The notes under the pieces are model-generated. The model was not told the DNA's origin, made no database searches, and worked only from the letters and a program-made list of their open reading frames with translations. Shown here one piece after another: positions 1 to 64,000 of a DNA stretch of 64,000 nucleotides. The translations under genes and the position numbers were made by a program. Source of the DNA: a phage; assembly GCA_024673055.1 (NCBI GenBank), contig GCA_024673055.1_4537.1; one strand, given 5' to 3'. Within the stretch, counting starts at the first letter, position 1, and the number at the start of each line of letters is the position of its first letter.

Positions 1-1
1 T

Positions 2-310
2 GCTATTGCTATAGCTCCTTTGGTAGATAATGATTTTAATAATTGTAAAAGTAATCTCAAAATCCTAGAAGCTGGAGCAAAGGGTATTCCGATTGTTTGT
101 TCTAAGGTATTACCTTATTTTAACCCTGTAGATGCTCGTGCTGTTGCTTACGCAGAGAACAAAGCAGAATGGCATTACGAAATTGTTAAGCTTCTTCGCA
201 ATCCAAACTATCGGGAAGATCGTGGCTTGTTCTTGGCTGAACATGTTCGAACACATTATAATCTGGCAGATGCAAATGAGTTGCGACGCCAGGTTATTGA
301 AAGTTTGTAG
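2..310 (+). CDS. Glycosyltransferase-like protein, C-terminal fragment (5' end lies outside window)
   Basis: Frame is open from the window edge (no stop upstream of 20). The ~100 aa C-terminus is clearly homologous to the C-terminus of the 318..1262 product (NNxKSNLKILEAGAKG ... VRTHY). Confidence 0.5.
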   Translation, partial: AIAIAPLVDNDFNNCKSNLKILEAGAKGIPIVCSKVLPYFNPVDARAVAYAENKAEWHYEIVKLLRNPNYREDRGLFLAEHVRTHYNLADANELRRQVIESL

Positions 311-317
311 GTGAAGT

Positions 318-1262
318 ATGGGACAAATAATTCTTGACAATCGTAACGGAATCAATTATAGTGTCTGCGATTTCCATAGGGTAGTGCTGCCTTACTCAAG
401 GCAGTTCTCTTCACAACCTAAATACAACGTTTTCGTTTTTAACGGAGTGCCAACAAAAGGTAAAGAGGGCTTTTTAGCCCTTAAAAACCTAGGCTTTAAA
501 ATGGTTATGGATTTGGATGACTCTTTAGTTATTCCAAAAGGACACATGTTAGAAGGTATTTTTGAATCAGGTATTCGTGAACATTTAAAATGGTTTTTAG
601 AGCACAGCGATCTTGTTACAACTACGACACCTGCTTTGCAAGTTGAACTTTCACAATACAATGATAATGTGCACATAATCCCTAATGGACTTCCTTACGA
701 TGAAGGTCAATTTGTGTTGACCCGTGATCGCTACTCCAAAACTCCATTAGTCTGGGCTGGAAGTGAAACACATAAACAAGATTTGGCTATCTTACCTGAT
801 TTTGGTAAAGATCTTACAATATGTGGTTTTCGTAGGGATTCTGAAGTTTTAAGTAGTCGTGAATGGTCTGTAATCAGAGAAAATGTAGCACCAACTTGTG
901 TTTATGAAGGTGTAAGACCATATGCCAACTACATGGAATCTTACGATGGTCATCAAATCAGTCTTGCGCCATTGATTGATAACGTGTTTAATAATGCAAA
1001 AAGCAATCTTAAAATTCTTGAGGCAGGTGCTAAGGGTTTACCTTTGATCTGTTCTCCTCGTGAGAATTATCATACGCAAGAGTTTAAAGATTTGTTATTC
1101 TTTGCTGAAACACCTTCCGAGTGGAAAGATATTACGGAATACTTATTAAGTGCTCCCGATGTTTGCATGGAGAAAGGATTAGCATTAGCTAAGTATGTCA
1201 GGACTCATTATCACATTGATGTGTTGAATGAGCGTCGTAGACTTTTATTTGAGGAGCTATAA
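318..1262 (+). CDS. Putative glycosyltransferase (GT-B / group-1-like), paralog of upstream partial gene
   Basis: 314 aa ORF with a GT-like C-terminal segment (KSNLKILEAGAKGLPLI) and tight operon packing. Family assignment is inferred. Confidence 0.45.
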   Translation: MGQIILDNRNGINYSVCDFHRVVLPYSRQFSSQPKYNVFVFNGVPTKGKEGFLALKNLGFKMVMDLDDSLVIPKGHMLEGIFESGIREHLKWFLEHSDLVTTTTPALQVELSQYNDNVHIIPNGLPYDEGQFVLTRDRYSKTPLVWAGSETHKQDLAILPDFGKDLTICGFRRDSEVLSSREWSVIRENVAPTCVYEGVRPYANYMESYDGHQISLAPLIDNVFNNAKSNLKILEAGAKGLPLICSPRENYHTQEFKDLLFFAETPSEWKDITEYLLSAPDVCMEKGLALAKYVRTHYHIDVLNERRRLLFEEL

Positions 1263-1540
1263 TGATTAACACTTTTGATTTTGAATACACCACTCGTAAC
1301 GGGAAAGCTTTAGTCGTGGAGGTGGATTACTATTATGAAGAGCCTAACCCGCTTTCTCGTGAAAGTGATTGGGATTACCACGGAGGGCTTTTAATTGACG
1401 GTATTCGTTTTTACGAAGGCTCTACAGAAGTTTTTGAAAAAGATTTAAATGTAACTGTAGCAGAAATTGCTTTCCAATTTAGAAAGCACATGGAAGAACT
1501 AGAAGCAGAATATATGATGGAGACTAACGAACCATTTTAA
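1262..1540 (+). CDS. Hypothetical protein
   Basis: 92 aa ORF whose start overlaps the upstream stop (ATAATGA); same-strand operon context. Confidence 0.5.
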   Translation: MINTFDFEYTTRNGKALVVEVDYYYEEPNPLSRESDWDYHGGLLIDGIRFYEGSTEVFEKDLNVTVAEIAFQFRKHMEELEAEYMMETNEPF

Positions 1541-1552
1541 CAGGAGAACAAA

Positions 1553-3331
1553 GTGTCGCACATTATAACTAAATATGGATTTGATGTTGATCTTAGCAAG
1601 GAAGGGCATACAGGTTGTCCGCGCTGCATGAAAAATGGCAAGGATCGCTCTCGTAATAACCTGATGGTTTATGGATTAGATTCTAATGGAGAGCATAAAG
1701 GTGCTAAGTGCTTTGCGTGTGAATACACTATTCCTAGCGTAGAATGGTTACGAGAAAATGGTGAAGTTTTAGAAGAAGAGGAGGAGATTGTGGGTTCGGA
1801 ATTTAATAAACAGATTCATCGTAAAATTGTTCAAGAAACATCAACCAACCCACGTGGTTATCGAGGCATTAAAGAAAAAGTTTCATCTTTCTATGGTGTT
1901 CGTTATGAATACCGTCAGGAAGGGGATCAGATGGTAGTAGAAAGTTGTTTATATCCAACTACTATCGGTAAAGAATTGGTTGGTTTTAAGCGTCGTATTC
2001 ATCCTAAAGATTTCAGTAAACCTATTGGTCAAGTAGGTAAAGATGTAGATCTTTTTGGACAAATTCGTTTTGCAGACCGTTCTCATACTGTGGTAATTAC
2101 AGGTGGTGAACACGATGCTCTGGCAGCTTATCAAATGCTGTCTGAAAACTTGGACAACAAATATGAACTTCCAGCAGTAGTTAGTGGCACAACTGGTGAA
2201 ACCAGTATGTATAAACAAGTTCAGGCACAATATCCTTTTTTTGAAAAATTTAAGAAGATTATTGTTTGCATGGATAATGACAAAGCAGGTAATGAGGCAT
2301 TTGAAAATATTGTTAAGGTGCTGCCTCGTAACAAAGTCTACCGTATGCAGATGGATCTTAAGGATGCCAATCAGTATCTGGAAGAAGGTCGTGCAAAGGA
2401 TTTCGTAAAAGCTTTTTGGAGTGCTCGTCTATACACCCCAGCAGGTGTTTATGCTTCTAATGTCTTGTATGAAGCTGCATTAGAATGCTTGGAATCCAAG
2501 ATGATTACCTTGCCTCCTTTTATGCGTGTTGCTGCAAATATGCTGGGTGGTGGTTTAGTAGAGGAAGAGATTACAGTCATCCTGGCAAAGACCAGTATCG
2601 GTAAAACTTTGATGGTGAACGAGATCACCAAACATATTATTGTTGCGCACCCAGAACATACCCTAGGTATTCTGTCCTTGGAAGCAACTTATAAGAAATA
2701 TTCTCGTAACCTGTTGTCCTCGTTCCTGCATATTCCTCTACACAGGAAAACACCGGAAGAGAAATTTCAAATCTTGGAAGAGAATAAAGAAAAAATCCTA
2801 GATTTTTACGAAAGAGAAGATGGATCACCACGTTTTTATGTATGTGATGATCGTGGAGCAGATGTGGAGTCTATCAAAGAAAAAGTTTTGGAGATGATCA
2901 TCTATTTTGGAGTAACAATTCTTGTTATCGACCCTTATTCTGATTTGCTTTCTGGTATGGATGTTCAAGCCCAGGAAGAGTTAGCAACATGGTTGAAGCG
3001 CATCATGAAAGAGTATGCTATAACTATTATCGTCATCTCACACGTTAAGAAATCGGCTAATGGTGGCAATGAACACTTAACAGAGGACGATGCAATGGGT
3101 AGTAGTTTCTTGGCTAAAGGTGCTGGTATTACCTTGGCTTTGGAACGAGATAAAGCCGCTGAAGACCCTGTAGAACGCAATACGACTCATTGCTTTATCC
3201 TAAAAAACCGTGAGTTTTCGGAAACTGGTCCGGCAGGGCAGTTTTACTATGACATTAGAACTGCAACTCTGCATGACAAAGAGCAGTATTTCAACAATCC
3301 TGCTAATTTGCCTACGGATAGCAACTATTAA
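1553..3331 (+). CDS. DNA primase/helicase (T7 gp4-like)
   Basis: N-terminal Cys4 zinc ribbon (CPRC...CFAC), TOPRIM-like segment (VVITGGEHDALAAY), DnaB-type Walker A (ILAKTSIGKT) and Walker B (LVIDPYSDL). GTG start preceded by CAGGAGA. Confidence 0.85.
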   Translation: MSHIITKYGFDVDLSKEGHTGCPRCMKNGKDRSRNNLMVYGLDSNGEHKGAKCFACEYTIPSVEWLRENGEVLEEEEEIVGSEFNKQIHRKIVQETSTNPRGYRGIKEKVSSFYGVRYEYRQEGDQMVVESCLYPTTIGKELVGFKRRIHPKDFSKPIGQVGKDVDLFGQIRFADRSHTVVITGGEHDALAAYQMLSENLDNKYELPAVVSGTTGETSMYKQVQAQYPFFEKFKKIIVCMDNDKAGNEAFENIVKVLPRNKVYRMQMDLKDANQYLEEGRAKDFVKAFWSARLYTPAGVYASNVLYEAALECLESKMITLPPFMRVAANMLGGGLVEEEITVILAKTSIGKTLMVNEITKHIIVAHPEHTLGILSLEATYKKYSRNLLSSFLHIPLHRKTPEEKFQILEENKEKILDFYEREDGSPRFYVCDDRGADVESIKEKVLEMIIYFGVTILVIDPYSDLLSGMDVQAQEELATWLKRIMKEYAITIIVISHVKKSANGGNEHLTEDDAMGSSFLAKGAGITLALERDKAAEDPVERNTTHCFILKNREFSETGPAGQFYYDIRTATLHDKEQYFNNPANLPTDSNY

Positions 3332-3350
3332 GGGCTTCGGCCCTTTTATT
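3331..3350 (+). terminator. Rho-independent terminator after primase-helicase
   Basis: Hairpin GGGC-TTCG-GCCC followed by TTTTATT immediately after the stop codon. Confidence 0.55.
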
Positions 3351-3361
3351 AAAAATACCTG

Positions 3362-3390
3362 TTGACAACTTTACGGAAGGGACTTATACT
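3362..3390 (+). promoter_or_regulatory. Sigma70-like promoter
   Basis: TTGACA, 17-bp spacer, TATACT; followed by an RBS (AGAGGAG) and ATG at 3423. Confidence 0.55.
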
Positions 3391-3422
3391 TGTCTCATCA
3401 ACCAAACAAGAGGAGAAGTAAA

Positions 3423-3854
3423 ATGCGTATGACAATCGATCTGAATGCAAAAGTTAAAGCTGCTGGTGCTCTGGGTGCTGGTGTTATTAAACACAAACAA
3501 GCGTTGGCATTTGCCATCCCACATATGATTGTTGAGGATCATCCTGAAGAGTTTGCTGTAAAAGTTGTTGAGAATAATGTCTCTGTTATTGAACATCTTC
3601 CAACTGGACGTTCTTACCGTGTTGTTTCTTCTAAAGGTTTCCGTTTCGATGTAAGCCCTTCTTTCACAAAAGGTGCTGGTCGTAGTAAAGTGGGTATTCT
3701 TTCTTACAAATATTATATCGATAAAGTTGCAGATGGTGTTGCCTTCTGTCGTGTAAGTGAAGGTAAAGTAGATATCATCTTTAAAAATACCAAAAACATG
3801 GTTATTTCTGACGATGGTAAAGTTGACCTCACTATTGAGTTCGCTAACAACTAA
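3423..3854 (+). CDS. Hypothetical protein
   Basis: ORF track frame 3390..3854; the ATG at 3423 with an upstream AGAGGAG RBS is preferred because the track start overlaps the -10 box. Confidence 0.5.
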   Translation: MRMTIDLNAKVKAAGALGAGVIKHKQALAFAIPHMIVEDHPEEFAVKVVENNVSVIEHLPTGRSYRVVSSKGFRFDVSPSFTKGAGRSKVGILSYKYYIDKVADGVAFCRVSEGKVDIIFKNTKNMVISDDGKVDLTIEFANN

Positions 3855-3863
3855 GGAGGACTA

Positions 3864-4658
3864 TTGAGCAAGTTGAACACACTTGATCAATATTACACTA
3901 ACCCCGCTTATGCGGGGTTCTTATGTGATAAGATCAAAGAAATTTTTGGAGAGGAAGCTAACTACGTAGAACCATCTGCGGGAGAAGGAGCTTTCTCTTC
4001 TTGTTTTAAAAACATAACTTCTTTTGATATTGACCCTAAGTTTGAAGATTGTATTGAGGCAGATTTTTTAGCTCAATCTGTTGAGTCTGTTGGTAGTGTA
4101 ACTGCTTTTGTCGGTAATCCCCCGTTTGGAAAAAATGCTAGTCTTGCCATTAAGTTCTTTAACCATTGTGCTGAAATGTTGGATAACGAAGGTGGTATTT
4201 GTTTTATCTTGCCTCGCACATTTCAAAAAATCTTTTTTGCACACAAACTAAATCCCCACATGCATCTTCTTTACGAAGAAGAATGTCCAAAAGGATCTTT
4301 TATTCTTCATGGAGAACCTTGGGATGTTCCTTGCGTATTCCAGATATGGATTAAACGCAATGAGAAGCGTTCTCCCGTTGTTTTAGGAGAGAATCGACTG
4401 TTCGTATTAGGTAACAGTAAAGACTACGATATAGCCGTTAGGAGAGCGGGAGCAAGTGCAGGTAAAGTGTTATCAGAAGAAGATTCTTTATCTGAAGCAT
4501 CCACCTATTTTTTAAAAGCCTTGACTTCTGATCTTAAAACGCGTATCATTGAGGCTTACCCGTTACTTAAAGCTGAAGCTAGTAAAACTGCGGGAGTAAG
4601 AAGTTTAAGTTTAAAAGAACTTCAGTGGGTTCTGGAGAACATTAGAAAGGAGGAATAG
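3864..4658 (+). CDS. DNA N6-adenine (or N4-cytosine) methyltransferase
   Basis: SAM-binding motif I (VEPSAGEGAF) followed closely by catalytic motif IV (GNPPFGKN); motif order I then IV suggests gamma-class. TTG start after AGGAGG. Confidence 0.8.
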   Translation: MSKLNTLDQYYTNPAYAGFLCDKIKEIFGEEANYVEPSAGEGAFSSCFKNITSFDIDPKFEDCIEADFLAQSVESVGSVTAFVGNPPFGKNASLAIKFFNHCAEMLDNEGGICFILPRTFQKIFFAHKLNPHMHLLYEEECPKGSFILHGEPWDVPCVFQIWIKRNEKRSPVVLGENRLFVLGNSKDYDIAVRRAGASAGKVLSEEDSLSEASTYFLKALTSDLKTRIIEAYPLLKAEASKTAGVRSLSLKELQWVLENIRKEE

Positions 4659-7600
4659 TGAGTAAGTTTACATGGGATATTGAAGCAAACGGATTGTTGA
4701 ATAATGACACTATTGATTATTTAGCTAGTCCTTATCGTCTCAAAGACACATTTCAAATGCACTGTATTGTCTTAGAGAACCATGAAACAGGAGAAATAGT
4801 AGCTTTCCACGATGGCCCTAAATACATCTTTGATGGGCGTCCTTATGAAGAGTCAGATGGTAAATACACATATGTTCTTAAAGAGTATGTGGCGCAAGAT
4901 TACACACATTTTCAACTAAAAGATTTCCCAGACTTTATTAATCATGAAGGTTATTTTAAAGATAAGCCTGAATATCTGGTTGAAATGGCTGTGGCTCACA
5001 ACGGTATCAACTACGACTGGTTGGCTACAAAACTGTTTTATGGCTTAGATTACAGTGTTAAATATAACACGTGGGGCAAAAATAAGGTAAAACTTATTGA
5101 CTCCTTGATTTTGAGTAAAGTGTTAAACCCAGATCGAAAGATTGAGGGCAAATCAGGACATAGTTTGGCAGCACTTTCTCGAAAGGCAGGTGGTGATGTA
5201 AAAATAGATTTCCGTAAAGAGATTCCAGAAGAAGATCGATTTAAGACTTTTGCTGCGGATATGCTTTATTACTGTATTTATGACAACAAAGCCAATACGA
5301 GCGTATATAATTACCTTATGGAAGAATGGGGCGATTATGATAAATGGGAAGGTCCATTTGAACTTGAACAACGTGTAGCAGACATTATTACACGCCAGGA
5401 ACACCGTGGGTTTGCTTTTAACATGAAGCAAGCAGAAGAGAACCTTGCTTTTTTGGATGCAGAAATGGAGCGTCTTCGTTTACTCGTTGAGCCTATTTTG
5501 CCACCTAAACCAGCAACAAAAGGTTATCTTAAGGCTTTTATTCCACCTAAGTTGCAAATTAAAAAGAACTTAGAGCCAACTAACCATATGATCAATTTTG
5601 CTAAGAAACATGATGGTCATTTGGAAGAGAGGGATGGCGATTGGTGGTTAGTTATGTTGGGGAAAGAGTGGAAACTGCCAGTTGCAGCAGATGAGCCTCT
5701 ATGTGATCCTAACATTCCTGCAACATTGAACGATACAACCCATATTAAAAACTGGCTCGTAGGATTAGGTTGGGTACCGTCTGAATATAAAGATAAAGAC
5801 TTGACGCTTAAATCTGGCACCAAAATTAAAAAGAGCGAGGAAGAACTTCAGAAAGGTATTAGAGCTTACGTTGAGCAAACTCTATCTTCTAATTTTTGTC
5901 AGGATCGTTGTGATCATCTGGAGTGCACACCGGAAACTTTGGAAAGGAAGATTCAAGAGCGTATAGCAAAAGGTAAAGGTCGCGGTCTTAAAGTATTGAC
6001 TAACCCATGTTTTACCAAAGGTCAGGAAAAAGAAATTTGTCCTAACCTGCAAGCTTTGGGTGAGAAATTTCCTTATGCTACACAGATTGTAGAATACTTA
6101 ACGTATAAGCATCGTAGGAACTCTATTTTAGGTGGCGGTGCTGATTGGGAAGAAGATGAAGAAGATCAAGAATACGATAAAGGTTTCTTAGCCGCAGTAA
6201 GGGCGGATGGGCGTATTCCTACACCAGCCGCTACATGTGATGCTGCAACCTCTCGTATGAAACATAGATCTGTAGCTAATATTCCTCGTGTCACATCTTT
6301 GTTTGGATGGGAGATGCGTAACTTGTTTGGTGTAGAGGTTCCTAAATACTTCCAGATTGGCTACGACTTCGACTCTTTGGAAGCAAAAATTGAATCGCAT
6401 TACTGTGTGCCGATGGATGCTCAAGCTTTGACTCGTAAAGGTTGGGTAGGATATCACGACCTGAAGGAAGGGGATGAGATTTTAGGGTACAATGCTGAAA
6501 CAGGTCTGAAAGAATGGACTAAAGTAAAAGGTAAGGTCTTCTATAAAAATAGTAAGACGTTTGAGATTAAAGGGAAATCACACACTTACCGTGCAACAGC
6601 AGATCACCGTTGGTATGTTAATACCCGTAGTAAAGGGAATACTTATGTGCCTAAAGTCAGAACAACTGCCGAGCTTTGCACAGGAGATAACATTATTTGT
6701 AATGCTCCATTTAACATGGAACAAGATCAGGTAAATAGTTTAACTTCTGTTCAACAGGGTAAATGGGATGTTCCGTGGGTAGAACGTGTAGTTAATATGT
6801 CTCATGCCGAGCGTGTAGCTTTCTTGGAAGGTTTCTTGATTGCAGATGGTTACTGGCACGAACATAAACAAAAACCTGTTTGGCGTTGGGCGCAGAACCC
6901 AGGTGAACTTTTTGAAGCAGCTTTAACTGCCTCGTACCTGGTGCATGGAGGCAATATCTCTGTAGCTTTCAATACAAAAGAGCAGAAAGTAAAAGTGGCA
7001 ACATTGACTAACCGCTCTCACATTCCTGTTCAAAGTTTGACTATTGAAGAGTGGGGTGTAGAAGATGTTTGGTGTCCACAAACAGAACTTGGTACGTGGG
7101 TCATGCGTCAGAAAGACTGCATTACCATCACAGGAAACTGTTGGCGGTACGAGCCGGAGCCACACGAATATTGTAACGCTCTGTTGTTAGAGAAACCTAA
7201 TGATGTTCACACAATGATGGCAAAACGTATCACTGAAACTATTGGACGTAAATTTGAACGTAGTCCTGCTAAATCTGTTAAGTATGGTATTACCTATGGT
7301 GCACAAGCCGACAAGGTTGCTAAAACAATTGGTAGCGACAAGTTTACAGGTCAATTGGTGTTCGATGCTTTCTGGGAAGCTGCATTCCCATTGGCGCGTC
7401 TTAAAGAACGTTTAAACGATTTCTGGGTTAAGACTGGTAAACAATATGTTTTGGGTATTGACGGTCGTAAGGTTCCTACTCGTTCTGCTCACGCGATTCT
7501 TAACTCTCTGTTCCAAAGCGGTGGGGTTATCTGTGCTAAACGTGCAATGGTTATTTATGATGACATGATCGAAGAAGAAGGGCTAAGTGTTGACTTCTTT

Positions 7601-7990
7601 AAAGATGACTGGAAGAATAAAGACTTCGTGCAACAAATGATTGCATATCACGATGAAGCCCAGCTTGAAGTTTCTCGTAACCTTGTAGAATTCAAATGGT
7701 TTTCACCGGAATCATTAGGTTGGAAGAAAGTAGACGATCCTGAAGAACAAAAGAAAATTGATAAAGAATGCCTTGCTAAAGTTGAAGAATGGAAGCATAA
7801 TAAGGAAAAAGAGACAGGGCAAATTTGGGCTAACATTCATGAATCTCCCAAAGGTGGATGGTTTACAGCTTATAGTCGGGCAGGTGAACTTGCTGCTTTA
7901 GCTGTTACTAAGGCTGGAGAATTTTACAATCTTAATGTTCAGCTTACTGCTGGATATGACGTGGGGAATTCCTGGGCCAGTTGTCACTGA
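4658..7990 (+). CDS. DNA polymerase, family A with 3'-5' exonuclease domain, interrupted by an intein
   Basis: Exo I (DIEANGL), Exo II (HNGINYDW) and Exo III (YYCIYD) motifs. Pol motif A (DFDSLEAKIESHY) is separated from motif B (KSVKYGITYGA) by a 245 aa insert with intein and LAGLIDADG signatures. Confidence 0.9.
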   Translation: MSKFTWDIEANGLLNNDTIDYLASPYRLKDTFQMHCIVLENHETGEIVAFHDGPKYIFDGRPYEESDGKYTYVLKEYVAQDYTHFQLKDFPDFINHEGYFKDKPEYLVEMAVAHNGINYDWLATKLFYGLDYSVKYNTWGKNKVKLIDSLILSKVLNPDRKIEGKSGHSLAALSRKAGGDVKIDFRKEIPEEDRFKTFAADMLYYCIYDNKANTSVYNYLMEEWGDYDKWEGPFELEQRVADIITRQEHRGFAFNMKQAEENLAFLDAEMERLRLLVEPILPPKPATKGYLKAFIPPKLQIKKNLEPTNHMINFAKKHDGHLEERDGDWWLVMLGKEWKLPVAADEPLCDPNIPATLNDTTHIKNWLVGLGWVPSEYKDKDLTLKSGTKIKKSEEELQKGIRAYVEQTLSSNFCQDRCDHLECTPETLERKIQERIAKGKGRGLKVLTNPCFTKGQEKEICPNLQALGEKFPYATQIVEYLTYKHRRNSILGGGADWEEDEEDQEYDKGFLAAVRADGRIPTPAATCDAATSRMKHRSVANIPRVTSLFGWEMRNLFGVEVPKYFQIGYDFDSLEAKIESHYCVPMDAQALTRKGWVGYHDLKEGDEILGYNAETGLKEWTKVKGKVFYKNSKTFEIKGKSHTYRATADHRWYVNTRSKGNTYVPKVRTTAELCTGDNIICNAPFNMEQDQVNSLTSVQQGKWDVPWVERVVNMSHAERVAFLEGFLIADGYWHEHKQKPVWRWAQNPGELFEAALTASYLVHGGNISVAFNTKEQKVKVATLTNRSHIPVQSLTIEEWGVEDVWCPQTELGTWVMRQKDCITITGNCWRYEPEPHEYCNALLLEKPNDVHTMMAKRITETIGRKFERSPAKSVKYGITYGAQADKVAKTIGSDKFTGQLVFDAFWEAAFPLARLKERLNDFWVKTGKQYVLGIDGRKVPTRSAHAILNSLFQSGGVICAKRAMVIYDDMIEEEGLSVDFFKDDWKNKDFVQQMIAYHDEAQLEVSRNLVEFKWFSPESLGWKKVDDPEEQKKIDKECLAKVEEWKHNKEKETGQIWANIHESPKGGWFTAYSRAGELAALAVTKAGEFYNLNVQLTAGYDVGNSWASCH
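6404..7138 (+). mobile_element. Intein with LAGLIDADG homing-endonuclease-like domain, inserted after Pol motif A
   Basis: Insert begins with Cys (CVPMDAQALTRKGW...GDEILGYN, block A-like), has a TxxH block B (TADHRWYV) and a LAGLIDADG-like motif (FLEGFLIADGYW), and ends ...ITGN with Cys at +1. The flanks rejoin into a contiguous Pol A motif region. Confidence 0.7.
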
Positions 7991-8009
7991 TCTAACGTAT
8001 TGTTTTATA

Positions 8010-8030
8010 AGGGGCTTCTGCCCCTTTATA
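8010..8030 (+). terminator. Terminator-like hairpin after DNA polymerase
   Basis: GGGGC-TTCT-GCCCC followed by TTTATA; the T-tract is short. Confidence 0.45.
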
Positions 8031-8039
8031 GGAGAAGAT

Positions 8040-8231
8040 ATGAGTTACGATTTAGATTGTTTTGGTATGCCTTATCTACCAGATGAATTTGAAGGTGAAG
8101 AAGAACGTGAATGGGACGATGGGGATATCCGTTGTTGGTCTTGTGGCAAAGATATGTCTTATGAACAACATATGCACAATGATGGTTTCTGCATACATTG
8201 TTATAATGAAATTGATCTGGAGGAAGATTAA
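8040..8231 (+). CDS. Small acidic Cys-rich (zinc-ribbon-like) protein
   Basis: ATG at 8040 after AGGAG. CxxC...CxxC pattern (CWSCGK...CIHCYNE) in an Asp/Glu-rich protein. Confidence 0.5.
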   Translation: MSYDLDCFGMPYLPDEFEGEEEREWDDGDIRCWSCGKDMSYEQHMHNDGFCIHCYNEIDLEED

Positions 8232-8398
8232 TGGGAAATGGTATCATGATTTGCTATAAAATTGTGCGTATTGTCGGAGACGAAATTACCACTCGGTATT
8301 TTATGATAGAGTCTCAAGCCGATGAGGTTTACAATGACTGGCTTGAAAAAGGTGGGTACGATTTTGTATCTAAAGAAACTTTCCGTTTAGAAGTATAA
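8231..8398 (+). CDS. Hypothetical small protein (56 aa)
   Basis: ORF not in the track (below 60 aa). Start overlaps the upstream stop (TAATG) and it fills an operon gap. Confidence 0.35.
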   Translation: MGNGIMICYKIVRIVGDEITTRYFMIESQADEVYNDWLEKGGYDFVSKETFRLEV

Positions 8399-8408
8399 GG
8401 AGAAAACA

Positions 8409-8627
8409 ATGCGTAAATTAGTGAGCTTTAATGTTTCAATTTTTGTTGATGAACAAAATGAAGATGTTATTAAGGGTCTTGCAAATAAGATTGCAGGTGG
8501 AATGACGGAAGCTGAAGTGTGGGAAGAATGTGCTCGACTTTATGAGGAAGGTGTTATTGAGGTCTTGGGGGATGAGATTAATATGGACGATGTTGTAAAA
8601 GTAACTGTGGAGCGTATCAATGACTAA
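8409..8627 (+). CDS. Hypothetical protein
   Basis: 72 aa ORF preceded by a GGAGAAAA RBS. Confidence 0.5.
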   Translation: MRKLVSFNVSIFVDEQNEDVIKGLANKIAGGMTEAEVWEECARLYEEGVIEVLGDEINMDDVVKVTVERIND

Positions 8628-9213
8628 ATCAAAACAAATCAATATTGCCAAAGAAATTCTTACCGTATTAAAGATCGCTGATCCTAATTCTGTCTTGGCT
8701 GGCGGTGCTGTTCGTGATTGGCGTATTCTTGATATTGCTGGACGTGATCTGGATTTCTATACATCCCTTCCTGCACATCGGACTGAAGAACAAATACAAG
8801 GATTAATTGCATCTGCTTTAATGGGAACCAATATTCGTAAACTAGGAAACAAAGAGGCTTCTGACAATTATGAAGGTGTTACTGGTCTTAAACACGTTTT
8901 TGAGTTTGAACGTGATGGTCAGCTTTGCAACCTTATGATTATGGAACCAAGCGTAATGACAACCTTTCTAAATGAGTTCGATCTGTCCATCTGCCAAGCT
9001 GCATTTGATGGGAAGGATTGTTATTATTCTAAAGATTTTGAAACAACCTTGGAAACAGGGATCTGCTTCTTGCACAAAGACGTTAGAGAAGATGCCAAAC
9101 ACGTTATTAAAATTGCTACACGTTTCCCATATCTTCGTTTTGTGAAAGAGGTTAAGGTTCCACGTCCACCTCAAGTAGATACCAGATTGGAAGAAGATGA
9201 TATTCCTTGGTAA
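8620..9213 (+). CDS. Pol-beta superfamily nucleotidyltransferase (CCA-adding / poly(A) polymerase head-domain-like)
   Basis: GGAVRD motif followed by DxD (LAGGAVRDWRILDIAGRDLDFY). The C-terminus ends EEDDIPW, resembling the SSB tip DDDIPF. Confidence 0.6.
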   Translation: MTKSKQINIAKEILTVLKIADPNSVLAGGAVRDWRILDIAGRDLDFYTSLPAHRTEEQIQGLIASALMGTNIRKLGNKEASDNYEGVTGLKHVFEFERDGQLCNLMIMEPSVMTTFLNEFDLSICQAAFDGKDCYYSKDFETTLETGICFLHKDVREDAKHVIKIATRFPYLRFVKEVKVPRPPQVDTRLEEDDIPW

Positions 9214-9220
9214 TTAAAGC

Positions 9221-9250
9221 TTGACAATATTAAACATTTTATGATAGGAT
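9221..9250 (+). promoter_or_regulatory. Candidate sigma70-like promoter
   Basis: TTGACA, ~18-bp spacer, TAGGAT, upstream of the ATG at 9259. Confidence 0.35.
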
Positions 9251-9258
9251 AGCATTCA

Positions 9259-9651
9259 ATGACTGAACGTTCTAAGATAGCTGTTGAAACTGTTTATGGA
9301 AACTATACCAGTTTGACACTAGTTGAGAAAAATGTTGTAGGTCTTGACAACTCTTTTTATTTTCAAATTTTGGTTATTCAAGGTGGAAACAAGAAGCTAA
9401 CTGCTCGTGTTGAAACATCTGAAATAATTGAAACCACTGTTACAAACAAAGAATTCATTTCACTGCAAGATACAATCCGAAACGTTATAGACGAAGAAGG
9501 CAAAGCTGCCACAATTAAACTCGGAGGTTTTCCAGTGCAAATAGTTCATTTCCCTAATGGTGAAATTGGAGTTGGAATAGGTAAAGGTAAATACCTGTTA
9601 GAGCAAGATGATATGGAAAGACTCCGCTCTTTCTGTGCAAAATTAATGTAA
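9259..9651 (+). CDS. Hypothetical protein
   Basis: 130 aa ORF in operon context. Confidence 0.5.
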   Translation: MTERSKIAVETVYGNYTSLTLVEKNVVGLDNSFYFQILVIQGGNKKLTARVETSEIIETTVTNKEFISLQDTIRNVIDEEGKAATIKLGGFPVQIVHFPNGEIGVGIGKGKYLLEQDDMERLRSFCAKLM

Positions 9652-9667
9652 TGTAGAGGAGATAATA

Positions 9668-10600
9668 ATGTCCGTAATTAATACTGAAACTGATCGTAAA
9701 GGCAAAACCGTAACTTATGCAACTGGTATCGTAGACTACGTTAAACTGGATAAATTCGCTGAACCTAAAACTTTTCATTGGGAAGGAAAAACGATTGTTT
9801 CAACTCACCGAGCTTCTCTTGTTCTGAAAGAGAAAGGTGCTAAACCAGATGAGAAAGGTGTTTGGATTTCTCTTGGTGACATTGAACTGAAAGAAGGTTA
9901 TGAAAACCTGCAAGTCAAAGAAGGTGATAATTGGATCACTATTGAAAAAGGTGTAGAAGTAAGTATTGATATTGATCGCGTTGATAATAAAGGCGGTAAA
10001 ACTTACTACAATACTAAAAAATCTCGTATTACAGTATTGTCTACCGATGGTGTTCAGAAGTCTAACAAATCTTCTGGCAATAAAGGTTCCAACGATGCTG
10101 CTCCTAAGCAATCCTATAAAAAACGTGATACTGTAGGTCTGGAAACTGGTCACGCAGTAAATGGTGCACTGGAACTGATTCGTAATGGTGTTAAAGGCGA
10201 TGCTTTCGATATCGCTGGGGTTGTTCAATCTGCAACTGTCACGCTGAAATCGGAAATTGCTGAATCTCGTGGCGTTGATATTAATGATTATGATCTTGGG
10301 GCATCTGTTGGTCACGCTATTCTTAATGCTTGTAAAGACCATACCATTAAGACTGTATCTGTAGAAGATCTGATTGACTCTGCTCGTAAAGTTCTAGCTC
10401 TGTCTGATAAAGTTGCTGCTGCCATTCGTGGTTCCGCAGAACAACCTAAGAAAGAAGAGAAGAAAGAAGTTAAAAAGCCTGAACCACAACCAGAACCAAC
10501 TCCAAGTAATCAAGAAGAACCTCCAATGGACTTCGACGATGATATTCCATTTGCTCCTATTGGACTGCAATATGGTCGAAACTTCCTGCATTGCTTCTAA
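9668..10600 (+). CDS. Putative single-stranded DNA-binding protein
   Basis: Acidic C-terminal region containing the E. coli SSB-type motif DFDDDIPF, Lys-rich linker, position in the replication module. Assignment is inferred. Confidence 0.45.
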   Translation: MSVINTETDRKGKTVTYATGIVDYVKLDKFAEPKTFHWEGKTIVSTHRASLVLKEKGAKPDEKGVWISLGDIELKEGYENLQVKEGDNWITIEKGVEVSIDIDRVDNKGGKTYYNTKKSRITVLSTDGVQKSNKSSGNKGSNDAAPKQSYKKRDTVGLETGHAVNGALELIRNGVKGDAFDIAGVVQSATVTLKSEIAESRGVDINDYDLGASVGHAILNACKDHTIKTVSVEDLIDSARKVLALSDKVAAAIRGSAEQPKKEEKKEVKKPEPQPEPTPSNQEEPPMDFDDDIPFAPIGLQYGRNFLHCF

Positions 10601-10640
10601 GGTTTGTTTCAAGTGTGTGAGGTTGAACGCTGAATAAAAG

Positions 10641-10670
10641 AAAGGAGCCATTTGGCTCCTTTTCTTATTT
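10641..10670. terminator. Bidirectional rho-independent terminator at the convergence of plus and minus gene blocks
   Basis: Perfect 9-bp inverted repeat AAAGGAGCC / GGCTCCTTT with a 4-nt loop, flanked by A-run and T-run; lies between the stops of convergent genes. Confidence 0.6.
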
Positions 10671-13337
10671 ATAATTGGAAGGAATGTTGTTATAATCAGA
10701 AAGTTTTGTGCAATACCTGAATAGGTAACTATTAGCTACTCCGCCTAATGTATTTGTTAATGTTGTTCCTGTTCCTGTAAGATTTGTGCATCCACTAAAG
10801 AAAGAAGATAATGCTCCACGTTTACCACAAACAGTTAACCCTGGGTTGTCATTAAAGATTTTATTAAAATCTGTAAGTGCTAAACAACCTTGGAATGTGG
10901 CTGTTAAAGAGGTCACTTTCGTTGGAATATTATCAAACATTCCTGCTGGAACTTCTGCAAGAGAGGTGCAATCTTTAAAGGTGTAAGAATATCTTGTAAC
11001 TTTTGATAGATTCTTAAATAAATCTGAAGGAATAGATGTTAAAGATGTACAACCTTCAAACGTGCTTGACATTGTTGTCATTGAAGGAAATAAAGCATCA
11101 CTGAATAATCCTTCAGGGATAGCTGTCAAACTTGTGCAGCCAGAGAAGATACCGCTTATAGATGTTCCGGTGTAAGATGTGTTACTAAAACAATCAGAAG
11201 TTATTCGTCTTAAGTTAGCACAACCTTTTAAGAATTGTGAGGCTGGGCTTGTAGAATAACCAATTCTGTTGCCGCCCCATAATTCTAAAAGATCTGGATT
11301 TGCTTCCATAGACACATCAACACTATTCACTACTGAAGCACTTGCAAATTCAATAGCCAGTCTATATTCTCCTGCTGGATAACTATCCACTGTAGAGAAA
11401 GCTTTATTTCTAAATATTACTTTATTTGAAGGTATTACAACGTCATCCACCTTAACTACAAAGTTAGCTGGTGTGACAGTACCCGATAAAATTGGGAACG
11501 TAATTGCCCCATCTGCCGAGTGGTTGAAATATCCGTTTAGAACCGTTAAACTACTACTCGGAGATGGAGCTAACTCCTTTCCCGCAACAGCGTTCACCGT
11601 TAAATAAGAACTATCAGAAGCGGTAACAACACCTTGATATGTAGCTGTGCAACCAATCCTACAACCACCATCACCAACACCAGTTATTACACCAGTTGTA
11701 GGATCTACTGTAGCAACACTAGGATCTGTAGTTGTATACTCAACAACCATACCAGGTAAGCTTGCTGCTCCTGTTGGTGTTATTTCTGCTACCATTGTTT
11801 GTGTTGTTCCTACATCCATCGCAGATAAGCTAGGGGTGTAAACACTCAATGTTGAAGCATACCCTCCAGAGGTATCTGATAAAGTTGTTCCTTCAGCGTT
11901 TAAGGCTGTCATACCTGCATCAAAACCACCTTCTGCATGGAAAGTCATTAAACCAGTAGATGATATTGTCATGTTTGCAGGGGCAGAAGAAGTGTATTTA
12001 ATATTGAAAAGTTTACCTCCTTCTGGGCTAACAGAATGTGTCAACTGTTTAGTTCCACCTACAATACAAATTCCTAAAGAATCTGTAGTTAAGCTAGTTG
12101 CCAGCACATCTCCCGTAATCACAGAGCTTGCTATCGGTGTGAATTTATTATAATTTAGACCACTGTTGAACAGATACGAGGCTTTCCCATCTTTCCAAAT
12201 ACCGGAATAATACATATCCCCGTTATAAACGAAAAAGGTTCCTTGATAACCTAATTGGTTAGTAATATCCATATTCAGCGTATGAACGCTTGTGAGCTTG
12301 TTTATATCCCAGGAACCCACTCCTTCAGGTTTAACTGGTTTTCCCACTTGGAGTGGATCTCCGCTCGCAGAATCATACCCCAAACCTAAGTTTGCAGTGT
12401 AGTTCTTACCAATAGCCCACAAGGAATTATTGATCCCAACGAAAAAAGAGTGGCGGCTTGGTGGAAATTTCCATGTTGAGAAACCTGCTGCAAAGGTGTC
12501 CAGTTTAGTGTAGGTTGTTTCTGTATTAGACCTAACATATAAGTAGTTTACTGTACCCGTGCCGCCGGAGGTATCTCCTACAACTATTGTCTGGGAAACT
12601 GTATTGATGTAATCTTTGACATACACTGTTTCAGTAGTGGATATCGTGGCATTGACAAAAGCGGTTGTTGTGTTATTATTACCTGCTAAACCTTTACTAG
12701 CTCCACAAACACGCAAGGTTCCCACATTGTTGACATAAGAGCATTGGTTGTAACCTGCATCAAAAGCAACTGCTGAACTTGTTATCTGACGAGGAGTAGA
12801 AACTTCGTTAGTAGTGCTTGCACCTAAACTACCTACTGTGTTTTGACCCGATCCATAAAGAACACCACTATTCATTAACCAGAGAGTATTGTTATACCCT
12901 CCTTTAACCTCTTTAAGATTGGCTAAAGAAATAGTCCCTGTTATTACAGATGGAAAGCTGGTCCAAGTAGTTACACATGCATCCGTACCACCTGCTGCTA
13001 TAGATCCTACCAACCCTGCTGTCAATCCTGAATATTGCCATCCCCCACTATTAGTTTTAATAACAAAACAACGATCTGCGGTAAACACATCCGCTACTAC
13101 AGTAGAAGCTAAGTGGAAATTATTGAATCGTGCACTACGAGTTCCATCTGCAATCTCACCAAAGAGGTTTGCGCCTTGAGTAAACAATCTACCATCATTA
13201 AGCAAAATTGCTAAACTACTGTTAGAATTACCAGCGTTATCTGGGTAATCTAAAGTAATTACTTTTTTAACAATACCTGCTGGCAGAGGAACGACACCAG
13301 TACTGGTCATAATAGTAAATATTGGAATTGGAAACAT
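10665..13337 (-). CDS. Receptor-binding tail protein with Ig-like (Big_2-like) and BspA-type leucine-rich-repeat C-terminal domains
   Basis: C-terminal tandem repeats F-x-GC-TSLT-x-IP-x-x-LF (five or more copies), a Big_2-like segment (VAEITPTGAASLPGMVVEYTTTDPSVATVD) and N-terminal RCC1-like G-x-N-x-x-G-x-LG motifs. Confidence 0.6.
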   Translation of the reverse strand: MFPIPIFTIMTSTGVVPLPAGIVKKVITLDYPDNAGNSNSSLAILLNDGRLFTQGANLFGEIADGTRSARFNNFHLASTVVADVFTADRCFVIKTNSGGWQYSGLTAGLVGSIAAGGTDACVTTWTSFPSVITGTISLANLKEVKGGYNNTLWLMNSGVLYGSGQNTVGSLGASTTNEVSTPRQITSSAVAFDAGYNQCSYVNNVGTLRVCGASKGLAGNNNTTTAFVNATISTTETVYVKDYINTVSQTIVVGDTSGGTGTVNYLYVRSNTETTYTKLDTFAAGFSTWKFPPSRHSFFVGINNSLWAIGKNYTANLGLGYDSASGDPLQVGKPVKPEGVGSWDINKLTSVHTLNMDITNQLGYQGTFFVYNGDMYYSGIWKDGKASYLFNSGLNYNKFTPIASSVITGDVLATSLTTDSLGICIVGGTKQLTHSVSPEGGKLFNIKYTSSAPANMTISSTGLMTFHAEGGFDAGMTALNAEGTTLSDTSGGYASTLSVYTPSLSAMDVGTTQTMVAEITPTGAASLPGMVVEYTTTDPSVATVDPTTGVITGVGDGGCRIGCTATYQGVVTASDSSYLTVNAVAGKELAPSPSSSLTVLNGYFNHSADGAITFPILSGTVTPANFVVKVDDVVIPSNKVIFRNKAFSTVDSYPAGEYRLAIEFASASVVNSVDVSMEANPDLLELWGGNRIGYSTSPASQFLKGCANLRRITSDCFSNTSYTGTSISGIFSGCTSLTAIPEGLFSDALFPSMTTMSSTFEGCTSLTSIPSDLFKNLSKVTRYSYTFKDCTSLAEVPAGMFDNIPTKVTSLTATFQGCLALTDFNKIFNDNPGLTVCGKRGALSSFFSGCTNLTGTGTTLTNTLGGVANSYLFRYCTKLSDYNNIPSNYK

Positions 13338-13344
13338 TTAAACC

Positions 13345-13376
13345 CTCCATAAAAAGAAAGCCCCTTTCGGGGCTTC
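13345..13376 (-). terminator. Rho-independent terminator (minus strand)
   Basis: AAGCCCC-TTTC-GGGGCTT hairpin with a T-run on the minus strand, downstream of the collagen-like fibre gene. Confidence 0.45.
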
Positions 13377-13378
13377 TG

Positions 13379-15403
13379 TTATCGTGTTACAACAACCATG
13401 TCCACGACATTACCCACACCAGGATACGTTAATTGCAAAATTGTTACTGCGTTAGCAGTAGTTGCTATTTCTGTATCATTCAGTGCTCCATAAGACGCAT
13501 CTAGTGTAACCGTGTGTCCCGTTGTATCTTGAATCAAATAAATCATTGCTGAAAACGCTTTAGGCTTTGTAGAGCCAGTGACACCAGGCCATGCTCCAAC
13601 TGTTAAAGCATCGGTTACTGTAACAACATACATATTGGAAGTTCCAGAAGGAGTCCAAGATGCTCCAGAGTTGGCAGTAGTTGTTTCAAGTTCCATGAAA
13701 CCTGCTGTAACTCTAGTTGGTGTTATAGCTTCCGTAGGATCTGATCCTGATATTTCAATCCAGTTCCCATCAGAACGACCATACGTCAAGCCGTCTTGAG
13801 GTGCTTCTGGTATACTAGGAAGAGTTCCTATAAGTGTCCAAGTAGAAGAATCTGTTTTCTTGAACACTGCTCCAGTGGTAGTATTGAAGGCGTAATCATT
13901 GATAACACCGTCTCCTGCGACTGGATTAGTTGTTGCTACAAACCACTGTGCGCCGTCCTTACCGTTGGTCCCATCAGTACCGTTGGTTCCGTTTGTTCCA
14001 GGATCACCCTTATCTCCTTTATCCCCTTTTTCACCTTTGTCGCCTTTAATACTTCCCATGTCAATAAAAGATGCGGAATTGGTGTCTTGATCGTAGGTAT
14101 AGATGTAAAGATTACTAGTGTCTTCAGTTAAATAGGCATCGCCATAGTTATTATAAACAGGGAGAGCTTCACTGTTCGGAACATGACCTTTAGCTGTAAT
14201 TGATGTTCCTCCAAGACTGCCAACATTCATCCATTCCGTAGCATCTTGAACCCAAACATATAAATCATTATTAATTTTATATGCATCACCCACTTCTCCG
14301 GTAGGAGGAAGTTCAGCTTCACTGTTCAGAACCCCGATAATATCTAAGCCTGATCCTGTTGCACCCACTGGTCCTTGTGGACCTAGTTCACCTTGTGGAC
14401 CTCGCTCTCCTTGATCACCCTTGTCTCCTTTTGGACCTTTAAGTGAGGCAATAAAATCTACTTCTGTCCCTTCATTACCAGCATCCAGCCAACTTTGATA
14501 TGCAGATTTCCCTTCATCTCCATCTGTTCCATCAAGACCGTCTTTACCTGCCTCACCTTGTGGACCTTGAGGACCAACAATATTACCCATGTTGACCCAA
14601 GCTGTCCCATTAGAAACATAAAGATTACCATTGATAGAATAAGCTTGACTTACGTTTTCAGAGTTTGGTTGTGGTAAGTTACTTGTAGAAGGCAAATCCC
14701 CACGATAATCAAAACCGTTGGCGTTAACACCAGGTGCTCCCTGTGGCCCTGTAGGACCAACATCACCTTTATCACCTTTTATAGAGGTAAGAAAATCATA
14801 AACAGATCCTGTATTACCATCTGCCAACCATACCTCGTAAGCTGATTTACCTTCTGGCCCAAGAGAAGAAATAAGTTTCCAAACAGAACCATCCCAAGCG
14901 TAGATTACATCACCTACGATATAACCATCCCCTGCAACGTTACCTGTGGATGGTAGTTCACTAGTGCTTGCTAATGATCCTTTAATATTAAGTTGAGCAC
15001 CAGTATCCCCTTTCAAAGAAGCAAGCCATTGTGCTTCTGTTCCAACAAAACCATTATCAAGCGCGATCTGATAAGCCGATTTACCAGCTTCAGGTATTGT
15101 TTCCGACAGATCATCAATCTGTTGCTGCATTGCCGTAAACTTGGCATTGATAATTGCTATATCATCAGCGGTCCCAACACTTTGCCATGCAAGGGAAGAA
15201 ATACCACCTGTGGTGGCTGGCGTAGAGTTTGCTGGAACAACTTTAGGAAAAGTTCCTTTCCATTGGTAATAATTCCCTTCTGCTGCTAACAGCAAAACTT
15301 CACGGGAATTACGTAATGTAAAACCTGCCTCAAAGCTGCGACGTTTTCGATAAGTAGCTTCTACCAGATCGGCTATCGCACTATTAGGTCTTGTTAAATT
15401 CAT
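13379..15403 (-). CDS. Tail fibre protein with collagen-like Gly-X-Y repeats
   Basis: Several G-X-Y runs (GPQGPQGEAGKDGLDGTDG; KGDKGEKGDKGDKGDPGTNGTNGTDG), a thrice-repeated module KSAY..WL..G..G...DF..SLKG, and a conserved fibre N-terminal motif (YQWKGTFPKVVPANSTPATTGG). Confidence 0.7.
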   Translation of the reverse strand: MNLTRPNSAIADLVEATYRKRRSFEAGFTLRNSREVLLLAAEGNYYQWKGTFPKVVPANSTPATTGGISSLAWQSVGTADDIAIINAKFTAMQQQIDDLSETIPEAGKSAYQIALDNGFVGTEAQWLASLKGDTGAQLNIKGSLASTSELPSTGNVAGDGYIVGDVIYAWDGSVWKLISSLGPEGKSAYEVWLADGNTGSVYDFLTSIKGDKGDVGPTGPQGAPGVNANGFDYRGDLPSTSNLPQPNSENVSQAYSINGNLYVSNGTAWVNMGNIVGPQGPQGEAGKDGLDGTDGDEGKSAYQSWLDAGNEGTEVDFIASLKGPKGDKGDQGERGPQGELGPQGPVGATGSGLDIIGVLNSEAELPPTGEVGDAYKINNDLYVWVQDATEWMNVGSLGGTSITAKGHVPNSEALPVYNNYGDAYLTEDTSNLYIYTYDQDTNSASFIDMGSIKGDKGEKGDKGDKGDPGTNGTNGTDGTNGKDGAQWFVATTNPVAGDGVINDYAFNTTTGAVFKKTDSSTWTLIGTLPSIPEAPQDGLTYGRSDGNWIEISGSDPTEAITPTRVTAGFMELETTTANSGASWTPSGTSNMYVVTVTDALTVGAWPGVTGSTKPKAFSAMIYLIQDTTGHTVTLDASYGALNDTEIATTANAVTILQLTYPGVGNVVDMVVVTR

Positions 15404-15437
15404 TTATCTCTCCTATCATTAGACCATTCTATTGGAA

Positions 15438-15460
15438 GAAGAGGGGGAATCCCCCCTCTA
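15438..15460 (-). terminator. Terminator-like hairpin (minus strand)
   Basis: AGAGGGGG / CCCCCTCT inverted repeat between the tailspike and fibre genes. Confidence 0.35.
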
Positions 15461-15465
15461 TTCCA

Positions 15466-18400
15466 TTAGGTTGTTGGCACATCTACTACTGGCGTTGGGC
15501 GAATAACCGCAGTATTACCTACAGAAACATTACTGGAATCATTAGGTATGGTTTTAATTCTAACTCCAGCACTTGTAGGCGTTACAATTGGATCTGCAAT
15601 GTCTATTTTAACTGGGTTAGTCCACGTATCATTATCTTGATAAGGTGCACGAGTAATAACTGTGTCCAAATCTGCTCCACCTACACCAGCGCCAGGAATA
15701 CGGATACGTGTCCCTGCTGACAGAGGGTAATGATACAACCAAGAAGCATTTGTTGCTGTCCCGTTAGGAGTCAAGTTCTGTGTCAGGAAGGTATCTCCTG
15801 CCTGTGTAGCTCGAATACCGAAAGCTGGAATATCTGGAATATATGCCCCACTTGTTGTTACAAGGAAGAACGTATTATCCGCCTTGACTATCATATCACC
15901 TTTGTCAAACTCTTTCCCTGTTGGGAAATGCATTCCATCAATGTTTCGACTAGGATTAGGCTCTAAGTAATAAACTTTGCCCGTTGTCCCTACAATAGCT
16001 CCAATACCACCTGCGATATTGGTATACATATTAGCTTCAACATTACAGTTGACACGATGAATATCCGAGTAACGGCAACGGCTCCACTGTGGACGACCAG
16101 TAACCATCGTCTTGCCATCTGGGTAACAGTTTACGTTAACCATTTCAAGAACAGATTTTTCTCTACGGAAGAATCCATCATAAAATGTCCCTGGACCAGA
16201 TTCAGGTTGACCAACACAATCGAAGATATTACAGGTGATATTAGACATTGAAAGCCAAGAAGCTATACCGAACAACTGCAATGCAGCGCAACGAATATTT
16301 TCAAAGCTAACTCTGTTTTCATAACCTGGCCCAGCGGAAACTCCCGCAAAAACACGCCCAGTTTTGGTGTGAATGTTACGAACAGAATAGTTAAAACATG
16401 GATTTGAAGGTCTGCCCTGTGCCGGAACTACCGGATTACCCTCTTCGTCCAGAACTGCGTTAGTTCCCCACTCCAAATAAATCATACGGATATTACTTGC
16501 AAGTGTGCTACCGTCTGTTTTAGGCTCTCCATAAACACCGTCAATCGTAAAATCTTTACTTCCGTACATTACAACTGCGCCAGTTGCCAAACCTGTCCCA
16601 ACAGATACAGTCTGATCTGGATCGCCATGAATGTTTTCGATAGAGATATTACGACCAACTTCTACGTGGACAATCTGACGACAACGTTTTGCAAAAACGT
16701 TACGAATTGTAATATTCTTGCAATATTGATCATCAGGGATTCCGTAACCATATGGTCCTTTACCAGCTACACCGATACCGATACCCCAGTTGGACAGAGG
16801 AATAGGAGCGTTAGTCCCATCGATATTAGACAGGTAAATATTCTCAATCACACAACCATCGTCATAATGTTTATTGATGACGTTCAGTTCTATTGCATCA
16901 CCTTGCATGTCCATGAAGGTAAGGTTACGGAAGACACCACGTGTTACTGGTTCCCCTGTTCCTTGTTGAAGGATGCCATACAACCCGTTTTTAAAAGTAC
17001 AGTTATCAATTTCAAAAGTACCTGATATTGGGTTGCCTTGGAATACCAAGCTACCAACTTGACCTGCGCGAGGAGCACCGTCCCACAAACAATCGAACAT
17101 GCGCACAGCACCACCCCAATACATAACACGAGAGTTACGGAAAGTTGTGCCTTCTACTGTAGCATTTTGCACACGATAGTCGCGTTGACCACGGAACACA
17201 CCCCCACGCAAAGTGATACCTTGAATATCAAAAGAGCTTGTCGTGAAAGTCATATCGCAACCGTAAGCATCGAGAATCTTGCTTTTCGAAGCTTTTGCTG
17301 CTAACAGTGCCGCTTGGAAAGCTGCTTCTGGTGTGGTATAGGTAGTTGTATTGTTAGCAAATTCGGACAAGTAGACAACATCGAATAAATCGTTGTATGT
17401 TCCACCACGAGGGGTTAACAGTCCTTCTGTATTAGTCAGAACCCATGCATTTGGACCTAATCCTCCGCTCGTCTCCAAGGTATCGGAAGCCAAAATACTT
17501 TTTGGTAAACTTCCAGCCCAACGATAACGACCAGCGCCACGTCCAATCGTCTGATTTTTAGCTGTCAGAGTTACATTATTACCAAAGCTTGTAGGCAAAT
17601 GAACAAACTGTCCACGCTCAACAGCCAGTGCAGAAAGGTCTACAGATCCTCCAGAATAAGTCATTACTCCAGAAATAGACAAGGATGTTAAAGTGCCTGT
17701 AATGTTAGGAGGTAATGTGTAGGAAGACTGCGCTACCGGATCATACAGAGCTTTAATCCCTGTTAACGATTGACCTGCTGTTGCGTAAGCCACCTCATCA
17801 TCTAACAAACCATACTTACGAGCAATAGTTTGCAGAGGGACTTTATCCATGCTTTCTGTTAGTTCTTCCGTTTTTGTTTCTAAACTAACAAGACGGTTCT
17901 CTAGATTAGGATCTGTATCTGCTGAAGCTACGATTTTGCCAATATAAGCAAAAAGTTTGTTTGGCAGTCCTGTTGCAGGATCGTGTCCCAAAGGTTCAGA
18001 TAAGATGATCTTACTATCTTCTATACGGAAAGCTTCCCCCAGAACCTGAATAACACCATTGATCGTAACAATAGCACTATCAAAGATGTAAGGAGGACTA
18101 ATTACTGTTTCATAACCAGTTGCACCAGAATATACCCAAGGGGTGACTTCTGTTGCCAATTGTTCTGTCTTCAGTCCCCACAATACCCAGTTGTTATCTC
18201 CTACTGGAGTCCCTTGCATAGGGATTGGGTTAACCAATGTAGCGTTAGGGGCATAGTAATAACCGCTCAATACTCCATTCTGGAAATAACGAAGTTGGTT
18301 AAAAACTGTTTCGTTTGTGCCTTGCGCCCAATCCAATGGGCTTTTAAAGAAAAAGTTGTCAACAAGGGCTTTTCTCAGGGTTGGTATCAACCCTGATTCT

Positions 18401-18519
18401 GTTTCAATACTCTCTGTAGCACTTCCATTAATAACATCATGGAGTTGGTTAGATGAGAAAATAACCAGGTCTACGCCCTGTTCGAGAGACGTTGCTGGAT
18501 ATGTTGGGAATGTTGCCAT
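15466..18519 (-). CDS. Tailspike / depolymerase-like protein (right-handed beta-helix-like)
   Basis: 1017 aa with repetitive N/G/T-rich beta-helix-like segments (NITIRNVFAKRCRQIVHVEVGRNISIENIHGD). Fold is inferred. Confidence 0.6.
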   Translation of the reverse strand: MATFPTYPATSLEQGVDLVIFSSNQLHDVINGSATESIETESGLIPTLRKALVDNFFFKSPLDWAQGTNETVFNQLRYFQNGVLSGYYYAPNATLVNPIPMQGTPVGDNNWVLWGLKTEQLATEVTPWVYSGATGYETVISPPYIFDSAIVTINGVIQVLGEAFRIEDSKIILSEPLGHDPATGLPNKLFAYIGKIVASADTDPNLENRLVSLETKTEELTESMDKVPLQTIARKYGLLDDEVAYATAGQSLTGIKALYDPVAQSSYTLPPNITGTLTSLSISGVMTYSGGSVDLSALAVERGQFVHLPTSFGNNVTLTAKNQTIGRGAGRYRWAGSLPKSILASDTLETSGGLGPNAWVLTNTEGLLTPRGGTYNDLFDVVYLSEFANNTTTYTTPEAAFQAALLAAKASKSKILDAYGCDMTFTTSSFDIQGITLRGGVFRGQRDYRVQNATVEGTTFRNSRVMYWGGAVRMFDCLWDGAPRAGQVGSLVFQGNPISGTFEIDNCTFKNGLYGILQQGTGEPVTRGVFRNLTFMDMQGDAIELNVINKHYDDGCVIENIYLSNIDGTNAPIPLSNWGIGIGVAGKGPYGYGIPDDQYCKNITIRNVFAKRCRQIVHVEVGRNISIENIHGDPDQTVSVGTGLATGAVVMYGSKDFTIDGVYGEPKTDGSTLASNIRMIYLEWGTNAVLDEEGNPVVPAQGRPSNPCFNYSVRNIHTKTGRVFAGVSAGPGYENRVSFENIRCAALQLFGIASWLSMSNITCNIFDCVGQPESGPGTFYDGFFRREKSVLEMVNVNCYPDGKTMVTGRPQWSRCRYSDIHRVNCNVEANMYTNIAGGIGAIVGTTGKVYYLEPNPSRNIDGMHFPTGKEFDKGDMIVKADNTFFLVTTSGAYIPDIPAFGIRATQAGDTFLTQNLTPNGTATNASWLYHYPLSAGTRIRIPGAGVGGADLDTVITRAPYQDNDTWTNPVKIDIADPIVTPTSAGVRIKTIPNDSSNVSVGNTAVIRPTPVVDVPTT

Positions 18520-18522
18520 TAA

Positions 18523-18858
18523 TTACCCCTTATTCTGTGTACGTTTAACTATGTCATCTAGCATCATTTGGATAGTCGCATTCTTGAGGTCCATAATCTT
18601 TTCAATTTTTTGCTCAAGGGTGTTATTATTTGCCATTAATGTAGAGTTAATTTGATTTAGCATCTGGGTAAGTTCGGCTTTAGTTGCATAAGTTGATTCA
18701 ACAAAGACCAACTTCTTCTCTAGCTCTCGACTTTTCTCCTCCATTTCCTCAAGATCAGAGCCGAATTTATCCATTTTTTGTTTGAAAAAGAACCAGATGA
18801 CTCCGATTAAAGGGATTATTGCATCCTTTGCAAGTCCCCATGCTTCTTGAAATTCCAT
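18523..18858 (-). CDS. Hypothetical membrane-anchored coiled-coil protein
   Basis: N-terminal hydrophobic helix (IIPLIGVIWFFF) followed by a charged coiled-coil-like region. Confidence 0.45.
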   Translation of the reverse strand: MEFQEAWGLAKDAIIPLIGVIWFFFKQKMDKFGSDLEEMEEKSRELEKKLVFVESTYATKAELTQMLNQINSTLMANNNTLEQKIEKIMDLKNATIQMMLDDIVKRTQNKG

Positions 18859-18867
18859 AGTGATCCC

Positions 18868-19413
18868 TTATTTTGTCGGTAATGTAGGCCAATCTATAGC
18901 GTAAGGATAGTCTTTTTGAAGCGGAACACGATTTAGTTTAACTACATAAACTTGAAGATTTTTAAGATAAGCTAATTCGTCTTCAGTAGCCATTTCTAAA
19001 TCTTTAGCATACTGTAAAGGTGTTATAAGTGCTACCGCTGTTTCTTGTAAAGAGCGAATTTTTGCACTAGCTTGTGTCATCAACTCTTCACGGGAATACT
19101 CTTTATCCTTAAGAGTTAAGGTTTCTAAATCCAGAACCTTGTTCCTAATATCCTCAAAAGTATCTATATTAAAGTCTACTTGTGCTATAGAAAGATCTTC
19201 AGGGCAAAGTAGTGTAGGATCAGTATTCCAAAACACAATACGATTTTGATCATCAAAAACGACTTTCATTTTATCGTTATTGAATTCTGTGCTACGTAAA
19301 TCATACCAATCGTAACCTTGATCGCAACGAAGAAAAAGAATGTTCTCTGCTTCTACCAATTCTTTTAGTTCAGGGTCTTCAGGAATATATTTTTTAAAGT
19401 TTGTAAATATCAT
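18868..19413 (-). CDS. Putative tail fibre assembly protein (chaperone)
   Basis: Lies immediately downstream of a tail fibre gene; Tfa-like C-terminus (YVVKLNRVPLQKDYPYAIDWPTLP). Confidence 0.45.
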   Translation of the reverse strand: MIFTNFKKYIPEDPELKELVEAENILFLRCDQGYDWYDLRSTEFNNDKMKVVFDDQNRIVFWNTDPTLLCPEDLSIAQVDFNIDTFEDIRNKVLDLETLTLKDKEYSREELMTQASAKIRSLQETAVALITPLQYAKDLEMATEDELAYLKNLQVYVVKLNRVPLQKDYPYAIDWPTLPTK

Positions 19414-20475
19414 TTAGCCTCCAATATCGTACCAGTTTCCGTTAACGTTGCGCTGGAGGCGTTTGAAGTAAACCCCACCGATGTTATCCGCAGAGCTACG
19501 TCCTGTTTCCTGTACGATAATACCAGAAAGAACATAACCAGAAGAACAGATATAAGTCCAAGAAACTTCGTTCCCTGGTGGATAATACACACCTTGGCTA
19601 GTATAACGAATATCTCTTACAAAGGTTCCGTTAGCATAATTGTAGTTATTTGTAATCTGATTTTGATGATTACTTTCTACATTGTTTATACGGGAAGAGA
19701 GGTTGCTGTTAACACTATTCAGGTTGTTTTGAACAGTGTTAATATTCGTCTGCAATGTGTTCTGAAGAGAAGTCAAACGAGAATTCAGATAATCTAAGCG
19801 AACTAAAGCGTTTCCGTTAGAAGTATCTTGTCCACTGTTTGATCTTGGACTGTCTATTAGAACATAACCTGCATCATATAAACGAACACCTGCCGATACA
19901 TTACCTGTGCTAGGATTTCTACGATAGATGTAAAGCTGACCTCCGCTTTGATACTCGGCAGAAATCTCACCATTTGTTTGTCCTGCGAAGTTTTTGAAGA
20001 ACAGTGTTGCAGGATCTGTTGTGGAAGTACCGTTAACATAAACATCGCCACCATAAATAGCACCACCCGCATCACGTTTTACCAGCACGTTTGGTGTTAC
20101 TGTTGAACTAGTGGCATCTGTAATGTTTGCCGACAAGTGATTATGACTGTTATCTTGAACCTGGATAGATAAAGTAACTTCTTTGTTACCGTTCCAAGTA
20201 GCCTCACCAGTAGCATCACCTGCCATTGTAATCTTAGTTCCCACTAAAGGCAAGTAAGTATCAGGTAAAGTTGGAAGAAAGTCATCCACCAAATAGCGAA
20301 TCCATAAACCGATATTATTAAGAATCCAGTTCATTTCTTCGCAAGTCATGATTTGACCATAATCCATACCAACTGTGCGGATGGTTTCTTTAGGTCTAAT
20401 TTTGTTTGTGTTTAAAGTTCCTGGGAGCGTTACAGTTTGTGTAGCCCAGTCAGGATAATATATTGGCTTCGCCAT
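19414..20475 (-). CDS. Tail fibre protein
   Basis: 353 aa with an N/Q/S-rich coiled-coil-like segment (LQNTLQTNINTVQNNLNSVNSNLSSRINNVESN); sits between baseplate genes and the assembly chaperone. Confidence 0.5.
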   Translation of the reverse strand: MAKPIYYPDWATQTVTLPGTLNTNKIRPKETIRTVGMDYGQIMTCEEMNWILNNIGLWIRYLVDDFLPTLPDTYLPLVGTKITMAGDATGEATWNGNKEVTLSIQVQDNSHNHLSANITDATSSTVTPNVLVKRDAGGAIYGGDVYVNGTSTTDPATLFFKNFAGQTNGEISAEYQSGGQLYIYRRNPSTGNVSAGVRLYDAGYVLIDSPRSNSGQDTSNGNALVRLDYLNSRLTSLQNTLQTNINTVQNNLNSVNSNLSSRINNVESNHQNQITNNYNYANGTFVRDIRYTSQGVYYPPGNEVSWTYICSSGYVLSGIIVQETGRSSADNIGGVYFKRLQRNVNGNWYDIGG

Positions 20476-20484
20476 TTAAACTCC

Positions 20485-21114
20485 TTAATCTATTTGCTTG
20501 AGAAGCGTACACATGCGTCCTGTTTCATCCCCAGTAGATTCCATGTACAGGGAACCTAAACCACCAATACCATGAGGCGGTTTGGTAGCATAATAAGAAC
20601 TAAAACCAAAAGCTGATCCTGCTTTTGCTCCAAGACGGTAGCTACTAATAATAGGGAAAACACTTAGCAACTGCTCTAAAGCTTGATCAGATTGAAGACA
20701 CAGGTTGTAGAAAAACACATCAAAGGTTTTATTCAAACCTACGTAAGTATTAAGCGTTTCACGTTCTGTTCCTGTGAAACGGGCGAAGATATCAATTATG
20801 TCACCACGAGTCCCCGATGAGGCTACGCGGTAAGCCCTGATTTTTAATATTGTTCTATACTCTTCATCATCAGAGCCATTACGTTCGATCCCCATTTCTT
20901 CCCCTAGAATATCTAGGTATTTGCCTGTGGCTGTAGAGATCAAGCGGTGTTTAGCAAGATAGATCATTGCCTGATCTATCTTTTGCTTTTCACTGGATAC
21001 GATGTAGAGGAGCTTGACAATGTTAGGAGAAGATTTAAAATCTTCAATCAGAAGGTTTTTAACGTCTTCATTGATACTGGCCCAAGTTGTTACATGGTCA
21101 ACACTCACTGCCAT
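20485..21114 (-). CDS. Putative baseplate / tail protein
   Basis: Position between the baseplate J-like gene and the tail fibre gene (P2 gpI-like slot). Confidence 0.35.
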   Translation of the reverse strand: MAVSVDHVTTWASINEDVKNLLIEDFKSSPNIVKLLYIVSSEKQKIDQAMIYLAKHRLISTATGKYLDILGEEMGIERNGSDDEEYRTILKIRAYRVASSGTRGDIIDIFARFTGTERETLNTYVGLNKTFDVFFYNLCLQSDQALEQLLSVFPIISSYRLGAKAGSAFGFSSYYATKPPHGIGGLGSLYMESTGDETGRMCTLLKQID

Positions 21115-21116
21115 TT

Positions 21117-22604
21117 TTACACTCCATACTCGTAAGAAATGTTATCAAGGTCAAAAGAAGGGACAACATTATAAGCAGGAACTATATTATTCTCTGTATA
21201 TTTACTGTCATCCTCAGTATTAAGTTTAACATAAACACGAAGAGAAGTCAAGCGTCCAAAAGCAAGTGCTGCATAAATAACACCTTTGATTTGATCGTTC
21301 GTTACTGAAGAACCTAATTCAAAGTAAGCTTGCAGGTTTTGTAAAGCTTCTACGATGTTTTGTTTTTCTGTTCCACTTAAAGTTGTTCCGTTGACAGTTT
21401 GATAAACAAGTTTTACAGAATACATAGCAGAAGCACCAGGAGAGAAGCGAATAATTTCTTGTCCTCCATCTTCTGTTGTAACTGTTATGTTAGTTGTTCC
21501 GTGTGTCAAAGTGTTGATTGGTTTGGTTTTATAGATAACATTTGCAATTTCTTCTGCACTGCCACCATAAACTATGGTCTGGAAAGTCATAGCTGGAGCA
21601 TGTTCTTGATCGTGTAATGTGGGGTTATCGTAGATTTTCACTTTGGTAACACCATCTGTAAGCAGTAGTGCTTTCACAATAGCTGCTCGTGTCCCCGCAT
21701 TAGCTTCATCAACGTTGTCATTGAAACGAGAGCGGAATTCTGCGTCTGTCTCAACATCCCGACCAGGAGAAAATGAATAAAAGTTACCACTGTCAAGATA
21801 ACCTGTAAAGGTAGAAGATATCCCTGTAATAGACTCCACACCAACAGGATTGTATCCTTTCTCTGCTGCAACTACTGGAATTTCACTCCATTTGGTTCCA
21901 ACTGGAACACTGGCATAAAATTTGATAGGAGTTACTAGTCCCACTGGAGTATCGCTGGTTAAAGAAGTAAAACCAATTGATAAGTTACCTGAATCAGAAA
22001 ATACAAGACTACGATCAGCTTCTGTTAAATTCGCCTTGATAAAAGTTTCAAGATCGGCTATAAATGTAGAAGAACCAGGTGCAAGTGTTTTACTGTTTAA
22101 TCCTCCGTCTACCGCACTTTGTGCATAAAAAGTAATATTTGGAACACCTGTAGCAGTTGCATTAGCACGAGAGATTTGATAAGCTGCAATCTTAGCATTC
22201 AACATAGTTGGTGTGCTAACATAGTAGTTCATATCACTGTCAGAGTTGAAGTAAATATCCGTGCCTAGTTCATAAGTCCAAGCTGCTTTGTTATTACTCT
22301 TAACATATGCATAACCTGTACTTGCTGCTGCACCTGCTCGATAGAAACCGCGTTTAGAAAAGATTTCATCAAGATAAATACCTTCTGCACCATCCAGTGT
22401 TTGAGTATTATAAACACCTTGCATACCTTCCCACAATGTGTAATCTGTGTATGCAATTATTCTAAACAGTTGTCCGATCACAGTATCTTCCGAAGTGGCT
22501 GCATCTGCACCAAATGTGTTTTTTACTGCTGTCATGTAGTTGTTTAAAACATCGTCAAAAGTCGGGATTACAAATCCCGCATCTGTCAAACCATATTCGT
22601 CCAT
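21117..22604 (-). CDS. Putative baseplate J-like protein
   Basis: 495 aa; size and position are typical of baseplate wedge (gpJ / gp6 family). Inferred. Confidence 0.4.
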   Translation of the reverse strand: MDEYGLTDAGFVIPTFDDVLNNYMTAVKNTFGADAATSEDTVIGQLFRIIAYTDYTLWEGMQGVYNTQTLDGAEGIYLDEIFSKRGFYRAGAAASTGYAYVKSNNKAAWTYELGTDIYFNSDSDMNYYVSTPTMLNAKIAAYQISRANATATGVPNITFYAQSAVDGGLNSKTLAPGSSTFIADLETFIKANLTEADRSLVFSDSGNLSIGFTSLTSDTPVGLVTPIKFYASVPVGTKWSEIPVVAAEKGYNPVGVESITGISSTFTGYLDSGNFYSFSPGRDVETDAEFRSRFNDNVDEANAGTRAAIVKALLLTDGVTKVKIYDNPTLHDQEHAPAMTFQTIVYGGSAEEIANVIYKTKPINTLTHGTTNITVTTEDGGQEIIRFSPGASAMYSVKLVYQTVNGTTLSGTEKQNIVEALQNLQAYFELGSSVTNDQIKGVIYAALAFGRLTSLRVYVKLNTEDDSKYTENNIVPAYNVVPSFDLDNISYEYGV

Positions 22605-22846
22605 TAGTCATCCTCTTTGGTAGATTGTGATCTGCCCCAGCGTAAATCAATAAGATTTTTCATGAGGCGAGAAGGAGTTATCATGAAAACAAAAGCCCAA
22701 CCCATCCATTCAGGAATTTCTTTTTCTATTCCTAAAAAGATAAACATGCCTGTCATAACCGACATGCCTACAGCGTTCCAGACTTTCGTAGAACTGACTT
22801 TATTATCAGGATATGTACAGAACATACCTATTAAAAATTTTCTCAT
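22604..22846 (-). CDS. Small membrane protein (two predicted TM helices)
   Basis: Hydrophobic segments (VMTGMFIFLGI; WMGWAFVFMITP); start overlaps the adjacent gene. Confidence 0.4.
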   Translation of the reverse strand: MRKFLIGMFCTYPDNKVSSTKVWNAVGMSVMTGMFIFLGIEKEIPEWMGWAFVFMITPSRLMKNLIDLRWGRSQSTKEDD

Positions 22847-23151
22847 AGTGCGTTCCCATTACTTTTTAAATCACGAGATACAGCTAATTCCCCAAGGTCT
22901 ACAGAACCCGCTGAATGCACAAGTACAGCAGCACTAAGACTAATGGCAGTAATACCTGAGGCAATATCAGCAGGTAGGGAATACGCCCTTTGCGTCTCCT
23001 TATCATAGATAACCTTATACCCACCCAAATCCACACCAACTGAGAAGTAAACAACCTCAGATTGTTTGACTCCAAAGTAACGGGCTACTGCTTGTTTATT
23101 GGTTAAGATTCCGGTTGAACCTTTACCACCTTGGGAGAACATTTCGTTCAC
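22843..23151 (-). CDS. Hypothetical structural protein
   Basis: 102 aa ORF in the late operon. Confidence 0.4.
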   Translation of the reverse strand: MNEMFSQGGKGSTGILTNKQAVARYFGVKQSEVVYFSVGVDLGGYKVIYDKETQRAYSLPADIASGITAISLSAAVLVHSAGSVDLGELAVSRDLKSNGNAL

Positions 23152-23390
23152 AACAACCTCTTTGTTTTTCTAAGTAAGCCCCTCTTTGGAGGGGCTTGCA
23201 GTGGTAGTGACAACACTTTGAGTTAGTACGATAGTAACTAAAGACAAGATTAACCCTGCTACGATATGTTTTCATCATTTTATCACATGGCGATGAGATT
23301 CGCTTGCAGGACATAGTTTGTGTGAGTCGTAATGAAGTCCATGATGTCACATTTATAATTTCCCCGCCGAAGCGGGGTTATTGTTTGCTC

Positions 23391-25490
23391 TTACATACTG
23401 CTTATGAACTCAAGCTCGTAAAGCTGAACACGGTCTGTTGTGATATTTGCCTCAAAGTACGTTCCATCGTAGCTAGCAAGTTTCACATCATTTATATGCC
23501 CAGCATAGGCATCATCATACATAAAAATAACCTGACCTGTTCCTTTACCTACATACTTACACGTCCAGGTTCCTAGGGTTGTAGTGTTATTCGCCAGAGC
23601 GATTGTTGTCTCTACACCGCCTGTAGCGATAACTCCATATGCAGTGTTAGCTACATATTTAATACCAAAGTAGTTACCTGACGCGACAGAGCCACAAACC
23701 AGATAACCCGCTAAGGCTGTGACACCTGATGGTATGGCAAATGCCACTGCAAATCCAAGGTAGTTAGAGTTCTCAAACTGCCTTACCAAACGACGCTCTC
23801 GCTTATATCTCTGGATTGCAGTACCCCCAGCAGTACCAGCTCGAACAACTAAGCCACCTTCTACATAGTATTCGATACCAGATCCAGTACCGGTTACAGT
23901 ATTGGTGAACTTGTCATAATCCTGAAATTGCGTATGGTGGCGGGTGGTATCTAGTCTGAAAGAGGATGTCACACCGTTGATGGATTTGGTGGCTGTTTCT
24001 ATAATGACTCCAGCCTGTACACCATCAACCCGTGATTGTGCCACTTTACCTATTGCCATACCAAGGTCATTAGCGATTATTGTCCCGCCGATAGCCACTG
24101 CTACCCACGATTTGAGCACACCAGACATAGGAGCTAAAGCACTACCAATGCGAGTGGAGTTTGACATGATGGTCCCACCATGTTTAACCACCATACCCTT
24201 GTCATTTATATCTGTCCCAAAATCACAACCTTCAACACTGATAGTAGAGTTATATGCCTCTATACACTTGTCGACTCCAACACCATTGAAAGAGCATTTA
24301 TTAACGGCCCCGCTAGTGCAACCGTAAAATTCAACTGAACAATTCTCGTCGCTGTGGGTTCGATTGGTAAAGTTCAGGTTTTCTAAGTTAGGTGAGTAAG
24401 GCGTACCACCGCAAGAAAATACTTGTGCAGATCTGTAACTTACTTTTGTGCGGTCTTTGGATTTACTGGTAATAACCAAAATAGCCTGTTGACCGGACTC
24501 AGGCGGGAAGTTTGGAGTACACCCTCGTTTATTACGAATCACAAGGTCTTCATCGTAGGTTCCATCGGAAACCTGAATAGTAATAAATTGCCAGTAGTTG
24601 TCCGGCACCGCGTCAATGGCGGCCTGCATAGTAGGGTAGTCCTCTGGCACGTTTACCGTAACGTTGTAGGTGTAGACGCCAGGGACGGTAGAGGAATCAA
24701 CCCCGTATTGTTTGATATAGTTACGATACGGATCACCCCCGCCAATTGAGTTGATAAAACCCTCAATGCGAACTTTATTTGTTGTTGAGTATATATATCC
24801 GTTTTCACCTACATCTACGCGGAAAAGACGCGGGATTGTCAAATCCTCTTTAATCTCAACAGGGACATTAATGTAAACGCGACCACGACCACTTGCTATA
24901 GCTCGCTTTAATGCCTGAGTATAGTCTGGAGCGATGGGATCGCCGTCTCTAACGTAAGCACGAATGTCATCGTTAACTTCATCTCGCCCACCTATAAGGG
25001 TGAATCCTTTGCTGCTAGTTAATTCGTTTCGCAATGAAGCATTACCAACACTAACCCATGCACCTGTTCCAACACCACCTGTTGATGTAGGGGTTGAGTC
25101 AGCGGGAACAGCTTTAGGGAAAGCACCATCCCATGTATAGCACTGTCCACCAGCAATGTGCCAAACAGCATCGGTTGAACTATTGGCTGTCGCCCCTTCT
25201 TCAAAGCTACCATCAACAAGAGTTAACCCAGCCTCGGCAAGACTACGACACCACTGTTCACGATCATTAAGAAGATTGTTATTCAACTCTTCCTGAACAG
25301 TATTACCATTTGAGGATTGTATTAAATCTGCTCCATCTGTATCTTTCAACTGGGTGGCTAAAACCACCCCAGTGTCAGTAAGAAATTTGGAAACTGTGCT
25401 TTTAACAGTCTTATCAGGTTGGTCTAAAACCAGGTAATCAGAATCATTAACTTTTGATGTTTCGGGTAAATTAGTAATTGTAGTTGACAT
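23391..25490 (-). CDS. Tailspike / tail fibre protein
   Basis: Shares the motif Y-x-W-x-G-x-FPK-x-VPA-x-STP-x-x-TGG...AW-x-SVG with the 13379..15403 fibre; 699 aa with beta-rich repeats. Confidence 0.6.
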   Translation of the reverse strand: MSTTITNLPETSKVNDSDYLVLDQPDKTVKSTVSKFLTDTGVVLATQLKDTDGADLIQSSNGNTVQEELNNNLLNDREQWCRSLAEAGLTLVDGSFEEGATANSSTDAVWHIAGGQCYTWDGAFPKAVPADSTPTSTGGVGTGAWVSVGNASLRNELTSSKGFTLIGGRDEVNDDIRAYVRDGDPIAPDYTQALKRAIASGRGRVYINVPVEIKEDLTIPRLFRVDVGENGYIYSTTNKVRIEGFINSIGGGDPYRNYIKQYGVDSSTVPGVYTYNVTVNVPEDYPTMQAAIDAVPDNYWQFITIQVSDGTYDEDLVIRNKRGCTPNFPPESGQQAILVITSKSKDRTKVSYRSAQVFSCGGTPYSPNLENLNFTNRTHSDENCSVEFYGCTSGAVNKCSFNGVGVDKCIEAYNSTISVEGCDFGTDINDKGMVVKHGGTIMSNSTRIGSALAPMSGVLKSWVAVAIGGTIIANDLGMAIGKVAQSRVDGVQAGVIIETATKSINGVTSSFRLDTTRHHTQFQDYDKFTNTVTGTGSGIEYYVEGGLVVRAGTAGGTAIQRYKRERRLVRQFENSNYLGFAVAFAIPSGVTALAGYLVCGSVASGNYFGIKYVANTAYGVIATGGVETTIALANNTTTLGTWTCKYVGKGTGQVIFMYDDAYAGHINDVKLASYDGTYFEANITTDRVQLYELEFISSM

Positions 25491-25498
25491 TTTTACTC

Positions 25499-27652
25499 CT
25501 ATATATAAAATTTTTGTGTTGTTACTAAATCTTCTCCAGATTTAGTAGCTAATGTAATTCCACTTATGGTAGCAATCTCAACATTTGCTTGTTTAAGAGT
25601 GATATCTTGCAAATAACAATTCAAAGGCACATTACCCATATAGAAAACTTGGGATTGAGAATTAACTACCGTGATAGAATCGTGCATTATTTGAGGATAG
25701 GCCCATATATATTGTGTAAGTCCATTGAACTTATTGGCGTTCAACACTATGTTACCTATAATCATTTTCCAAAGATACGTGCGGTAGTTTGATTCAGGAT
25801 CAAAGCCATACAAAGGTGCAAGAGTAGCATCTGGAACAAAACCTGCAAGATAGTGAATATCAGAATATTCAAAACCTAATTTTTCATGTGGTATGGTAAT
25901 TGCATCAAATGCTTTCATCATTTTACCTTCCAGAAGCCAGTCGTAACACTCCGAACAGTAAAAATCAAAAGCTTCAGGAATGTAGTAATCAGACGGAAAG
26001 TTAACTTTCTCCATCAATCCGTTGCCAATAATTGATGGTAAGAATGGAAGCAATGTTACTTTAGCTCCTGGATAAGTTGCTCTGGTGTCTGTTGCAAACT
26101 TTGTAACTCTTAACCCTAGTTTACGAGACAAAAATGCATAGTATTCGTCAAATGGTGTTCCTGTTTTATAATTATCTATTGTTCCTGCATCTTGTGCAAA
26201 TAAGCCTGTTTCTGTATTGAATGCCAGTTTGGTAGTGTAATCATATATACAAGGCATTTTACTTGCTGTATTATACCACCACCAAGGTTCACCAATTTGA
26301 ATTACGACTGGAATATTGTTAGCTTGAGAAATAGATGCTATTTTGTTAATAACATTTTGCAAATATTCCATGCCTTCGTCAATAGTTGGAGACAACACGT
26401 AACTAGGAGGCTTATACCCTGTTGCTGCAAGAGCATCGTTCCAATCATGCTGGACCCATTCAACAGGACAAACTGTGCTCATCAACTCAAAACTTAAAGA
26501 GTTCATTATTGTGTAACCCTTCTCGTTCGCTATAGAATGGAAACTATTTAGCCAAGCTTCTGTAGCTGGATTCAGGAAGACAGATCTATTTAAAGCCCAA
26601 GATGTTCCGTTCCATGAGAACTCATAATAGTGAGACATTCCGTTGTAATGGTTAATCATTCCACGATAACCTAGTGCATATGTATTATAAATAACTCTCT
26701 CTGGAGTCAGGTTATACATATCATCATAAGATGTGCACATGCGAATATCATGTTCAGGCTGGACAAGGTTGCTGACTTTCATCATACTGTAACCAGAAGT
26801 AGGTTCAAGAAGAGTGAAAGTAAACCAAGCCTCTTGACTGGCAATAGGTACAATCTCTTCTATTTCTTCATACCTTGCTGTAATCAAAGAGAAGAAAATA
26901 TTATCTACAGCACTCATATCCAAAGGAATATCATTATTAGGGCCAGAAAAGATATTACCAAAATCTAACTTTATTGTGGCTGTTTTACCATCTTCTGAAA
27001 TATCTGAAGCGTAGAATCCTAAACTGACATAATGAACACTTTTATCCAGGAGAGTTACAGTCAAAGTCGGCACCAAAGGTTCTTCTTTAAAACCTGGCAT
27101 GTTTTGACTAATTTCCATTTTAAACCAAAGTTTCTCTGAACTTAAATCTGTGTGAGGCAAATACCCAACACCTTTATGGTCATATTTGTCAACTGTACTC
27201 CAGATAACCCCTGCCAAACCTGCTGTTGTTCTGTTTACAAATCTTGCAGTAAAAGAGTCTCCATGAGATACAATAGAACAACTTTCCGTTGCTTGAGAAT
27301 CTATTGTCCAATACATAGGAGAGAACATTTTAACGTCTTTTGTAGTCCAAGTTATTGGAGTAGTATTTTCTTGGATAGTAGTTATAATACAATTGATGGT
27401 TGTTTCAACCATCATGTTATTTTGACTAATCCCTGAAACTTGGAGGGAGAAGTTAAGATCTATTGAGTTCTTTGGTCGTTCAAATACTTCAACCACAATA
27501 GTAGCAGAATCAGCATCATCAGGGAACACAAGTGTTCCCGATTTTGCAATATAATCTCTACCAGCGACTGCTGTTCCGTCAACAGTCGTGTAGTTAAATG
27601 AACTCGCATTTACTCTCTTGTCTCGCGTGACAGTAAATATAGCTTGTTTCAT
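25499..27652 (-). CDS. Large structural protein, possible polysaccharide-degrading tail protein
   Basis: 717 aa in the baseplate/fibre region; aromatic-rich segments (GEPWWWYN). Function inferred. Confidence 0.4.
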   Translation of the reverse strand: MKQAIFTVTRDKRVNASSFNYTTVDGTAVAGRDYIAKSGTLVFPDDADSATIVVEVFERPKNSIDLNFSLQVSGISQNNMMVETTINCIITTIQENTTPITWTTKDVKMFSPMYWTIDSQATESCSIVSHGDSFTARFVNRTTAGLAGVIWSTVDKYDHKGVGYLPHTDLSSEKLWFKMEISQNMPGFKEEPLVPTLTVTLLDKSVHYVSLGFYASDISEDGKTATIKLDFGNIFSGPNNDIPLDMSAVDNIFFSLITARYEEIEEIVPIASQEAWFTFTLLEPTSGYSMMKVSNLVQPEHDIRMCTSYDDMYNLTPERVIYNTYALGYRGMINHYNGMSHYYEFSWNGTSWALNRSVFLNPATEAWLNSFHSIANEKGYTIMNSLSFELMSTVCPVEWVQHDWNDALAATGYKPPSYVLSPTIDEGMEYLQNVINKIASISQANNIPVVIQIGEPWWWYNTASKMPCIYDYTTKLAFNTETGLFAQDAGTIDNYKTGTPFDEYYAFLSRKLGLRVTKFATDTRATYPGAKVTLLPFLPSIIGNGLMEKVNFPSDYYIPEAFDFYCSECYDWLLEGKMMKAFDAITIPHEKLGFEYSDIHYLAGFVPDATLAPLYGFDPESNYRTYLWKMIIGNIVLNANKFNGLTQYIWAYPQIMHDSITVVNSQSQVFYMGNVPLNCYLQDITLKQANVEIATISGITLATKSGEDLVTTQKFYI

Positions 27653-27660
27653 TTTACCCC

Positions 27661-30537
27661 TTACTCGGTAACGTCCACACTAATGTTTGCCATTGTCAAA
27701 ACAGTAAGTGCAGGAATATTGCTCGAATCCAAAACAGGTGATGCATTTTGGGGATTAAGTTTTTTGTATAAAGCATACAACCCAAAACCACGTAACAACT
27801 CTCCAGCGTGGAAGCCAAAGAAGACTCCGTTATCACTGTCTGGTCTAGGAGCAGCACTCCAACAACCATTCATAACGTGATTAGGACCAAGAACAATATA
27901 GTTTTCCTGAATAAGTTCAAAACAGCGGTCTGCTACTATTTTAATGTTAGGAATTTCTGAATCATATCCAGCCATCCCCATTATAGCACATCCCGCCATA
28001 AAGAGCGCAGACATGTGACTTGTAAAGTCATCTACAGGCGCAGCCACTTCTCCGTTGGGATAAAATATTGTTGGTGTTCTTCCTTCGTTGTTATCTTGGA
28101 ACCACTTCAGGTAGTTGATCCAGTTTTTACAAACTGTTAAAAGTTTTTCAGGAACTTCGGCTCCTCGTCGCTTTAGTTCGTATACCGTATGACACGCACA
28201 GAAGAATGCTCGTGCTTCATAACCATCCCAAGCTTTATCGTTCCAATGATACATTGTGAACTCATTTTTGTTTCCATATTTATGAGCATCCCAACGATCC
28301 CAAACATAAGCTTGTGCCATTGGCCCAGGCATTACAGGGGCAAACTTATTATAAAACCACATTTGTGAATCATATAAAAAGTCTATACTGTTGTTCATAC
28401 GAACCCAGTCAATATCTCTCCCTTTAAAACAATATAAGGATGGGTATTGATAACCTGGGTAAGGAATACCACGCCAACCGTCATATAATGCTGTGTTAGG
28501 ATCACTAATATTGGAAAATGGAATGATTCCTGGAGTATAATTCAAACTGTCAAGTTTGTAGTCCAGTATTGTACAATCTCCAAGTTTTGCTGTATAAGGA
28601 TTTTCAGATGAAACTGTAACCCTGAAATACATTGTGTAATCATCACCAGCGGCTGAAGAATACAAAGATGGGATATCGTTAACACAATAAAAATCGATTG
28701 CCCCTGTCAAGCCATTTGCAGGTTCAGAATCCAATGCAATGTTGATCTGATCAACAGCAGTCAGGTTTATTGACGAAGGTTTTGTCTCTGTGTCGTTATG
28801 ATCGGGTTGCCAAGTGCTTAATTTGAAATCAGCAGGACTTAAAGCTTTAGTAACCCATGTAGAATTTGTTTTTTCTAACATGGCCCACCATCTCCAACCT
28901 GCGGAATCCGTAATAGTGATGTTAAAATCATCTGCGTATGAACGATATGTAATAGATTTTAAATTGGCTGTTTTAGTTGGTGTTAACCAAAACCCAACAG
29001 TAAAACCACCATCTGAATCCATATTAGCAGAAACTATCTGATCACTATTTGTCCCAGCAATACCAGTTGCATATTTATATTGTATCACAGTATTGCTTCC
29101 CCAGTCAACAATAATTCTGGGTTCAGCAATAATATATACACCACCTCCAGGAGGTTCTGTGCGCATAAAACTAGATAAAGGTATATCCATCTTAGTCATA
29201 TTAGCTGCACCAAGAGGTAAGCCACAACGATATGTCACTGTGTCTGTTTCACTCTTAGTTTTGCTTAATTCTAGCTCTGGACGGAAAAGAACACCTTCCC
29301 CTGCATCATCTACACCTTGAAACTCAATACGCAGTTTTGAATTCTGATCTACTCTGAACCAAACTGCCTGTTGTTCTAGAGTTGTTTGTGCTGAAACATC
29401 TTGGCGAATTACTGTGTATCCTAATTCGTCACGAGAATATTTAGGTATTGCTGTAGATGGGTATGAGTAATCATACGAGATACCATCTGTAAAAGGAATT
29501 ATTGCTGTCGTAGATCTACGGAAGAATTTATCAAACATATCGATGTTTGAGTAGTCTTGACACAACAATAAAGAAGATTGCCAGCAAAGCCAGTATTTTC
29601 TCTCTCCTGTGATCTGATACATCAAGTAGTTTGCATCACACCACCACGTTTCAGCATCGGAAGCATTATCTTGATAACCTAACCCTACCGGAACGTTTAC
29701 AGGACGGTTATGCCACATCTCATTACGCTTAAGCAGATATCCACCGTGTTCTACAGGGTTGCATGTAGCGTAGTTGAATTTATAATCACCGTTCACAGAA
29801 GCATTTTTAAGTTGCACTGTTCCATATTCTGCGAAGCTGTGACCTGTAGATAAAATGTTACCATCCCAATCAACTTTACGTCCTAGACGATCTATAATCC
29901 ATTCAACGTCCCACTGATCTCCGTATTCTTTCCAGTTGGTTGAACCATCTGGATTAGTTGCATAAACTGTTGCGTTAACGGAGTTCCAACCAAGATTGCC
30001 ATTGAAAGCAAACCAAGCTTTATCTAAGTATTCCCCCCAATGCGGTGCACCTTTAGGAATAACAGTCCTTCCGTTAATCCAAGTCATCATGCTACCTTTG
30101 AACCCACCGTGCGTAGGATACCCATCATCTGTGAGAGGGTAATGTGCTAAACGTGGTTCTTTACCATTGATGATCCAGTTGGGACGATACTTAGCCGGAG
30201 GATCAGGAATAGGTTGGCCCCCGAAGAAGTGATCTATATAGGCTTGCCAATACTTCTCGGCAGATTCAAGATATTTTTTATCCCCTGTAGCCAAATATGC
30301 ATAAGCAAAACCAGTGATAAGCACAGATTGACCTTCGGTAGTAGCGTCACCGTTTGGTTGCCCTTCCTGCGCTGTCCAGTTAATAAAGTGTCTGTTGTTC
30401 GCCAATACGTTTTGTGGGTTGATAATGTAATGCTGAACCGTAGGATCTATGGTAAGCCCAGTATTTCTTTCCAAAAACTGAACCAACCCTTCAATCAACT
30501 GAAACGTGTTGTCAATATTGTGCTTAACTCTTGACAT
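27661..30537 (-). CDS. Large structural protein with (alpha/alpha)6-like glycoside hydrolase signature
   Basis: 958 aa; segment ITGFAYAYLATGDKKYLESAEKYWQAY resembles six-hairpin glycosidase cores. Inferred. Confidence 0.4.
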   Translation of the reverse strand: MSRVKHNIDNTFQLIEGLVQFLERNTGLTIDPTVQHYIINPQNVLANNRHFINWTAQEGQPNGDATTEGQSVLITGFAYAYLATGDKKYLESAEKYWQAYIDHFFGGQPIPDPPAKYRPNWIINGKEPRLAHYPLTDDGYPTHGGFKGSMMTWINGRTVIPKGAPHWGEYLDKAWFAFNGNLGWNSVNATVYATNPDGSTNWKEYGDQWDVEWIIDRLGRKVDWDGNILSTGHSFAEYGTVQLKNASVNGDYKFNYATCNPVEHGGYLLKRNEMWHNRPVNVPVGLGYQDNASDAETWWCDANYLMYQITGERKYWLCWQSSLLLCQDYSNIDMFDKFFRRSTTAIIPFTDGISYDYSYPSTAIPKYSRDELGYTVIRQDVSAQTTLEQQAVWFRVDQNSKLRIEFQGVDDAGEGVLFRPELELSKTKSETDTVTYRCGLPLGAANMTKMDIPLSSFMRTEPPGGGVYIIAEPRIIVDWGSNTVIQYKYATGIAGTNSDQIVSANMDSDGGFTVGFWLTPTKTANLKSITYRSYADDFNITITDSAGWRWWAMLEKTNSTWVTKALSPADFKLSTWQPDHNDTETKPSSINLTAVDQINIALDSEPANGLTGAIDFYCVNDIPSLYSSAAGDDYTMYFRVTVSSENPYTAKLGDCTILDYKLDSLNYTPGIIPFSNISDPNTALYDGWRGIPYPGYQYPSLYCFKGRDIDWVRMNNSIDFLYDSQMWFYNKFAPVMPGPMAQAYVWDRWDAHKYGNKNEFTMYHWNDKAWDGYEARAFFCACHTVYELKRRGAEVPEKLLTVCKNWINYLKWFQDNNEGRTPTIFYPNGEVAAPVDDFTSHMSALFMAGCAIMGMAGYDSEIPNIKIVADRCFELIQENYIVLGPNHVMNGCWSAAPRPDSDNGVFFGFHAGELLRGFGLYALYKKLNPQNASPVLDSSNIPALTVLTMANISVDVTE

Positions 30538-31010
30538 TAAATAACTCCTGCTAAAACTAAGCTACCTGTCCAAGTTGCACCATTATCATAACTGATAAAC
30601 TCAAAAGTGTCTGTTGCACCTTGACGATAACTCAAAACTGGGGAACGACCAAAACTCCATTTTACAGAAGAAGGCCATACGACTTTATTTGCGCCACTTC
30701 CTTGACGCAAAGCTAAAGTAAAGTTTAAAACTGCATTCGTTGCTACTGGAATATTAGTAAAACTAATTGTGCATGTTGCAGAAGATAAAGTTGCCGAAAA
30801 ATATTCTGCTGAACTAATATCTAATGCCAAGGTGCTAGTTACTGTTCCACGTGCATTTAAACGGTTTCTAGTTACCCCTGCACCACTCAACAGCACTTTC
30901 AAAGAAGTCTTCTTTGTTATTCCAGCCTGATCTGTTACAAAGAAATCTGTATCAGATACAGAGGTTGTTTGTGTAAGATCAGAAACTTTGATCGTAGTTA
31001 AATCTGCCAT
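30537..31010 (-). CDS. Hypothetical tail/baseplate protein
   Basis: 157 aa ORF with overlapping stop/start in the late operon. Confidence 0.45.
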   Translation of the reverse strand: MADLTTIKVSDLTQTTSVSDTDFFVTDQAGITKKTSLKVLLSGAGVTRNRLNARGTVTSTLALDISSAEYFSATLSSATCTISFTNIPVATNAVLNFTLALRQGSGANKVVWPSSVKWSFGRSPVLSYRQGATDTFEFISYDNGATWTGSLVLAGVI

Positions 31011-31636
31011 TATTCTTCTACTCCTGTCATAGCTGTTATACCGAAATTATTGTTTGTAGCTAATGCATCACCTTTTTCGTTAACCATGATTCTTTCCCCT
31101 GCTGACTCTGTAGACCATTCATTCCACCAAGTAGAGTAGGTATCACGTGGCAAACCAACAAAGTTGATAAAGCGATAAAGTCTATTCGAATTCTCAACAA
31201 TACTGTAAGCTTCACAAATGATCGCTGCATTGTCTTCACCAGCTTCAGGGTAAATAAACTCTTCAGAAGGTTGAGTATTGAATATGGATGTTACTGTATC
31301 TGCTCCAACTGTCACCATAACTGTCATTGAGTAATAACGTTGGTCCATGTCATAAGCAGATTTATAACTGTTTATTGTATCTATGTAAACGTTTTTGGCA
31401 ATCTCCGCTAAAAATATTCTGTCTACAATATCTTTCTTTCTAGCAACACCAATAATCTCTTGTAAGTAAGGAACACCGAAGTTAGTATTTAAAAACCACT
31501 CTCCACGATACGTGTTCAGAGTTATCCCAAGAGTTTGTGCTGCAATTTCTGTTCTGGTTGTGGTGAGGACCAAATCCCCATCATCCATGATGAGGTCGTT
31601 GTTTGGTCCAAGTTTTAAGTCAAAAGGGATTCCCAT
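31010..31636 (-). CDS. Putative baseplate protein
   Basis: 208 aa; adjacent to the spike gene. Confidence 0.4.
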   Translation of the reverse strand: MGIPFDLKLGPNNDLIMDDGDLVLTTTRTEIAAQTLGITLNTYRGEWFLNTNFGVPYLQEIIGVARKKDIVDRIFLAEIAKNVYIDTINSYKSAYDMDQRYYSMTVMVTVGADTVTSIFNTQPSEEFIYPEAGEDNAAIICEAYSIVENSNRLYRFINFVGLPRDTYSTWWNEWSTESAGERIMVNEKGDALATNNNFGITAMTGVEE

Positions 31637-31637
31637 G

Positions 31638-32372
31638 TTAGGCTCCTGTTGGTTTTAAGGACTCGGCACTTGAGCTACCGCTCTGAATGTTACGAACCGT
31701 GTGCGTGTGAGTATGGAATCCGATGCCATTACCATCTGTCATCAAACCGTTCTGATCTATTTTAAGACCATTGATATCTGCTACGCCGCCTTTGAAAGTT
31801 AAATTACCACCTTTTAGATCCAAAGTCCCTGTGCCATCTGTAATAGTAATACCAGAGGTAGTAATATCTATTTTCATCCCTTGACTATTCCATATTGAAA
31901 TATTACCTGTAGGGTCGAAAGAAGCGTACGTGTTTTTGTTATTAGAAATAACTACCTTTTCAGAATCTACAGCTTCTGTTGAATCTGTTCCTGTAGCTAT
32001 TTTGGGAATAAAACAAATAGGGTATAATCCACAAGGCTGCATAAAAGTGGATGATGAAGAGGTTTCCCCACTAGTTTGCAGTGCATTAGAAGGATCTCTT
32101 TCAGAAAATATAACAGTTCCTAAATCACCAGCTTTAATAGGGAATGAGATTCTTCCTGTCCCCCCGCCATTAACCATAAAAGGAACATCTTCAAAAGTAG
32201 GGTAATCTATTTCATCTTCACTAGATCGTGTGTTTTTAACAATAGATTCTAAAGTGACAGTTTTAGCACCATAATTAACGCCAGTCACACGGACTGGCAA
32301 GGCTGTATGGACTTCTGCTAATTGTTCTGTCATTAAGCCACGCATTGCTGTGACAAAATTCAATGCATCCAT
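31638..32372 (-). CDS. Putative baseplate central spike protein (gpV / gp5-like)
   Basis: C-terminal Gly-rich beta-helix-like repeats ending in an HTHTHT (HxH) motif, typical of metal-binding spike apex. Confidence 0.5.
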   Translation of the reverse strand: MDALNFVTAMRGLMTEQLAEVHTALPVRVTGVNYGAKTVTLESIVKNTRSSEDEIDYPTFEDVPFMVNGGGTGRISFPIKAGDLGTVIFSERDPSNALQTSGETSSSSTFMQPCGLYPICFIPKIATGTDSTEAVDSEKVVISNNKNTYASFDPTGNISIWNSQGMKIDITTSGITITDGTGTLDLKGGNLTFKGGVADINGLKIDQNGLMTDGNGIGFHTHTHTVRNIQSGSSSAESLKPTGA

Positions 32373-33382
32373 TATTTCTCCTTAGTCATTATTTCAGACA
32401 CGGATACACACTCCACTTCAGTAACCCACTCTTTACCCTCTTTATCACCATTGTGAGAAACAGAGACAACTTTAAATGGACCATCATAATCTCGGCTTTT
32501 TAACCAGATTGTTTTTTCTGGTAAAATTGCACCGTTCATTTGGCATTTAAATTTAACACCATCTGTAGGTTTCTTTGCCTTCTTAGAGGACTTGGTAACT
32601 TTTTTAGTAGGTTTTATATCGTTGTGGAATGGTTCTGGACTTCCTATCAGACCAGTTTCAGGGCTAATATAGGCGCTACGTGCACTAGACATTTGTGAAC
32701 GAGGAGTGACATAAACAGATCCATCTTGTATTGACACATTGTGATCAATACTTTTACAAATATGTTCTAGGTAATGTGAAGTGTTTCCACACATAGCTGT
32801 TGCTGAGGATAAGGTTTGATCATTATCTACGTGTATATTACCTTCTGTAGTTCCTAAATCCTTTACCAAATCTGTCACAACACGTTTGATTTTAGTTCCT
32901 TTTGGATAACTGCGGCTTGTTCTTGCTTCTGCAATGTTAATACCGCCATCCAAACAGTGTAAAGTGGTTTTCCTGTCTACCGAGTCAAAAGTATCACTAA
33001 CCCACTGGATAGTTCCTTTGAAGACCATAACCAACTCTTCACCTTCGTATCCTACCGCTAAAGCAACAGCCAAGTTATTTCGGATACCACGGTTTATATA
33101 GTTAACAGTATCATCCGAAAGGTTATAAACTACAATCTCTGCTTGGTTAGGATCTTTGTTATTATCTTTCTTAATACTGAAGGTTATTTGATGGTCTTGC
33201 AACAAATACAAATTAGAAGAGGATTTTTCTGTTGTTCCTAACTTGGTATCCAAATCTACTGTAGATTTAAATGCCGAGTTCTTAGTTCTCTTCTGTATTG
33301 TGTTTGTGGCAGAACCAATTAATAATTTGTATGCCCTGTTTAAATTAGGGGCAGGAGCTTTTGTATACTCTCTTTCTGCCAT
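32372..33382 (-). CDS. Hypothetical tail protein
   Basis: 336 aa ORF in the late operon. Confidence 0.4.
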   Translation of the reverse strand: MAEREYTKAPAPNLNRAYKLLIGSATNTIQKRTKNSAFKSTVDLDTKLGTTEKSSSNLYLLQDHQITFSIKKDNNKDPNQAEIVVYNLSDDTVNYINRGIRNNLAVALAVGYEGEELVMVFKGTIQWVSDTFDSVDRKTTLHCLDGGINIAEARTSRSYPKGTKIKRVVTDLVKDLGTTEGNIHVDNDQTLSSATAMCGNTSHYLEHICKSIDHNVSIQDGSVYVTPRSQMSSARSAYISPETGLIGSPEPFHNDIKPTKKVTKSSKKAKKPTDGVKFKCQMNGAILPEKTIWLKSRDYDGPFKVVSVSHNGDKEGKEWVTEVECVSVSEIMTKEK

Positions 33383-33391
33383 ATTATCTCC

Positions 33392-33805
33392 TTACGCCTG
33401 ATTAGGTTTGTTATCAATATAAACCAATACAAAACGTTTATCTCGACCTGTAGTTGTATACCCAGGACGACCATTAATCTTAACTGTATCTACTATATAC
33501 AATTGACCATCTGGCACACTTTCAAGATATTTATAAGGTTTAAGAAGATCTAAACCATTTGTAACTTTGAAACTTATACTTGGATCATCTCCAGATAATC
33601 CCATCTGACATTGCCAAGATTCGTCCCTAGTGTTCCACCTTAAACGAATGTCATAATCAACTCCATCCAATGTAACTGTATATGTTTGATCAGGATACTC
33701 TTCAGTTTTCAGATACCATGCAAAATAAGTAGAATGGTCCTCCAGATAAACTGCACTGTAGCCTGTATTACTTGTAGACCTTGTTGTTTTAGAATAAGTT
33801 GTCAC
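33392..33805 (-). CDS. Hypothetical tail protein
   Basis: 137 aa ORF in the late operon. Confidence 0.45.
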   Translation of the reverse strand: MTTYSKTTRSTSNTGYSAVYLEDHSTYFAWYLKTEEYPDQTYTVTLDGVDYDIRLRWNTRDESWQCQMGLSGDDPSISFKVTNGLDLLKPYKYLESVPDGQLYIVDTVKINGRPGYTTTGRDKRFVLVYIDNKPNQA

Positions 33806-33807
33806 TA

Positions 33808-34509
33808 TTAACCTCCGTTGTTTGTTGGGGTATTAGTAGCTTCAGCAGTTCTTACTGTAATATCTGACTTAGGACCATTCGAAGCAACTTGACCTTTCAC
33901 ATCACCACCAGTTGACTTATTTGGTGCTGTTTTTACAGCAATAGCGTTAGTAGTGGCCTTAGAAACGAGACGGATTTGTTCAAACTCTAAATCAAATTGC
34001 ATAGCAAATTCAGATTTATAATCATACGAATAACCTTTGAGAATAACATTTTCAAAAGTTCTGTGTTCTGTCAAAAGAACTATTGGTTGTCTTGACTCAA
34101 ATATTTGATCTAGATACTCTATTGCTTGAGAAATCCTAGCACCATTTACACCTGCACTGTATAATTGATCTCGCATAAGCCGAATTGGTGTTTCGGTAAT
34201 TATACCTGAAAGTTTAAATCTGTTGTTTTTTATTTGAACGTGGTCACTTACATCCGATCCTGATTCTACTGGAAAACTTGTGACATCTGCCTCACGAGTT
34301 ACACCTATTTCAGGGACTGAATCGAAAGTAATTGCTTTAAAGTTTTGAATGTATTGATCACTTGAACTATTATAAACACTTGCTAAAATGCAGAAACCAT
34401 TATCACCCTTTACAGTAGATGCCGAGGTATTTTTATTCTCGGTAGAGTTGATTTCCTGTTCTGCCTTATAGACGGCTCTCACCGACTGTTGTGGAGTCAT
34501 TGCTGCCAT
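33808..34509 (-). CDS. Hypothetical tail protein
   Basis: 233 aa ORF; first gene after an internal promoter. Confidence 0.45.
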   Translation of the reverse strand: MAAMTPQQSVRAVYKAEQEINSTENKNTSASTVKGDNGFCILASVYNSSSDQYIQNFKAITFDSVPEIGVTREADVTSFPVESGSDVSDHVQIKNNRFKLSGIITETPIRLMRDQLYSAGVNGARISQAIEYLDQIFESRQPIVLLTEHRTFENVILKGYSYDYKSEFAMQFDLEFEQIRLVSKATTNAIAVKTAPNKSTGGDVKGQVASNGPKSDITVRTAEATNTPTNNGG

Positions 34510-34539
34510 GATAACCTCGTAGTAATGATAATGCCAAAA

Positions 34540-34558
34540 GGAAGATGCAAGATCTTCC
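34540..34558 (-). promoter_or_regulatory. 5'-proximal stem-loop in leader (stabiliser or attenuator candidate)
   Basis: GGAAGAT-CTTGC-ATCTTCC hairpin then UUUUGG, between the predicted transcription start and the RBS of 33808..34509. Confidence 0.35.
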
Positions 34559-34568
34559 CATATTGATT

Positions 34569-34598
34569 ATTGTAACACATATAGAAACTTCGTGTCAA
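34569..34598 (-). promoter_or_regulatory. Sigma70-like promoter (minus strand)
   Basis: On the minus strand TTGACA, 17 bp, TACAAT, immediately downstream of the tape-measure terminator. Confidence 0.55.
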
Positions 34599-34600
34599 GG

Positions 34601-34628
34601 GAAACGAAAAAACCCCGCCGAAGCGAGG
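34601..34628 (-). terminator. Rho-independent terminator (minus strand) after tape-measure gene
   Basis: On the minus strand CCUCGC-UUCG-GCGGGG followed by UUUUUUCGUUUC. Confidence 0.6.
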
Positions 34629-34635
34629 TATTTTA

Positions 34636-36624
34636 TTAACCACCAGTGTTAGATTGTCCACTTAGAGTTGAAAGAGACAAACGTTGGAAAATGCTATTTC
34701 CGCTATTTTGAATTCTTGCATCAAGAATATTTCCAAACTCGGAAGAAGGACTGATCGTAACTTTGATAAGATCACTTGGTATTGCTACCGTATTCTCAAC
34801 AACAGGTTGATTACGAGCCAAACTTACGTTAGGTGTATAGGCTGATTCACGTAAATCTTCAAGAGGATTACCAAATCCAAAAGCACGTGTCCTTGTTTGT
34901 TCTCCTCTCCACATACGACCAATATCTTGTGTATCAATGCCTGTTAAATTGTACAACCAATCTGCTACAGGATTGCTGTCTCCACTTTGCGTTGCCTCGT
35001 ATGCTTTTTGTGCCATAGATTTATTAGGATCTGTGTTGTCTCCGAATGTATCTGGGAATGTTTCTTTAAGCCAATTGGTAAAAGATCCGAAACCATCTCC
35101 CAATTCTTTAGCAAAACCTCCTAATTGAACTGTTGTCTTACCGAGTTCTTCACCTAAATCTTTGGCAAACTGATCTAACACTTTAACGTTATCCAACCAA
35201 GAATCATCTTTAGGTAACGCTTTCACAAAACCCTCTAAGAAGTGGTTCTGCATACCTTGACCTACAAGCTGAACTGTTGCAGCAAAACGAGTAAACTCCT
35301 TAGAAGCATCTATTTGTTCTTGAGTTAATGTTGCACCTGTTCTTTGAAGCATTTTCAATACTTCATTGTATCCTTCGCCGTTTTTACTAAACATACGTTG
35401 GTAGTGCATAAGGTCATCACCAAGGTTTTCAAGAAGTCGCCCGATTTGAGCAGAGTTCATACCTCGACGCTCACCTTCATTAACAGTAGCCTGAATAAAA
35501 GCTAAAGGATCGTTCTGTAAAGGTTTAAGCTGTTCTGGATTCCATCCAAACAAGTTCATAATGTCAGTTATGCCATTATCACCGCCTTTCCACTTCCCTT
35601 CTTTCTCATTCCACTTTGCAGCTAAAACGGTATTACCAAGACGTTCACGAACGTCTTTAATATTATCTATTGATTTAATAATATTTGCAGAGTCTACACC
35701 GTTCTGTTCACCCCAAGCTGTCATTGCCAAAATAGCGTTGGCGTTTGTCTGAACGTTTTCAGCGCCACGACTTACAAGCTTAATTCTTTCGTTAGTATTC
35801 ATCAACGTGTTACCAACTACAGAACCACCTGCAAACAACCCAGCACCTATTAAAGAGGATGCAATCATGCGTGGATTAAGACCTGCTGCACCTTCTTTTA
35901 ATTGTCCGTATCTACGATCACGATCACGTTTTTGTTGCGCTAATTCACGCTTACGGTTGCGTTCTATATCTCTAAGTTCACGATTTCGCATACGTATACG
36001 CATTTTAGCTTCTGCTTCTAGCTCTCTACGAATACGGCGACGACCGCGAACCTCGTCTTCTATTTCAGCATTCTTTTCACGATGAGATCTGCGTAAGGCA
36101 TCTAACTGGTGAGCAAGAGCTTGGTTCATACGTTGAAGAGTTATTTCACCCTTTTTGTATTGCTCTACAGCTTTACCCATAACGTCTCTAGCTTCTTGCA
36201 TAGCGCCAGGACTAGCTTTACTAAATGCTCTTGCTCGATAGTTAAAGTTCTGCAAACGAAGATTACCTAAATCTTCCCTACGTGCTGCTGCTTTAGCTTC
36301 GCGTTCAGCAGCTTTACGAGCTTTTTCTTCTTCTCTTCCTTGCGGGGTTTTAGGAGTTCTAGGTCTACCAGATCCACCTACAGGAGCACCCGCTCCAGCG
36401 GGAGTAGGTGCTCGCATAGGTTTTTGACTTTGAGTTTGAGCTTTCTTAAGTTCACGCTCAATCTCTTTCATTTGTTGTCTAAACTTGGTCATGTTCATAG
36501 TGGGTTGCATTTTATTTGCAAACTTCTGAACACTCAACACGGCATCTTTTGCTTCCTTGAGACTGTTCTTGTCCACCTTAAACGTAACCACGTTACTAAT
36601 TTTGGAGGCGTTAATTTCTAACAA
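34636..36624 (-). CDS. Tail tape measure protein
   Basis: 662 aa, extended Arg/Lys/Glu-rich coiled-coil regions, Gly-rich hydrophobic segment (LIGAGLFAGGSVVGN); follows the chaperone genes. Confidence 0.6.
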   Translation of the reverse strand: MLEINASKISNVVTFKVDKNSLKEAKDAVLSVQKFANKMQPTMNMTKFRQQMKEIERELKKAQTQSQKPMRAPTPAGAGAPVGGSGRPRTPKTPQGREEEKARKAAEREAKAAARREDLGNLRLQNFNYRARAFSKASPGAMQEARDVMGKAVEQYKKGEITLQRMNQALAHQLDALRRSHREKNAEIEDEVRGRRRIRRELEAEAKMRIRMRNRELRDIERNRKRELAQQKRDRDRRYGQLKEGAAGLNPRMIASSLIGAGLFAGGSVVGNTLMNTNERIKLVSRGAENVQTNANAILAMTAWGEQNGVDSANIIKSIDNIKDVRERLGNTVLAAKWNEKEGKWKGGDNGITDIMNLFGWNPEQLKPLQNDPLAFIQATVNEGERRGMNSAQIGRLLENLGDDLMHYQRMFSKNGEGYNEVLKMLQRTGATLTQEQIDASKEFTRFAATVQLVGQGMQNHFLEGFVKALPKDDSWLDNVKVLDQFAKDLGEELGKTTVQLGGFAKELGDGFGSFTNWLKETFPDTFGDNTDPNKSMAQKAYEATQSGDSNPVADWLYNLTGIDTQDIGRMWRGEQTRTRAFGFGNPLEDLRESAYTPNVSLARNQPVVENTVAIPSDLIKVTISPSSEFGNILDARIQNSGNSIFQRLSLSTLSGQSNTGG

Positions 36625-36644
36625 AGTATGTTCCTCGTGTTGGA

Positions 36645-36863
36645 TTAAACAAGTTTCTTAAACAAATCTGACATTTTATTTGTCTGGTTTTGATGTTTTC
36701 TCTTTATTGAAGTGTCTTTAACATACATGGCTTCAACATACTCTTCGTATGTTAAATACTCATATAGTTTTAAAAGATAATCTACACCGTAGTTATCCAA
36801 TGTTTTCAGTGTTTCCGAGGTATCTTTAACGACTTTGCAAAGAATAACCTCATACCACTTCAA
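36645..36863 (-). CDS. Tail assembly chaperone, frameshift-extension ORF
   Basis: The -1 frame after a slippery site in 36911..37393 reads through without a stop into this ORF. Confidence 0.5.
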   Translation of the reverse strand: MKWYEVILCKVVKDTSETLKTLDNYGVDYLLKLYEYLTYEEYVEAMYVKDTSIKRKHQNQTNKMSDLFKKLV

Positions 36864-36910
36864 AGTAAGGGTTTTCGTTGCTGTGTCGATAGCATGTTCA
36901 ATCGCAGGTG

Positions 36911-37393
36911 TTAATTTGCTGCTAAACTCGTCATCGCCTGAAGCTGTGTGAACAGTTTTCCGAAACCTCGTTTGAAAAAAGGGCCGTAGTTTACCTCCAG
37001 AACTTTAGCAGTAAGATCTAACACTAGTTCTGGGTGAGCCATAAATAATTCATCAAAATTTTCTGCAACGTTATAACCGTCTTGAGTATAAACCTCATCT
37101 AAAATTTTACGCAAAAAGACAGTTAAATTCTTTTCTTCCAAACCTGCAAAAAGTTGGATCAGTGCCATAGCAATACGCGACTCAAGGTCTTCGTCTGCGG
37201 ACATTGTTGCTGTGCTATACATAGTCATAGGAACAACCAGAACACTACCTAATTCTGGAATCCTGTCAAACACTTTAGATGGACTCCACTTCATAATACG
37301 GAAAGTAACAGATCTGTTTCCATCTAACGGAATCTCAACTACTTCTTCTGGTCGAGCATATTTTTGAATTGTGTTATCTTGTTCTTGTGACAT
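36911..37393 (-). CDS. Tail assembly chaperone
   Basis: 160 aa acidic protein between the tube gene and the tape-measure gene, with a frameshift signature. Confidence 0.5.
   Translation of the reverse strand: MSQEQDNTIQKYARPEEVVEIPLDGNRSVTFRIMKWSPSKVFDRIPELGSVLVVPMTMYSTATMSADEDLESRIAMALIQLFAGLEEKNLTVFLRKILDEVYTQDGYNVAENFDELFMAHPELVLDLTAKVLEVNYGPFFKRGFGKLFTQLQAMTSLAAN
36974..36980 (-). other. Candidate programmed -1 ribosomal frameshift site (slippery heptamer U UUU UUC)
   Basis: In-frame codons CCU UUU UUC about 25 codons before the chaperone stop; the -1 frame is open into the downstream 72 aa ORF. Confidence 0.45.
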
Positions 37394-37411
37394 ATTTTCC
37401 TCTCTAATGAT

Positions 37412-37435
37412 AAAAAGGGCATTTCTGCCCTTTAT
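37412..37435 (-). terminator. Rho-independent terminator (minus strand) after tail tube gene
   Basis: AGGGCA-TTTC-TGCCCT hairpin with a T-rich tract on the minus strand. Confidence 0.5.
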
Positions 37436-37438
37436 TTA

Positions 37439-37918
37439 TTATTGAATTGTCAGAGCAGAGATTGAGTTAAGGGTGCTCAAACCTACACCAACTTCATTAC
37501 GCAGAAGGCTTGCATCTTTAAGACCAATAACCCATTGGTTCTCTGTAATCATTTCGCCAATAGTATCTTCAGGCTGACTTTGAATCCATCCAATCGTGCT
37601 AATGTAATAGCCACGTGGGTCTTCTAAATAAACACTGAACGCTACTTGACGAGTAGAATACATTGTTTGTGCATATGTTGCAAGTACTTCGTTAGCTGGA
37701 GATGTGCGTTGCAAAGACATTGTGAGTGTTCCCAAACGGTTACGACTCAAAGCTAGTGAAACGTCGCCATCAGTCCCTGCATAAGGGTTGATAATATCGT
37801 TAGATTTAGCAATAACGATTTTAGTATCAGCCGCAAAACCCCACGGTTCCCAACCACCTAATGAAAGGATAACTTGAGATGGGTCGTAGGCCATTACGCC
37901 AGTAAGCATTTTATCCAT
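37439..37918 (-). CDS. Putative tail tube protein
   Basis: 159 aa ORF directly after the sheath-size gene and followed by a terminator. Inferred from synteny. Confidence 0.4.
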   Translation of the reverse strand: MDKMLTGVMAYDPSQVILSLGGWEPWGFAADTKIVIAKSNDIINPYAGTDGDVSLALSRNRLGTLTMSLQRTSPANEVLATYAQTMYSTRQVAFSVYLEDPRGYYISTIGWIQSQPEDTIGEMITENQWVIGLKDASLLRNEVGVGLSTLNSISALTIQ

Positions 37919-37964
37919 TATAGATCCTCTTTATTTTGATAACGGGGGCTTAACCCCCGCCGTA

Positions 37965-39338
37965 TTAGTTTGCAGTACGGTTAGTCAGGACGTTGACCTG
38001 AACTTTAACGTAATGGAAGAAGCCAGCGTAAACATATTCAATCTTCATCCCATCTACCAGACGAGCATTGATTTGCGCATCAGTCATATCGGCACGAGAA
38101 GGAATATAAACAATAGGTTTCAGATCGACACGCAAACCAGTCTCTTCAGAAGTAACAACTTCATTAGCGATGGAACCGTTGAGGATACCTACTTGGATCG
38201 GGTTAGCCAGAACAGCTTGTCGAATCAAAGCCAGACCGTTTGAAGTAGCACGAACACCACCACCCAGCATAGACTGTTGTTTAAACAGTGTAAACAGTGA
38301 TTCTTCTGTGCGAGCTTTAAACCACAAAGCATGAACAACATAGTCAACAAAGAAACCGCTAACCATCAATCCATCACGATAGAACAGAGTTCCATGCTCT
38401 TTACGATAGATGTTACCGTTCTGTTGAACAATATTGTTTTCCGAAGTCTGATCCAGTTTCTCGATCTCTACACCTACCAGTGTTTTACCGTGAAGAGTAG
38501 TTAAACCAGGTTGACGAGAACAGATTGCACCAACAACTGCTGCTTCTGGGAATACAGAATCTGCATCGGTCATCCACAAAGCAAAGCAAGTGTTATTATA
38601 ACCGAGGTCATTCAGTCGTTCCAGAACGTTATCTTCTGCTTTCGTTTTAATTCCAGGTTCAGAGCTAGAGAAGAAGTAAACTTTATCATTCTCTTCTACC
38701 CATGCAGCCAAAGCTAGAACATCTTCTGTTTCATGGGAATCTGAAAGGGTCCAGAACCAGCTACTATCAATATCATGCAGAGCAGCGATATCTTCCGTAA
38801 TAGCATTAGCATAGACAGTTTCTTGAGTGAAACCTGTGCTGTCAATAGAACCAAACTTACCTTCTACTGGAGTGAAAGTCATTGCAGCGCCGTTGTTAGC
38901 TACTGTAAACAGTGGGCCATAAACAAGATCTGCATTGATCATTTCAGTCAGACCAACTACAATCTCTTGTGCAGTTGCAGTGTCATCAGCAATGAATTTA
39001 AATTCTTTTTTCTTGGTACCATTTTTGATGGTAATTGTGTAAGTTGCACTATCTTCTACGATTGGAGTTAGAGTAAAGTTTGTAACTTCACGCTTACCAA
39101 CCATAACTTGATCTGGTGGGAACAAACCGTTAAACAGTTTGACTGCCATAATATACGCTGGATCATTTAATCCATAACCTGCTTCCAAAAGTGCATCGGA
39201 AGAAGAGTAATATTGAATCGCTTCGCCAGTTACGTTCTGACCTGTAAGGATCAGGGGAATATCGAACTGGGTTTCACGAATTGATGTAGCACCATACAGT
39301 AAAGTTACGGTTGCTACCTTTTCACGAAAAGTTGCCAT
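37965..39338 (-). CDS. Putative tail sheath protein
   Basis: 457 aa ORF upstream of tube/chaperone/tape-measure genes. Inferred from synteny. Confidence 0.4.
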   Translation of the reverse strand: MATFREKVATVTLLYGATSIRETQFDIPLILTGQNVTGEAIQYYSSSDALLEAGYGLNDPAYIMAVKLFNGLFPPDQVMVGKREVTNFTLTPIVEDSATYTITIKNGTKKKEFKFIADDTATAQEIVVGLTEMINADLVYGPLFTVANNGAAMTFTPVEGKFGSIDSTGFTQETVYANAITEDIAALHDIDSSWFWTLSDSHETEDVLALAAWVEENDKVYFFSSSEPGIKTKAEDNVLERLNDLGYNNTCFALWMTDADSVFPEAAVVGAICSRQPGLTTLHGKTLVGVEIEKLDQTSENNIVQQNGNIYRKEHGTLFYRDGLMVSGFFVDYVVHALWFKARTEESLFTLFKQQSMLGGGVRATSNGLALIRQAVLANPIQVGILNGSIANEVVTSEETGLRVDLKPIVYIPSRADMTDAQINARLVDGMKIEYVYAGFFHYVKVQVNVLTNRTAN

Positions 39339-39372
39339 TTATGCTCCTGTTAGAAACTTAATTCCAATGAGT

Positions 39373-40032
39373 TTATTCGGTAGGGTTGTTAAATAATGAT
39401 CCATTTTGATTGACTGACGAGTATTCGCCTGGAACCAAAGTAATTGCATAAACCCTGTTTAGAATTAAATCTAAAGGGATAGGATCATTGTAACTATCTC
39501 TGAATGAACGGATGTGCATGTTGATTGCTTCTATTGGTGTAGTAGCAATATCTTCAATACTCATACGAGTGTTGAACGTCATAACCATACGCGCTCTTAA
39601 TTCAGTCTTATCTCCGTCTACAATTGTATTGGCTTGAGCTATATTGGAGGCTCCTAAAAAACCAAGACCTTTAGAATAGAGATGTTTGTATTTTAATTCC
39701 TCTGCACCACGGAGAGCAGCCAGAACATAGCTCATCAAAGTGGTAGGTCTTCCACGATAGGCTACAAGTTCAATCTCGTAGGTATTATCCATCTCGTAGG
39801 AATACATGTCATTTTGAATAGAGCTTCGGTAAGACCAACCTCCAGAATCGCTGGAAGTGATAATACGTAGTGCTAGGTAAGGAGTATCCGGTTTAATGAA
39901 TGGCTTATCCATAACATAGACTGGCAACCCCACTAATTCTTGAAGGAAGCCACCTATATTTAAGTAGATGGCATTTTCGTATGCTTCTATTTGTTGGTAA
40001 ATATTAGCCAAAGTTCCCTCCTTCTGTTCCAT
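39373..40032 (-). CDS. Hypothetical head-tail joining / tail completion protein
   Basis: 219 aa ORF between capsid and sheath genes. Confidence 0.45.
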   Translation of the reverse strand: MEQKEGTLANIYQQIEAYENAIYLNIGGFLQELVGLPVYVMDKPFIKPDTPYLALRIITSSDSGGWSYRSSIQNDMYSYEMDNTYEIELVAYRGRPTTLMSYVLAALRGAEELKYKHLYSKGLGFLGASNIAQANTIVDGDKTELRARMVMTFNTRMSIEDIATTPIEAINMHIRSFRDSYNDPIPLDLILNRVYAITLVPGEYSSVNQNGSLFNNPTE

Positions 40033-40453
40033 AAGACCAGGAGTTGTTTTGATCGTCTAATATTGCAACACAGTGATGATGGACTAAGAAAGATGTTCTG
40101 GTCCAATCTTTAAGGGAATAAACAGAATACCATTTACCATCTATCAATATTTGATCTGATAACTGTTCTGTTCCTTGTTGTAACCCCTTCATTTCTGTTT
40201 TAGTCCAGAAACTATATTGAGCCTTAGATCTGTAACCTTCGGGTAGTGCATTCAGTGTTTTACCAGATATCGGTTGTAAGCTTGCCGCTTCAATAGTAAA
40301 TGGTTCATATTCTACACTACTTTCTAAGTTAGCAATAACTGAACCAACAGCCTCTTTGTAGACTCGTCTACGACCTTGGTATTCAGTTAGATCAAGGAGA
40401 GTAAATTGATCTAGTAACACTTGTATCTCCTTTTTAGTATACATCAAAAACAA
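40004..40453 (-). CDS. Hypothetical head-tail joining protein
   Basis: 149 aa ORF; small overlap with the downstream gene. Confidence 0.45.
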   Translation of the reverse strand: MFLMYTKKEIQVLLDQFTLLDLTEYQGRRRVYKEAVGSVIANLESSVEYEPFTIEAASLQPISGKTLNALPEGYRSKAQYSFWTKTEMKGLQQGTEQLSDQILIDGKWYSVYSLKDWTRTSFLVHHHCVAILDDQNNSWSYGTEGGNFG

Positions 40454-40465
40454 AGTTTATGCAAG

Positions 40466-40954
40466 TTATTTTTTAGACTTGCTTTTTGTGATTTTTGTTT
40501 CGATTGCATTTATCATGTGTGCCGTATCTATTAAGATATGATTAGAATAGTTGCCTTTATCTTGTCGTATCTTAATTGTCACAGGAGATAAAGGACGATA
40601 ACGTTGCATTGCAATCGCTTGAGCTATTCCTTCTCTAGAGGCTCTCGCTATAGGCTCAAAAACAGCTAACCCGACATTATTCATTAAGTAATTTGCAAAC
40701 ACCTGCTTCATCTTTTTAGCGATATTGTTCTGTGAGATAACAGCACCATCTGTTATAAAAGGGCGAGCAGGTATGTTATTTGTTTCATTACCATATTGTT
40801 GAATAGCTGCTATTGCAGGAATAGTGAGATCTGATTCAGGATGCCTTTTGTTTGTTAAAAAACCAGCTTCGATTTGAACTTGTTCAAGGTCCATCATCTT
40901 TTTGATAATGGTTTCCCAATCTGTATCGTCACCTGGTAAGATCTCACTTTCCAT
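40466..40954 (-). CDS. Hypothetical head-tail joining protein
   Basis: 162 aa ORF. Confidence 0.45.
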   Translation of the reverse strand: MESEILPGDDTDWETIIKKMMDLEQVQIEAGFLTNKRHPESDLTIPAIAAIQQYGNETNNIPARPFITDGAVISQNNIAKKMKQVFANYLMNNVGLAVFEPIARASREGIAQAIAMQRYRPLSPVTIKIRQDKGNYSNHILIDTAHMINAIETKITKSKSKK

Positions 40955-41502
40955 TATTTGTCCCTACGATAAAAAGAAACAGGTCCGTAATTTCGCAAAT
41001 AATTAACGTTGCGTGTATTACGATCAACACTTGCAACATTACCAAGACCATTTACAGAGTTAGGATCACTGTTTACTCGATCAATCTCACGAGCATCAAC
41101 ACCACCAATAAGAACTTTACTGGTTGCTCCTCGTCCTGCCGTGCACCCAGGGATCACCATAAGACCATTTAAATAGTTATGATAGATATCTTCCCACGGA
41201 GATTTATAAGTGACTTGACCGTTGTTAAATTTAACTTCAACTTCGACTTCACCCATCTTTTCTCTGCGGGACATAGCTCCTCCTGTTTGAGTATTGTTGT
41301 TAAGAACATCGTTGTTCCATAAATACTCTAAAACAGAAATCAAGCTGTTCCACAATACTGCACACTTATCCTTATCTTCATTCCCTATAATATCAATCCA
41401 AGTTTGGATGATCTGAATCAGCATTGCATCTGGCAATACTTCTTGAGAAGGGTTATAAACAAGAATTCGGATCAGTGGTGCCAACTCTACCGCATTCAGC
41501 AT
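40954..41502 (-). CDS. Hypothetical head-tail joining protein
   Basis: 182 aa ORF with overlapping start/stop. Confidence 0.45.
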   Translation of the reverse strand: MLNAVELAPLIRILVYNPSQEVLPDAMLIQIIQTWIDIIGNEDKDKCAVLWNSLISVLEYLWNNDVLNNNTQTGGAMSRREKMGEVEVEVKFNNGQVTYKSPWEDIYHNYLNGLMVIPGCTAGRGATSKVLIGGVDAREIDRVNSDPNSVNGLGNVASVDRNTRNVNYLRNYGPVSFYRRDK

Positions 41503-41511
41503 AAGCCCACC

Positions 41512-41910
41512 TTATTTTTTACGAAGGGAACGTTTTTTAGCTGGAGTGTCTACCGCTTCTACTTTTAAAACTTCTTCTTTGATTTTTACAGGTGCATAGT
41601 CTTCGTAACTTACAAGATAGTAACCCATGTGTTCTTCACTTGCAAAAGGATGCACAAGAATACCTGTTTCTTCTCTCAAACGCGTGAGGAAGTGAATGAA
41701 GTTTCCACCTAATGCAATACGACCATCTTTCAGATAGAAAGACATTGGTGGCGCAGATACTAATGTTTTATCAGCATCAATCAGTGGTGAAAGCGATTCG
41801 AAATCACGAATCATTTCGTGATAACTAAAGTAACGTTTCAATTCTGGGTTTGACATATCAATCTCCTCATTGTAAACTCTTATTGTAAACAGAAAAGGCT
41901 CGCCCATCAC
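41512..41910 (-). CDS. Hypothetical protein
   Basis: 132 aa ORF downstream of the capsid gene. Confidence 0.45.
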   Translation of the reverse strand: MMGEPFLFTIRVYNEEIDMSNPELKRYFSYHEMIRDFESLSPLIDADKTLVSAPPMSFYLKDGRIALGGNFIHFLTRLREETGILVHPFASEEHMGYYLVSYEDYAPVKIKEEVLKVEAVDTPAKKRSLRKK

Positions 41911-41920
41911 GGACGAGCCT
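41896..41920 (-). terminator. Terminator-like hairpin after major capsid gene (minus strand)
   Basis: AGGCTCG...CGAGCCT inverted repeat followed on the minus strand by UUUUCUGUUU. Confidence 0.45.
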
Positions 41921-41940
41921 CTAATATTAACAGAGTTCTA

Positions 41941-42942
41941 TTAAGCCGTAGTCAGTTTAACTACCAGTTCTGGACGGGTGTTAACTGCGAGCAGCGAGAA
42001 TTCAGACTGAAGCTGAATAGTGCGGTGCTGGCTGATCATGAAGGTATACAGTTCACGAGCCTGGGTGTTAGCCAGTTCTGGAGTATCCGCAGGAGCGTAG
42101 TGCGCCTGGAACATACCTTCGATACCCATAGGCAGAACATATGCTTCACCAGCAGGGATGTTACCGTGGATATCTTCAATGTAAGTTACACCGTTCCATT
42201 CGAACACCTGAACATCCATGTTACCGCTAAGGCGGTCACGCAGAAGGTTAGGAGTTCCCTGGAAATACTGATATGCCTGGCGAACAAATGGAGAGTTAAC
42301 CAGAGATGCGAAAAATTCACGAGAACACAGAGCTACGATACGGGTAGCGGTAGAGCCATCTTGTTTAGTATCGATGATGTAAGCACGAGCTTCTTGTTCG
42401 ATAGTGGCTGCTGGAGAAACAGTGGTAGAAGCAAAGTCTACAGCAACAGATTTCTGGGTAGCACCCCATTCGGTATACCAGTTGTATGCAGAGTTAGCTG
42501 CACCACCTACGCCGTTATAGGCACGACCCATAACTGCTTCTGCAAAGATTTTCTCTTTGGTTTTTGCTACGTCACGCAGAATCTGGGACATATAGCGGTT
42601 AACAACTTCAGCGTCTGTGCGCAGAGAGTCATTGATTCCTGCCATTGCAAAGCTACGGAAAGATTGAATATCTTGAGCTTTGATGTTTTTATCCAGAGGG
42701 AAGAACGGAATGCGGAACGCTTTCAGTTCTGGATTTTTCATGGTCAGGAAGTTACGCTCACCACCACGCTCACGAGCGGAGATCAGAGCATCTTCAGCTT
42801 TTTCTTTACCGATTTCAATAGCGGTAGTTGAATGATAGTCAACACTGAACAGATTCAGGCTGGCAATCAGTGTATCAGGGGAATCCTGAAGTTCGATCAT
42901 AGGGCTGAAATCTACAACCTGATCTAAAATTACTGCTGGCAT
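41941..42942 (-). CDS. Major capsid protein (lambda gpE-like family)
   Basis: 333 aa, C-terminal NTQAR motif region resembling lambda gpE, follows a decoration-like gene, high GC and codon bias. Confidence 0.7.
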   Translation of the reverse strand: MPAVILDQVVDFSPMIELQDSPDTLIASLNLFSVDYHSTTAIEIGKEKAEDALISARERGGERNFLTMKNPELKAFRIPFFPLDKNIKAQDIQSFRSFAMAGINDSLRTDAEVVNRYMSQILRDVAKTKEKIFAEAVMGRAYNGVGGAANSAYNWYTEWGATQKSVAVDFASTTVSPAATIEQEARAYIIDTKQDGSTATRIVALCSREFFASLVNSPFVRQAYQYFQGTPNLLRDRLSGNMDVQVFEWNGVTYIEDIHGNIPAGEAYVLPMGIEGMFQAHYAPADTPELANTQARELYTFMISQHRTIQLQSEFSLLAVNTRPELVVKLTTA

Positions 42943-42963
42943 TATATTAATCTCCTATTAAAA

Positions 42964-43362
42964 TTAAGAAGTGAAAACGACTTTTTCGGTCAGTTTCAGA
43001 TCATGTGTTTCCAGTGCTGCTACGCCAGCGTCATCTACCAGGGAGCCATCTTTGTAGTATACTGCAAAGCGGTTCAGAGTAAGATCACGTACGCCAACAA
43101 CTGCGGTGAAAGTGTCACCTACTGCTACATCGTCAATACCGAACAGAGCATCAGTCCAAATCAGAACTTTAGCAGCATCGGCAGCTTCAGCTTTAGCAGC
43201 TTCAGTGTTGTCAGCTTTCAGGATAGAACCAATTTTCATGGTTGCTGTTTTAACCAGGTTAACTTCACGTACACAGTGTCCAAGGTCAGAGCTAAACACT
43301 CCACCCAGAACCAGGTGTCCGAATTCCTGGCGAGAGTTAGATAAAGTAATTCCTTTAGCCAT
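42964..43362 (-). CDS. Putative head decoration protein (gpD-like)
   Basis: 132 aa ORF immediately upstream of the capsid gene in the lambda D-E order. Confidence 0.4.
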   Translation of the reverse strand: MAKGITLSNSRQEFGHLVLGGVFSSDLGHCVREVNLVKTATMKIGSILKADNTEAAKAEAADAAKVLIWTDALFGIDDVAVGDTFTAVVGVRDLTLNRFAVYYKDGSLVDDAGVAALETHDLKLTEKVVFTS

Positions 43363-43381
43363 TTAATTTAATCTCCTAAGA

Positions 43382-44497
43382 TTATTGTTTCTGGGCTTTT
43401 TTAAGTTCAGCAGCTTTCTGACTAATCAGTTCAGAAGAAGATTTAGCTACAGGTTGAGTATTGATCACGTCAACACCACGTTCTGTTCCAAATTCTTTCT
43501 TAACTGCGTCCACTTCTGCACGTGCTTTTTCGAATGCTTTGACGATAGTTTCAGCAATATCTTTATTGTCTACCAGATATTTAACGAGAGCTTCAACTTT
43601 GTCTTCTTCTACGAAAGAATAGGATTTAACAACAGTTGTATATTCTTCTTCGATACGAGCTTGTTCAGCTTTACGAAGTTCTTCTGCTTCCTGTTCTGCC
43701 TTAGCGATTTTTTCCTGTGCTTCAAGTTCTGCGGCTGCACGTGCATCTGCTGCTGCTTTTTCTACAGCTTCAGCGATCTGTGCTTTCATCAGTTCTTGGA
43801 ATTCAGCAGATTTCAGGAATTCTTCTTTGTTGATATTTTCCAAAGGGGTTTCTCCTTTATTGATTCCAGTTGTGTTTGCAGATTTATCACCTGCGGGGTT
43901 AGCCTCTGCATCCACAGAGTTTGTATTAGCTTTAGCGTGAGCTTTCACTAAATAATCTTTAACTTGACTTTGTTTCAAGGAACTCTTAACGAGATTACTC
44001 AAAGCATCGTCTAAAACGTCCTCAAAGAAATCAATGGAGATCATTACATCACCATCAACAACTTGATAATCAGTAACACGAACAACAGGTTTAGCAACCT
44101 CTTCAACTTCAACATTCAGTCCGTCAACTTTAAAGCCAACAGAGAACATACCGTTATCTGAACAGAAAATTGCAACGTTCGCATCGAAGTCAGCATCAAT
44201 AACGTAAACCCAATCCCAACCAGCTTCAAATTTTTCACGCACTTTTTCAGAAATGCGATCCATCACTTGTTGAATATAGCTTTTACGTAACTCTGTAACA
44301 TCTTCTCCCATTTTAGTGAGAGCTTCTAACTTTTCAAAAGTTATGTCTGGAGATCCGTCTGACTTAAATAAAAGGGGGGTATTATAACCAGATGCCGCTC
44401 CACCTTGAAAATCAAAAGTGTAAGCAATATGAGCACCTAGTGACTCTTCCGTAGCTTTTCCAGAAAAGTCTACGTTAGTTAAATATGTATTTGCCAC
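43382..44497 (-). CDS. Putative head scaffolding protein
   Basis: 371 aa with a long Ala/Glu/Lys-rich coiled-coil C-terminal half (AAADARAAAELEAQEKIAKAEQEAEELRKAEQ). Confidence 0.45.
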   Translation of the reverse strand: MANTYLTNVDFSGKATEESLGAHIAYTFDFQGGAASGYNTPLLFKSDGSPDITFEKLEALTKMGEDVTELRKSYIQQVMDRISEKVREKFEAGWDWVYVIDADFDANVAIFCSDNGMFSVGFKVDGLNVEVEEVAKPVVRVTDYQVVDGDVMISIDFFEDVLDDALSNLVKSSLKQSQVKDYLVKAHAKANTNSVDAEANPAGDKSANTTGINKGETPLENINKEEFLKSAEFQELMKAQIAEAVEKAAADARAAAELEAQEKIAKAEQEAEELRKAEQARIEEEYTTVVKSYSFVEEDKVEALVKYLVDNKDIAETIVKAFEKARAEVDAVKKEFGTERGVDVINTQPVAKSSSELISQKAAELKKAQKQ

Positions 44498-44499
44498 GA

Positions 44500-44979
44500 T
44501 TAGTCCTTCTTGACTTTAACGCCCATTGCGCCTATACTCAAACCTTTAAGAACGCCGTCTTTACGAGCTTGATATAATTCAGGGTCGTTGAATTGGATTT
44601 TAACGAGGGGAGTTCCTTCCACAACGAGTTCGTCACCAATGTAACAATCGACTTCATTTACCCAAGCTTTAATTGGAGAAAACTTATCGGTGTTCTTCAT
44701 GTGACCAAGATTACCACTAATGTTGGTAATATTCTCATTGAAGTTGTCAACCATCTTCCTGATTTCCAAATCAGACATGCGCTCTCCGTGGAGATCGTCT
44801 TCTTCAGGTGGACAATACAAGACCTCAATAACCTGCATCTTTTCTTCATCAAATTTATTTTGTTTGACTAGAGTTTCAGGTTTTTGAGATGGTATAGAAT
44901 CTTGTTGGGATTCAGAATTCTCTTTAAAACCAGCGAAGGTTTTGAAGAGTTCCCACAGTGTATCTTTATTGAGTTCCAT
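44500..44979 (-). CDS. Hypothetical head morphogenesis protein
   Basis: 159 aa ORF between the portal and scaffold genes. Confidence 0.45.
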   Translation of the reverse strand: MELNKDTLWELFKTFAGFKENSESQQDSIPSQKPETLVKQNKFDEEKMQVIEVLYCPPEEDDLHGERMSDLEIRKMVDNFNENITNISGNLGHMKNTDKFSPIKAWVNEVDCYIGDELVVEGTPLVKIQFNDPELYQARKDGVLKGLSIGAMGVKVKKD

Positions 44980-45015
44980 TTGAAACCTCTTAAAAACAGA
45001 TATCCCATAAATCTT

Positions 45016-45044
45016 AGTCTACAGGATATTTGTTGTTTTGTCAA
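45016..45044 (-). promoter_or_regulatory. Sigma70-like promoter (minus strand) upstream of head genes
   Basis: On the minus strand CTATTGACAA (-35), 17 bp, TAGACT; shares the AACTATTGACAA-type -35 with the tRNA promoters. Confidence 0.45.
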
Positions 45045-45072
45045 TAGAAAAATTAAAAAATATTAAATATTT

Positions 45073-46638
45073 TTAATTCGACAGATTTTGTGCTGAAGGA
45101 TCTAAAGCAGAAACAGTATCAGACGTTCCAGTTCCCGCTGTAGCTAAACCATCTCCTGATCGTGAAGTTTTGTCAGGCATATAGTTATCCATGAATTCAA
45201 AGAATTTCTCTTTATTGGCAACAATATCGTCAGGGATACGATATTCAAAACCAATTTTTTCAAGGAACTCGTTAATAACTTCTGGGGTTAAAGGTATTGC
45301 ACCAGAGGCTACCAACTGCTGAATAGCTTTAGCATTTACTTCAATATCAGGATCACCCATTTCACCACTGACAAACTTAGGCATATCTTCATCAGAAAGG
45401 AAGATATTGTTTAGTCGTAGTGTTTGAGGGATCAGTTGAGAGTTTATAGCTTCTACAACAATATCTACATCTCGCTCAATAAAATGAGACAATAGTGTTT
45501 GTTTGTTGTCAGAAAGCGCAAAACTTCCTGCATCACCATCACCCATAATCAACACACCCGCACCAAAGCGGTTATAAATATCTAGCTTGCGTTGTTTGAT
45601 TAGTGCTTGAGTGTCAAACTGTTTACCTGTGCCATCAACACCTTGGAATACAAGATCGTATTGACGCATCACTGTGCCTTCATAAACGTCTGAAGGCAAC
45701 ACCATGTAGGCTTGCTCACCAGAGTGCAGGTTAGCGATGTTGGCTTGGAGAACTCGAAGAGATTGTGCTTCATCCCCCGCAGGATCTAAAGATGCCCTGT
45801 TTAGAATGTCACTTGGAACCTTAAGAACTGGCATACCGCCTAAATCTTTAGATACCCCAATAACCTCAAATTCCTGAATAAGAGATTTTTCACGCCAGCT
45901 ACGATATACAGCTAAAAGCGGACTAACTCCTAATGGGTTATTCTCTGTAATGTTGCTACCAACAAATAAAACTTTACTGAAAGGAATTTCTTTAATACCC
46001 GTTTCTAAAGTTGTATTACCTGGAGCTAACATCGTATTGGTGATATTCTGGTTAACAGATAGAATAGAACGTCCGTCTGCCGAATATGTAAAAGGTTGAG
46101 CCATGTGAAGAGTGTCTTGTGGTCTAAAAGCCAGTTTGGTTAATCGCCAATACCCAAAGTAAGGACTTTTAGGATCTTCATCCAACTCATAAACTTTCTC
46201 TGCGAATGCAAAACCATATTGCTTATATGTCAAAAGTGATCTAACATATTGACGTAGAGGGGCTTGCATATTGCGCAACATGTAATCAATAAACTTAGCA
46301 GCTTTTCTTGACTTTGCCGAGTTTACATTGTATTTTATCTTGAAATCAAAGAATGCTCTATCTACAAAGATATATGTAGCGTCAAGAGCAGTAGCTACAT
46401 CAGGGTCTTCACCCATCTCTTTAAAAGTGCGAATACATTCTGGGAAACGAGTCTCATAAGGTTGCATGAAATTCGTAAATGCTTTGATTGAGTTTAATCC
46501 GATCGTTCCTATTTCAGGTGACAGGAGTAACGTTTTCTCTTTCTCTGCTTCTTTTGTTGGAGAGAGAGCAGCTTTATTTGCAGCACCTTTGTCCCAGTAT
46601 TCTGACTTTTTAGTGTACGTTCTTTTTCCTGTTGACAC
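45073..46638 (-). CDS. Putative portal protein
   Basis: 521 aa ORF immediately downstream of the large terminase gene. Confidence 0.55.
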   Translation of the reverse strand: MSTGKRTYTKKSEYWDKGAANKAALSPTKEAEKEKTLLLSPEIGTIGLNSIKAFTNFMQPYETRFPECIRTFKEMGEDPDVATALDATYIFVDRAFFDFKIKYNVNSAKSRKAAKFIDYMLRNMQAPLRQYVRSLLTYKQYGFAFAEKVYELDEDPKSPYFGYWRLTKLAFRPQDTLHMAQPFTYSADGRSILSVNQNITNTMLAPGNTTLETGIKEIPFSKVLFVGSNITENNPLGVSPLLAVYRSWREKSLIQEFEVIGVSKDLGGMPVLKVPSDILNRASLDPAGDEAQSLRVLQANIANLHSGEQAYMVLPSDVYEGTVMRQYDLVFQGVDGTGKQFDTQALIKQRKLDIYNRFGAGVLIMGDGDAGSFALSDNKQTLLSHFIERDVDIVVEAINSQLIPQTLRLNNIFLSDEDMPKFVSGEMGDPDIEVNAKAIQQLVASGAIPLTPEVINEFLEKIGFEYRIPDDIVANKEKFFEFMDNYMPDKTSRSGDGLATAGTGTSDTVSALDPSAQNLSN

Positions 46639-46707
46639 TTGTTCCTCCAGTCAGGTATAAAATCGTTAAGGCAAGGCTGTATTATATACAACCTCACCTA
46701 TCTAGTT

Positions 46708-46736
46708 ATAATACACTTTAAAGTGACTTTTGTCAA
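46708..46736 (-). promoter_or_regulatory. Sigma70-like promoter (minus strand) upstream of portal gene
   Basis: On the minus strand TTGACA, 17 bp, TATTAT, in the terminase-portal intergenic region. Confidence 0.5.
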
Positions 46737-46739
46737 CAA

Positions 46740-48815
46740 TTATCTTTTACGGACACTATACGGTTGGTGAAATCCGCTGTTCATTCTACTGTATCCTGTA
46801 GGAGCATTTGTTGTTGTAGGGATAGCTACTGCTTTGAAAGTATTCTCTTTTGACAGAGTATTAAAACAAGAGGCAGCAGCATCGGGAATGTCATCTTTAA
46901 TAGTGGCTGTAGATCTTTCACCATTGAAAGATTCCAATTCTTTATAAAAGTGGGTTAAAGTTTCCACATTAGGGAAAGAATCTTCAACAATATAAACAAA
47001 ACCGTTTTGACACGCACTACTAAAAGGCATAAAACGCTGAAGCTTTTTCTTGTTACCTGGCATAGCATCTGGTTTAACAACAAAACCTTCTAGAATAAGT
47101 TTCTTTGCAGACTCTGTGTATTCTATTGTCCCAGCACCAGATGGGTCTTTAGGAAGCACTACTGTAACTTCTGGTCCATCAATCTTACATTGATTTAGAA
47201 TCAGGTTATCCCTTTCCCCAGGTAGTCTTCGAAACCTTCCGAAAATTTTACTTTTCTCATCCACAGCATCATAATCATAGTCGCCAAAGATGTAGATATT
47301 ACCATCTTGATCTTTACCCATTTTGACAGATGTTGTATAGTCTGGATAACGGTAAGTTTCTGTAGGAACTGAAACAGCTTTATCCCATGCTCGCATTAGT
47401 TTAAGATTGTTAGGAACATCTTTATAAGATATTTTATGTAACCATTCACGTTGAAAGAAAGATTCTTTCTGGATACGTGCAAACCAACAACCGTCCAGAA
47501 GCTGTGCTCTTTTGATAGCTGTTTGTGATTTAAGCTGTGCTAAGTAATTAGGGTTAAGCCTAATGAGTTCTGGGTTATCAAATATTGTCCCACCAATAAA
47601 TACGAAAGTTTGTGGTTCAATAACAACTGTCTCCCCTGTATTAGGGTTTTCCATGAAACAGTTTTCTGGATATTTTTCTTTCAGTTCTTCAGGTGTGTCA
47701 GCAAAAACAGGTTCATCGTTAACAATGATGAAATATTTTTGTTTACCACACATATCTTCTCTAGGATAACCACCCTCATCAAGATAAGGTAACACCCAAT
47801 TCAAAACCCAACTATCTGCGTCAGGGTTACATGTGCACAACATGAAACTTGTTTCTGACTCTGAACGCATACGTCCCAGAAGATAGAGCATTTCATATTG
47901 TGTGAAGTGGGTTAACTCGTCAAAACCTACCATTGAATACTGTGTACCCTGATGGTTTGTTTCTGCTGTTACGTTATCATTTTCCAAATGGTCAAATTTG
48001 AGGGTTCCACCACCAGTGGCTTCAAAAATGATATCCATTGTACTTTCTTTTACGTGTGGTTGTAAAGGAAGATACAAACGTTTTGCTTCTGTAAACAGAC
48101 CACCTGGTTTACGGTGAGCAGTGGTGTTCTTACGGAAAAGTATTCCACCAAACAAAGGGTCTTTGTAGGCGTATTTTAAAGCTTTCAGCAATAGCAGACG
48201 AGACTTGCCGCTATTCCCAGTAACGAAGCAGTGATCGCCACGTCTAAAGACAATATAGCTGCTTGGAGTCTCAAAACAATATTTCTTATCATCTGTTGAA
48301 ATAACCTCGTGTATTTTTAAGTAAGTGCTCTTTTTACCAGGTATGTTAAAAGGAACACGTTTACCGAATGGATTTTCTACATAACCTTGCAGGGGTTTTC
48401 CTATTTGCTGTAATGCAATAAGATCTCCTACAAGAATCTCGAAATGTTTCTTTGATTTCTTTTTCTTATAGAATACAAAACGGTGTTCCATACTAAGTTC
48501 TTGGAATAATCCTACACCATTTGTTATTCTGTATAGGTTATCTCCATTTAAATCGTATTCTACAAAATAAGGTGTTACCAATTCTAAACGCTTATTCTTA
48601 GGATTGTATTGGTAAATATCCTCTCCCGAATATTCACTAATCTGCCTCCAACCATCTTTTGTAAGATATTCCGTTTCAGCAGAAACACATCCAGCGGCAC
48701 CACCATAAATCATAACTTCTGGCATTAAATCCATTGCAAGAGTCTGTTTACCTGGTTGAGCCTTTACCTCAATATCTACTCCAGCTAAACTACCTGCTGC
48801 CTTTTTCTTTGCCAC
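46740..48815 (-). CDS. Terminase large subunit, interrupted by a mini-intein in the Walker A P-loop
   Basis: P-loop split as ...IYGGAAG [159 aa insert] SGKSRLL...; Walker B-like MVGFDELTHF; GTG start. Confidence 0.85.
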   Translation of the reverse strand: MAKKKAAGSLAGVDIEVKAQPGKQTLAMDLMPEVMIYGGAAGCVSAETEYLTKDGWRQISEYSGEDIYQYNPKNKRLELVTPYFVEYDLNGDNLYRITNGVGLFQELSMEHRFVFYKKKKSKKHFEILVGDLIALQQIGKPLQGYVENPFGKRVPFNIPGKKSTYLKIHEVISTDDKKYCFETPSSYIVFRRGDHCFVTGNSGKSRLLLLKALKYAYKDPLFGGILFRKNTTAHRKPGGLFTEAKRLYLPLQPHVKESTMDIIFEATGGGTLKFDHLENDNVTAETNHQGTQYSMVGFDELTHFTQYEMLYLLGRMRSESETSFMLCTCNPDADSWVLNWVLPYLDEGGYPREDMCGKQKYFIIVNDEPVFADTPEELKEKYPENCFMENPNTGETVVIEPQTFVFIGGTIFDNPELIRLNPNYLAQLKSQTAIKRAQLLDGCWFARIQKESFFQREWLHKISYKDVPNNLKLMRAWDKAVSVPTETYRYPDYTTSVKMGKDQDGNIYIFGDYDYDAVDEKSKIFGRFRRLPGERDNLILNQCKIDGPEVTVVLPKDPSGAGTIEYTESAKKLILEGFVVKPDAMPGNKKKLQRFMPFSSACQNGFVYIVEDSFPNVETLTHFYKELESFNGERSTATIKDDIPDAAASCFNTLSKENTFKAVAIPTTTNAPTGYSRMNSGFHQPYSVRKR
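48213..48689 (-). mobile_element. Mini-intein (159 aa) inserted in terminase P-loop
   Basis: Insert starts with Cys (CVSAETEYLTKDGWRQISEYSGEDIYQYN, block A-like), has an (S/T)xxH block B (SMEHRF), ends ...FVTGN with Ser at +1; excision would restore GGAAGSGKS. Confidence 0.75.
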
Positions 48816-48824
48816 ATTCCCTCC

Positions 48825-49169
48825 TTATTCAGCAATAATACCTTTTTCTTGCAGTGTTTTAATATATGTTTGTAAACCTAAAACCTTTCGTCTATCTTGC
48901 TCCCAAAGAGCATTGTTTTGAGTTTGGTTGTTAACAACTTCAGATCTACTAACCCCTTTTGCAATTTGATTTTTAGTGTATGGCACAGGTGTCGATACTT
49001 TATCCATCAAGTCCGAATCTGGACCTTTAACCTTTTCTATGGCTACAGCCTTACACTCATCAATAAGAACTGGGGAAACTTTTGTTGATGATGAACAACC
49101 CGTCATCATTAGGGGCAAAGCAAGACATACTGCCAGAATTAGTTTTTGCATAATTCGTTGTATCCTCAT
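48825..49169 (-). CDS. Putative o-spanin (outer-membrane lipoprotein, Rz1-like)
   Basis: Signal peptide with lipobox (LPLMMTGC); overlaps the 3' part of the upstream coiled-coil membrane protein gene. Confidence 0.55.
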   Translation of the reverse strand: MRIQRIMQKLILAVCLALPLMMTGCSSSTKVSPVLIDECKAVAIEKVKGPDSDLMDKVSTPVPYTKNQIAKGVSRSEVVNNQTQNNALWEQDRRKVLGLQTYIKTLQEKGIIAE

Positions 49170-49452
49170 TGATCGTTTGTTTCTTCTTCTCTAAATCTGC
49201 TTTTAATTGTGCATTGTTTTTAGACAAGTTGTTTATTTGAGTATTTAATAATGCTCTTTCTTCATCTGCTCTTTTTTGAAGAACATCAAAATCTTGTTTT
49301 GCTTTTGCTTGGGCTGCTTGATATACTTGCGTTTGATAGGCAACACCATCTTTGTAGCCAGACTCACGTATCTTGTTATAAGCAAACATTCCGGCAAGAA
49401 TAAGAACAACAATTAAAACAAAACTTAATACAGTTTTAGTCTTTAGATTCAT
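49060..49452 (-). CDS. Putative i-spanin (Rz-like)
   Basis: N-terminal TM helix (VLSFVLIVVLILAGMFAY) and coiled-coil periplasmic domain; 110-nt out-of-frame overlap with the lipoprotein gene. Confidence 0.55.
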   Translation of the reverse strand: MNLKTKTVLSFVLIVVLILAGMFAYNKIRESGYKDGVAYQTQVYQAAQAKAKQDFDVLQKRADEERALLNTQINNLSKNNAQLKADLEKKKQTINEDTTNYAKTNSGSMSCFAPNDDGLFIINKSFPSSY

Positions 49453-49651
49453 TATCTTCTACTTCCTCATAAAATTTTATTTTAGGAAGAGAAGGGGCGT
49501 TGTTAACTATCTTCTTCACTTCCATCGGTTGAGCCTCCGCTAGGATCTCTTCCCACGTCTTCTCTGTCATCATAAAGTTCTTCCTCCAAGTTCCAAGCCC
49601 GTGTGTAATCATTCTTTTTATCTTTATGATAAGAAGAACGGTTAAAATCAT
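49436..49651 (-). CDS. Hypothetical protein (uncertain frame)
   Basis: Track ORF of 71 aa; an alternative 56 aa ORF in another frame (49503..49673) has a stronger RBS (GAGGAGG). Confidence 0.3.
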   Translation of the reverse strand: MILTVLLIIKIKRMITHGLGTWRKNFMMTEKTWEEILAEAQPMEVKKIVNNAPSLPKIKFYEEVEDNESKD

Positions 49652-49694
49652 TTTTAACTACAAAATTGCGCATATTTTATCCTCCTCATATCTG

Positions 49695-49724
49695 ATCTTA
49701 TCACAAAATGATATACAATTGCAA
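49695..49724 (-). promoter_or_regulatory. Candidate sigma70-like promoter (minus strand) for the lysis/packaging operon
   Basis: On the minus strand TTGCAA, 18 bp, TAAGAT, followed by a GAGGAGG RBS. Confidence 0.4.
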
Positions 49725-49730
49725 GCATTA

Positions 49731-49764
49731 AAAATAAAAAAGCCCCTAACCTTTCGGAGAGGGG
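49731..49764 (-). terminator. Rho-independent terminator (minus strand)
   Basis: On the minus strand CCCCUCUCC-GAAA-GGUUAGGGG hairpin followed by CUUUUUUAUUUUU; a second GGGGC-AAA-GCCCC hairpin is adjacent. Confidence 0.5.
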
Positions 49765-49813
49765 TGTTAAAAATAACAAGGAGGAGGGGCAAAGCCCCAA
49801 GAGAGGAGAGGGA

Positions 49814-50110
49814 TTAGATTACGATCTTTTTAGGAACGTCATCTGTATTCTGCACGGCAGGGGTTTCTTCTTCCATAGCTTCATAATGTTCTTCTAACCA
49901 TTCTTCTACTTGCTCTTTAATAGCTTTAGCTGCTTGGAAGCGGAGAGGTTTTGCTGCATCCTTATCATTAACAAGTTCAACAATATACCGCATAGCTTCT
50001 AAATAATGCTCTGCAAATAATTCTTTTACACTTGCTTGCGCCGCATCCATTGCGTAAATCTGTTGCATTTCGGCTGTTGGTCTTCCACGACCACGTTTTA
50101 GTTTAGGCAT
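49814..50110 (-). CDS. Putative DNA-binding protein, possible terminase small subunit
   Basis: N-terminal KRGRGRPT motif (AT-hook-like, common in TerS N-termini), acidic helical remainder, own promoter and terminator. Confidence 0.3.
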   Translation of the reverse strand: MPKLKRGRGRPTAEMQQIYAMDAAQASVKELFAEHYLEAMRYIVELVNDKDAAKPLRFQAAKAIKEQVEEWLEEHYEAMEEETPAVQNTDDVPKKIVI

Positions 50111-50131
50111 AATAAAATCCTCCTAAACTTT

Positions 50132-50160
50132 ATCTTAACATATAAAAAATAATAAGTCAA
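50132..50160 (-). promoter_or_regulatory. Sigma70-like promoter (minus strand)
   Basis: On the minus strand TTGACT, 17 bp, TAAGAT, then a TAGGAGGA RBS. Confidence 0.5.
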
Positions 50161-50176
50161 GTTTTATTCAATAGAT

Positions 50177-50202
50177 AGCAAAAAGCCTCCAATAAGGAGG
50201 CT
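50177..50202 (-). terminator. Rho-independent terminator (minus strand) ending the tRNA operon
   Basis: On the minus strand AGCCUCC-UUAUU-GGAGGCU followed by UUUUUGCU. Confidence 0.55.
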
Positions 50203-50315
50203 AATAAATACTGTTAATTTGAAATGCTTTATTATAATTGTGCGTTAAGGAGTCGCACCCCTCCCTCTTAGAAGGAACCAGGCAAGGTCTTCAAAGATAC
50301 CGCTGGCGCGATATT

Positions 50316-50394
50316 TGGAGGCGGGAATCGGATTCGAACCGATGATCTCCAGCATATGAAACTGGCGAGGACGACCAGACTCCTCTATCCCGCT
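50316..50394 (-). tRNA. tRNA-Met (anticodon CAT), CCA encoded
   Basis: Hand-folded cloverleaf: T-arm ATCGG-TTCGAAT-CCGAT, anticodon stem CCAGT/GCTGG with loop TTCATAT, D-stem GAGG/CCTC; the 1-72 pair is A-C (unpaired). Confidence 0.6.
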
Positions 50395-50400
50395 ATTATG

Positions 50401-50470
50401 TATCCCGTGCTGGATTCGAACCAGCATCACAATAAGTTGTGGAACTCTTATCCTGTAAGTCTAACGGGAA
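50401..50470 (-). tRNA. tRNA-like element with aberrant anticodon arm (possible pseudo-tRNA)
   Basis: Good T-arm (GCTGG-TTCGAAT-CCAGC) and near-complementary acceptor, but the anticodon region folds only as CACAA-CTTA-TTGTG (4-nt loop). Confidence 0.3.
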
Positions 50471-50472
50471 AC

Positions 50473-50546
50473 TGGTTGTTTCGACAAGAATCGAACTTGT
50501 GTCTCACGATTATCAGTCGTGGGTTCTACCATTGAACTACGAAACA
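50473..50546 (-). tRNA. tRNA-Ile (anticodon GAT), CCA encoded
   Basis: Acceptor TGTTTCG/CGAAACA, D-arm GTTC-AATGGTA-GAAC, anticodon stem CACGA/TCGTG with loop CTGATAA, T-arm ACAAG-TTCGATT-CTTGT. Confidence 0.7.
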
Positions 50547-50552
50547 TTTGAT

Positions 50553-50629
50553 TGGTCGGAATTGCAGGATTCGAACCTGCGACCCTACGCTCCCAAAGCG
50601 TATGCTCTACCAAACTGAGCTAAATTCCG
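50553..50629 (-). tRNA. tRNA-Pro (anticodon TGG), CCA encoded
   Basis: Acceptor CGGAATT/AATTCCG, D-arm GCTC...GAGC, anticodon stem TACGC/GCGTA with loop TTTGGGA, T-arm GCAGG-TTCGAAT-CCTGC. Confidence 0.7.
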
Positions 50630-50634
50630 TTATA

Positions 50635-50710
50635 TGGCTGGTCTGTCTGGATTTGAACCAAACCTACGACAGTCAAAGTGTCGTGTGCTACCGGACTACA
50701 CTACAAACCA
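50635..50710 (-). tRNA. tRNA-Gln (anticodon TTG), CCA encoded
   Basis: Acceptor TGGTTTG/CAGACCA (one GU pair), anticodon stem CGACA/TGTCG with loop CTTTGAC, T-arm TTTGG-TTCAAAT-CCAGA. Confidence 0.65.
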
Positions 50711-50808
50711 ATAAATCATTTAATGAAGGGCAACCAGAAGAGGTGTGAGAGAAGGAGAAAACCATGAGTAAAAGAGAAAGTTTTCTGGCAACCCTTTATT
50801 AAATAATT

Positions 50809-50882
50809 TGGAGCGTTCTACGAGGATCGAACTCGTGCCGCCGACTTGGAAGGACGGAATGCTACCGCTACACCAAGAACGC
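50809..50882 (-). tRNA. tRNA-Gly (anticodon TCC), CCA encoded
   Basis: Acceptor GCGTTCT/AGAACGC, anticodon loop CTTCCAA (stem has one U-U mismatch), T-arm ACGAG-TTCGATC-CTCGT. Confidence 0.6.
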
Positions 50883-50893
50883 CCTACATCTTT

Positions 50894-50923
50894 ACTATAC
50901 TACATTTTACTATTGGTTGTCAA
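50894..50923 (-). promoter_or_regulatory. Sigma70-like promoter (minus strand) for downstream tRNAs
   Basis: On the minus strand AACTATTGACAA, 18 bp, TATAGT, just upstream of tRNA-Gly. Confidence 0.5.
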
Positions 50924-51383
50924 TAGTTTTATTGAGTGGGACAGTGACGAGTATCCCGTTGGGTGACTAGCCCTACGTTCGGTAAGCTAACTTAAAATAA
51001 TACAAAACCAAAGTCAAATATTATTCTTCGTTGCTGTCGATGGGAGAGCCGCTTCTTCTTTTGCCCCATCCAACCCTACTCCGGTCAAGTTTCAGGTAAC
51101 TCTTTTTGTGATCAACACAATACTAAGAACACTGTCTTTCGAGCAGACCTTGTGCACAGGATACGACGATCAATCACAGTGCTCTTAATGTTGTGTTGTG
51201 AATACTAACCTCGGAACTCATTACCGCGTTTTGGCTCGACCTTACTACAGGTTAGTGAATGTCTTTCGTCCGCTTACATTCAATAAGTTTGCTTTCTTCA
51301 CAACGATAAGAACACTTAACAGAAGATAGGTCTGATTGCCTCGGATGATTTCTCAGTAGCCTAAATGTTCTTACCTGTTATGT

Positions 51384-51458
51384 TGGTGCTCCCACTCTGA
51401 ATCGAACAGAGATCCACGGATTACAAAACCGTTGTAATAGCCATTATACTATAGGAGC
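51384..51458 (-). tRNA. tRNA-Thr (anticodon TGT), CCA encoded
   Basis: Acceptor GCTCCTA/TGGGAGC, anticodon loop TTTGTAA (stem with one U-U mismatch), T-arm CTCTG-TTCGATT-CAGAG. Confidence 0.55.
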
Positions 51459-51464
51459 AAAGCT

Positions 51465-51541
51465 GGGACTCGGCAGGATTCGATACCTGCAATTTCAGAA
51501 GCCTCTTGGCGACTGGGGGTTTACCTTAACTCTACAAGTCC
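51465..51541 (-). tRNA. tRNA-like element, non-canonical (8-nt T-loop, no foldable anticodon arm)
   Basis: Acceptor GGACTTG/CGAGTCC and T-arm-like GCAGG-TATCGAAT-CCTGC, but no 5/7/5 anticodon arm could be found by hand. Confidence 0.3.
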
Positions 51542-51548
51542 ATAATTC

Positions 51549-51634
51549 TGGCGATGAGTATAGGATTTGAACCTATATCGTTCTTTCGAACACGGATTAA
51601 CAGTCCGCCGCTTAAACCATTCAGCCAACTCATC
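51549..51634 (-). tRNA. tRNA with anticodon GTT (Asn codons) on a long-variable-arm, Tyr-like body; CCA encoded
   Basis: Perfect acceptor GATGAGT/ACTCATC, anticodon arm GCGGA-CTGTTAA-TCCGT, 15-nt variable arm (GTTC-GAAA-GAAC), T-arm ATAGG-TTCAAAT-CCTAT; lies adjacent to tRNA-Tyr. Confidence 0.5.
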
Positions 51635-51640
51635 TTAATT

Positions 51641-51728
51641 TGGTGGTGAGTGATGGAGTCGAACCACCCGAATCGCAATGATAACAGATTTACAGTCTGC
51701 CCCGCTACCCCTACGGAATTAACTCACC
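51641..51728 (-). tRNA. tRNA-Tyr (anticodon GTA), type II, CCA encoded
   Basis: Acceptor GGTGAGT/ACTCACC, anticodon arm GCAGA-CTGTAAA-TCTGT, long variable arm, T-arm GGTGG-TTCGACT-CCATC. Confidence 0.65.
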
Positions 51729-51858
51729 TAAATACTAATATTTAAATTCTTTTTAAAATAGCCAGTGTTCACACCACTAACTATGAGTTATCGGTAAGAT
51801 GGTGGGGGCCATCTGCCGAAAGTTTACTCTATTAAAGTAAGCTATATTAAAAAGAACT

Positions 51859-51944
51859 TGGCGGTAGATGTAGGACTCGAACCTACATGCCGTTTCCGAC
51901 TACAGTTTAGCAAACTGTCGTGGCTACCATTTCACCAATCTACC
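51859..51944 (-). tRNA. tRNA-Ser (anticodon GCT), type II, CCA encoded
   Basis: Acceptor GGTAGAT/ATCTACC, anticodon arm ACAGT-TTGCTAA-ACTGT, long variable arm, T-arm GTAGG-TTCGAGT-CCTAC. Confidence 0.65.
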
Positions 51945-51948
51945 AATC

Positions 51949-52039
51949 TGGCGGAAGGAGGGAGAGTCGAACTCCCAAGGCTCTTTCAAGCTCGGCGGTT
52001 TTCAAGACCGTTTTCGTCGCCACGTCGATTTGCCCTTCC
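51949..52039 (-). tRNA. tRNA-Ser (anticodon TGA), type II, CCA encoded
   Basis: Acceptor GGAAGGG/TCCTTCC, anticodon loop CTTGAAA, long variable arm, T-arm GGGAG-TTCGACT-CTCCC. Confidence 0.55.
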
Positions 52040-52047
52040 ATACTTAT

Positions 52048-52077
52048 AATCTAACATAAAATAATGTTAGTTGTCAA
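52048..52077 (-). promoter_or_regulatory. Sigma70-like promoter (minus strand) inside the tRNA cluster
   Basis: On the minus strand AACTATTGACAA, 18 bp, TAGATT, upstream of tRNA-Ser(TGA). Confidence 0.45.
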
Positions 52078-52273
52078 TAGTTTTTTAAAACATTTTACCA
52101 TGAATGGTGACTCCACCAACCCCCGTTCTCAACGAACGGTGCTCTTCGAGCATTTATGTCTTCTAATATAACCGTGGCCTTTGTTTATAATGTCTGACAT
52201 ACTTGCCTCATTCTCTGCCACCATGATCAGTAGTGGGTTCAAATCACTTGAGCTAATTCATGTTAAAATGTTC

Positions 52274-52348
52274 TGGTGTCTTTACAAGGAATCGAACCTT
52301 GACTAAGAGTTTAGAAGACTCCTGTGCTATCCATTACACCATAAAGAC
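52274..52348 (-). tRNA. tRNA-Arg (anticodon TCT), CCA encoded
   Basis: Acceptor GTCTTTA/TAAAGAC, anticodon arm GGAGT-CTTCTAA-ACTCT, T-arm CAAGG-TTCGATT-CCTTG. Confidence 0.7.
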
Positions 52349-52350
52349 GT

Positions 52351-52425
52351 TGGTGGCCCTGGCTGGTTTCGATCCAGCTACCTATCGGTTATGAGCCGAC
52401 AGCTCTCCCATTGAGCTACAGGGCC
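52351..52425 (-). tRNA. tRNA with anticodon CAT (Met, or Ile if lysidine-modified), CCA encoded
   Basis: Acceptor GGCCCTG/CAGGGCC, D-arm GCTC-AATGGGA-GAGC, anticodon arm GTCGG-CTCATAA-CCGAT, T-arm GCTGG-ATCGAAA-CCAGC. Confidence 0.65.
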
Positions 52426-52630
52426 ATAAATGTGGTAACAGAGACGCTGACGATTGTAGAGAACCGCTACATTCTCTAAGACCAAGCCCAACTTTCAGCG
52501 TAAAAGTTCTTGAGCCGAGACTATTCCTTTTCCTCTTTGGTAGCTAACCTCTGAAGAAGTAGTCTCTAACACTACCGCAGTGCAAGCCCCTCTTAACAAA
52601 AGTCAACGACCCTGTTACCACACTTGATGA

Positions 52631-52664
52631 ACGTATCCTAACATATGAAGGATACGTTTGTCAA
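52631..52664 (-). promoter_or_regulatory. Sigma70-like promoter (minus strand) for the tRNA cluster, overlapped by a 9-bp perfect inverted repeat
   Basis: On the minus strand AACTATTGACAA, 18 bp, TAGGAT; palindrome ACGTATCCT-N9-AGGATACGT (52631-52657) covers the -10 and spacer. Confidence 0.5.
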
Positions 52665-52671
52665 TAGTTAT

Positions 52672-52986
52672 TTAAGCATATTCTGCTACTTCTTCACTAT
52701 CTTTCTTTTCCAGAAGAGCAACAACCAAAGCTTCTGCGTTAAAAGTATTAATTTCAAGATCCATCTCTCGCATCAGAGCCAAGAAATCAATAACTTTAAC
52801 ATCTTTAGTGATTACAATAGAAGTTGTACCATTGTTTTCAGATGTGTATTTTTCTGGATGGAAAAGAAAAACTGCATTGCCGTTACCATCTTCAAACACG
52901 TGTTTTTCTAATAGAGACATTGTTCCTCCTAATCTGTTAGTTGTTCGTCCTCTACCAAGTTTGACACGAGAACGTCTGTTATACAT
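52672..52986 (-). CDS. Hypothetical protein
   Basis: 104 aa ORF upstream of the tRNA promoter in the minus-strand block. Confidence 0.45.
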   Translation of the reverse strand: MYNRRSRVKLGRGRTTNRLGGTMSLLEKHVFEDGNGNAVFLFHPEKYTSENNGTTSIVITKDVKVIDFLALMREMDLEINTFNAEALVVALLEKKDSEEVAEYA

Positions 52987-53180
52987 TGATGCTGATAAAC
53001 CCTTTCGGGACTATCATCAAAAGCCAAACCTGTGCAAATAGAACAGAGGTCTGATTCCTTGATGACTCCATTTTTATCACGTCTGGAGTGGTTTGTCAAA
53101 TGCCTATTACAAGCACGGCACCTAAAATAAAAGCTATTTTGCATATATCCTTCGAACCCCAAATGGGGAGTGATCGGCAT
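52929..53180 (-). CDS. Hypothetical Cys-rich (zinc-ribbon-like) protein
   Basis: 83 aa with CRAC...CSIC pattern. Confidence 0.4.
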   Translation of the reverse strand: MPITPHLGFEGYMQNSFYFRCRACNRHLTNHSRRDKNGVIKESDLCSICTGLAFDDSPERVYQHQCITDVLVSNLVEDEQLTD

Positions 53181-53217
53181 CTCCTCACTTCTAGTTTAGC
53201 ACGAAGGATATCTTAAG

Positions 53218-53403
53218 TCAACTAGGAATAATTTTATCCTTTTTGGTTTCATAACCAGTCCAATCTAAATCCTCCCAGCCTTCATCATCGTCTAACACAT
53301 TGTCATCATCGTAAGATGCAATGTTATAAATAGAACGTGGATTACAAGACATACAATCTTTAATAGGCACATGATGCCATTTGCACGGATTCTCGCTAAT
53401 CAT
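53218..53403 (-). CDS. Hypothetical small protein
   Basis: 61 aa ORF; first gene of the minus-strand block, preceded by a GGAGGTG RBS. Confidence 0.4.
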   Translation of the reverse strand: MISENPCKWHHVPIKDCMSCNPRSIYNIASYDDDNVLDDDEGWEDLDWTGYETKKDKIIPS

Positions 53404-53430
53404 TGCACACCTCCATTCTTGTTAAGATGT

Positions 53431-53632
53431 TCCGTACTGTACTTCATACTGATCTATAGATCAAGTATTATTTATAATAATTTATTATTTTATTTTTAAT
53501 TGATAGAAGTTGATCTGTACGTACCAGTTCTGATACACTGTACCTGTTTGTTAGATCTAATAATTATTTATTATTAATATTTAATAATTATTAATCTAGT
53601 ACAGAGTACAGTACTTGAGTACAGAGTACTAC
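53431..53632. repeat. AT-rich divergent control region with clustered GATC/GTAC palindromes and direct repeats (origin or operator candidate)
   Basis: 14-bp palindrome TGATCTATAGATCA, GTACGTAC, inverted pair GTACTGTAC / GTACAGTAC about 170 bp apart, direct repeat AGTACAGAGTAC x2, long A/T runs; no ORF. Confidence 0.5.
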
Positions 53633-53884
53633 ATCAACAACCTAAAACCTTAACTCGCTGCGCTCGTTAATAGATTTCTAGGGTAGCATACTTCGAACAC
53701 AAAAGTCAAGAGTTTTATTAAAAATTATTTTCTGTGTGCAAAAACCTTGCTTAAACAGGTAGCAATAGTATAGCCTATAACATAAGCTTCATAAGAGGCT
53801 CGTAGAGCAAGTTCACTTACTAGGTAAGGTGATTTATCATCTTATATATAAAAAGTGCGTCAGAGACGCGTTTAGGAGGCTAGA

Positions 53885-54208
53885 ATGAGATTTACAAGAC
53901 AAGAGGTAGTTGTGCTGGACGAAGCAATGACAATGATCGTCTTTTACTATGAGGATATCTTCTGTGCAGCATATCATTTAAATGACATTCAGATTGAATG
54001 GCAGCAGATAGCATTCCTGTTGGACAAGAGTAATCATTTGGATGGTTTTGAGTATTTGGAGTGGGATGGTGCAAAGGAAGTTAAAATTGTAGGGTTAAAT
54101 CACGATCAGATTGTTGACATGCAATGTAAGTTGTGTCATTATCAGTTCTCAAACAAAGTCAAACTCGAAAGGCAATTGGAGGTGGTTAAAGATGATAGCA
54201 CTAATTAG
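53885..54208 (+). CDS. Hypothetical early protein
   Basis: 107 aa ORF after a TAGGAGG RBS; first plus-strand gene after the divergent region. Confidence 0.5.
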   Translation: MRFTRQEVVVLDEAMTMIVFYYEDIFCAAYHLNDIQIEWQQIAFLLDKSNHLDGFEYLEWDGAKEVKIVGLNHDQIVDMQCKLCHYQFSNKVKLERQLEVVKDDSTN

Positions 54209-54308
54209 TGAGAATCCAGTCCTGACAACAATTGTTCTGATTTTTGCCATGTGTGTGGTTCACGATATTCTGGTAAGTTATTTTGACAACAAAGGAGGTA
54301 AGAAATGA
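54192..54308 (+). CDS. Hypothetical small membrane protein (39 aa)
   Basis: Internal ATG with GGAGGTGG RBS in the track frame 54111..54308; single hydrophobic helix. Confidence 0.3.
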   Translation: MIALISENPVLTTIVLIFAMCVVHDILVSYFDNKGGKK

Positions 54309-54499
54309 AAGACGTTATTCAAATGGTATTCCGTGTAACTCTAGATGGTATACACGTTGTTAAAGGCACACAGAACTACACAGAAGCGAAAGAACACTTC
54401 TTAGAGTGGATTGATACACTGAAGACACAAGATGTGTCCTACAGCCGTGTTACGCTTACTGGCGACCATACCCCAATCATGGAGTACGTAAAGAAATGA
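54305..54499 (+). CDS. Hypothetical early protein
   Basis: 64 aa ORF, RBS AAGGAGG, overlapping stop/start. Confidence 0.5.
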   Translation: MKDVIQMVFRVTLDGIHVVKGTQNYTEAKEHFLEWIDTLKTQDVSYSRVTLTGDHTPIMEYVKK

Positions 54500-54735
54500 G
54501 CAACTATCCAATTACAGGCGTAACCTATTCTTGTGTAGCAAAAGGTGGTTTATATACAGTAGTGGAATTTCCAAAACCTGCCGGAATATCTAAAGTGTTT
54601 GATCCTGTGGTTATCTATGAAGATCTTAGAACAGGTCAACGTTACTGGAGATTTGTGAATGACTTTTTAGATCGTATGGAGGTAGTAAGTGGCGAAAACA
54701 CCGAAGAAGTTATCAAAGCCAAAGAACGTTACTAA
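54496..54735 (+). CDS. Hypothetical early protein
   Basis: 79 aa ORF in the operon. Confidence 0.5.
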   Translation: MSNYPITGVTYSCVAKGGLYTVVEFPKPAGISKVFDPVVIYEDLRTGQRYWRFVNDFLDRMEVVSGENTEEVIKAKERY

Positions 54736-55042
54736 GAAACCGAAAAACGAGGTTCTCAAAGTAGCTAAATCAGTTCCTAAGAAAGATAAATTTGATACGG
54801 AGGCATTCGTCTTTGACACACCAATCGAGAAGATTGAAGAAGCGTTGCAACGTCTTGAGGAGCAGGAGGCAGATCCAATGGCTGAACCACTCACGGCAGA
54901 CCAAATTTATTGGTTCGGATGGTGGACACTCAATCTTCCAGAAGCAAAAAGAAGAGGAATGACTTCAGTTCCTACTTGTGCAAAAGAAGCGGCTGTGTTA
55001 GGTTTGTATGAGAAATCTAAAAAGAGGAGCAAAAAGAAATGA
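54689..55042 (+). CDS. Hypothetical Lys-rich protein (possible nucleic-acid binding)
   Basis: GTG start after GGAGGT; N-terminus highly basic (KTPKKLSKPKNVTKKPK). Confidence 0.45.
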   Translation: MAKTPKKLSKPKNVTKKPKNEVLKVAKSVPKKDKFDTEAFVFDTPIEKIEEALQRLEEQEADPMAEPLTADQIYWFGWWTLNLPEAKRRGMTSVPTCAKEAAVLGLYEKSKKRSKKK

Positions 55043-55320
55043 TCAAGACTTTTCTGAAGTGTGTAAAAGCAACAGATAATGAGTGGTACTCTGGATTATT
55101 CACTGCTGGCAAGAAATACGAGATCCTCAACGGGACAGGCAAGAAGTTTTCTCTCGTTGTAAACGATGAAGGCACGAAGCAAATGGTATTTGCTGAAAGT
55201 TCTGTTTATGGTATCTTTGAAGTAGTGCAAGAAGGCTCTCCAATGATTCTGGAGTATCATGGCACTAATAAACCATATACTGCTATGGATGTTATCAACA
55301 ACAAGAGGAATGCAAAATGA
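55039..55320 (+). CDS. Hypothetical early protein
   Basis: 93 aa ORF. Confidence 0.5.
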   Translation: MIKTFLKCVKATDNEWYSGLFTAGKKYEILNGTGKKFSLVVNDEGTKQMVFAESSVYGIFEVVQEGSPMILEYHGTNKPYTAMDVINNKRNAK

Positions 55321-55499
55321 TTTTACTCTATTCCGGTAAGGCAAAATACATGCAAGGTGTTAAACGTGTAGAGGTTACTAAGACAGTAACAATCGGGAAA
55401 TCTTTTATCGTTTATTATTTCCTTGTTAATGGGAAGGAGTATGCTGTAGCAAAGACCTTGGTTGATAAGGGTAAAACGTGGAAAGTGGAGGCACTATGA
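55317..55499 (+). CDS. Hypothetical early protein
   Basis: 60 aa ORF with overlapping stop/start. Confidence 0.45.
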   Translation: MILLYSGKAKYMQGVKRVEVTKTVTIGKSFIVYYFLVNGKEYAVAKTLVDKGKTWKVEAL

Positions 55500-55702
55500 T
55501 CCCTGTAGCTGGGTGGGTGGTATTGGCAACACTTAATGGGAATGTTACTGTGGAGACTAAAACCATCTTCAAAGCACCAGAAGATTGCTATAACTCCTTG
55601 GTAACTTGGCCTCGTGATGAGGATGATAAGGCAGAGTATCAGTGTTTTTACATTGAGGGTAAGCCTGTAGAATTTGAGGTTAAAGTGAAGGAGGAAAAAT
55701 GA
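55496..55702 (+). CDS. Hypothetical early protein
   Basis: ATG at 55496 (ATGA overlap with upstream stop) after GTGGAGG; in-frame part of track ORF 55478..55702. Confidence 0.45.
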   Translation: MIPVAGWVVLATLNGNVTVETKTIFKAPEDCYNSLVTWPRDEDDKAEYQCFYIEGKPVEFEVKVKEEK

Positions 55703-56169
55703 GAATTAAAGTAACTAAAGCTTACGATGATAACCCGAAGTTTATCTCTTTGAATAAGAGTTATGGTGTCGAAAACGGCGATGAGTTCGAGGTTATCGAT
55801 CTTTTTGAGGATCACGGGTATATTGTCAAAGCCCCAATCACAGAGCAGGCTATTATCATCTTACGCACAGAGGCTGTTGAGGTAGGTTCTGATGAACCTC
55901 AATATGACAGCCCATACATGACAGAGTGGATTGTGGCTGTAGATGTTGGAGGCAGGGTTTCTGTATTGAAAGCTCCTAATCTCCATCCTAGTTTTACAGA
56001 GAACGGTTTGACAGCTTTGGATTATGGGTTGCCAGAAGATGTTGAGAATACACCGCCAGGTATGTACCGTTGGATTTGCTCTTTCCATGAAGAGAAGGAT
56101 TGGGAATCAGGACTTGTTGATGATTGGCATTTTGAAGTGGAAAGTTCTTTTTTGATCATGCCAGCTTAA
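55699..56169 (+). CDS. Hypothetical early protein
   Basis: 156 aa ORF. Confidence 0.5.
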   Translation: MRIKVTKAYDDNPKFISLNKSYGVENGDEFEVIDLFEDHGYIVKAPITEQAIIILRTEAVEVGSDEPQYDSPYMTEWIVAVDVGGRVSVLKAPNLHPSFTENGLTALDYGLPEDVENTPPGMYRWICSFHEEKDWESGLVDDWHFEVESSFLIMPA

Positions 56170-56179
56170 AGGAGGCTAT

Positions 56180-56524
56180 ATGAAAGTTTGGATAGATGAT
56201 ATGCGGAACCCAGCCGACTATGGACAGGAAGATGCAATTTGGTTTAAAACGTCACAAGAAGCTATGGCCTTTCTCAATGATCCTGCTAAACTGTATCGAA
56301 GAGTAACCGAGTGGTCTTTTGACAATGATTTAGGTATGGAGTCAGACCAAGATGGGTATGATGTTTTCCTGCACCTGGAAGAACTTCTGGCGTTTGGTAA
56401 ACCTTGCTTTGGTTCACCTACCATTTTCGTGCATACTTCTAATCCCGCCGCTGGGGATAAATTCATGCTTGCAAAAGAATCCATGCTGCGTTATGGTATT
56501 AAAATGATTCGTGTGCACTACTAA
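56180..56524 (+). CDS. Hypothetical early protein
   Basis: 114 aa ORF after an AAAGGAGG RBS. Confidence 0.5.
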   Translation: MKVWIDDMRNPADYGQEDAIWFKTSQEAMAFLNDPAKLYRRVTEWSFDNDLGMESDQDGYDVFLHLEELLAFGKPCFGSPTIFVHTSNPAAGDKFMLAKESMLRYGIKMIRVHY

Positions 56525-56533
56525 GGAGAAAAC

Positions 56534-56677
56534 ATGCATCATTCGGTTTGGTCGGAACAAGAAGAGGACGAAGGTTACTTTATCTACCGAGAAGAAGAGG
56601 ATTGGCCCGACACAAGTAATGATCTTTTACTTCCAGACACTAGTTTTTTCGAGGATAACTTAAGAGAGGAGGATTAG
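56534..56677 (+). CDS. Hypothetical small highly acidic protein (47 aa)
   Basis: Not in the track (below 60 aa); RBS AAGGAGAAAAC; about 40% Asp/Glu. Confidence 0.35.
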   Translation: MHHSVWSEQEEDEGYFIYREEEDWPDTSNDLLLPDTSFFEDNLREED

Positions 56678-56683
56678 GAAACA

Positions 56684-57040
56684 ATGAGTGGTATTGAAAA
56701 CAACATTTGTTACCAACCTCTTACCTGGATTGGTGAGGGTCATTATGCGCAACGTGTTATCGTCTGTGCTGCGAATAAGTATATTTTGAATAATGGTGAA
56801 GAGTTAATTATTCCTTGTGTTCGACATGCAAATCCTGTACTATATGCACAGTTAAGCGTGTTGAAAGAAGCAGGTGTAATCAACAAAACTTTGTGCACAC
56901 CAGATAATCAAGGCTTTATCGATCAGTATTACAATTGGTGGAGTCGTGCGGATGCTTACATCATCGCGGAAAATGCTGACCAGATCGACCATGAGCGTAA
57001 TGGTCACGACCATGAATTATTTAGCGAGGGATTATACTAA
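56684..57040 (+). CDS. Hypothetical protein
   Basis: 118 aa ORF immediately upstream of the RNA repair cassette. Confidence 0.5.
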   Translation: MSGIENNICYQPLTWIGEGHYAQRVIVCAANKYILNNGEELIIPCVRHANPVLYAQLSVLKEAGVINKTLCTPDNQGFIDQYYNWWSRADAYIIAENADQIDHERNGHDHELFSEGLY

Positions 57041-57591
57041 TGTTTATTACAAGCGATTTGCATTTTATGCATAAACGTATTCGAGAGTTTGCTCCTGAAT
57101 ATCGTCCGTGGGAAGATATGGACCACATGACAGAAGCCTTGATCGAAGCATGGAACAAATGTGCTACTACTCCTGGTGTTAAGATGTGGCATTTGGGCGA
57201 CTTCTGTTTCGGAACTGAAGAAGATACCCGTAAAATTGCTTCCCGTCTCCAAGGAGATATCACCTACTGTGTTGGGAACCATGACTACAGCAAACACCGA
57301 GAAGTGCTTGCAGAGTATGGAGAAGTGGTGTATTATGACGAAGTGAAATATCAGAAGCTGTTCTTCGTCTTAAGCCATTACCCTATGGCCTCCTGGAATA
57401 AACAAGGTCGTGGATCAATCATGCTACACGGGCATTCCCACGGATCTTTCCCTGATGAAGCTTATGGTAAAATGTTAGATGTGGGTTGGGATGCACACGG
57501 AAAAATCTTGCATTTTGATGAGATAATTTCTATGATGAGTAAACGAGATATCGTGACTGTAGACCATCACAAAATAATCAAAGGAGAATAA
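57040..57591 (+). CDS. Calcineurin-like metallophosphoesterase (candidate RNA 3'-end healing phosphatase)
   Basis: Motifs DxH (TSDLHF), GD (HLGDFCFG), GNHD (CVGNHDYS) and GHxH (LHGHSHG) in canonical order. Confidence 0.7.
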   Translation: MFITSDLHFMHKRIREFAPEYRPWEDMDHMTEALIEAWNKCATTPGVKMWHLGDFCFGTEEDTRKIASRLQGDITYCVGNHDYSKHREVLAEYGEVVYYDEVKYQKLFFVLSHYPMASWNKQGRGSIMLHGHSHGSFPDEAYGKMLDVGWDAHGKILHFDEIISMMSKRDIVTVDHHKIIKGE

Positions 57592-57592
57592 T

Positions 57593-58525
57593 GTGGCTAA
57601 ATTTAATTGCGACGATTTGGTTGAAAAAGGTTTAGTTCATAAGAAAACATATAAAGAAGGAGAGTATTCTGGTCTATCTGTTCTTAAGTATAAGAACAAA
57701 GTTTTCTGGGATAACTTATGGAGCATTGATTCTCGTCTTCTAGAATGTCGCGGAATCGTTGTTGATGCTGATGACAATGTTGTTATTTGGCCTTTCACTA
57801 AGATTTTTAATCGTTTTGAGAATGGCACAGATCTACCAGCGGATGAACTTGTAGATGTGGTTCGTAAAGTAAATGGTTTTATGGCCTCTGTAGGTGTATA
57901 TAAAGGTCAACTTATTGTATCGACAACAGGAAGCCTTGAATCAGATTTTGCAAGTATTGCAAAGAATCATATTGTTTCAGAGTGTGATGACATAGAACAT
58001 TTCATCAAATGGACAGAGAGTGCAAAAGCAACTTTCCTTTTTGAAATCTGTGATCCTTCTGATCCGCATATTGTCGAAGAAGAACCAGGTGCATACTTAA
58101 TTGGTGCCAGAATTCAAAATCCTGATGGGACAAGTTTTATGTTACCTGAAGGTGCTCTTGATGGAATTGCTTCTGTCACCAAATTTAAGCGTCCTGAAGT
58201 TCATCCAATGGTTAAGTTTTCAGATGTTGTTGAAATGTCTAAACATTGTAAACACGAAGGGTTTGTAGTTCGTGAAACAAACTATCCGTTCAACTTACTT
58301 TTAAAAATTAAATCACCACACTATCTTACTAAGAAGTTTCTTATGCGCGGTGGAGATAAAAAGTGGGATCTGATTTGGGATAATCCAAAAAATGCCAAAC
58401 AAATGGTTGACGAAGAATATTACGCTTTGTTAGAATGGATTCGAAATAATTTTACGAAGATTCAATGGGCTGCTTTAAATCAGCAAGAGCGACGTGAAAA
58501 AATCGAAAACTTTTTTGGAGGATAA
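57593..58525 (+). CDS. Putative RNA ligase (covalent nucleotidyltransferase superfamily)
   Basis: Motif I-like KVNG (VRKVNGFMASV), motif IV EGFVVR, motif V LLKIKSPHY; flanked by phosphoesterase and polynucleotide kinase genes. Confidence 0.6.
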   Translation: MAKFNCDDLVEKGLVHKKTYKEGEYSGLSVLKYKNKVFWDNLWSIDSRLLECRGIVVDADDNVVIWPFTKIFNRFENGTDLPADELVDVVRKVNGFMASVGVYKGQLIVSTTGSLESDFASIAKNHIVSECDDIEHFIKWTESAKATFLFEICDPSDPHIVEEEPGAYLIGARIQNPDGTSFMLPEGALDGIASVTKFKRPEVHPMVKFSDVVEMSKHCKHEGFVVRETNYPFNLLLKIKSPHYLTKKFLMRGGDKKWDLIWDNPKNAKQMVDEEYYALLEWIRNNFTKIQWAALNQQERREKIENFFGG

Positions 58526-58930
58526 ATGAAACAACTTATCATTTTACGTGGTGTTTCAGGTGCTGGTAAATCTACAGTAGCAGAAATTATTTCTGAAGGT
58601 TATTGGCCTATCTGTGAGGCAGATCAATATCATTACACAGAGAGTGGTGTTTACGATTGGAAGCCAGAAAATGTAGGTAAAGCACACGCATGGTGTCAGG
58701 GTATTGTTCGTGATGCTATGGCATCTAATCTTAACAAGATTATTGTTTCTAATACTTCAACCACAGAGAAAGAACTTAAACCTTATCTAGCTCTTGCTGA
58801 AGAGTTTGGTTATCAAGTTATCTCTTTAGTTGTTGAAAATAGGCACGGTAATGATTCAATTCACGAGGTTCCACAATATATCCGTGATCAGCAAGAGAAA
58901 CGTCTTCGTGGTTCACTTAAACTTCAATAA
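58526..58930 (+). CDS. Polynucleotide 5'-kinase (T4 Pnk kinase-domain-like)
   Basis: P-loop LIILRGVSGAGKST; overall pattern parallels the T4 Pnk kinase domain (IIVSNTST; LAEEFGYQV). Confidence 0.7.
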   Translation: MKQLIILRGVSGAGKSTVAEIISEGYWPICEADQYHYTESGVYDWKPENVGKAHAWCQGIVRDAMASNLNKIIVSNTSTTEKELKPYLALAEEFGYQVISLVVENRHGNDSIHEVPQYIRDQQEKRLRGSLKLQ

Positions 58931-58939
58931 GGAGAAATA

Positions 58940-59266
58940 ATGCAGATTTATACAGATGATCGTAAATATGAGACAATTTTAGATGAAGATACTGGACGAA
59001 TTACCGTTCTCCGTCACGGTGAAGAGTGGCGTGATGAAACGGGAGACAATTATATCTTGTCTCTGATTCATCTTATTGAACAAATGCGTGATGATTACGC
59101 TGAACTGCATTATGAAAATGAGGCTAATAAAGTAAAATTTGAAAATGAATTAGAAGAGAAAGAATCCGAAATGGTATATCTAAAAGAAGAGATCTCCCGT
59201 TTGGAGGAAGAGATTGATGCTCTTCAAGAAGAGATTTACGAACTCAACAACGAACTTAACGCTTAA
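58940..59266 (+). CDS. Hypothetical coiled-coil protein
   Basis: 108 aa; C-terminal heptad-like region (YLKEEISRLEEEIDALQEEIYELNNEL). Confidence 0.5.
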   Translation: MQIYTDDRKYETILDEDTGRITVLRHGEEWRDETGDNYILSLIHLIEQMRDDYAELHYENEANKVKFENELEEKESEMVYLKEEISRLEEEIDALQEEIYELNNELNA

Positions 59267-59275
59267 GGAGGGATT

Positions 59276-59467
59276 ATGAAAAAAGATATCGTTGTTGTTG
59301 GTTGGCTGACTTGCCCTTGTGGTAGTAATGACATAACTGTAAACACAGAGGGTGATAAAAATTATTTATTCTACGGGGATAAAATCACTTGCAATACCTG
59401 CGGACGTGTTGGTATTATAGAAACCGATGATTGTTGTGCTTTTGAATCTTGGGATGAAGAAGAATGA
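59276..59467 (+). CDS. Hypothetical zinc-ribbon protein
   Basis: 63 aa with CPCG...CNTCG Cys pairs. Confidence 0.45.
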   Translation: MKKDIVVVGWLTCPCGSNDITVNTEGDKNYLFYGDKITCNTCGRVGIIETDDCCAFESWDEEE

Positions 59468-59685
59468 GTACTGCATTTTATGTTCGTAGCGGAGACGAGG
59501 ATTTTTTAGCTACTTTTGATGACGGTGATCTTGAAGATATGTATGAAGATATGCTTGACTATGCCAAAGGGCAAGGTTTCACAAGCATTGATTACATGTT
59601 GGCAACATCTACAACGTTACTCGACGCAGATTTGGATGAAGTGTGTAACAGATTGAAAATTTCAGTTTTTAAATGGGAGGACTAA
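59464..59685 (+). CDS. Hypothetical acidic protein
   Basis: 73 aa, Asp/Glu-rich. Confidence 0.45.
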   Translation: MSTAFYVRSGDEDFLATFDDGDLEDMYEDMLDYAKGQGFTSIDYMLATSTTLLDADLDEVCNRLKISVFKWED

Positions 59686-60800
59686 TGCAACAAACAAATC
59701 AAACGCTGTATGGTAAAGATTCAAAAGGAAAACTTAAACAGTGGACAGTGTATACAGATGGTGCAGTTGTTACTGTAGCTCATGGAAGAGTAGGTGGAAA
59801 AATCACAGAAAAATCTTATACAGCAGAAGCAAAAAACATTGGTCGCTCCAATGAAACAACACCGGAAGAACAAGCTGAACTTGAAGCTTTTGCCAAATGG
59901 ACAAAACAGTTAAAGAATGGTTATTATAAAACAAAAGAAGAAGCTGAAAACCATGTTCCTTCCACACCAATGAAATGCCAGGATTATAAAGATTATCCTG
60001 AAAGGGTTGTGTTCCCTGGTTATGCACAATACAAACTGAACGGGTTACGTTCTATGATTAACATGAAAGGAGAGTGTTTATCAAAAGCTGGGGAAGTGTA
60101 TAACCTGCCACCTCATTGGAAAGGTATTCCAAACTTTATTAGTGAAGTTGTTGGTCATCCTCTTGATGGTGAAGTGTTTGCTGGGTTAGGTGTCCTTAGT
60201 CTGCAACAAATTAACAGCGCCTGGAAGAAGCATAATGCAAATACACCTTTGCTGAATTATTACGTATACGATATTCCAGTTCCAGATCTACCGTTTGAAA
60301 AACGTGTTGATGTTCTTGCTGCTCTTAAGGCAGTAGTTGAAGATTATGGTCTTAATGAGCTTATTTGTGTAGTTCATACAGAGTATATTGAAAACCAAGA
60401 ACAGTTTGATGCTTTCTATGAAAAAGCTTTACTTGAGAAAGCTGAAGGTGTAGTATATCGTAATGCTCACGGAGTTTACGAATTTGATAAACGTTCTTAT
60501 GACGTTATTAAACGTAAGCCTCGCCATACCCTTGAAGTTAAAGTAACAAATTCAAAAAGTGATAAAAATGGCGATGGAGTGTTGACAGGTGAGATGGAAA
60601 ATGGTAAAGTAGTCGAATTCTTAATGCGTAAAGATGCTCATGAGACTATCAATTATCGTAAAGCAGAGAATGCTTCTACCTTGATTAATCAGTTTGTTGA
60701 AATAGAGTATGAAGAATTTTCAGATGAAGGTATTCCAACAAAACCTGTTGGTGTTCGTATTCGAGAAATGATCCCAGGCACTTGGGAACCAGCAGAATAA
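59685..60800 (+). CDS. ATP-dependent DNA ligase
   Basis: Motif I KLNGLR, motif III PLDGEVFAG, motif IIIa YVYDI, motif IV EGVVYR, motif V VIKRKP; ATG at 59685 after GGGAGGA. Confidence 0.75.
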   Translation: MQQTNQTLYGKDSKGKLKQWTVYTDGAVVTVAHGRVGGKITEKSYTAEAKNIGRSNETTPEEQAELEAFAKWTKQLKNGYYKTKEEAENHVPSTPMKCQDYKDYPERVVFPGYAQYKLNGLRSMINMKGECLSKAGEVYNLPPHWKGIPNFISEVVGHPLDGEVFAGLGVLSLQQINSAWKKHNANTPLLNYYVYDIPVPDLPFEKRVDVLAALKAVVEDYGLNELICVVHTEYIENQEQFDAFYEKALLEKAEGVVYRNAHGVYEFDKRSYDVIKRKPRHTLEVKVTNSKSDKNGDGVLTGEMENGKVVEFLMRKDAHETINYRKAENASTLINQFVEIEYEEFSDEGIPTKPVGVRIREMIPGTWEPAE

Positions 60801-60809
60801 GGAGGAAAA

Positions 60810-61004
60810 ATGTTCTTAGCCATTTTAATCGTTTTCAGTGTGCTTTCTTTTTATTGTATGAATGCTTCGGAAAGCTTTCCTAAGAATTCAAAGAAAAGAA
60901 CCGTATGTATTGCGATTGATTCATGTATGTCTGGAGTTGGGTATGCGGTAGTTTCTTGTTTCTTAGCTTATCATTGTGCAAAATACCTGGAGGCATTTTT
61001 ATGA
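60810..61004 (+). CDS. Hypothetical small membrane protein
   Basis: 64 aa; N-terminal hydrophobic helix (FLAILIVFSVLSFY). Confidence 0.4.
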   Translation: MFLAILIVFSVLSFYCMNASESFPKNSKKRTVCIAIDSCMSGVGYAVVSCFLAYHCAKYLEAFL

Positions 61005-61183
61005 TAATTTTAGCAACAATTCTTATGATGTTGATAGCCATTGCTATTGTAATTCTGGCATCTTTTCCGGCGGATAAATGGTATTTCAATATTCCACGTA
61101 TGCTTGTTTTCGGTTTCGCAGGAATTTACATGGGTGAGACTGTAGTAAATATTAGCAACTTTCTAGAAAGCTATTTTAAATAA
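61001..61183 (+). CDS. Hypothetical small membrane protein (two TM helices)
   Basis: ATG at 61001 after CCTGGAGG; hydrophobic segments IILATILMMLIAIAIVILA and LVFGFAGIYMG. Confidence 0.4.
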   Translation: MIILATILMMLIAIAIVILASFPADKWYFNIPRMLVFGFAGIYMGETVVNISNFLESYFK

Positions 61184-61192
61184 GGAGTTATA

Positions 61193-61918
61193 ATGATCGA
61201 GAATTTTTTTAAAGATATTAAATTCGATACTGAATTTTTCAAAAATGCAGCAAAGCACGTAATTGATTGGAATGCCAAAGCACGAGGTGGTGAACAACCT
61301 GAATTCACTCAAGAGTTATTTATGTCCCAAATCGGGTTCGTTCGTGAAGAGCTTAAAGAGTATGAAACAGCCGCGAAAGTAAACGATCATGTAGAACTCT
61401 TGGATGCAGCAGCGGATATTTTTGTAGTATCTAGTTATCTTACTTACATGTTCTTTGGTGAAGAACATACGCTGAATTTCTTGGACTATGCTGTAGGCGA
61501 TGTTTTTACTCCAACTGTGTATACCGATTTCGATGCTTTGGAACAAACATTTACAGAGCCAGTTCAAATGGCGCTAATGGCTGCTGGTATTATGCGTATG
61601 TCTCGTGACACTCTGATCCGTTCAAAATATCCAGAAAAGAAAGTTATTAAAGAGGTATTGAAAAGTAATGATTCCAAGTATCCAACTAAACAACAGTTGC
61701 TGAAAACTTGGAAAACTTCAGATATCGATTCAGCCATTGCACAAGAATGCGCTGCAATTGAAGAACGAAATGCCAATCGTCCAGAAGGGGCATACACTGG
61801 TGTTCATGCCGTTTATAATGAAAAACAGAAAGTGTATGTGTTCTTTGATGATAAAGGTAAGATCATGAAGTGGTCAGGTTTCATTAAACCTAATATCGCA
61901 GGTATTATTAACAAGTAA
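61193..61918 (+). CDS. Hypothetical protein, possibly MazG-like NTP pyrophosphohydrolase
   Basis: Glu-rich helical motif (VREELKEYETAAKVNDHVELLDAAADIF) resembling the MazG EExxE...D core. Weak inference. Confidence 0.35.
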   Translation: MIENFFKDIKFDTEFFKNAAKHVIDWNAKARGGEQPEFTQELFMSQIGFVREELKEYETAAKVNDHVELLDAAADIFVVSSYLTYMFFGEEHTLNFLDYAVGDVFTPTVYTDFDALEQTFTEPVQMALMAAGIMRMSRDTLIRSKYPEKKVIKEVLKSNDSKYPTKQQLLKTWKTSDIDSAIAQECAAIEERNANRPEGAYTGVHAVYNEKQKVYVFFDDKGKIMKWSGFIKPNIAGIINK

Positions 61919-61974
61919 TGTTGTAAGCAGCCCTTTACGGGCGGTAATGTGAGATGTATTAAATAGGAGGAAAC

Positions 61975-62853
61975 ATGTTTGTAAAATCTTTTAAATCTGC
62001 TCTGCCTATGGTTGTTGGTGACGATGCTTCTGTAGCATCCCTTAACAGCATTACAGATATTCCTCTGGAATTTGTAACAGCAGAAGGCTCCCAGTCACAC
62101 ACTATCGGTCTTGTTCGTTTCGAAGATGACTCTAAATTTGTAAAAGAGTTTTCAGATCTTGAACTGCTTAATGTAGGTCAATCTGTGAAGAAGGTAGATA
62201 AAAAGAAAGTTAAACGTATTCTGAATGAACGTCTAGAAGAAATGCGTCAGGACATGGAGAGCGAAGGTAAAGAGTTTTATGTCGATAAAGAAGTAGTCAA
62301 AGCAATGAAGGAAGATATTGAATTTGCACTATTGCCTGAAACAGAACCTGAAGATTTCTTTAACTATGTTGTCTTGGATAAAACTACGAATCTTCTTTAT
62401 GTTCTTAATGGAAGTAAAAAGGTCGCAGAAGAGATTACTTCTTTCCTCCGTTCCGTTCTGGGGACTTTCCCTTCGGTAGGTTTTAGTGTGCACGAAGAAG
62501 CTATTGTAAAAGGTTTTGGTGAATTGCTGGAGAATCATGAAGCAGATCGTATTACTCTCGGAAATTATATCAAAATGGAGGATAGCGAGGGCGTTGTTGT
62601 TTGGAGTAAAGAATCCCTATACGAGTCTAAAGCTGTCGAACTAAAAGAGGATGGTAAAGATGTGGTTGCAATCGGTCTTGAATATGACGGTGTTGTAGAT
62701 TTTGTAGTGGATAAAGAGTTTAAACTTTCTAAACTACGTTTTCCGAAATATTTTGCAGACGAAGAAGGTAGTATTGAAGCTTCAGTCCTTCTGTGCTTCA
62801 ATGAGATTCGAGGTCTGATGGAAGATTTAACCAAAGCAACAATCCTTAAATAA
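61975..62853 (+). CDS. Hypothetical protein
   Basis: 292 aa ORF after an AGGAGGAAAC RBS. Confidence 0.5.
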   Translation: MFVKSFKSALPMVVGDDASVASLNSITDIPLEFVTAEGSQSHTIGLVRFEDDSKFVKEFSDLELLNVGQSVKKVDKKKVKRILNERLEEMRQDMESEGKEFYVDKEVVKAMKEDIEFALLPETEPEDFFNYVVLDKTTNLLYVLNGSKKVAEEITSFLRSVLGTFPSVGFSVHEEAIVKGFGELLENHEADRITLGNYIKMEDSEGVVVWSKESLYESKAVELKEDGKDVVAIGLEYDGVVDFVVDKEFKLSKLRFPKYFADEEGSIEASVLLCFNEIRGLMEDLTKATILK

Positions 62854-62857
62854 GTTC

Positions 62858-62886
62858 TTGACTTGCGGGATTAGTTATGATATTAT
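62858..62886 (+). promoter_or_regulatory. Sigma70-like promoter
   Basis: TTGACT, 17 bp, TATTAT. Confidence 0.55.
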
Positions 62887-62915
62887 GCCTACCTACTTAA
62901 TGAGGTAGGCTTTTT
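62887..62915 (+). promoter_or_regulatory. 5'-terminal stem-loop in leader (stabiliser or attenuator candidate)
   Basis: GCCTACCTAC-TTAATGA-GGTAGGC followed by TTTTT, lying between the -10 box and the AGGAGG RBS. Confidence 0.4.
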
Positions 62916-62925
62916 AGGAGGCGTT

Positions 62926-63135
62926 ATGAAAAAGATTCTGACAGTCGTTCTTTTAGCTTTTAGTTTCACAGTAGCAGCAGGTCAAATTACTTTAATCTTG
63001 TCTGATTCTGAAGTTAATGGCAACACAAAATATTGCTACTATTCTAACGCTAACCAAGATGAAGTTATAGCAATCCCGAAAAGTCGTCAATGTCCGTATA
63101 CTAAAACATTCTCAACAGAGGATGACGATGAATAA
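62926..63135 (+). CDS. Hypothetical secreted small protein
   Basis: 69 aa with N-terminal signal-peptide-like segment (MKKILTVVLLAFSFTVAAGQ). Confidence 0.5.
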   Translation: MKKILTVVLLAFSFTVAAGQITLILSDSEVNGNTKYCYYSNANQDEVIAIPKSRQCPYTKTFSTEDDDE

Positions 63136-63147
63136 TTAGGGGGAAAT

Positions 63148-64000
63148 ATTAGCGGTTATATTTTAATTAAACCTGAAGATCTTCATTTATATGTCAACGA
63201 AGAAACAATAGCTGCAATTGATTATGATCAGATCGCTTTCCAAGCAGCGTCTGCATTAGAGAAAAGAACAATCATTGCGAAGCACATCCCTTCAGGTGCT
63301 CAAAAGGAATTTAAAAATAAGACAGAGTTTTGGGGTAAAAGTAAGACTAAAATTGGAGGTTGGCTAGGAGATACAAATGCAGAAAGAGCCTCCAAAAACA
63401 AACGTCCCTTCACAAAGGAAGAGTTCGAAATTATTGATAAGCAATACCCGCCAGAAGATATCGGACACACCTTCCAAGCAGCTAAAACAAAAGTCTTAGG
63501 TATTCTAAAACATCTACGTTTAGAAAAATATTGCGGAGTTATTGGCGTAGGAAAAACTTTCAGACACGCCTTCAAAATGCCTGTAGAATATAAGTCTGAA
63601 CGATTAGATATCAAACCACTTCAGCTTTCAGAAACCAAAGATTATCTTGTGGAGTTCCACAATGGTGATGTTGTTACTGTAATAGAGGCTGACGATGAGT
63701 TAGAGAAGTATGGTTTCCAAGGTTATAAAGATTATAAAAGGACGGGTAAATTTTCTTATATCGTAGTGTCTATAGATAAAGATAGTTTACATACTCCTAG
63801 TATCCTTTTTAATTTCTACAAAGAGGATGGAGTATTTAAAAATCCAGATATAATTCTTATTGACGAGTCTATTGGCGACATATGGATCGTAGATAAAGGT
63901 AAAAAGAAAGAAGTTAAAGGTTGGGGAAGTTATTGGTTAGCCTATCAGATGCTAATGGGAGATAAAACAGATAGTATCCGACCTTATCAAGATTTTGATA
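63148..64000 (+). CDS. 5'-3' exonuclease / flap endonuclease (T4 RNase H-like), 3' end outside window; apparent non-ATG start
   Basis: Open frame from the upstream in-frame stop (63133-63135) to the window end, not in the track because it has no stop. Motifs parallel T4 RNase H (IAAIDYDQIAF; IEADDE; SIDKD; MGDKTDSI). Nearest plausible start is ATT at 63148 after GGGGGA. Confidence 0.55.
   Translation, partial: MSGYILIKPEDLHLYVNEETIAAIDYDQIAFQAASALEKRTIIAKHIPSGAQKEFKNKTEFWGKSKTKIGGWLGDTNAERASKNKRPFTKEEFEIIDKQYPPEDIGHTFQAAKTKVLGILKHLRLEKYCGVIGVGKTFRHAFKMPVEYKSERLDIKPLQLSETKDYLVEFHNGDVVTVIEADDELEKYGFQGYKDYKRTGKFSYIVVSIDKDSLHTPSILFNFYKEDGVFKNPDIILIDESIGDIWIVDKGKKKEVKGWGSYWLAYQMLMGDKTDSIRPYQDFD

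Follow-up and report, generated by a model that had tools for sequence, protein, structure and literature searches.

Tandem GT-B glycosyltransferase genes of a Phapecoctavirus phage lie in a four-gene cassette that may act on virion proteins

To what do two neighbouring glycosyltransferase-like genes, placed directly ahead of the replication genes of an E. coli phage, transfer sugars? The pair lies at the start of the window, a stretch of 64,000 nucleotides (GCA_024673055.1, contig GCA_024673055.1_4537.1) that belongs to a Phapecoctavirus (Stephanstirmvirinae, phAPEC8-like). A preliminary description of this DNA suggested that the two paralogs might glycosylate modified DNA bases. This idea is not new, as glycosylation of DNA with rhamnose or other sugars was raised as a speculation for such phages in 2020 (Olsen et al. 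2020, PMC7552041), and RefSeq records of relatives already call both genes glycosyltransferase. Our analysis upheld the glycosyltransferase identity of the pair and spoke against DNA as its target.

An old gene pair with a predicted GT-B fold

The window opens inside a gene. The reading frame at 2..310 (plus strand) has no upstream stop and is therefore the 3' end (102 codons and a stop) of a gene whose start lies outside the window; an ORF starting with TTG at 20..310 was dismissed as an artefact of the gene being cut at the window edge. The second gene, at 318..1262 (plus strand), is complete and encodes 314 aa. That the first gene is partial and the second complete had been correctly described. 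A near-identical phage, anhysbys, supplied the full-length upstream copy and a complete genome for searches. The product of 2..310 agrees with the C-terminus of gp014 of anhysbys (315 aa) in 101 of 102 residues and that of 318..1262 with gp013 in 312 of 314, and the two genes were assigned as orthologs of these.

The neighbouring genes are paralogs, as had been proposed: their window products share 48 of 101 residues (BLASTP, no gaps, E 2e-28), and the motif NNxKSNLKILEAGAKG ... VRTHY was found in both. The preliminary description, for which the upstream copy was visible at its C-terminus alone, held that the copies diverge elsewhere. This did not stand, since full-length gp014 and gp013 are 41% identical over 303 aa (E 6e-77) and are therefore homologous throughout. 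At the DNA level the two C-terminal regions are only 49% identical and the gp014 and gp013 genes have no exact word of 12 nt or longer in common, so the duplication is old. The upstream copy is nearer to outgroup homologs, with 51% identity to a Serratia prophage protein compared to 40% for the downstream copy. Both products match phrog_7162 'glycosyltransferase' (E 3e-52 for 2..310 and 5e-145 for 318..1262), a family placed in the PHROG category 'moron, auxiliary metabolic gene and host takeover'.

The AlphaFold model of the 318..1262 product, built with an alignment, reached a pLDDT of 93.5 and has two Rossmann-like alpha/beta domains with a cleft between them. Based on this model we are confident in predicting a GT-B fold, with GT4-type transferases as the nearest relatives, in agreement with the earlier glycosyltransferase-like assignment. 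The single-sequence model of the complete gene was unusable (pLDDT 33.9). The best Foldseek matches were PglA, GlgM and BshA, followed by GtfC/Gtf3, MshA, TarM and SdgB, and the BFVD matches were labelled 'RfaG'. In Pfam the complete gene passed Glyco_trans_1_2 by a narrow margin (25.2 bits, cutoff 25). The truncated upstream gene gave weak matches to Glyco_trans_1_4 and Glyco_trans_1_2 (16.2 and 13.7 bits) that stayed below the cutoff because the gene is cut at the window edge; its full-length ortholog scored 22.5 and 20.7 bits, still below. At E<=1 only generic GT-B and GT-4 models were matched in Pfam, precomputed PF13524 matches exist for most homologs, and NCBIfam left all cassette proteins without a usable name.

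In the KSNLKILEAGAKG region K228 and K232 are invariant and E235 is nearly invariant among 30 homologs. The region aligns with the donor domain of TreT, and these residues are the predicted donor site. The N-terminal half, which would form the acceptor-side domain, carries a conserved H-R and a conserved D-x-D-D. The enzymes would transfer glycosyl groups from a nucleotide-sugar.

A four-gene cassette and its surroundings

In complete relatives the GT-B pair closes a cassette of four genes, which begins with a 187-aa GT-A-like gene and a 227-aa GT-A gene carrying a DDD motif and ends with the two GT-B genes of about 315 aa. The corresponding genes of anhysbys (gp016, gp015, gp014 and gp013) are contiguous or overlapping, and their PHROG and Pfam matches are to glycosyltransferase families throughout. 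The cassette is kept across the sampled Stephanstirmvirinae, and a Serratia prophage carries the same three-gene module (41%, 37% and 51% identity). Natural variants have one hybrid gene in place of the GT-B pair, which shows that two separate copies are not required. Neither GtrA nor any other membrane family of the Gtr type was detected in Pfam scans that covered the four cassette proteins and three ORFs upstream.

Directly downstream, a 92-aa ORF at 1262..1540 (plus strand) overlaps the stop of the second paralog with its start (ATAATG). It matches phrog_4240 (unknown function, E 6e-33) and no family in the Pfam scan. Its cluster (c58) directly follows the GT-B pair in five Phapecoctavirus-type loci (L006, L007, L009, L014 and L091) and is not present in the prophage versions of the cassette; it is at most a possible cassette member.

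Genes for rhamnose synthesis accompany the cassette. Phage ESCO5 has an rmlB-A-C-D operon and anhysbys has rmlC-D only, and in relatives the rml genes have nrd and thyX genes around them. The distribution of RmlC among phage isolates is nearly equal to that of the GT-B gene (35/30/65 and 35/30/66 records, respectively, in the top identity bands). The rml genes of relatives map outside the stretch that matches the window; a placement at 55.7-62.9 kb of the window was rejected, as the ORFs there are RNA-repair, ligase and RdgC genes.

In this phage the cassette has endolysin and small ORFs to one side of it and primase-helicase, methyltransferase and DNA polymerase genes to the other, all on the same strand. 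A promoter and terminator scan found no terminator-like site on the coding strand inside the cassette or between it and the replication genes. Shared strand and uninterrupted sequence tentatively suggest early or middle expression. The 30 promoter-like sites were not enriched over expectation (22.4 +/- 5.1).

The GT-B family is almost entirely phage- or prophage-borne, with distant relatives on at least 555 viral contigs in IMG/VR, in prophages of Serratia, Pseudomonas and Chitinophagaceae and in a Streptomyces phage. In these distant relatives the glycosyltransferase genes lie beside packaging and structural genes, whereas the cassette of this phage adjoins lysis and replication genes. In two loci (L018 and L025) the GT-B gene lies between an HK97-type major capsid gene and a gp6 connector gene, and in five others (L032, L037, L039, L042 and L046) between an XkdF-type prohead protease gene and scaffold-like or capsid-like genes. 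In the Serratia, Pseudomonas and Chitinophagaceae prophages it is found just upstream of HNH and terminase genes; the Serratia cassette comes after lysis genes, and in the Pseudomonas prophages a gene for a Big_2 protein lies directly upstream of the GT pair. Streptomyces phage Zuko has the GT-B gene upstream of terminase and preceded by a nucleotide-sugar epimerase gene. We surveyed 124 neighbours in the 10 closest non-Phapecoctavirus loci, one of which is a contig of about 150 kb with a primase-helicase context resembling that of this phage. The Pfam families seen more than once were glycosyltransferase, terminase, portal, capsid, tail lysozyme, DUF3383, neck terminator and Ig-like Big_2/Big-like. 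PHROG matches of the conserved neighbours in metagenomic relatives were mostly of 'unknown function'.

Candidate acceptors

Hypermodification of DNA, in which the transferases would add rhamnose or other sugars to a modified base and so evade nucleases, draws on the position of the cassette beside primase-helicase, DNA methyltransferase and DNA polymerase genes, a neighbourhood that the preliminary description had rightly pointed out, and on that of the rml genes among nrd and thyX. A resemblance to BshA, MshA and PglH is also seen in GT-B enzymes of phages that are proven to glycosylate DNA, and some of their genes lie near terminase genes (bioRxiv 10.1101/2023.12.21.572611). The GT-A protein gp015 matches TAGT PF20691 weakly (E 1e-3) and phrog_842, a beta-glucosyl-HMC-alpha-glucosyltransferase (E 6e-6), but the TAGT match spans only 37 residues round a generic DxD motif, and we rejected both matches as diagnostic because they are confined to that generic region. 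The comparison with the T4 alpha/beta-glucosyltransferases failed, since BLASTP found no match of T4 AGT or BGT to the cassette GT-B proteins. All characterised phage DNA-glycosylation pathways need a ThyA-type hydroxymethylase or a hydroxylase/oxygenase, and a companion enzyme that would provide a hydroxyl-bearing base was not found in the complete relative genome: T4 gp42 (a ThyA-type hydroxymethylase) had no tblastn match at E<=10, neither in the window nor anywhere in the anhysbys genome, the anhysbys annotation lists ThyX only and neither a hydroxymethylase nor a TET-type oxygenase, and no TET/JBP family was matched in Pfam by the four proteins round the Dcm-like methyltransferase and the protein beside ThyX (five proteins). 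No base-modifying family recurred among the 124 neighbours. Published restriction data also argue against this target. HincII cuts Phapecoctavirus DNA in a study in which the T-even phages were the only refractory ones (PMC10269720), and phi92-like BASEL phages, which carry an orthologous GT-B pair, are 'exceptionally susceptible' to restriction-modification systems (PMC8594841; also PMC10844046); known glycosylated phage DNAs are restriction-resistant. The isoelectric point was uninformative as a proxy for DNA binding (T4 AGT 6.1, gp013 5.7, gp014 8.5). Nucleoside LC-MS data showing a glycosylated base in these phages were not found in the searchable literature. Glycosylation of DNA may still be sparse or sequence-specific, and overall we consider DNA a quite improbable target. 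The repeated statement in the literature of a 'rhamnose modification of DNA' in these phages thus comes without supporting evidence and has several lines against it.

Remodelling of the host envelope was also considered. The enzymes would place sugars, possibly rhamnose, onto a lipid-linked intermediate or one of the LPS core, ECA or capsule, and would thereby mask phage receptors, so that superinfection is blocked or the loss of progeny on cell debris is prevented. Many structural neighbours (PglA, WlaC, PimA/B, TarM, WaaB, WaaG, WbnH) act on lipid-linked or envelope glycans, the BFVD label points the same way, and ECA and LPS core glucose are thought to be receptors of these phages (PMC8594841). 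The PHROG category, the apparent co-transcription of the cassette with replication genes at an early or middle stage, and the place of the Serratia cassette after lysis genes, where accessory genes are commonly inserted, would all fit. However, the family keeps its acceptor-side N-terminal domain across phages of Enterobacteria, Pseudomonas, Chitinophagaceae and Streptomyces, hosts whose envelope glycans differ; the copies in temperate phages lie inside the late packaging and head operon, away from the integrase and immunity genes where conversion genes usually sit; and the cassette showed no Gtr-type membrane component in Pfam. We regard the envelope as an unlikely target. Another soluble acceptor, either a host protein or a small molecule, appears distinctly unlikely. 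Its glycosylation could, for example, disable a defence signal or take over host physiology, and both small-molecule transferases (BshA, MshA, sucrose-phosphate and trehalose synthases, tetrahydrobiopterin glucosyltransferase) and protein transferases (GtfA, SdgB) are among the top structural matches. The location next to replication and host-takeover-type genes in this phage and the single-hybrid-gene variants are compatible with it, but a multi-enzyme cassette for building an oligosaccharide would be an unusual means of disabling a small molecule, the idea does not explain why the gene recurs within head and packaging operons, and no candidate acceptor can be named.

The reading that we prefer, with a probability of about 40%, is that the cassette builds a short glycan step by step, probably with rhamnose, on a protein of the virion. 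The occurrence of the GT-B gene beside capsid, prohead protease and terminase genes in other lineages points to a late, head-linked function. The matching gene position in mycobacteriophage Che8, whose capsid is reported to be glycosylated, also speaks for a virion target. We infer the following route, of which the acceptor is the most tentative part. The GT-B pair, derived from an old tandem duplication, would supply the third and fourth enzymes of the cassette. Each copy is predicted to bind a nucleotide-sugar with its C-terminal half (KSNLKILEAGAKG region) and the acceptor with its N-terminal half (H-R and D-x-D-D). Acting in sequence, the four enzymes would make a glycan of about three or four sugars, using host UDP-sugars and dTDP-L-rhamnose from the phage's own rml genes. 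The acceptor would probably not be DNA and most likely a phage structural protein made late (capsid, decoration or tail), and the outcome would be a glycan coat on the virion, as on mycobacteriophage capsids and giant-virus capsids and fibrils. Against a virion target, the cassette of this phage lies away from the head genes and near replication genes, the Che8 glycosyltransferases are not homologous to the GT-B family, and late-operon insertions can be unrelated 'morons'. Phage phi92 also has the orthologous pair, and a cryo-EM study published in 2026 presents atomic models of its capsid, cement and tail proteins and leaves glycans unmentioned (PMC13450770); we take this as weak negative evidence against virion glycans. 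Searches of the literature found neither glycoprotein data for these phages nor a functional study of these genes.

In its general form, namely that virion proteins are glycosylated by a conserved GT-A/GT-B module which is duplicated in Stephanstirmvirinae and receives dTDP-rhamnose made by the phage, we put the proposal forward as doubtful. If true, glycan-coated virions would occur in phages that infect Gram-negative bacteria, among them broad-host-range coliphages of interest for therapy, and would be widespread (at least 555 IMG/VR contigs) across the phages of Pseudomonadota, Bacteroidota and Actinomycetota. Both Phapecoctavirus and phi92-like phages infect a broad range of hosts and are therapy candidates (PMC10269720, PMC10844046), and a glycan coat could affect their persistence in the patient. 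If the target is the host envelope or DNA, the cassette would instead matter for superinfection exclusion or for escape from host nucleases. The analysis also delimits a GT-B family carried by phages, together with a portable module of three genes, both open to direct tests.

Comparison with known glycosylation systems

The GT-B pair has no sequence relationship to T4 AGT/BGT, to the arabinosyl-5hoC enzymes of RB69, DLP3 and HY126 or to the MT/5mYOX-dependent glycosyltransferases. Known phage DNA-glycosylation pathways further differ in their companion enzyme, which was not found in the complete relative genome, and in the restriction resistance of their DNA, as HincII cuts the DNA of the present phages and phages with the same pair are restriction-sensitive. 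Gtr-type serotype conversion uses a membrane GtrA flippase, a GtrB bactoprenol transferase and GtrC, whereas the Pfam scans of the cassette were free of Gtr-type membrane families. Giant viruses such as PBCV-1 and Mimivirus glycosylate their capsids and fibrils with virus-encoded rhamnose synthesis; their hosts are eukaryotic and their capsid proteins unrelated, and the likeness is by analogy and fold only.

In PMC11256854, the capsid of mycobacteriophage Che8 is reported to be glycosylated (Freeman et al. 2023) and the capsid glycan shield of mycobacteriophages to alter antibody production and binding. Che8 has three glycosyltransferase genes before HNH at the genome end beside terminase, the position that the cassette takes in the Serratia, Pseudomonas and Chitinophagaceae prophages and in Zuko, whereas the cassette of this phage is not beside head genes. 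We take Che8 genes 108-110 to be responsible for its virion glycosylation. These enzymes are all of the GT-A type or GT-A fused to another domain, unlike the GT-B pair, and homology of the GT-B family to them was rejected (hhalign with Che8 gp108, probability 0.4%). The sole BLASTP match of gp108 was a weak GT-A resemblance to gp015 (E 0.004).

The closest known enzymes are the retaining GT-B transferases of the GT4 type (CAZy GT4: PglA, BshA, MshA, PimA, WlaC, sucrose-phosphate synthase; PF13524 CgeB-like). Compared to these, the phage proteins are shorter (about 315 aa and 360-400 aa, respectively), are only 9-16% identical to any solved enzyme, and carry a signature of their own, with H-R and D-x-D-D in the N-terminal half and the KSNLKILEAGAKG region.

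The glycosyltransferase pair and its hybrid variants

The window begins with the 3' end of one glycosyltransferase gene (2..310, plus strand; 102 open codons and a stop, the gene beginning outside the window), followed by a complete ORF of 314 aa on the same strand (318..1262). The first 8 kb were 98-99% identical to about 65 complete Escherichia phage genomes, among them EF1-1, anhysbys, ESCO5 and phAPEC8, all myophages of about 150 kb belonging to Phapecoctavirus (Stephanstirmvirinae). The RefSeq record of phage anhysbys was used as a guide to the sequence beyond the window edge. The partial product matched the C-terminal end of anhysbys gp014 (315 aa) at 101 of 102 residues, and the complete product matched anhysbys gp013 at 312 of 314. 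The preliminary description had read the two as neighbouring paralogous glycosyltransferase genes, and this was borne out: the window products share 48% identity over 101 ungapped residues (E 2e-28) and both match phrog_7162 'glycosyltransferase'. Both genes are real and their recognition as glycosyltransferases is correct, an annotation that public records already carry. The claim that they diverge outside the C-terminal domain did not hold, as full-length gp014 and gp013 align across 303 residues with 41% identity (E 6e-77); the impression arose because the upstream gene is cut by the window edge.

The duplication is old, since the C-terminal coding regions of the paralogs have 49% DNA identity and no exact 12-mer common to both anhysbys copies was found. 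Outgroup homologs resemble the upstream copy more (51% identity to a Serratia prophage protein, versus 40% for the downstream copy), so the complete downstream copy looks like the more diverged duplicate. Among the loci examined, tandem duplication of this ~315-aa family (hereafter GT-B) was restricted to Stephanstirmvirinae-type loci. A near-consensus sigma-70-like promoter (TTGACA, 17 nt spacer, TATAGT; 11/12 matches) lies on the plus strand at 334..362, 16 nt inside the downstream paralog start, and was detected at the corresponding anhysbys position (L001:9334-9362). It may be a coincidence, the regional promoter count being not above chance.

Pfam gave only weak generic GT-B matches (Glyco_trans_1_2, 25.2 bits versus a cutoff of 25). 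Fold prediction, which had been proposed as a check, gave a confident GT-B, GT4-like model: with an alignment of 30 homologs AlphaFold reached pLDDT 93.5 and pTM 0.91, compared to pLDDT 33.9 in a single-sequence run. The top-ranked Foldseek matches in the PDB were PglA, GlgM, BshA, GtfC/Gtf3, MshA, TarM and SdgB. The predicted fold is that of a 'GT4-like glycosyltransferase', which does not specify the acceptor. The N-terminal half has H20-R21, D65, D67-D68 and H76 as invariant or nearly invariant positions of the alignment; in the C-terminal half these are K228, K232 and E235, within the KSNLKILEAGAKG stretch.

Some assembled Phapecoctavirus contigs from public read assemblies (L089:4001-4945, L090:4001-4948) carry one hybrid gene instead of the pair, joining an upstream-type N-terminal part to a downstream-type C-terminal part. 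Crossovers fell into two classes, one near residues 126-140 and the other near residues 226-245, at the KSNLKILEAGAKG motif. The L090 DNA follows the upstream paralog at 95-100% identity to about nt 700 and the downstream paralog at 100% from there on. An assembly artefact that collapsed the pair is unlikely, because the anhysbys paralogs have no common exact 12-mer, and the hybrids are probably real deletion fusions formed by unequal recombination. If so, the paralog halves appear interchangeable and two separate copies apparently dispensable.

The four-gene cassette and its surroundings

In anhysbys the pair belongs to a cassette in the order gp016 (187 aa), gp015 (227 aa), gp014 (315 aa) and gp013 (314 aa), with genes that overlap or are separated by a few bases. 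For gp016 and gp015, too, the PHROG matches are glycosyltransferase families, and gp015 has a DDD motif and weak GT-A matches. Upstream of the cassette are a SleB-type endolysin and small ORFs. Downstream, the placement of the pair ahead of primase-helicase, methyltransferase and DNA polymerase genes was confirmed, with a conserved 92-aa ORF intervening. A scan for coding-strand terminator-like sites along this stretch found none. A few kb upstream of the cassette in anhysbys, just upstream of the window start, are tellurite-resistance-like genes (TelA, vWA-TerF-like and TerD, with TerC nearby; L001:1182-5795 and L002:1587-2561), which are unusual cargo in a lytic coliphage.

The gene at 3864..4658 (plus strand) is a DNA N6-adenine methyltransferase according to the annotation of its relatives; its product has an NPPF motif (VGNPPFGKN) and no Pfam match at E<=0.01. 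The following polymerase gene (PolA, 4658..7990) contains a 245-aa in-frame insertion at 6404..7138, which is absent from phage ABPW7 and seemingly also missing in ECO340P1 and ASO2A (query coverage 91%, in two pieces). Its first residue is Cys (CVPMDAQAL...), its end is ...ITGN with a Cys next in line, and a LAGLIDADG-like 'FLIADGYW' lies within it. The insertion thus resembles an intein that carries a homing endonuclease. DNA_pol_A was the only Pfam match of the gene at E<=0.01. Ten tRNA genes (Met x2, Ile, Pro, Gln, Gly, Thr, Asn, Ser, Arg) lie on the minus strand at 50316..52425, between the structural module and early genes. An RNA-repair-like module at 56180..58930 (plus strand) comprises a cyclic-phosphate-processing receiver domain (cREC_REC), a calcineurin-like phosphoesterase, a T4 Rnl1-type RNA ligase and an AAA_33 kinase-like protein, with an ATP-dependent DNA ligase gene 3' of it (59673..60800).

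Relatives in other phages and prophages

At least 555 viral contigs in IMG/VR encode a GT-B relative according to a pattern search, and 23 such loci came from a search restricted to one genome per species. The closer of these 23 (25-38% identity) were prophage-like regions of Pseudomonas, Chitinophagaceae and other Bacteroidota, and five weak matches were large multidomain proteins with no phage context. ORFs at the loci were called and clustered, and cluster representatives annotated. In 37 of 80 viral loci the GT-B gene had a gp015-like GT-A gene alongside it, and a hexapeptide acyltransferase was often present as well. The Serratia prophage carries gp016-like, gp015-like and GT-B genes (41%, 37% and 51% identity), arranged as in the cassette and placed between lysis genes and HNH/terminase; this three-gene module is portable.

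The context of the GT-B gene recurs in five unrelated settings. In high-GC HK97-like phages (L018/L025) it follows terminase, portal, S78 protease and major capsid protein genes and precedes a gp6 connector and a head-completion protein. In a second group (L032, L037, L039, L042, L046) it is flanked by an XkdF-type prohead protease on one side and by scaffold-like and capsid-like genes on the other, and in a large group including the Chitinophagaceae prophages directly 5' of HNH, small terminase and large terminase. Streptomyces phage Zuko has a nucleotide-sugar epimerase, GT, HTH protein, terminase and portal. Pseudomonas prophages have the order Big_2 Ig-like protein, GT-A, GT-B, metallopeptidase, terminase, portal. 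In the prophage of Pseudomonas sp. App30, the GT-A/GT-B pair is directly preceded by a 208-aa Big_2 protein (L093:6645-7268) and directly followed by a phage metallopeptidase, before terminase, as also in L094 and L013. This Ig-like protein is a candidate acceptor. Among 124 neighbours at the ten closest loci outside Phapecoctavirus, a Pfam scan placed at least two proteins in each of the following families: glycosyltransferase, terminase, portal, capsid, tail lysozyme, DUF3383, neck terminator and Ig-like Big_2/Big-like. One of these loci (L011), a contig of ~150 kb, has the cassette adjoining a primase-helicase gene as in the window's phage.

Genes for dTDP-L-rhamnose lie elsewhere in the same genomes, outside the window, and are polymorphic in presence: ESCO5 has a full rmlB-A-C-D operon (L087:4494-7772) and anhysbys rmlC-D only (L003:16462-17864), in agreement with isolates reported to be without rmlA and rmlB (PMC10269720). 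The GT-B gene and RmlC were found throughout Phapecoctavirus and in most of the sampled phi92-like genus Justusliebigvirus, and in sequenced phage isolates they were distributed almost alike, with 35/30/66 and 35/30/65 records, respectively, in the top identity bands. The tandem pair is present in phi92 (gp164/gp165) and the BASEL phages PaulScherrer and JohannJBalmer, and one Justusliebigvirus alia record has a single copy. As both gene sets are conserved across the whole subfamily, their co-occurrence does not count as independent support for a functional link. The records matching window 1..8000 include 'Acinetobacter phage ABPW7' (99.2% DNA identity), 'Klebsiella phage ZCKP1' (97.9%) and five labelled 'Campylobacter phage', all near-identical or close to coliphages of Stephanstirmvirinae. 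In Campylobacter phage A145 the GT-B gene shares ~72% identity with gp014, and RmlC shows 62% identity, as in phi92-type coliphages. These matches point to a very broad host range or to errors in some of the host labels.

New here are the four-gene cassette, the portable three-gene module that also occurs in prophages, the consistent association of this module with packaging and head genes, and the hybrid variants.

Possible acceptors of the cassette

Glycosylation of modified DNA bases, as suggested in the preliminary description, is an existing speculation: rhamnosylation of hydroxymethylated nucleotides was proposed for exactly these phages by Olsen et al. (PMC7552041) and repeated in PMC10844046. 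It is at odds with current evidence. Every characterised phage route to glycosylated DNA depends on enzymatic installation of a base with a hydroxyl group. This step is carried out by a ThyA homolog (T4 gp42; 5-hydroxycytosine synthases in RB69, DLP3 and HY126) or by a methyltransferase together with a 5mYOX/TET oxygenase (bioRxiv 10.1101/2023.12.21.572611; PMC13326640). With tblastn, T4 gp42 had no match at E<=10 in the window and the complete anhysbys genome, and flavin-dependent ThyX was the only thymidylate synthase-type entry listed in the annotation. No TET/JBP match was found in the four proteins around the Dcm-like methyltransferase or in the neighbour of ThyX, no base-modifying Pfam family recurred among the 124 neighbours, and the cassette proteins had no sequence relation to T4 AGT or BGT. 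Phapecoctavirus DNA is digestible with HincII, which served to type isolates, the only resistant phages being the three T-even phages of that study (PMC10269720). The phi92-like BASEL phages with the orthologous pair were 'exceptionally susceptible' to restriction-modification 'despite a putative dTDP glycosylation machinery' (PMC8594841). As neither a hydroxyl-installing enzyme nor a relation to AGT/BGT was detected, and in view of the HincII cutting and this susceptibility, we consider DNA quite unlikely as the acceptor; a sparse or site-specific modification may still occur.

The recurrent late placement among packaging and head genes across very different hosts, together with the conserved acceptor-side domain, suggests that the acceptor would be supplied by the phage and made late in infection. 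With DNA disfavoured, a virion protein would then be the best candidate (probability about 0.4). Our confidence is held at that level because the cassette in the window's phage adjoins replication genes and not head genes, accessory genes also insert into late operons, a 2026 cryo-EM study of phi92 with atomic models of capsid, cement and tail proteins does not mention glycans, and the literature searched contained no glycoprotein data for these phages. The main rivals are remodelling of the host envelope and another soluble acceptor. The former fits the structural neighbours and the glycan receptors of the phage, but is hard to square with the diversity of hosts and the position in late operons, and is doubtful; the latter we regard as unlikely.

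For glycosylation of a virion protein, a parallel of gene position exists in mycobacteriophage Che8, the capsid of which reportedly carries glycans (PMC11256854). Che8 similarly has three glycosyltransferase genes just before HNH at the genome end, next to terminase, but these are not homologous to the GT-B family. The parallel is one of 'works like', not of membership. A further analogy comes from giant viruses that produce rhamnose themselves and decorate capsids or fibrils with it.

What the first reader, a model, noticed from the sequence alone, without database searches (positions are those of the whole stretch)
6404..7138. LAGLIDADG intein inside the DNA polymerase motif A-B region
The Pol A ORF has a 245 aa insert between motif A (DFDSLEAKIESHY) and the downstream conserved region. 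The insert starts with Cys, has intein block A (CVPMDAQALTRKGW...GDEILGYN), block B (TADHRWYV) and a LAGLIDADG-like motif (FLEGFLIADGYW), and ends ITGN followed by Cys. The penultimate residue is Gly rather than the usual His, which may affect the splicing mechanism or efficiency.
Basis: partly seen in the sequence, partly recalled or inferred. Interest (0 to 1): 0.7.

Follow-up and report, generated by a model that had tools for sequence, protein, structure and literature searches.

The report
Self-splicing intein inside phage DNA polymerase
The 245-residue insert in this coliphage DNA polymerase is a genuine intein, a protein segment that cuts itself out after translation; the same element is already annotated as an intein in sister phages, and its odd glycine is normal for its large, mostly phage-borne family.

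Summary
Window 6404-7138 (+) encodes a 245-aa in-frame insert, Cys583 to Asn827 followed by Cys828, in a 1110-aa family A DNA polymerase of a Phapecoctavirus-like E. coli phage.

Sister phages with about 99% identical flanks lack exactly these 735 bp and join ...ESHY|CWRY.... A high-confidence AlphaFold model (pLDDT 92.7) matches only inteins and related HINT domains in the PDB. So the intein reading is supported.

It is not new. GenBank MZ501100 (phage PaulScherrer) and PQ821640 (phage SD2) already label this element an intein-containing polymerase precursor.

- The penultimate Gly is not a defect. It is invariant in a very large family (4,993 cluster representatives at E<=1e-30) whose signature is Cys1, TxxHxW, a block F Cys, and Thr-Gly-Asn. 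A relative, the mycobacteriophage Bethlehem RDF intein, splices well with Gly and more slowly with His.
- The family therefore carries the Trp-Cys-Thr triplet of class 3 inteins while keeping the class 1 Cys1 and TxxH.
- The endonuclease part is a single LAGLIDADG subdomain, not the usual pair. It is under strong purifying selection and keeps its catalytic acid, which suggests a homodimeric endonuclease. That is untested.

A second, unannotated mini-intein appears to sit in the terminase P-loop (48213-48689, minus strand).

The parts
4658..7990 (+). Family A DNA polymerase precursor ORF (1110 aa, GTG start, stop included), with a 3'-5' exonuclease N-terminal part and the polymerase domain interrupted by the intein
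   Evidence: ORF list. Pfam DNA_pol_A E 2.1e-11. 98-99% identical to annotated 'DNA polymerase I' genes of Phapecoctavirus phages.
6362..6403 (+). End of the N-extein: polymerase motif A (YDFDSLEAKIESHY, residues 569-582). The intein follows its last residue, Tyr582.
   Evidence: Invariant in all four aligned polymerases. Correspondence to DYSQIELR(I/V)(L/M)AH of bacterial Pol I is from my own knowledge of family A motifs.
6404..7138 (+). Intein, 245 aa (Cys583-Asn827 of the precursor)
   Evidence: Exactly absent from the ECO340P1 allele. AlphaFold pLDDT 92.7. Foldseek PDB top hits are all inteins. Annotated as an intein in MZ501100.
6404..6445 (+). Block A (CVPMDAQALTRKGW) with the N-terminal nucleophile Cys1
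   Evidence: Cys1 present in 112 of 112 complete family members and 178 of 178. Gly13 and Trp14 are invariant.
6578..6619 (+). Block B (SHTYRATADHRWYV): Thr65 (B:7), His68 (B:10), Trp70 (B:12)
   Evidence: T, H and W are invariant in alignment A2. The profile aligns TxxHxW to S62-H65-W67 of the class 3 prototype in Bethlehem gp11.
6776..7006 (+). Single LAGLIDADG subdomain (helix-strand-strand-helix-strand-strand) nested in the splicing domain. It aligns with the second of the two subdomains in longer relatives.
   Evidence: DSSP of the model: H139-153, E154-157, E164-169, H173-186, E190-195, E201-206 in model numbering, which is intein numbering +5. Alignment with two-motif relatives.
6821..6856 (+). 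LAGLIDADG motif FLEGFLIADGYW (intein 140-151). The putative catalytic Asp148 is at 6845-6847.
   Evidence: The acidic residue is D in 17 and E in 8, and the following Gly is present in 25 of 25, short single-motif family members. Pfam LAGLIDADG_3 is only E 0.15 on this sequence.
7064..7111 (+). Block F (DVWCPQTELGTWVMRQ) with Cys224 at position F:4 (7073-7075), 21 residues before the terminal Asn
   Evidence: Cys present in 119 of 119 and 176 of 177. The Cys-to-Asn spacing is the same as C320/N341 of the class 3 prototype.
7118..7141 (+). Block G (CITITGN) plus the first C-extein residue: Thr243 (G:5), Gly244 (G:6), Asn245 (G:7), Cys+1 (7139-7141)
   Evidence: T, G and N each invariant in aligned members. 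The first intein codon and the +1 codon are both TGT.
7139..7987 (+). C-extein (283 aa), including motif B RSPAKSVKYGITYG at 7259-7300
   Evidence: Alignment with the intein-less allele. Pfam and NCBIfam Pol I matches cover residues 845-1009.

Best explanation
The segment is a functional intein of the canonical class 1 type. It lies in the only family A DNA polymerase gene found in this window of a Phapecoctavirus-like phage.

Proposed splicing route, inferred from the conserved residues and from established intein chemistry. The gene is translated as a 1110-aa precursor that is presumably inactive, because the insert follows motif A directly. The intein folds into a HINT splicing domain. Cys1, helped by block B Thr65 and His68, converts the Tyr582-Cys583 peptide bond to a thioester. 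The N-extein is passed to Cys+1 (Cys828). Asn245 cyclises and releases the intein. An S-to-N shift then yields the 865-aa polymerase with the junction ...IESHY-CWRYE....

The penultimate Gly, the block F Cys224, Trp70 and Thr243 are invariant traits of a large, mainly phage-borne intein family. Within that family they probably replace the roles of the usual penultimate His and block F Asp in coordinating the steps.

The nested domain is one LAGLIDADG subdomain. I think it most likely still works as a homing endonuclease by pairing two intein copies into a homodimer, cutting intein-less polymerase alleles during co-infection (about 50% likely). This would explain the presence/absence pattern among near-identical phages.

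Shown here: the insert, its boundaries, its fold, its family and the selection acting on it. Inferred: that it splices, by which route, and that it has endonuclease activity.
For: - Exact presence/absence. An 865-aa intein-less allele has exteins 100% identical to the window's, and 34 of 128 records span the insert.
- Junction residues Cys1, TxxH, Asn and Cys+1 are all present.
- Sequence and fold. The family profile hits solved inteins: Spl DnaX 1.6e-5 and AceL NrdHF 3.7e-4. The AlphaFold model has pLDDT 92.7 and pTM 0.90. The Foldseek PDB top 50 are all inteins or HINT domains, the best being the TliVMA intein at E 6.8e-9 and TMq 0.71. An independent BFVD model of the full ZCKP1 polymerase superposes at TMq 0.97.
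- Catalytic residues are invariant across the family.
- Purifying selection. dN/dS against phage PaulScherrer is 0.024 over the whole intein and 0.042 over the LAGLIDADG part. At least 35 phage records carry the intein, so the polymerase must mature.
- A relative, the Bethlehem RDF intein (74.6 bits to the family profile, same Cys...TGN ending), was shown experimentally to splice completely with Gly and more slowly with G316H, and its endonuclease was toxic in E. coli (PMC5050341).
- For an active endonuclease. The acidic residue plus Gly of the motif is kept in 25 of 25 single-motif relatives. The closest single-motif relatives sit at different sites in polymerase motif B, which implies spread after the first subdomain was lost.
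Against: - No experiment on this intein exists in the literature I could search.
- Pfam and NCBIfam intein models barely see it: Intein_splicing E 0.007, below the curated cut-off, and no NCBIfam hit.
- The Trp-Cys-Thr triplet is the published signature of class 3 inteins, which start splicing from the block F Cys. The class 1 route is therefore an inference from the invariant Cys1 and TxxH.
- Against an active endonuclease. Intein endonucleases described so far have two LAGLIDADG subdomains (my knowledge; one search found no counter-example). The target site shows no pseudo-palindrome above background. Low dN/dS could merely reflect the need for the insert to fold so that an essential enzyme can splice.
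- The first ~105 nt of the intein are as diverged from PaulScherrer as the exteins. The intein may therefore be old in both lineages rather than recently homed.
Confidence: 0.85

Rival explanations
1. The intein splices by a class 3 or hybrid route. The block F Cys224, not Cys1, makes the first attack on the N-terminal junction and forms a branched thioester that is then passed to Cys+1. Cys1 would be dispensable, or would serve as a relay or as a redox partner of Cys224.
For: [quoted passage not shown]
- The register was checked against the prototype class 3 intein of phage Bethlehem gp11: S62-H65-W67, and C320 lying 21 residues before N341.
- Tori et al. 2010 noted three WCT inteins with Ser1 or Cys1 whose mechanism was then untested (PMC2807308).
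- The class 3 split intein AceL NrdHF is among the best sequence and fold matches.
Against: - Cys1 is kept in every complete family member, 112 of 112 and 178 of 178. Block B keeps Thr at B:7, which class 3 inteins generally lack.
- Cys is also the second most common residue at F:4 across inteins in general (PMC4031507).
- The family profile scores the class 1 RDF intein at 74.6 bits over its full length, but the class 3 prototype at only 18.7 bits over the N-terminal part.
- Grafting WCT onto a class 1 intein did not create class 3 splicing (PMC7664689).
Confidence: 0.15
2. The intein splices, but its LAGLIDADG subdomain is a dead remnant. The element no longer homes. It is inherited vertically and moved only by ordinary phage recombination, and it is on its way to becoming a mini-intein or being lost.
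For: - Only one of the two subdomains is left; about 80 residues, including the first motif, are missing relative to relatives.
- The target is not pseudo-palindromic, and no partner subdomain is encoded in the window.
- The mosaic divergence pattern suggests long residence plus internal recombination.
- The terminase mini-intein in the same genome shows that fixed, endonuclease-free inteins persist in this lineage.
Against: - The subdomain is under purifying selection as strong as the splicing domain: dN/dS 0.042 against 0.024. It stays nearly unchanged in phage KP13-16, where synonymous sites are saturated.
- The catalytic acid and Gly are kept in 25 of 25 single-motif relatives that share only 25-50% identity with the window intein.
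- These relatives occupy several different host proteins and sites.
- Overall, intein DNA is 92% identical between two phage genera whose flanking polymerase DNA is 72-79% identical.
Confidence: 0.35
3. The segment is an integral polymerase domain, or a group I intron with its own reading frame, rather than an intein.
For: - Most GenBank records simply call the whole 1110-aa ORF 'DNA polymerase I'.
- The related Pseudomonas phage KIL1 polymerase is annotated as a two-piece join, as if it were spliced at the RNA level.
Against: - Near-identical polymerases function without the segment.
- The segment is in frame with no stop codon.
- It folds as HINT plus a LAGLIDADG subdomain.
- It carries every splice-junction residue needed for protein splicing.
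- I did not run an RNA-family search for a group I intron, so that possibility is rejected on the protein evidence only.
Confidence: 0.02

Closest known systems
The same intein in sister phages: Escherichia phage PaulScherrer (MZ501100, 'intein-containing DNA polymerase precursor') and SD2 (PQ821640)
   Same: Same insertion point and same length. 97.6% amino-acid identity to each and 92% nucleotide identity to PaulScherrer. Annotated as an intein on comparative-genomic grounds (PMC8594841).
   Different: The PaulScherrer mat_peptide is shifted by one codon (VPMD...TGNC) because both boundary codons are TGT. Neither record comes with any characterisation.
Mycobacteriophage Bethlehem RDF (metallophosphoesterase) intein, studied by Kelley et al. 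2016 (PMC5050341)
   Same: Same family: 74.6 bits to the family profile over the full length. It has Cys1, TxxH, block F ...VWC..., and ends Thr-Gly-Asn. The penultimate Gly is native. It splices completely, and G316H slows it. It is phage-borne and lies in a DNA-metabolism protein.
   Different: It has 317 aa, two LAGLIDADG motifs and an endonuclease that was toxic in E. coli. It has Val rather than Trp at B:12, Ser rather than Cys at +1, and a different host protein.
Class 3 inteins (mycobacteriophage Bethlehem 'DnaB'/gp11 prototype; M. smegmatis DnaBi1, PDB 6BS8; AceL NrdHF, PDB 6ZGQ)
   Same: The Trp(B:12)-Cys(F:4)-Thr(G:5) triplet is in the same register, with the Cys 21 residues before the terminal Asn. 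Phage association and the HINT fold are shared.
   Different: Class 3 inteins lack an N-terminal nucleophile and usually lack Thr at B:7. The examples read here (MP-Be DnaB, Msm DnaBi1) keep a penultimate His. This intein has Cys1, Thr B:7 and Gly G:6. Sequence similarity to the prototype is weak at 18.7 bits.
Endonuclease-bearing inteins with solved structures (TliVMA 7QSU, PI-SceI 1VDE/1LWS, PI-PfuI 1DQ3)
   Same: Best fold matches: a HINT domain with a LAGLIDADG domain nested between blocks B and F.
   Different: Those carry two LAGLIDADG subdomains in one chain, often with an extra DNA-recognition region, and are 360-540 aa long. This one has a single subdomain and 245 aa.
Homodimeric single-motif LAGLIDADG endonucleases (I-CreI, I-MsoI type)
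   Same: One LAGLIDADG motif per chain with a conserved acidic residue, and a helix-strand-strand-helix-strand-strand core. That these enzymes act as homodimers is from my own knowledge and PMC3943268.
   Different: Those are free-standing, intron-encoded proteins with pseudo-palindromic targets. Here the subdomain is embedded in an intein and the target shows no clear symmetry.
The intein in polymerase motif B of phage nepoznato and relatives, and of Pseudomonas phage KIL1
   Same: Same family (32% and 28% identity), same gene, and the same Cys1...TGN|Cys ends.
   Different: It is inserted about 50 extein residues downstream (KYG|C-TYG). It is 324-331 aa long with two LAGLIDADG motifs. No listed record showed both inteins.

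Membership tests
Intein (HINT protein-splicing domain) | In-frame insertion in a conserved host protein that is absent from orthologous alleles | tested here: met
   The ECO340P1 polymerase lacks exactly residues 583-827, and its exteins are 100% identical to the window's.
Intein (HINT protein-splicing domain) | Splice-junction residues: Cys/Ser at position 1, TxxH in block B, C-terminal Asn, and Cys/Ser/Thr at +1 | tested here: met
   Cys1, Thr65-x-x-His68, Asn245 and Cys+1 are present and invariant in the family.
Intein (HINT protein-splicing domain) | Penultimate His (usual but not obligatory) | tested here: not met
   Gly244. Gly is present in 119 of 119 and 171 of 174 family members. Inteins without this His are known to splice (PMC5050341; PMC4031507).
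Intein (HINT protein-splicing domain) | HINT fold | tested here: met
   AlphaFold pLDDT 92.7. 42 PDB matches at E<=0.001, and every one of the 50 best listed is an intein or HINT domain.
Intein (HINT protein-splicing domain) | Curated sequence-model match | tested here: inconclusive
   Pfam Intein_splicing gives 16.6 bits against a cut-off of 35.8, and NCBIfam gives no hit. Only 2 of 75 family members match Intein_splicing at E<=0.01. A family profile does reach solved inteins at 1.6e-5.
Intein (HINT protein-splicing domain) | Demonstrated protein splicing | not testable with these tools
   Indirect only: viable phage isolates, strong purifying selection, and a splicing-proficient relative (PMC5050341).
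Class 1 (canonical) inteins | An N-terminal Cys/Ser that forms the linear (thio)ester, with block B Thr and His | tested here: met
   The residues are present and invariant. Their use in catalysis is inferred, not shown.
Class 3 inteins | Absence of an N-terminal Cys/Ser/Thr nucleophile | tested here: not met
   Cys1 is invariant, 112 of 112 and 178 of 178. Definitions are from PMC2807308 and PMC7891396.
Class 3 inteins | Trp(B:12)-Cys(F:4)-Thr(G:5) triplet | tested here: met
   Trp70, Cys224 and Thr243. The register was verified against the Bethlehem gp11 prototype.
Class 3 inteins | Obligate block F Cys nucleophile and block F branched intermediate | not testable with these tools
   This needs mutagenesis and mass spectrometry.
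Class 3 inteins | Membership of the monophyletic class 3 clade | tested here: inconclusive
   The family profile scores the prototype at only 18.7 bits against 74.6 bits for the class 1 RDF intein. No proper phylogeny including class 3 sequences was built.
LAGLIDADG homing endonuclease | LAGLIDADG motif ending in a conserved acidic residue followed by Gly | tested here: met
   FLEGFLIADG. The acidic residue (D or E) and Gly are invariant in 25 single-motif relatives.
LAGLIDADG homing endonuclease | Two LAGLIDADG subdomains forming one active centre, either in one chain or as a homodimer | tested here: inconclusive
   There is only one subdomain in the chain. Dimerisation could not be modelled. 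No partner subdomain was found in the window.
LAGLIDADG homing endonuclease | Site-specific cleavage of the empty allele, and homing | not testable with these tools
   Indirect only: presence/absence polymorphism and an intein more conserved than its flanks between genera.

The most novel reading that the evidence does not exclude
Two non-standard properties of this tractable coliphage intein remain possible. (a) Its invariant block F Cys224 takes a direct part in splicing, as a class 3-like branch point or as a relay or redox partner of Cys1. That would make this large 'Cys1 + WCT + Gly' family a living intermediate between class 1 and class 3 inteins. (b) Its single LAGLIDADG subdomain acts as a homodimeric homing endonuclease, so that two excised inteins must pair to cut DNA. 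I found no description of such an arrangement for inteins.
Probability: 0.3. Interest if true: 0.6.

Novelty: already known. Interest (0 to 1): 0.33.

Why it matters
As a bare finding it is ordinary. Inteins in phage replication genes are common, and this one is already labelled in two GenBank records.

Its practical value is for annotation. Every other listed record with this insert (about 30 of 35) calls the 1110-aa ORF a plain polymerase or a hypothetical protein, and the curated intein models miss the family. Polymerase phylogenies, structure predictions and length-based comparisons for these widely used therapeutic-candidate phages are distorted unless the 735 bp are removed.

The scientific value lies in the family traits. 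The family is very large and mostly unannotated, and it combines the class 1 nucleophile with the class 3 triplet and an invariant penultimate Gly. An E. coli phage member with natural intein-less alleles is a convenient system for two questions: what the block F Cys does, and how class 3 inteins arose.

It would also allow a test of whether a half-size LAGLIDADG domain inside an intein can still drive homing.

Tried and rejected
- Pfam and NCBIfam scans of the insert gave only sub-threshold hits. I therefore relied on alleles, a family profile and structure.
- A single-sequence phmmer search against the PDB was not significant, best E 0.074. A 10-sequence profile was significant.
- I looked for a pseudo-palindromic target, as expected for a homodimeric endonuclease. 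The best score was 5 of 9 symmetric pairs among 31 centres, no better than background.
- I looked for a second LAGLIDADG subdomain elsewhere in the 64-kb window that could act in trans. None was found, but the rest of the roughly 150-kb genome was not available.
- I first read the higher intein-than-extein identity to PaulScherrer as recent homing. Fine mapping showed that the first ~105 nt of the intein are as diverged as the exteins, so the simple recent-invasion story was dropped in favour of a mosaic history.
- I tried to read Tori and Perler 2011 (PMC3133030), which tested WCT inteins further. It is not held, and the supplement of Tori 2010 is not held either. What is known about WCT inteins with Cys1 therefore remains unchecked.
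- Literature searches for this intein (phi92, Phapecoctavirus, rV5) found only the BASEL annotation remark.
- A neighbour-joining tree on splicing-domain columns has no support values. I use it only to say which relatives are closest.
- No residue-level distances could be taken from the model, because coordinates are not exposed. The proximity of Cys224 to the scissile bond was therefore not measured.
- No Rfam search for a group I intron was run.
Full report
**What is in the sequence**

Window 6404-7138 (+) translates into 245 codons with no stop, CVPMDAQALTRKGW...ITITGN. It lies inside a 1110-aa ORF at 4658-7990.

The ORF is a family A DNA polymerase (Pfam DNA_pol_A E 2.1e-11). The DNA is 97-99% identical to the polymerase genes of Phapecoctavirus coliphages such as EF1-1, anhysbys and ESCO5. 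The window therefore comes from a Stephanstirmvirinae myovirus.

**Is it an insert?**

Yes, and the boundaries are exact.
- In the megablast search, 34 of 128 related records cover the whole gene. Other listed records cover 78% of it in two pieces, which is the gene minus 735 bp.
- Phage ECO340P1 encodes an 865-aa polymerase whose exteins are 100% identical to the window's. It reads ...EAKIESHY|CWRYEPEP... across the junction.
- The insert is therefore Cys583-Asn827, and the next residue is Cys828.
- The first intein codon and the +1 codon are both TGT. Comparison of alleles alone cannot place the boundary within that codon; intein chemistry (Cys first, Asn last) does.
- The insert follows the last residue of motif A (YDFDSLEAKIESHY, residues 569-582). 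Motif B (RSPAKSVKYGITYG) lies 41 extein residues downstream, at precursor residues 868-881. The motif names come from my knowledge of family A polymerases.

**Is it an intein?**

- Curated models are nearly blind to it. Pfam Intein_splicing gives 16.6 bits against a cut-off of 35.8, LAGLIDADG_3 gives E 0.15, and NCBIfam gives nothing.
- A profile of ten relatives reaches solved inteins: Spl DnaX mini-intein at 1.6e-5 and AceL NrdHF at 3.7e-4.
- An AlphaFold model built on 75 family sequences is confident, with pLDDT 92.7 and pTM 0.90.
- All 50 best Foldseek matches in the PDB are inteins or HINT domains. They are led by endonuclease-bearing inteins: TliVMA at E 6.8e-9 and TMq 0.71, then PI-SceI, PhoVMA and PI-PfuI.
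- In the viral structure library the best match is an independent model of the identical ZCKP1 polymerase (TMq 0.97). It is followed by intein-bearing portal, terminase, polymerase and ribonucleotide reductase proteins.
- GenBank MZ501100 (phage PaulScherrer, BASEL collection) annotates this very element, 97.6% identical, as 'intein-containing DNA polymerase precursor' with an intein mat_peptide. PQ821640 (SD2) carries the same product name. The BASEL paper says inteins were located by comparative genomics and gives no further analysis (PMC8594841).
- So the basic interpretation is right and is already on record.

**The penultimate glycine and the family it belongs to**

- The relatives come from phage genomes and from protein searches of genomes and metagenomes. 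They include inteins in Pseudomonas phage KIL1 polymerase and in Gordonia phage terminase, portal and tape-measure proteins.
- Across sequences only 24-36% identical, a 10-sequence alignment has these invariant columns: Cys1, Leu9, Gly13, Trp14, Gly23, Asp24, Thr65, His68, Trp70, Cys224, Thr227, Thr243 and Asn245. Gly244 is nearly invariant.
- In 122 proteins aligned to that profile, excluding gaps, the counts were: Cys1 112/112, Thr65 121/121, His68 121/121, Trp70 119/121, Cys224 119/119, Thr243 119/119, Gly244 119/119 and Asn245 112/112. The +1 residue was Ser in 54, Thr in 39 and Cys in 21.
- An exhaustive HMMER search of 1.84 billion cluster representatives found 4,993 proteins at E<=1e-30 and 15,666 at E<=1e-10.
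- In the 133 best new proteins from that search plus the window intein there are 180 intein units. Of these, 150 carry the whole C-T-H-W-C-T-G-N signature, and 43 proteins hold more than one unit.
- The Gly is thus a fixed trait of a very large family, not a lesion in this copy.
- The metallophosphoesterase (RDF) intein of mycobacteriophage Bethlehem belongs to the family or sits next to it. It scores 74.6 bits over the full profile and reads C1...TANHRV...EVWCLRV...HLTGN|S. Kelley et al. showed that it splices to completion, that replacing its penultimate Gly by His causes precursor to accumulate, and that its endonuclease is toxic in E. coli (PMC5050341). This is the best experimental proxy for the window's intein.

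**The class 3 triplet**

- Trp two residues after the block B His, Cys at block F position 4, and Thr just before the penultimate residue together form the 'WCT' triplet that defines class 3 inteins. In those inteins the block F Cys, not residue 1, makes the first attack (PMC2807308; PMC7891396; PMC6195587).
- I checked the register against the prototype, Bethlehem gp11. The family profile aligns its S62-H65-W67 with the window's T65-H68-W70. Its Cys320 lies 21 residues before Asn341, exactly as Cys224 lies before Asn245.
- The window's family nevertheless keeps Cys1 and the block B Thr without exception, and class 3 inteins lack both. It resembles the class 1 RDF intein far more (74.6 bits) than the class 3 prototype (18.7 bits, N-terminal part only).
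- By the published sequence definitions it is therefore not a class 3 intein.
- Tori et al. noted in 2010 that 3 of 37 WCT inteins had Ser1 or Cys1 and left their mechanism open. Their 2011 follow-up is not in the library. A later paper states that WCT occurs only in class 3 inteins (PMC7664689); this family shows otherwise.
- I take the class 1 route as most likely because Cys1 and Thr B:7 are invariant. I give about 15% to a class 3-like or hybrid role for Cys224.

**The endonuclease part**

- The model shows one helix-strand-strand-helix-strand-strand unit between blocks B and F, at model residues 139-206.
- Relatives of 312-364 aa have two LAGLIDADG motifs. The window's single motif aligns with their second one, and about 80 residues including the first motif are missing.
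- This short form is not a one-off. Twenty-five family members of 236-278 aa share it, and all 25 keep the acidic residue (Asp in 17, Glu in 8) and the following Gly of the motif.
- On splicing-domain columns the window's closest relatives are 248-255-aa single-motif inteins (40-50% identity). They sit at two neighbouring positions within polymerase motif B of uncultured phages. Their sister group has two motifs.
- Selection on the subdomain is as strong as on the splicing domain. dN/dS against PaulScherrer is 0.042 for residues 105-205 and 0.024 for residues 1-104. In Klebsiella phage KP13-16 synonymous sites are saturated, yet the core of the subdomain is almost unchanged.
- Taken together, this favours a working domain. 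The simplest way for one LAGLIDADG subdomain to cut DNA is as a homodimer, as the I-CreI-type enzymes do (my knowledge; PMC3943268).
- Against this: the empty site is not detectably symmetric, no partner subdomain is encoded in the window, and selection might only reflect the need to fold.
- My library search for single-motif endonucleases in inteins returned no paper describing one. That is weak evidence of absence.

**Population picture**

- Thirty-five phage records carry this intein at 90% amino-acid identity or more. They span Phapecoctavirus, Justusliebigvirus (phi92, PaulScherrer) and one Klebsiella phage.
- About a dozen related phages (nepoznato, ukendt, nieznany, phiWec187 and others) instead carry a 324-aa two-motif relative, 32% identical, inside motif B. 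There a Cys replaces the Ile of intein-less alleles as the +1 residue. The same phages have Thr where the window has Cys828. No listed record showed both inteins.
- Between the window and PaulScherrer the intein DNA is 92.1% identical, while the flanking polymerase DNA is 71.7% and 79.4% identical.
- The pattern is mosaic, however. The first ~105 nt of the intein differ at about 21% of positions, like the exteins, and the stretch 6509-7123 differs at about 5%.
- This fits an intein that is old in both lineages and has since exchanged its central part. It does not fit one clean recent invasion.

**Mechanism, stated plainly**

- Shown: a precisely bounded, in-frame, HINT-fold insert with all junction residues. 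It is polymorphic among near-identical phages and under purifying selection.
- Inferred from established intein chemistry and from the Bethlehem relative: the precursor splices through the Cys1 thioester, transfer to Cys828, and Asn245 cyclisation, giving the 865-aa enzyme with junction peptide IESHYCWR. Gly244, Cys224, Thr243 and Trp70 form a family-specific solution for coordinating these steps.
- More speculative: two excised inteins pair to cut the empty allele.

**Verdict**

The element itself is already annotated in public records, so novelty is low. The family-level traits (Cys1 plus WCT plus an invariant Gly, and a half-size LAGLIDADG domain) are the only parts likely to interest a specialist, and they need bench work. 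Interest is 0.33.

Noticed in passing
window 48213-48689 (-), inside ORF 46743-48824 (-): The large terminase carries a 159-aa insert that splits its Walker A loop (GGAAG|CVSAETEYLTKDGW...SMEHRF...KKYCFETP...CFVTGN|SGKS). The insert has Cys1, a block B His, a Cys 21 residues before a Thr-Gly-Asn end, and Ser+1, so it looks like a mini-intein without an endonuclease. The family profile hits both of its ends, hhalign gives E 1.7e-5, and Pfam Terminase_6N starts right after it. tblastn finds it across related phages (136 of 147 matching records at 80% coverage or more). None of the listed records annotates it as an intein, including PaulScherrer.
   Followed up: partly
L001 (MZ501100) 2504-3238, versus window 6404-7138: The GenBank mat_peptide 'intein' of phage PaulScherrer is shifted by one codon, beginning Val and ending Cys. 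This arises because the first intein codon and the +1 codon are both TGT, so allele comparison alone cannot fix the boundary.
   Followed up: yes
L003 (phage nepoznato MN850571) 2501-3472; corresponds to window ~7288: Related phages carry a different 324-aa, two-motif intein of the same family inside polymerase motif B (KYG|C...TLTGN|C-TYGAQ). Its +1 Cys replaces the Ile of intein-less alleles, so the spliced enzyme has a changed motif B residue. These phages also have Thr instead of Cys828, plus nearby substitutions, at the window's insertion site. That may make the site refractory to the window-type intein.
   Followed up: partly
window 6404-6508 versus 6509-7123: Compared with phage PaulScherrer, the first ~105 nt of the intein are as diverged as the exteins (about 21%, mostly at third codon positions), while the rest differs by about 5%. 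This points to a recombination breakpoint inside the intein.
   Followed up: partly
L004 (Pseudomonas phage KIL1 NC_030934), polymerase CDS: The KIL1 polymerase CDS is annotated as a two-piece join around its 331-aa intein, as if the insert were removed at the RNA level. The insert is in frame and has the family's Cys1...TGN|Cys ends.
   Followed up: no
L008 (Vibrio phage helene NC_021067), NrdA: A more distant relative in ribonucleotide reductase ends ...ILTGQ|C, with a terminal Gln instead of Asn, and has Phe instead of Trp at B:12.
   Followed up: no
window 6380-6406, versus P0016 and P0017: The window's insertion site (EAKIESHY|C) resembles the motif B sites used by its closest relatives (TAKTFIYAY|C and KSKNGFY|C). 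This hints that the intein may have reached the motif A site by ectopic homing from motif B. It was not tested at the DNA level.
   Followed up: no
family-wide (alignment A3): Pfam recognises only 2 of 75 family members as Intein_splicing, 3 as Hint and 5 as LAGLIDADG_3 at E<=0.01. A family with thousands of cluster representatives is therefore largely invisible to routine domain annotation.
   Followed up: partly

Follow-up and report, generated by a model that had tools for sequence, protein, structure and literature searches.

The gene considered here lies in a window of 64,000 nt, the whole stretch of phage DNA that was analysed. The source phage is a Phapecoctavirus, a phAPEC8-like E. coli myovirus, and the gene is the equivalent of Mt1B1_P17 gp114. 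It encodes a nucleotidyltransferase (NTase), and its coordinates are collected with those of the neighbouring genes in Table 1. The genes run in the order primase/helicase, DNA polymerase, NTase, 130-aa protein and SSB-like gene. The start of the NTase open reading frame overlaps the stop of the upstream one (ATGACTAA), and a GGAG is located 8 nt upstream of the start. In a promoter and terminator scan, which gave a number of sites no higher than in shuffled sequence, TTGACA-18-TAGGAT was seen at 9221–9250, just 3′ of the gene, and is given no weight. PADLOC gave no match. A gene for a protein of 129–132 residues occupies the position of the 130-aa gene in Justusliebigvirus muut and in locus L006, the likeness being one of size and position. 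In the SSB-like protein, residues 284–295 (EPPMDFDDDIPF) are those of the E. coli SSB C-terminus and are followed by 15 further residues; most homologs of this protein end in DFDDDIPF.

Table 1. Genes and sequence elements at the NTase locus, with positions in the window
Feature	Position	Strand	Description
Family A DNA polymerase gene	4658..7990	+	630 nt upstream of the NTase gene
NTase gene	8620..9213	+	ORF, 197 aa, ATG start, TAA stop at 9211–9213
GGAVRD, aa 28–33	8701..8718	+	Glycine loop and R-D of NTase motif A; family consensus GGAPRDW
DLD, aa 43–45	8746..8754	+	DxD, two metal-binding carboxylates; aligns with the DxD of CCA enzymes and Gad2 homologs
E95, candidate third carboxylate	8902..8904	+	Central β-strand, aa 90–98, in the AF2 model
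aa 157–170, EDAKHVIKIATRFP	9088..9129	+	Helix matched visually to motif D of class II enzymes
Linker, aa 177–192	9148..9195	+	Variable, proline-rich; no secondary structure after residue 176 (AF2)
DDIPW tip, aa 193–197	9196..9210	+	SSB-type, free carboxylate; pLDDT down to about 59
Conserved 130-aa protein gene	9259..9651	+	PHROG 16560, E 1.1e-76; between the NTase and SSB-like genes
SSB-like 310-aa protein gene	9668..10600	+	Residues 284–295 at nt 10517–10552

In GenBank the gene is named either "nucleotidyltransferase" or "putative tRNA nucleotidyl transferase/poly(A) polymerase". The protein is 96–100% identical across about 65 Phapecoctavirus genomes and is matched by PHROG 10174 (E 6.5e-63) and PHROG 1614 (E 5e-11). 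The initial annotation had described a protein of 197 residues with GGAVRD and DxD signatures, far shorter than full CCA enzymes, and this description is borne out, the E. coli CCA enzyme having 412 residues. The two motifs are not a chance occurrence, because they sit in a real family with its own PHROG and with conserved columns.

The protein is predicted to adopt a Pol-beta fold, made up of a class II (CCA/poly(A)-polymerase-type) head and a short helical stub, in an AF2 model with a pLDDT of 93.3 and a pTM of 0.86. A Foldseek comparison with the PDB gives class II tRNA nucleotidyltransferases on top (3wfr, E 2.6e-5, TM 0.55; 3h39; 5hc9; 4wc2), the matched proteins being 350–517 residues long and 14–18% identical. 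When the single protein was searched by sequence against the PDB, only noise came back, and the family profile matched CCA enzymes over motif A alone (E 0.0028). Both HMMER and hhalign align the GGAVRD of the NTase to the GGAVRD of CCA-adding enzymes.

In an alignment of 137 family sequences, Gly28, Gly29, Asp43 and Asp45 are invariant, and Ala27, Ala30, Arg32, Asp33, Trp34 and Lys164 are at least 90% conserved (Arg32 in 132, Asp33 in 125 and Trp34 in 136 of the sequences). The column of residue 95 holds Glu in 78, Asp in 18 and Asn in 21 of the 137, and Glu95 is put forward as a candidate for a catalytic role. The helix within residues 157–170, placed at 160–168 in the AF2 model, is what we take to be the counterpart of motif D, from our own reading and from CCA-enzyme sequences rather than from a residue-level structural alignment. 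Its Lys164 (133/137), Lys/Arg168 (116/137), Phe169 (120/137) and Pro170 (106/137) are retained, whereas Glu157 and Asp158 are not conserved, and it is the same case for Asp121. As far as the alignment can tell, this helix keeps its basic residues and not the base-templating E/D/R. The conserved basic residues probably bind the triphosphate.

At a cut-off of E ≤ 1e-3, the family comprises 1047 cluster representatives. Of the 150 best matches, nearly all are 170–240 residues long, and no Pfam domain was found in the extensions of ten longer members (257–400 residues). ICP1 carries a truncated form of 137 residues, and one contig bears two paralogs. Family NTase genes come immediately after a DNA_pol_A gene (three lineages), a 5′-3′ exonuclease gene (two) or a UvrD helicase gene (one). 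Members are also present on phage genomes or contigs of 39–47 kb, in or beside replication-gene neighbourhoods. The sister genus Justusliebigvirus retains both the gene and the synteny; its NTase ends in NNEEFKI and has no SSB-type tip, from which it follows that the core function does not depend on the tip.

Gad2 is a predicted phage NTase whose knock-out renders phage SPbetaL7 sensitive to Gabija (10.1101/2023.05.01.538930). With Gad2 sequences taken from the supplement of that paper, hhalign joined the family to seven Gad2 homologs at 97.2% probability (E 3.4e-11, 113 columns) and to one experimentally verified homolog at 88.7% (E 2.5e-6). In contrast, the comparison of the family with the E. 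coli CCA enzyme gave a probability of 26% over 24 columns. In profile space, the family is nearer to Gad2 than to the CCA enzyme, a closer kinship that the initial annotation had overlooked. The alignment spans only residues about 16–141 of Gad2, and the family members are best read as remote homologs of its N-terminal domain, detectable only profile to profile. A small Gad2 HMM gave no direct match to the NTase. In the precomputed marks for PF26128 (Gad2), about half of 120 family members have a match; in the closest relatives it is at most 'faint' (P0016 is the closest tip-bearing relative examined), and for P0177 and P0161 it is a full one, at E ≤ 1e-5. A search of the phage genome for a second Gad2-like gene found none.

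The E. coli SSB terminates in ...MDFDDDIPF, and the NTase terminates in ...LEEDDIPW. Over eight homologs that are 59–83% identical to the query, the mean identity is 0.67 for the core (residues 1–176), 0.37 for the linker, which has indels, and 0.95 for the tip. By this pattern of conservation, selection acts on the tail. No protein other than the NTase ends in D[DE][ILVM]P[FWY] in the window or in the remainder of a near-identical phage genome. A scan of IMG/VR for DDIPW followed by TAA gave 118 matches, 115 of which form the end of an ORF 45 residues or more in length. Among these 115 ORFs, 55 fall into three clusters whose representatives are matched by PHROG SSB families (42, 8 and 5 proteins for families 18154, 44 and 9002, respectively); further ORFs encode a DNA helicase or a dNMP kinase. 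All eight proteins of the PHROG 44 cluster match the OB domain of E. coli SSB. The resemblance of the tail to an SSB tip, which had been proposed from the letters of the sequence, is thus upheld, both by the contrast between tip and linker and by the presence of DDIPW at the ends of genuine phage SSBs. DDIPW or related acidic-aromatic tips are found on a phage helicase, a dNMP kinase and a 5′-3′ exonuclease as well. The occurrence of DDIPW on helicases, dNMP kinase and SSBs suggests that sharing of the SSB tip is a general route by which phages assemble enzymes at the fork, and on the NTase the tip suggests delivery to the DNA replication machinery. Outside the Phapecoctavirus clade, SSB-like tips are sporadic, with no clear enrichment (about 10 of 255 members versus 4 of 234 background ORFs). 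Given this small background sample, no family-wide enrichment of tips is claimed.

We propose that the protein is a stand-alone NTase of the Pol-beta fold, catalytically competent, related to Gad2, docked through its tip at replication or ssDNA sites and possibly engaged in counter-defence, a reading to which we give an even chance of being right. The acidic aromatic tails of T7 gp2.5 and gp4 bind gp5. In a comparable manner, the DDIPW tip with its free carboxylate would dock in a pocket that recognises SSB C-termini. This pocket might be located on the phage replisome, for example on the product of the adjacent DNA polymerase gene, a candidate partner of the tip, or else on host SSB-interacting proteins. 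Docking would concentrate the NTase at forks or on ssDNA, where it could move a nucleotide onto a protein, a small molecule or the 3′ end of a nucleic acid. Most plausibly, this would serve to weaken a host defence that keeps watch on DNA ends or nucleotide pools, as Gad2 weakens Gabija.

A narrower form of this proposal can be imagined, in which SSB mimicry brings a Gad2-like NTase to a tip-binding nuclease or helicase, or to the DNA ends on which it works, and nucleotidylation of that protein or of the DNA 3′ end then disarms a defence that senses DNA ends or nucleotides, such as Gabija. Some Gad2 homologs end in aromatic tips (...KPIF, ...VPIF and ...YPWF), which is compatible with delivery by SSB mimicry; still, we hold this particular mechanism to be doubtful. 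In the literature, neither a mechanism for Gad2 nor SSB-tip mimicry on an NTase was found.

The tip and the gene position would also suit a replisome accessory that has no part in counter-defence. Such a protein would be held by its tip on the helicase or the DNA polymerase of the phage and, while the DNA is being replicated, would process 3′ ends, whether those of primers, of Okazaki fragments or of the genome termini. The placement of family NTase genes after polymerase, exonuclease and helicase genes agrees with this, and so do the similar tips on phage helicase, dNMP kinase and 5′-3′ exonuclease; the missing conserved ribose-selecting residues could in addition permit the use of dNTPs. However, the patchy distribution of the family, with its shortened ICP1 form and its paired paralogs, is a pattern seen more often in accessory or counter-defence genes, the sole experimentally characterised relatives are anti-defence proteins, and we know of no phage replication scheme that requires such an enzyme. 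A purely replicative role is judged rather unlikely.

Class II enzymes recognise ribose through motif B (RRDxTxN) and template the base through motif D (EDxxR). The NTase has EFDLSIC and REDAKH at the corresponding places, the placement being our own reading. This speaks for the suggestion in the initial annotation that the protein may repair or tail tRNA or RNA 3′ ends and so complement the repair cassette. As a specific hypothesis, tRNAs of phage or host whose CCA ends are damaged would be mended by a minimal enzyme that adds CCA or A, in concert with the phosphoesterase, RNA ligase and polynucleotide kinase of the cassette. The closest solved folds are indeed CCA-, CC- and A-adding enzymes, and the phage carries 10 tRNA genes as well as the cassette. 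Moreover, small MenT NTases act on tRNA acceptor ends without a body or a tail (PMC11541572, PMC10435456).

The remaining evidence goes against tRNA repair. The score for PolyA_pol (PF01743) is 13.9 bits, below the Pfam threshold of 23, and that for the NCBIfam CCA model TIGR02692 is 12.6 against 438.8; in the test for CCA/poly(A) membership, no more than 18 of the 137 family sequences have an E value of 0.01 or lower. The fold ends at about residue 176, leaving no neck, body or tail. Neither the aspartate of motif B nor the E/D/R of motif D is conserved in the family, where the consensus reads F..SIC and Y.....H..K....FP, and a close homolog, P0004, has NEYAKH at motif D. The RNA-repair cassette is 48 kb from the NTase gene. 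CCA is encoded in all 10 of the phage tRNA genes, and a supply of tRNA CCA as the rationale of the gene was rejected for this reason. The 39–47 kb phage genomes and contigs with family members keep the gene in or beside replication-gene neighbourhoods, and the family profile is closer to Gad2. The NTase is probably not a CCA enzyme, and CCA addition to tRNA does not appear to be its job; we regard the repair hypothesis as unlikely.

Equally unlikely, in our estimate, is a host-directed RNA-tailing enzyme or toxin that acts like MenT or as a miniature poly(A)/poly(N) polymerase and, by tailing mRNAs or tRNAs of the host, shuts off host expression or speeds RNA decay. Over-expression is toxic for the related small phage NTases fHe-Kpn01 Gp22, Emajogi gp22 and SPbetaL7 Gad2, as this hypothesis would expect. 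However, the toxic Autographiviridae proteins have no BLAST-detectable kinship with the NTase family and form a sister family linked by fold, the NTase has no RNA-binding domain, and its SSB-type tip and its position in the replication module favour DNA transactions over RNA. Very improbable, finally, is a tail that serves as a decoy and blocks host SSB-interacting proteins (ExoI, RecQ, RecJ, PriA and others) while the NTase domain is incidental or a scaffold: the tip closely resembles the DDDIPF of E. coli SSB, and that of the SSB-like protein is internal so that the NTase carries the only free one, but the catalytic residues are invariant across the family, the tip-bearing clade included, a monomeric enzyme at catalytic abundance would be a poor competitor for tetrameric SSB, and related phages pair a free DDDIPF on the SSB-like protein with DDIPW on the NTase (P0010 and P0273 each come from a contig 142,327 bp long, probably a single one).

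If the narrower form of the proposal, held to be doubtful above, were to prove right, it would represent a new counter-defence mechanism, in which an enzyme is delivered through mimicry of the SSB tail. Small NTases with this fold are common among phages; they are often toxic to their host, and annotations regularly mistake them for tRNA nucleotidyltransferases. A relative from an E. coli phage with a conserved docking tip offers a concrete handle on Gad2-type enzymes in a tractable host. Should the NTase be merely an ordinary accessory enzyme, the gain would be a corrected annotation.

Compared with known systems, the NTase shares with the class II tRNA nucleotidyltransferases and poly(A) polymerase I (PF01743) the head fold, a motif A of the type GGAVRD-x9-DLD, and an N-terminal helix followed by a β-sheet core. 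Those enzymes carry a neck, body and tail together with motifs B and D, whereas the NTase is head-sized and belongs to a family without conserved B and D. The stand-alone CCA-head protein of Streptococcus pneumoniae (NP_344798.1, PDB 2LA3) is bacterial, 13% identical, and has no reported SSB-type tip. MenT/AbiEii toxins are likewise small Pol-beta-fold NTases without large RNA-binding domains, and relatives are toxic; judged by profile or structural membership together with a cognate antitoxin neighbour, the NTase does not belong among them. Gad2 and the NTase have in common a phage-encoded domain of the Pol-beta type, AGG...DxD and an FDxx[IV]C motif. Different from the NTase, with its 197 residues, the validated Gad2 has about 400 residues and an extra C-terminal domain, and reads GGAITS in place of GGAVRDW; the DDIPW tip is present on the NTase and undescribed for Gad2. 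The homolog list of the Gad2 authors includes stand-alone forms of 214–228 residues (10.1101/2023.05.01.538930). With SSBs, the NTase shares an acidic run and an I-P-aromatic ending at the extreme C-terminus behind a variable, disordered linker, and in both the linker diverges and the tip stays conserved. The NTase tip ends in Trp, in contrast to Phe in E. coli SSB, and whereas the SSB tip is borne by a DNA-binding protein, that of the NTase is borne by an enzyme.

The NTase, a 197-residue phage nucleotidyltransferase, joins an apparently catalytically intact core of class II type (residues 1–176), remotely related in sequence to the phage anti-Gabija protein Gad2, to a disordered linker (residues 177–192) with a conserved SSB-type tip (DDIPW, residues 193–197), and its gene lies in a replication module. 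The window belongs to a phAPEC8-like myovirus of E. coli, genus Phapecoctavirus, ~150 kb in size, and nt 8000–10700 are 97–99% identical to dozens of Phapecoctavirus genomes. Translation of the ORF gave GGAVRD at residues 28–33, DLD at residues 43–45 and the C-terminus ...PRPPQVDTRLEEDDIPW, in agreement with the initial annotation, which had read a 197-aa protein with GGAVRD, DxD and an SSB-like end; its start codon overlaps the stop of the small ORF upstream (ATGACTAA). The NTase is a phage gene of a known, already annotated kind, labelled in GenBank as "nucleotidyltransferase" or "putative tRNA nucleotidyl transferase / poly(A) polymerase", the latter common label being probably misleading.

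Coordinates of the features discussed (window positions unless a locus is named)
Feature	Position	Strand	Remarks
Primase/helicase gene	1553-3331		
DNA polymerase gene	4658-7990		insert ~6404-7138
NTase ORF	8620-9213	+	197 aa
130-aa protein, PHROG 16560	9259-9651		between NTase and SSB-like gene
SSB-like protein gene	9668-10600		tip 10517-10552; extension 10553-10597
tRNA array, 10 genes	50316-52425	-	3′ CCA encoded in all
Phosphoesterase / RNA ligase / polynucleotide kinase cassette	57040-58930	+	T4-type tRNA-repair kind
IMG/VR DDIPW loci L016-L135	e.g. L046 6833, L048 6308, L113, L050		

The NTase matches PHROG 10174 (E 6.5e-63) and PHROG 1614 (E 5e-11), both annotated as nucleotidyltransferase. 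The CCA-adding/poly(A) polymerase signature noticed earlier does not carry it over the Pfam PolyA_pol cut-off (13.9 bits against 23, with the match confined to residues 26–65), and it stays far under the threshold of the NCBIfam CCA model. A profile of its close homologs, used for an exhaustive HMMER search, picked up 1047 cluster representatives at E<=1e-3, of which 334 reach E<=1e-10; the 150 best matches are almost all 170–240 aa long. Across 137 aligned members, whose family motif reads GGAPRDW, G28, G29, D43 and D45 are invariant, and A27, A30, R32, D33, W34, Y84 and K164 are conserved to at least 90%; E95, a candidate third carboxylate, is E or D in 96 of these sequences. The AlphaFold2 model built with the family alignment (pLDDT 93.3, pTM 0.86) is compact up to about residue 176, followed by a tail without secondary structure in which pLDDT falls to 59. 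The top PDB matches found by Foldseek are class II tRNA nucleotidyltransferases, led by the A. aeolicus CC-adding enzyme (E 2.6e-5, TM 0.55) and followed by the T. maritima CCA enzyme and A-adding enzymes, while the closest folds in the viral structure set are phage proteins of ~170–215 aa, Autographiviridae "nucleotidyltransferases" among them.

Despite this class II kinship, the NTase is probably not a CCA-adding enzyme, and the tRNA 3′-end repair suggested in the initial annotation was not supported. Unlike class II CCA enzymes, it has none of the tRNA-binding neck, body and tail domains. At the presumed positions of class II motifs B and D, the NTase has EFDLSIC and REDAKH, whose acidic and basic positions are unconserved across the family (a 66%-identical homolog has NEYAKH in place of REDAKH). 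The family profile aligns with the E. coli CCA enzyme over 24 columns only, at 26% probability, and all 10 phage tRNA genes encode the 3′ CCA genomically. The repair cassette alluded to earlier does exist, but it lies 48 kb from the NTase gene, which further argues against such a role.

The SSB resemblance of the C-terminus, in contrast, was substantiated. Among eight homologs of 59–83% identity, the mean identity to the NTase is 0.67 in the core, 0.37 in the linker, whose length is also variable, and 0.95 in the last five residues. DDIPW also closes a 37%-identical relative whose phage has the same gene order, whereas the Justusliebigvirus NTase ends NNEEFKI. Within the window and the remainder of a near-identical genome, the NTase is the sole protein with a D[DE][ILVM]P[FWY] end. 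A scan of IMG/VR for DDIPW codons immediately preceding a TAA stop gave at least 120 stretches; among the matches listed, 115 of 118 terminate an ORF of 45 aa or longer. Also among the matches listed, clusters with 42, 8 and 5 members have representatives matching PHROG SSB families, and others correspond to a DNA helicase (PHROG 16, at least 3 members), a dNMP kinase (PHROG 139, at least 1) and several families without an assigned function; in the eight-member cluster, every protein matches the OB domain of E. coli SSB. Judged from these sequences, sharing of the SSB tip looks widespread among phage replication and nucleotide-metabolism enzymes. In Vibrio phage 1.253.O, which also encodes a family NTase, a 232-aa PHROG 862 protein between polymerase and exonuclease (locus L003, 3759-4457) is likely an unannotated SSB, because it ends ...STDDGEDIPW after a Pro/Thr/Gln-rich linker. 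At locus L012 (3816-4895), a 5′-3′ exonuclease adjoining a family NTase ends ...ELADFDDEF. Together, the survey and the tips on replication-module proteins argue that the NTase tip is of the kind used by phage SSBs and other replication enzymes. Beyond the Phapecoctavirus clade, SSB-like tips occur only in scattered family members (PWDEEF, PWEDLF, ETPF, DDDF, KPIPF), and a comparison with a small background sample shows no clear enrichment; therefore, the tip is not claimed as a family-wide trait.

The NTase gene sits inside a run of replication genes ordered primase/helicase, DNA polymerase, three small ORFs, NTase, 130-aa protein and SSB-like protein, an order identical in the sister genus Justusliebigvirus; a similar-sized gene occupies the position of the 130-aa protein there and in a more distant relative (L006). 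In other phages, the upstream neighbour of family NTases is a DNA_pol_A gene, a 5′-3′ exonuclease or a UvrD-type helicase, and further members lie near DNA ligase or DNA methyltransferases. The SSB-like protein, linked to SSBs by its tail alone in sequence searches, contains EPPMDFDDDIPF, a perfect match to the C-terminus of E. coli SSB, followed by 15 further residues (APIGLQYGRNFLHCF). Most of its 120 homologs end exactly in ...DDDIPF, and a scattered subset has a conserved [AS]P[ILV]GLQY... extension, which would bury the free carboxylate of the tip.

Several other features of these loci were observed. The 92-aa protein directly upstream of the primase/helicase gene (Mt1B1_P17 48190-48468) ends ...EAEYMMETNEPF, another acidic, aromatic-ended tail in the replication module. 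The DNA polymerase (1110 aa) contains a 245-aa insertion; the Mt1B1_P17 polymerase (865 aa) lacks it but is otherwise 100% identical. The insertion starts C-V-P, ends ...TGN before a Cys, includes the LAGLIDADG-like FLEGFLIADGYW and resembles an intein that carries a homing endonuclease. ORF223 of Vibrio phage ICP1 (L004 4956-5369) is a truncated 137-aa family version comprising the N-terminal two-thirds only; the DNA ligase gene lies 3.5 kb upstream of it, and genes for PRPP synthetase and NAPRTase lie on its downstream side. On an 84-kb phage contig (L011), two Gad2-like NTase paralogs (2636-3400, 254 aa; 5001-5615, 204 aa) flank a Dam-type DNA methyltransferase.

About half of 120 family members have a precomputed match to Pfam PF26128 "Gad2", which is of the strongest class for members P0177 and P0161, weak for P0252 and faint for the tip-bearing relative P0016. 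Independently, hhalign of the NTase family against homologs from the supplement of the discovery paper (10.1101/2023.05.01.538930) gave 88.7% probability (E 2.5e-6) for the experimentally verified Brevibacillus laterosporus homolog and 97.2% (E 3.4e-11) for an alignment of seven homologs, over 113 columns spanning NTase residues 19–153 and Gad2 ~22–141. BLAST found nothing significant and a small Gad2 HMM did not match the window NTase directly; the homology is remote, and an anti-Gabija function is a lead rather than a finding. The phage protein Gad2 (400 aa) has a predicted nucleotidyltransferase domain; its deletion renders phage SPbetaL7 Gabija-sensitive, and its expression is toxic. The homolog list also includes stand-alone forms of 214–228 aa (10.1101/2023.05.01.538930). 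Some Gad2 homologs have aromatic tips (...ETLKPIF and ...KAVPIF in Paenibacillus, ...EAPYPWF in Schlesneria; Supplementary table 10, 10.1101/2023.05.01.538930), a hint that docking tips at the C-terminus may be a recurrent feature of Gad2 proper as well. Small NTases of a sister Autographiviridae group, sometimes annotated as Gad2-family, are toxic on over-expression; their relationship to the window NTase family is not detectable by BLAST.

We propose that the NTase tip docks into a pocket recognising SSB C-termini; this pocket may belong to the phage replisome or to host SSB-interacting proteins. Docking would bring the enzyme to forks or ssDNA, and its target for nucleotidylation there might be a nucleic-acid end, a protein or a small molecule, with counter-defence as the most plausible purpose. 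A conserved SSB-type tip on a Gad2-like minimal NTase appears unreported in the literature searched, and gives an experimental entry point to target finding by this enzyme class. A comparable arrangement is known from phage T7, in which the acidic tails of gp2.5 and gp4, both ending in Phe, bind the polymerase.
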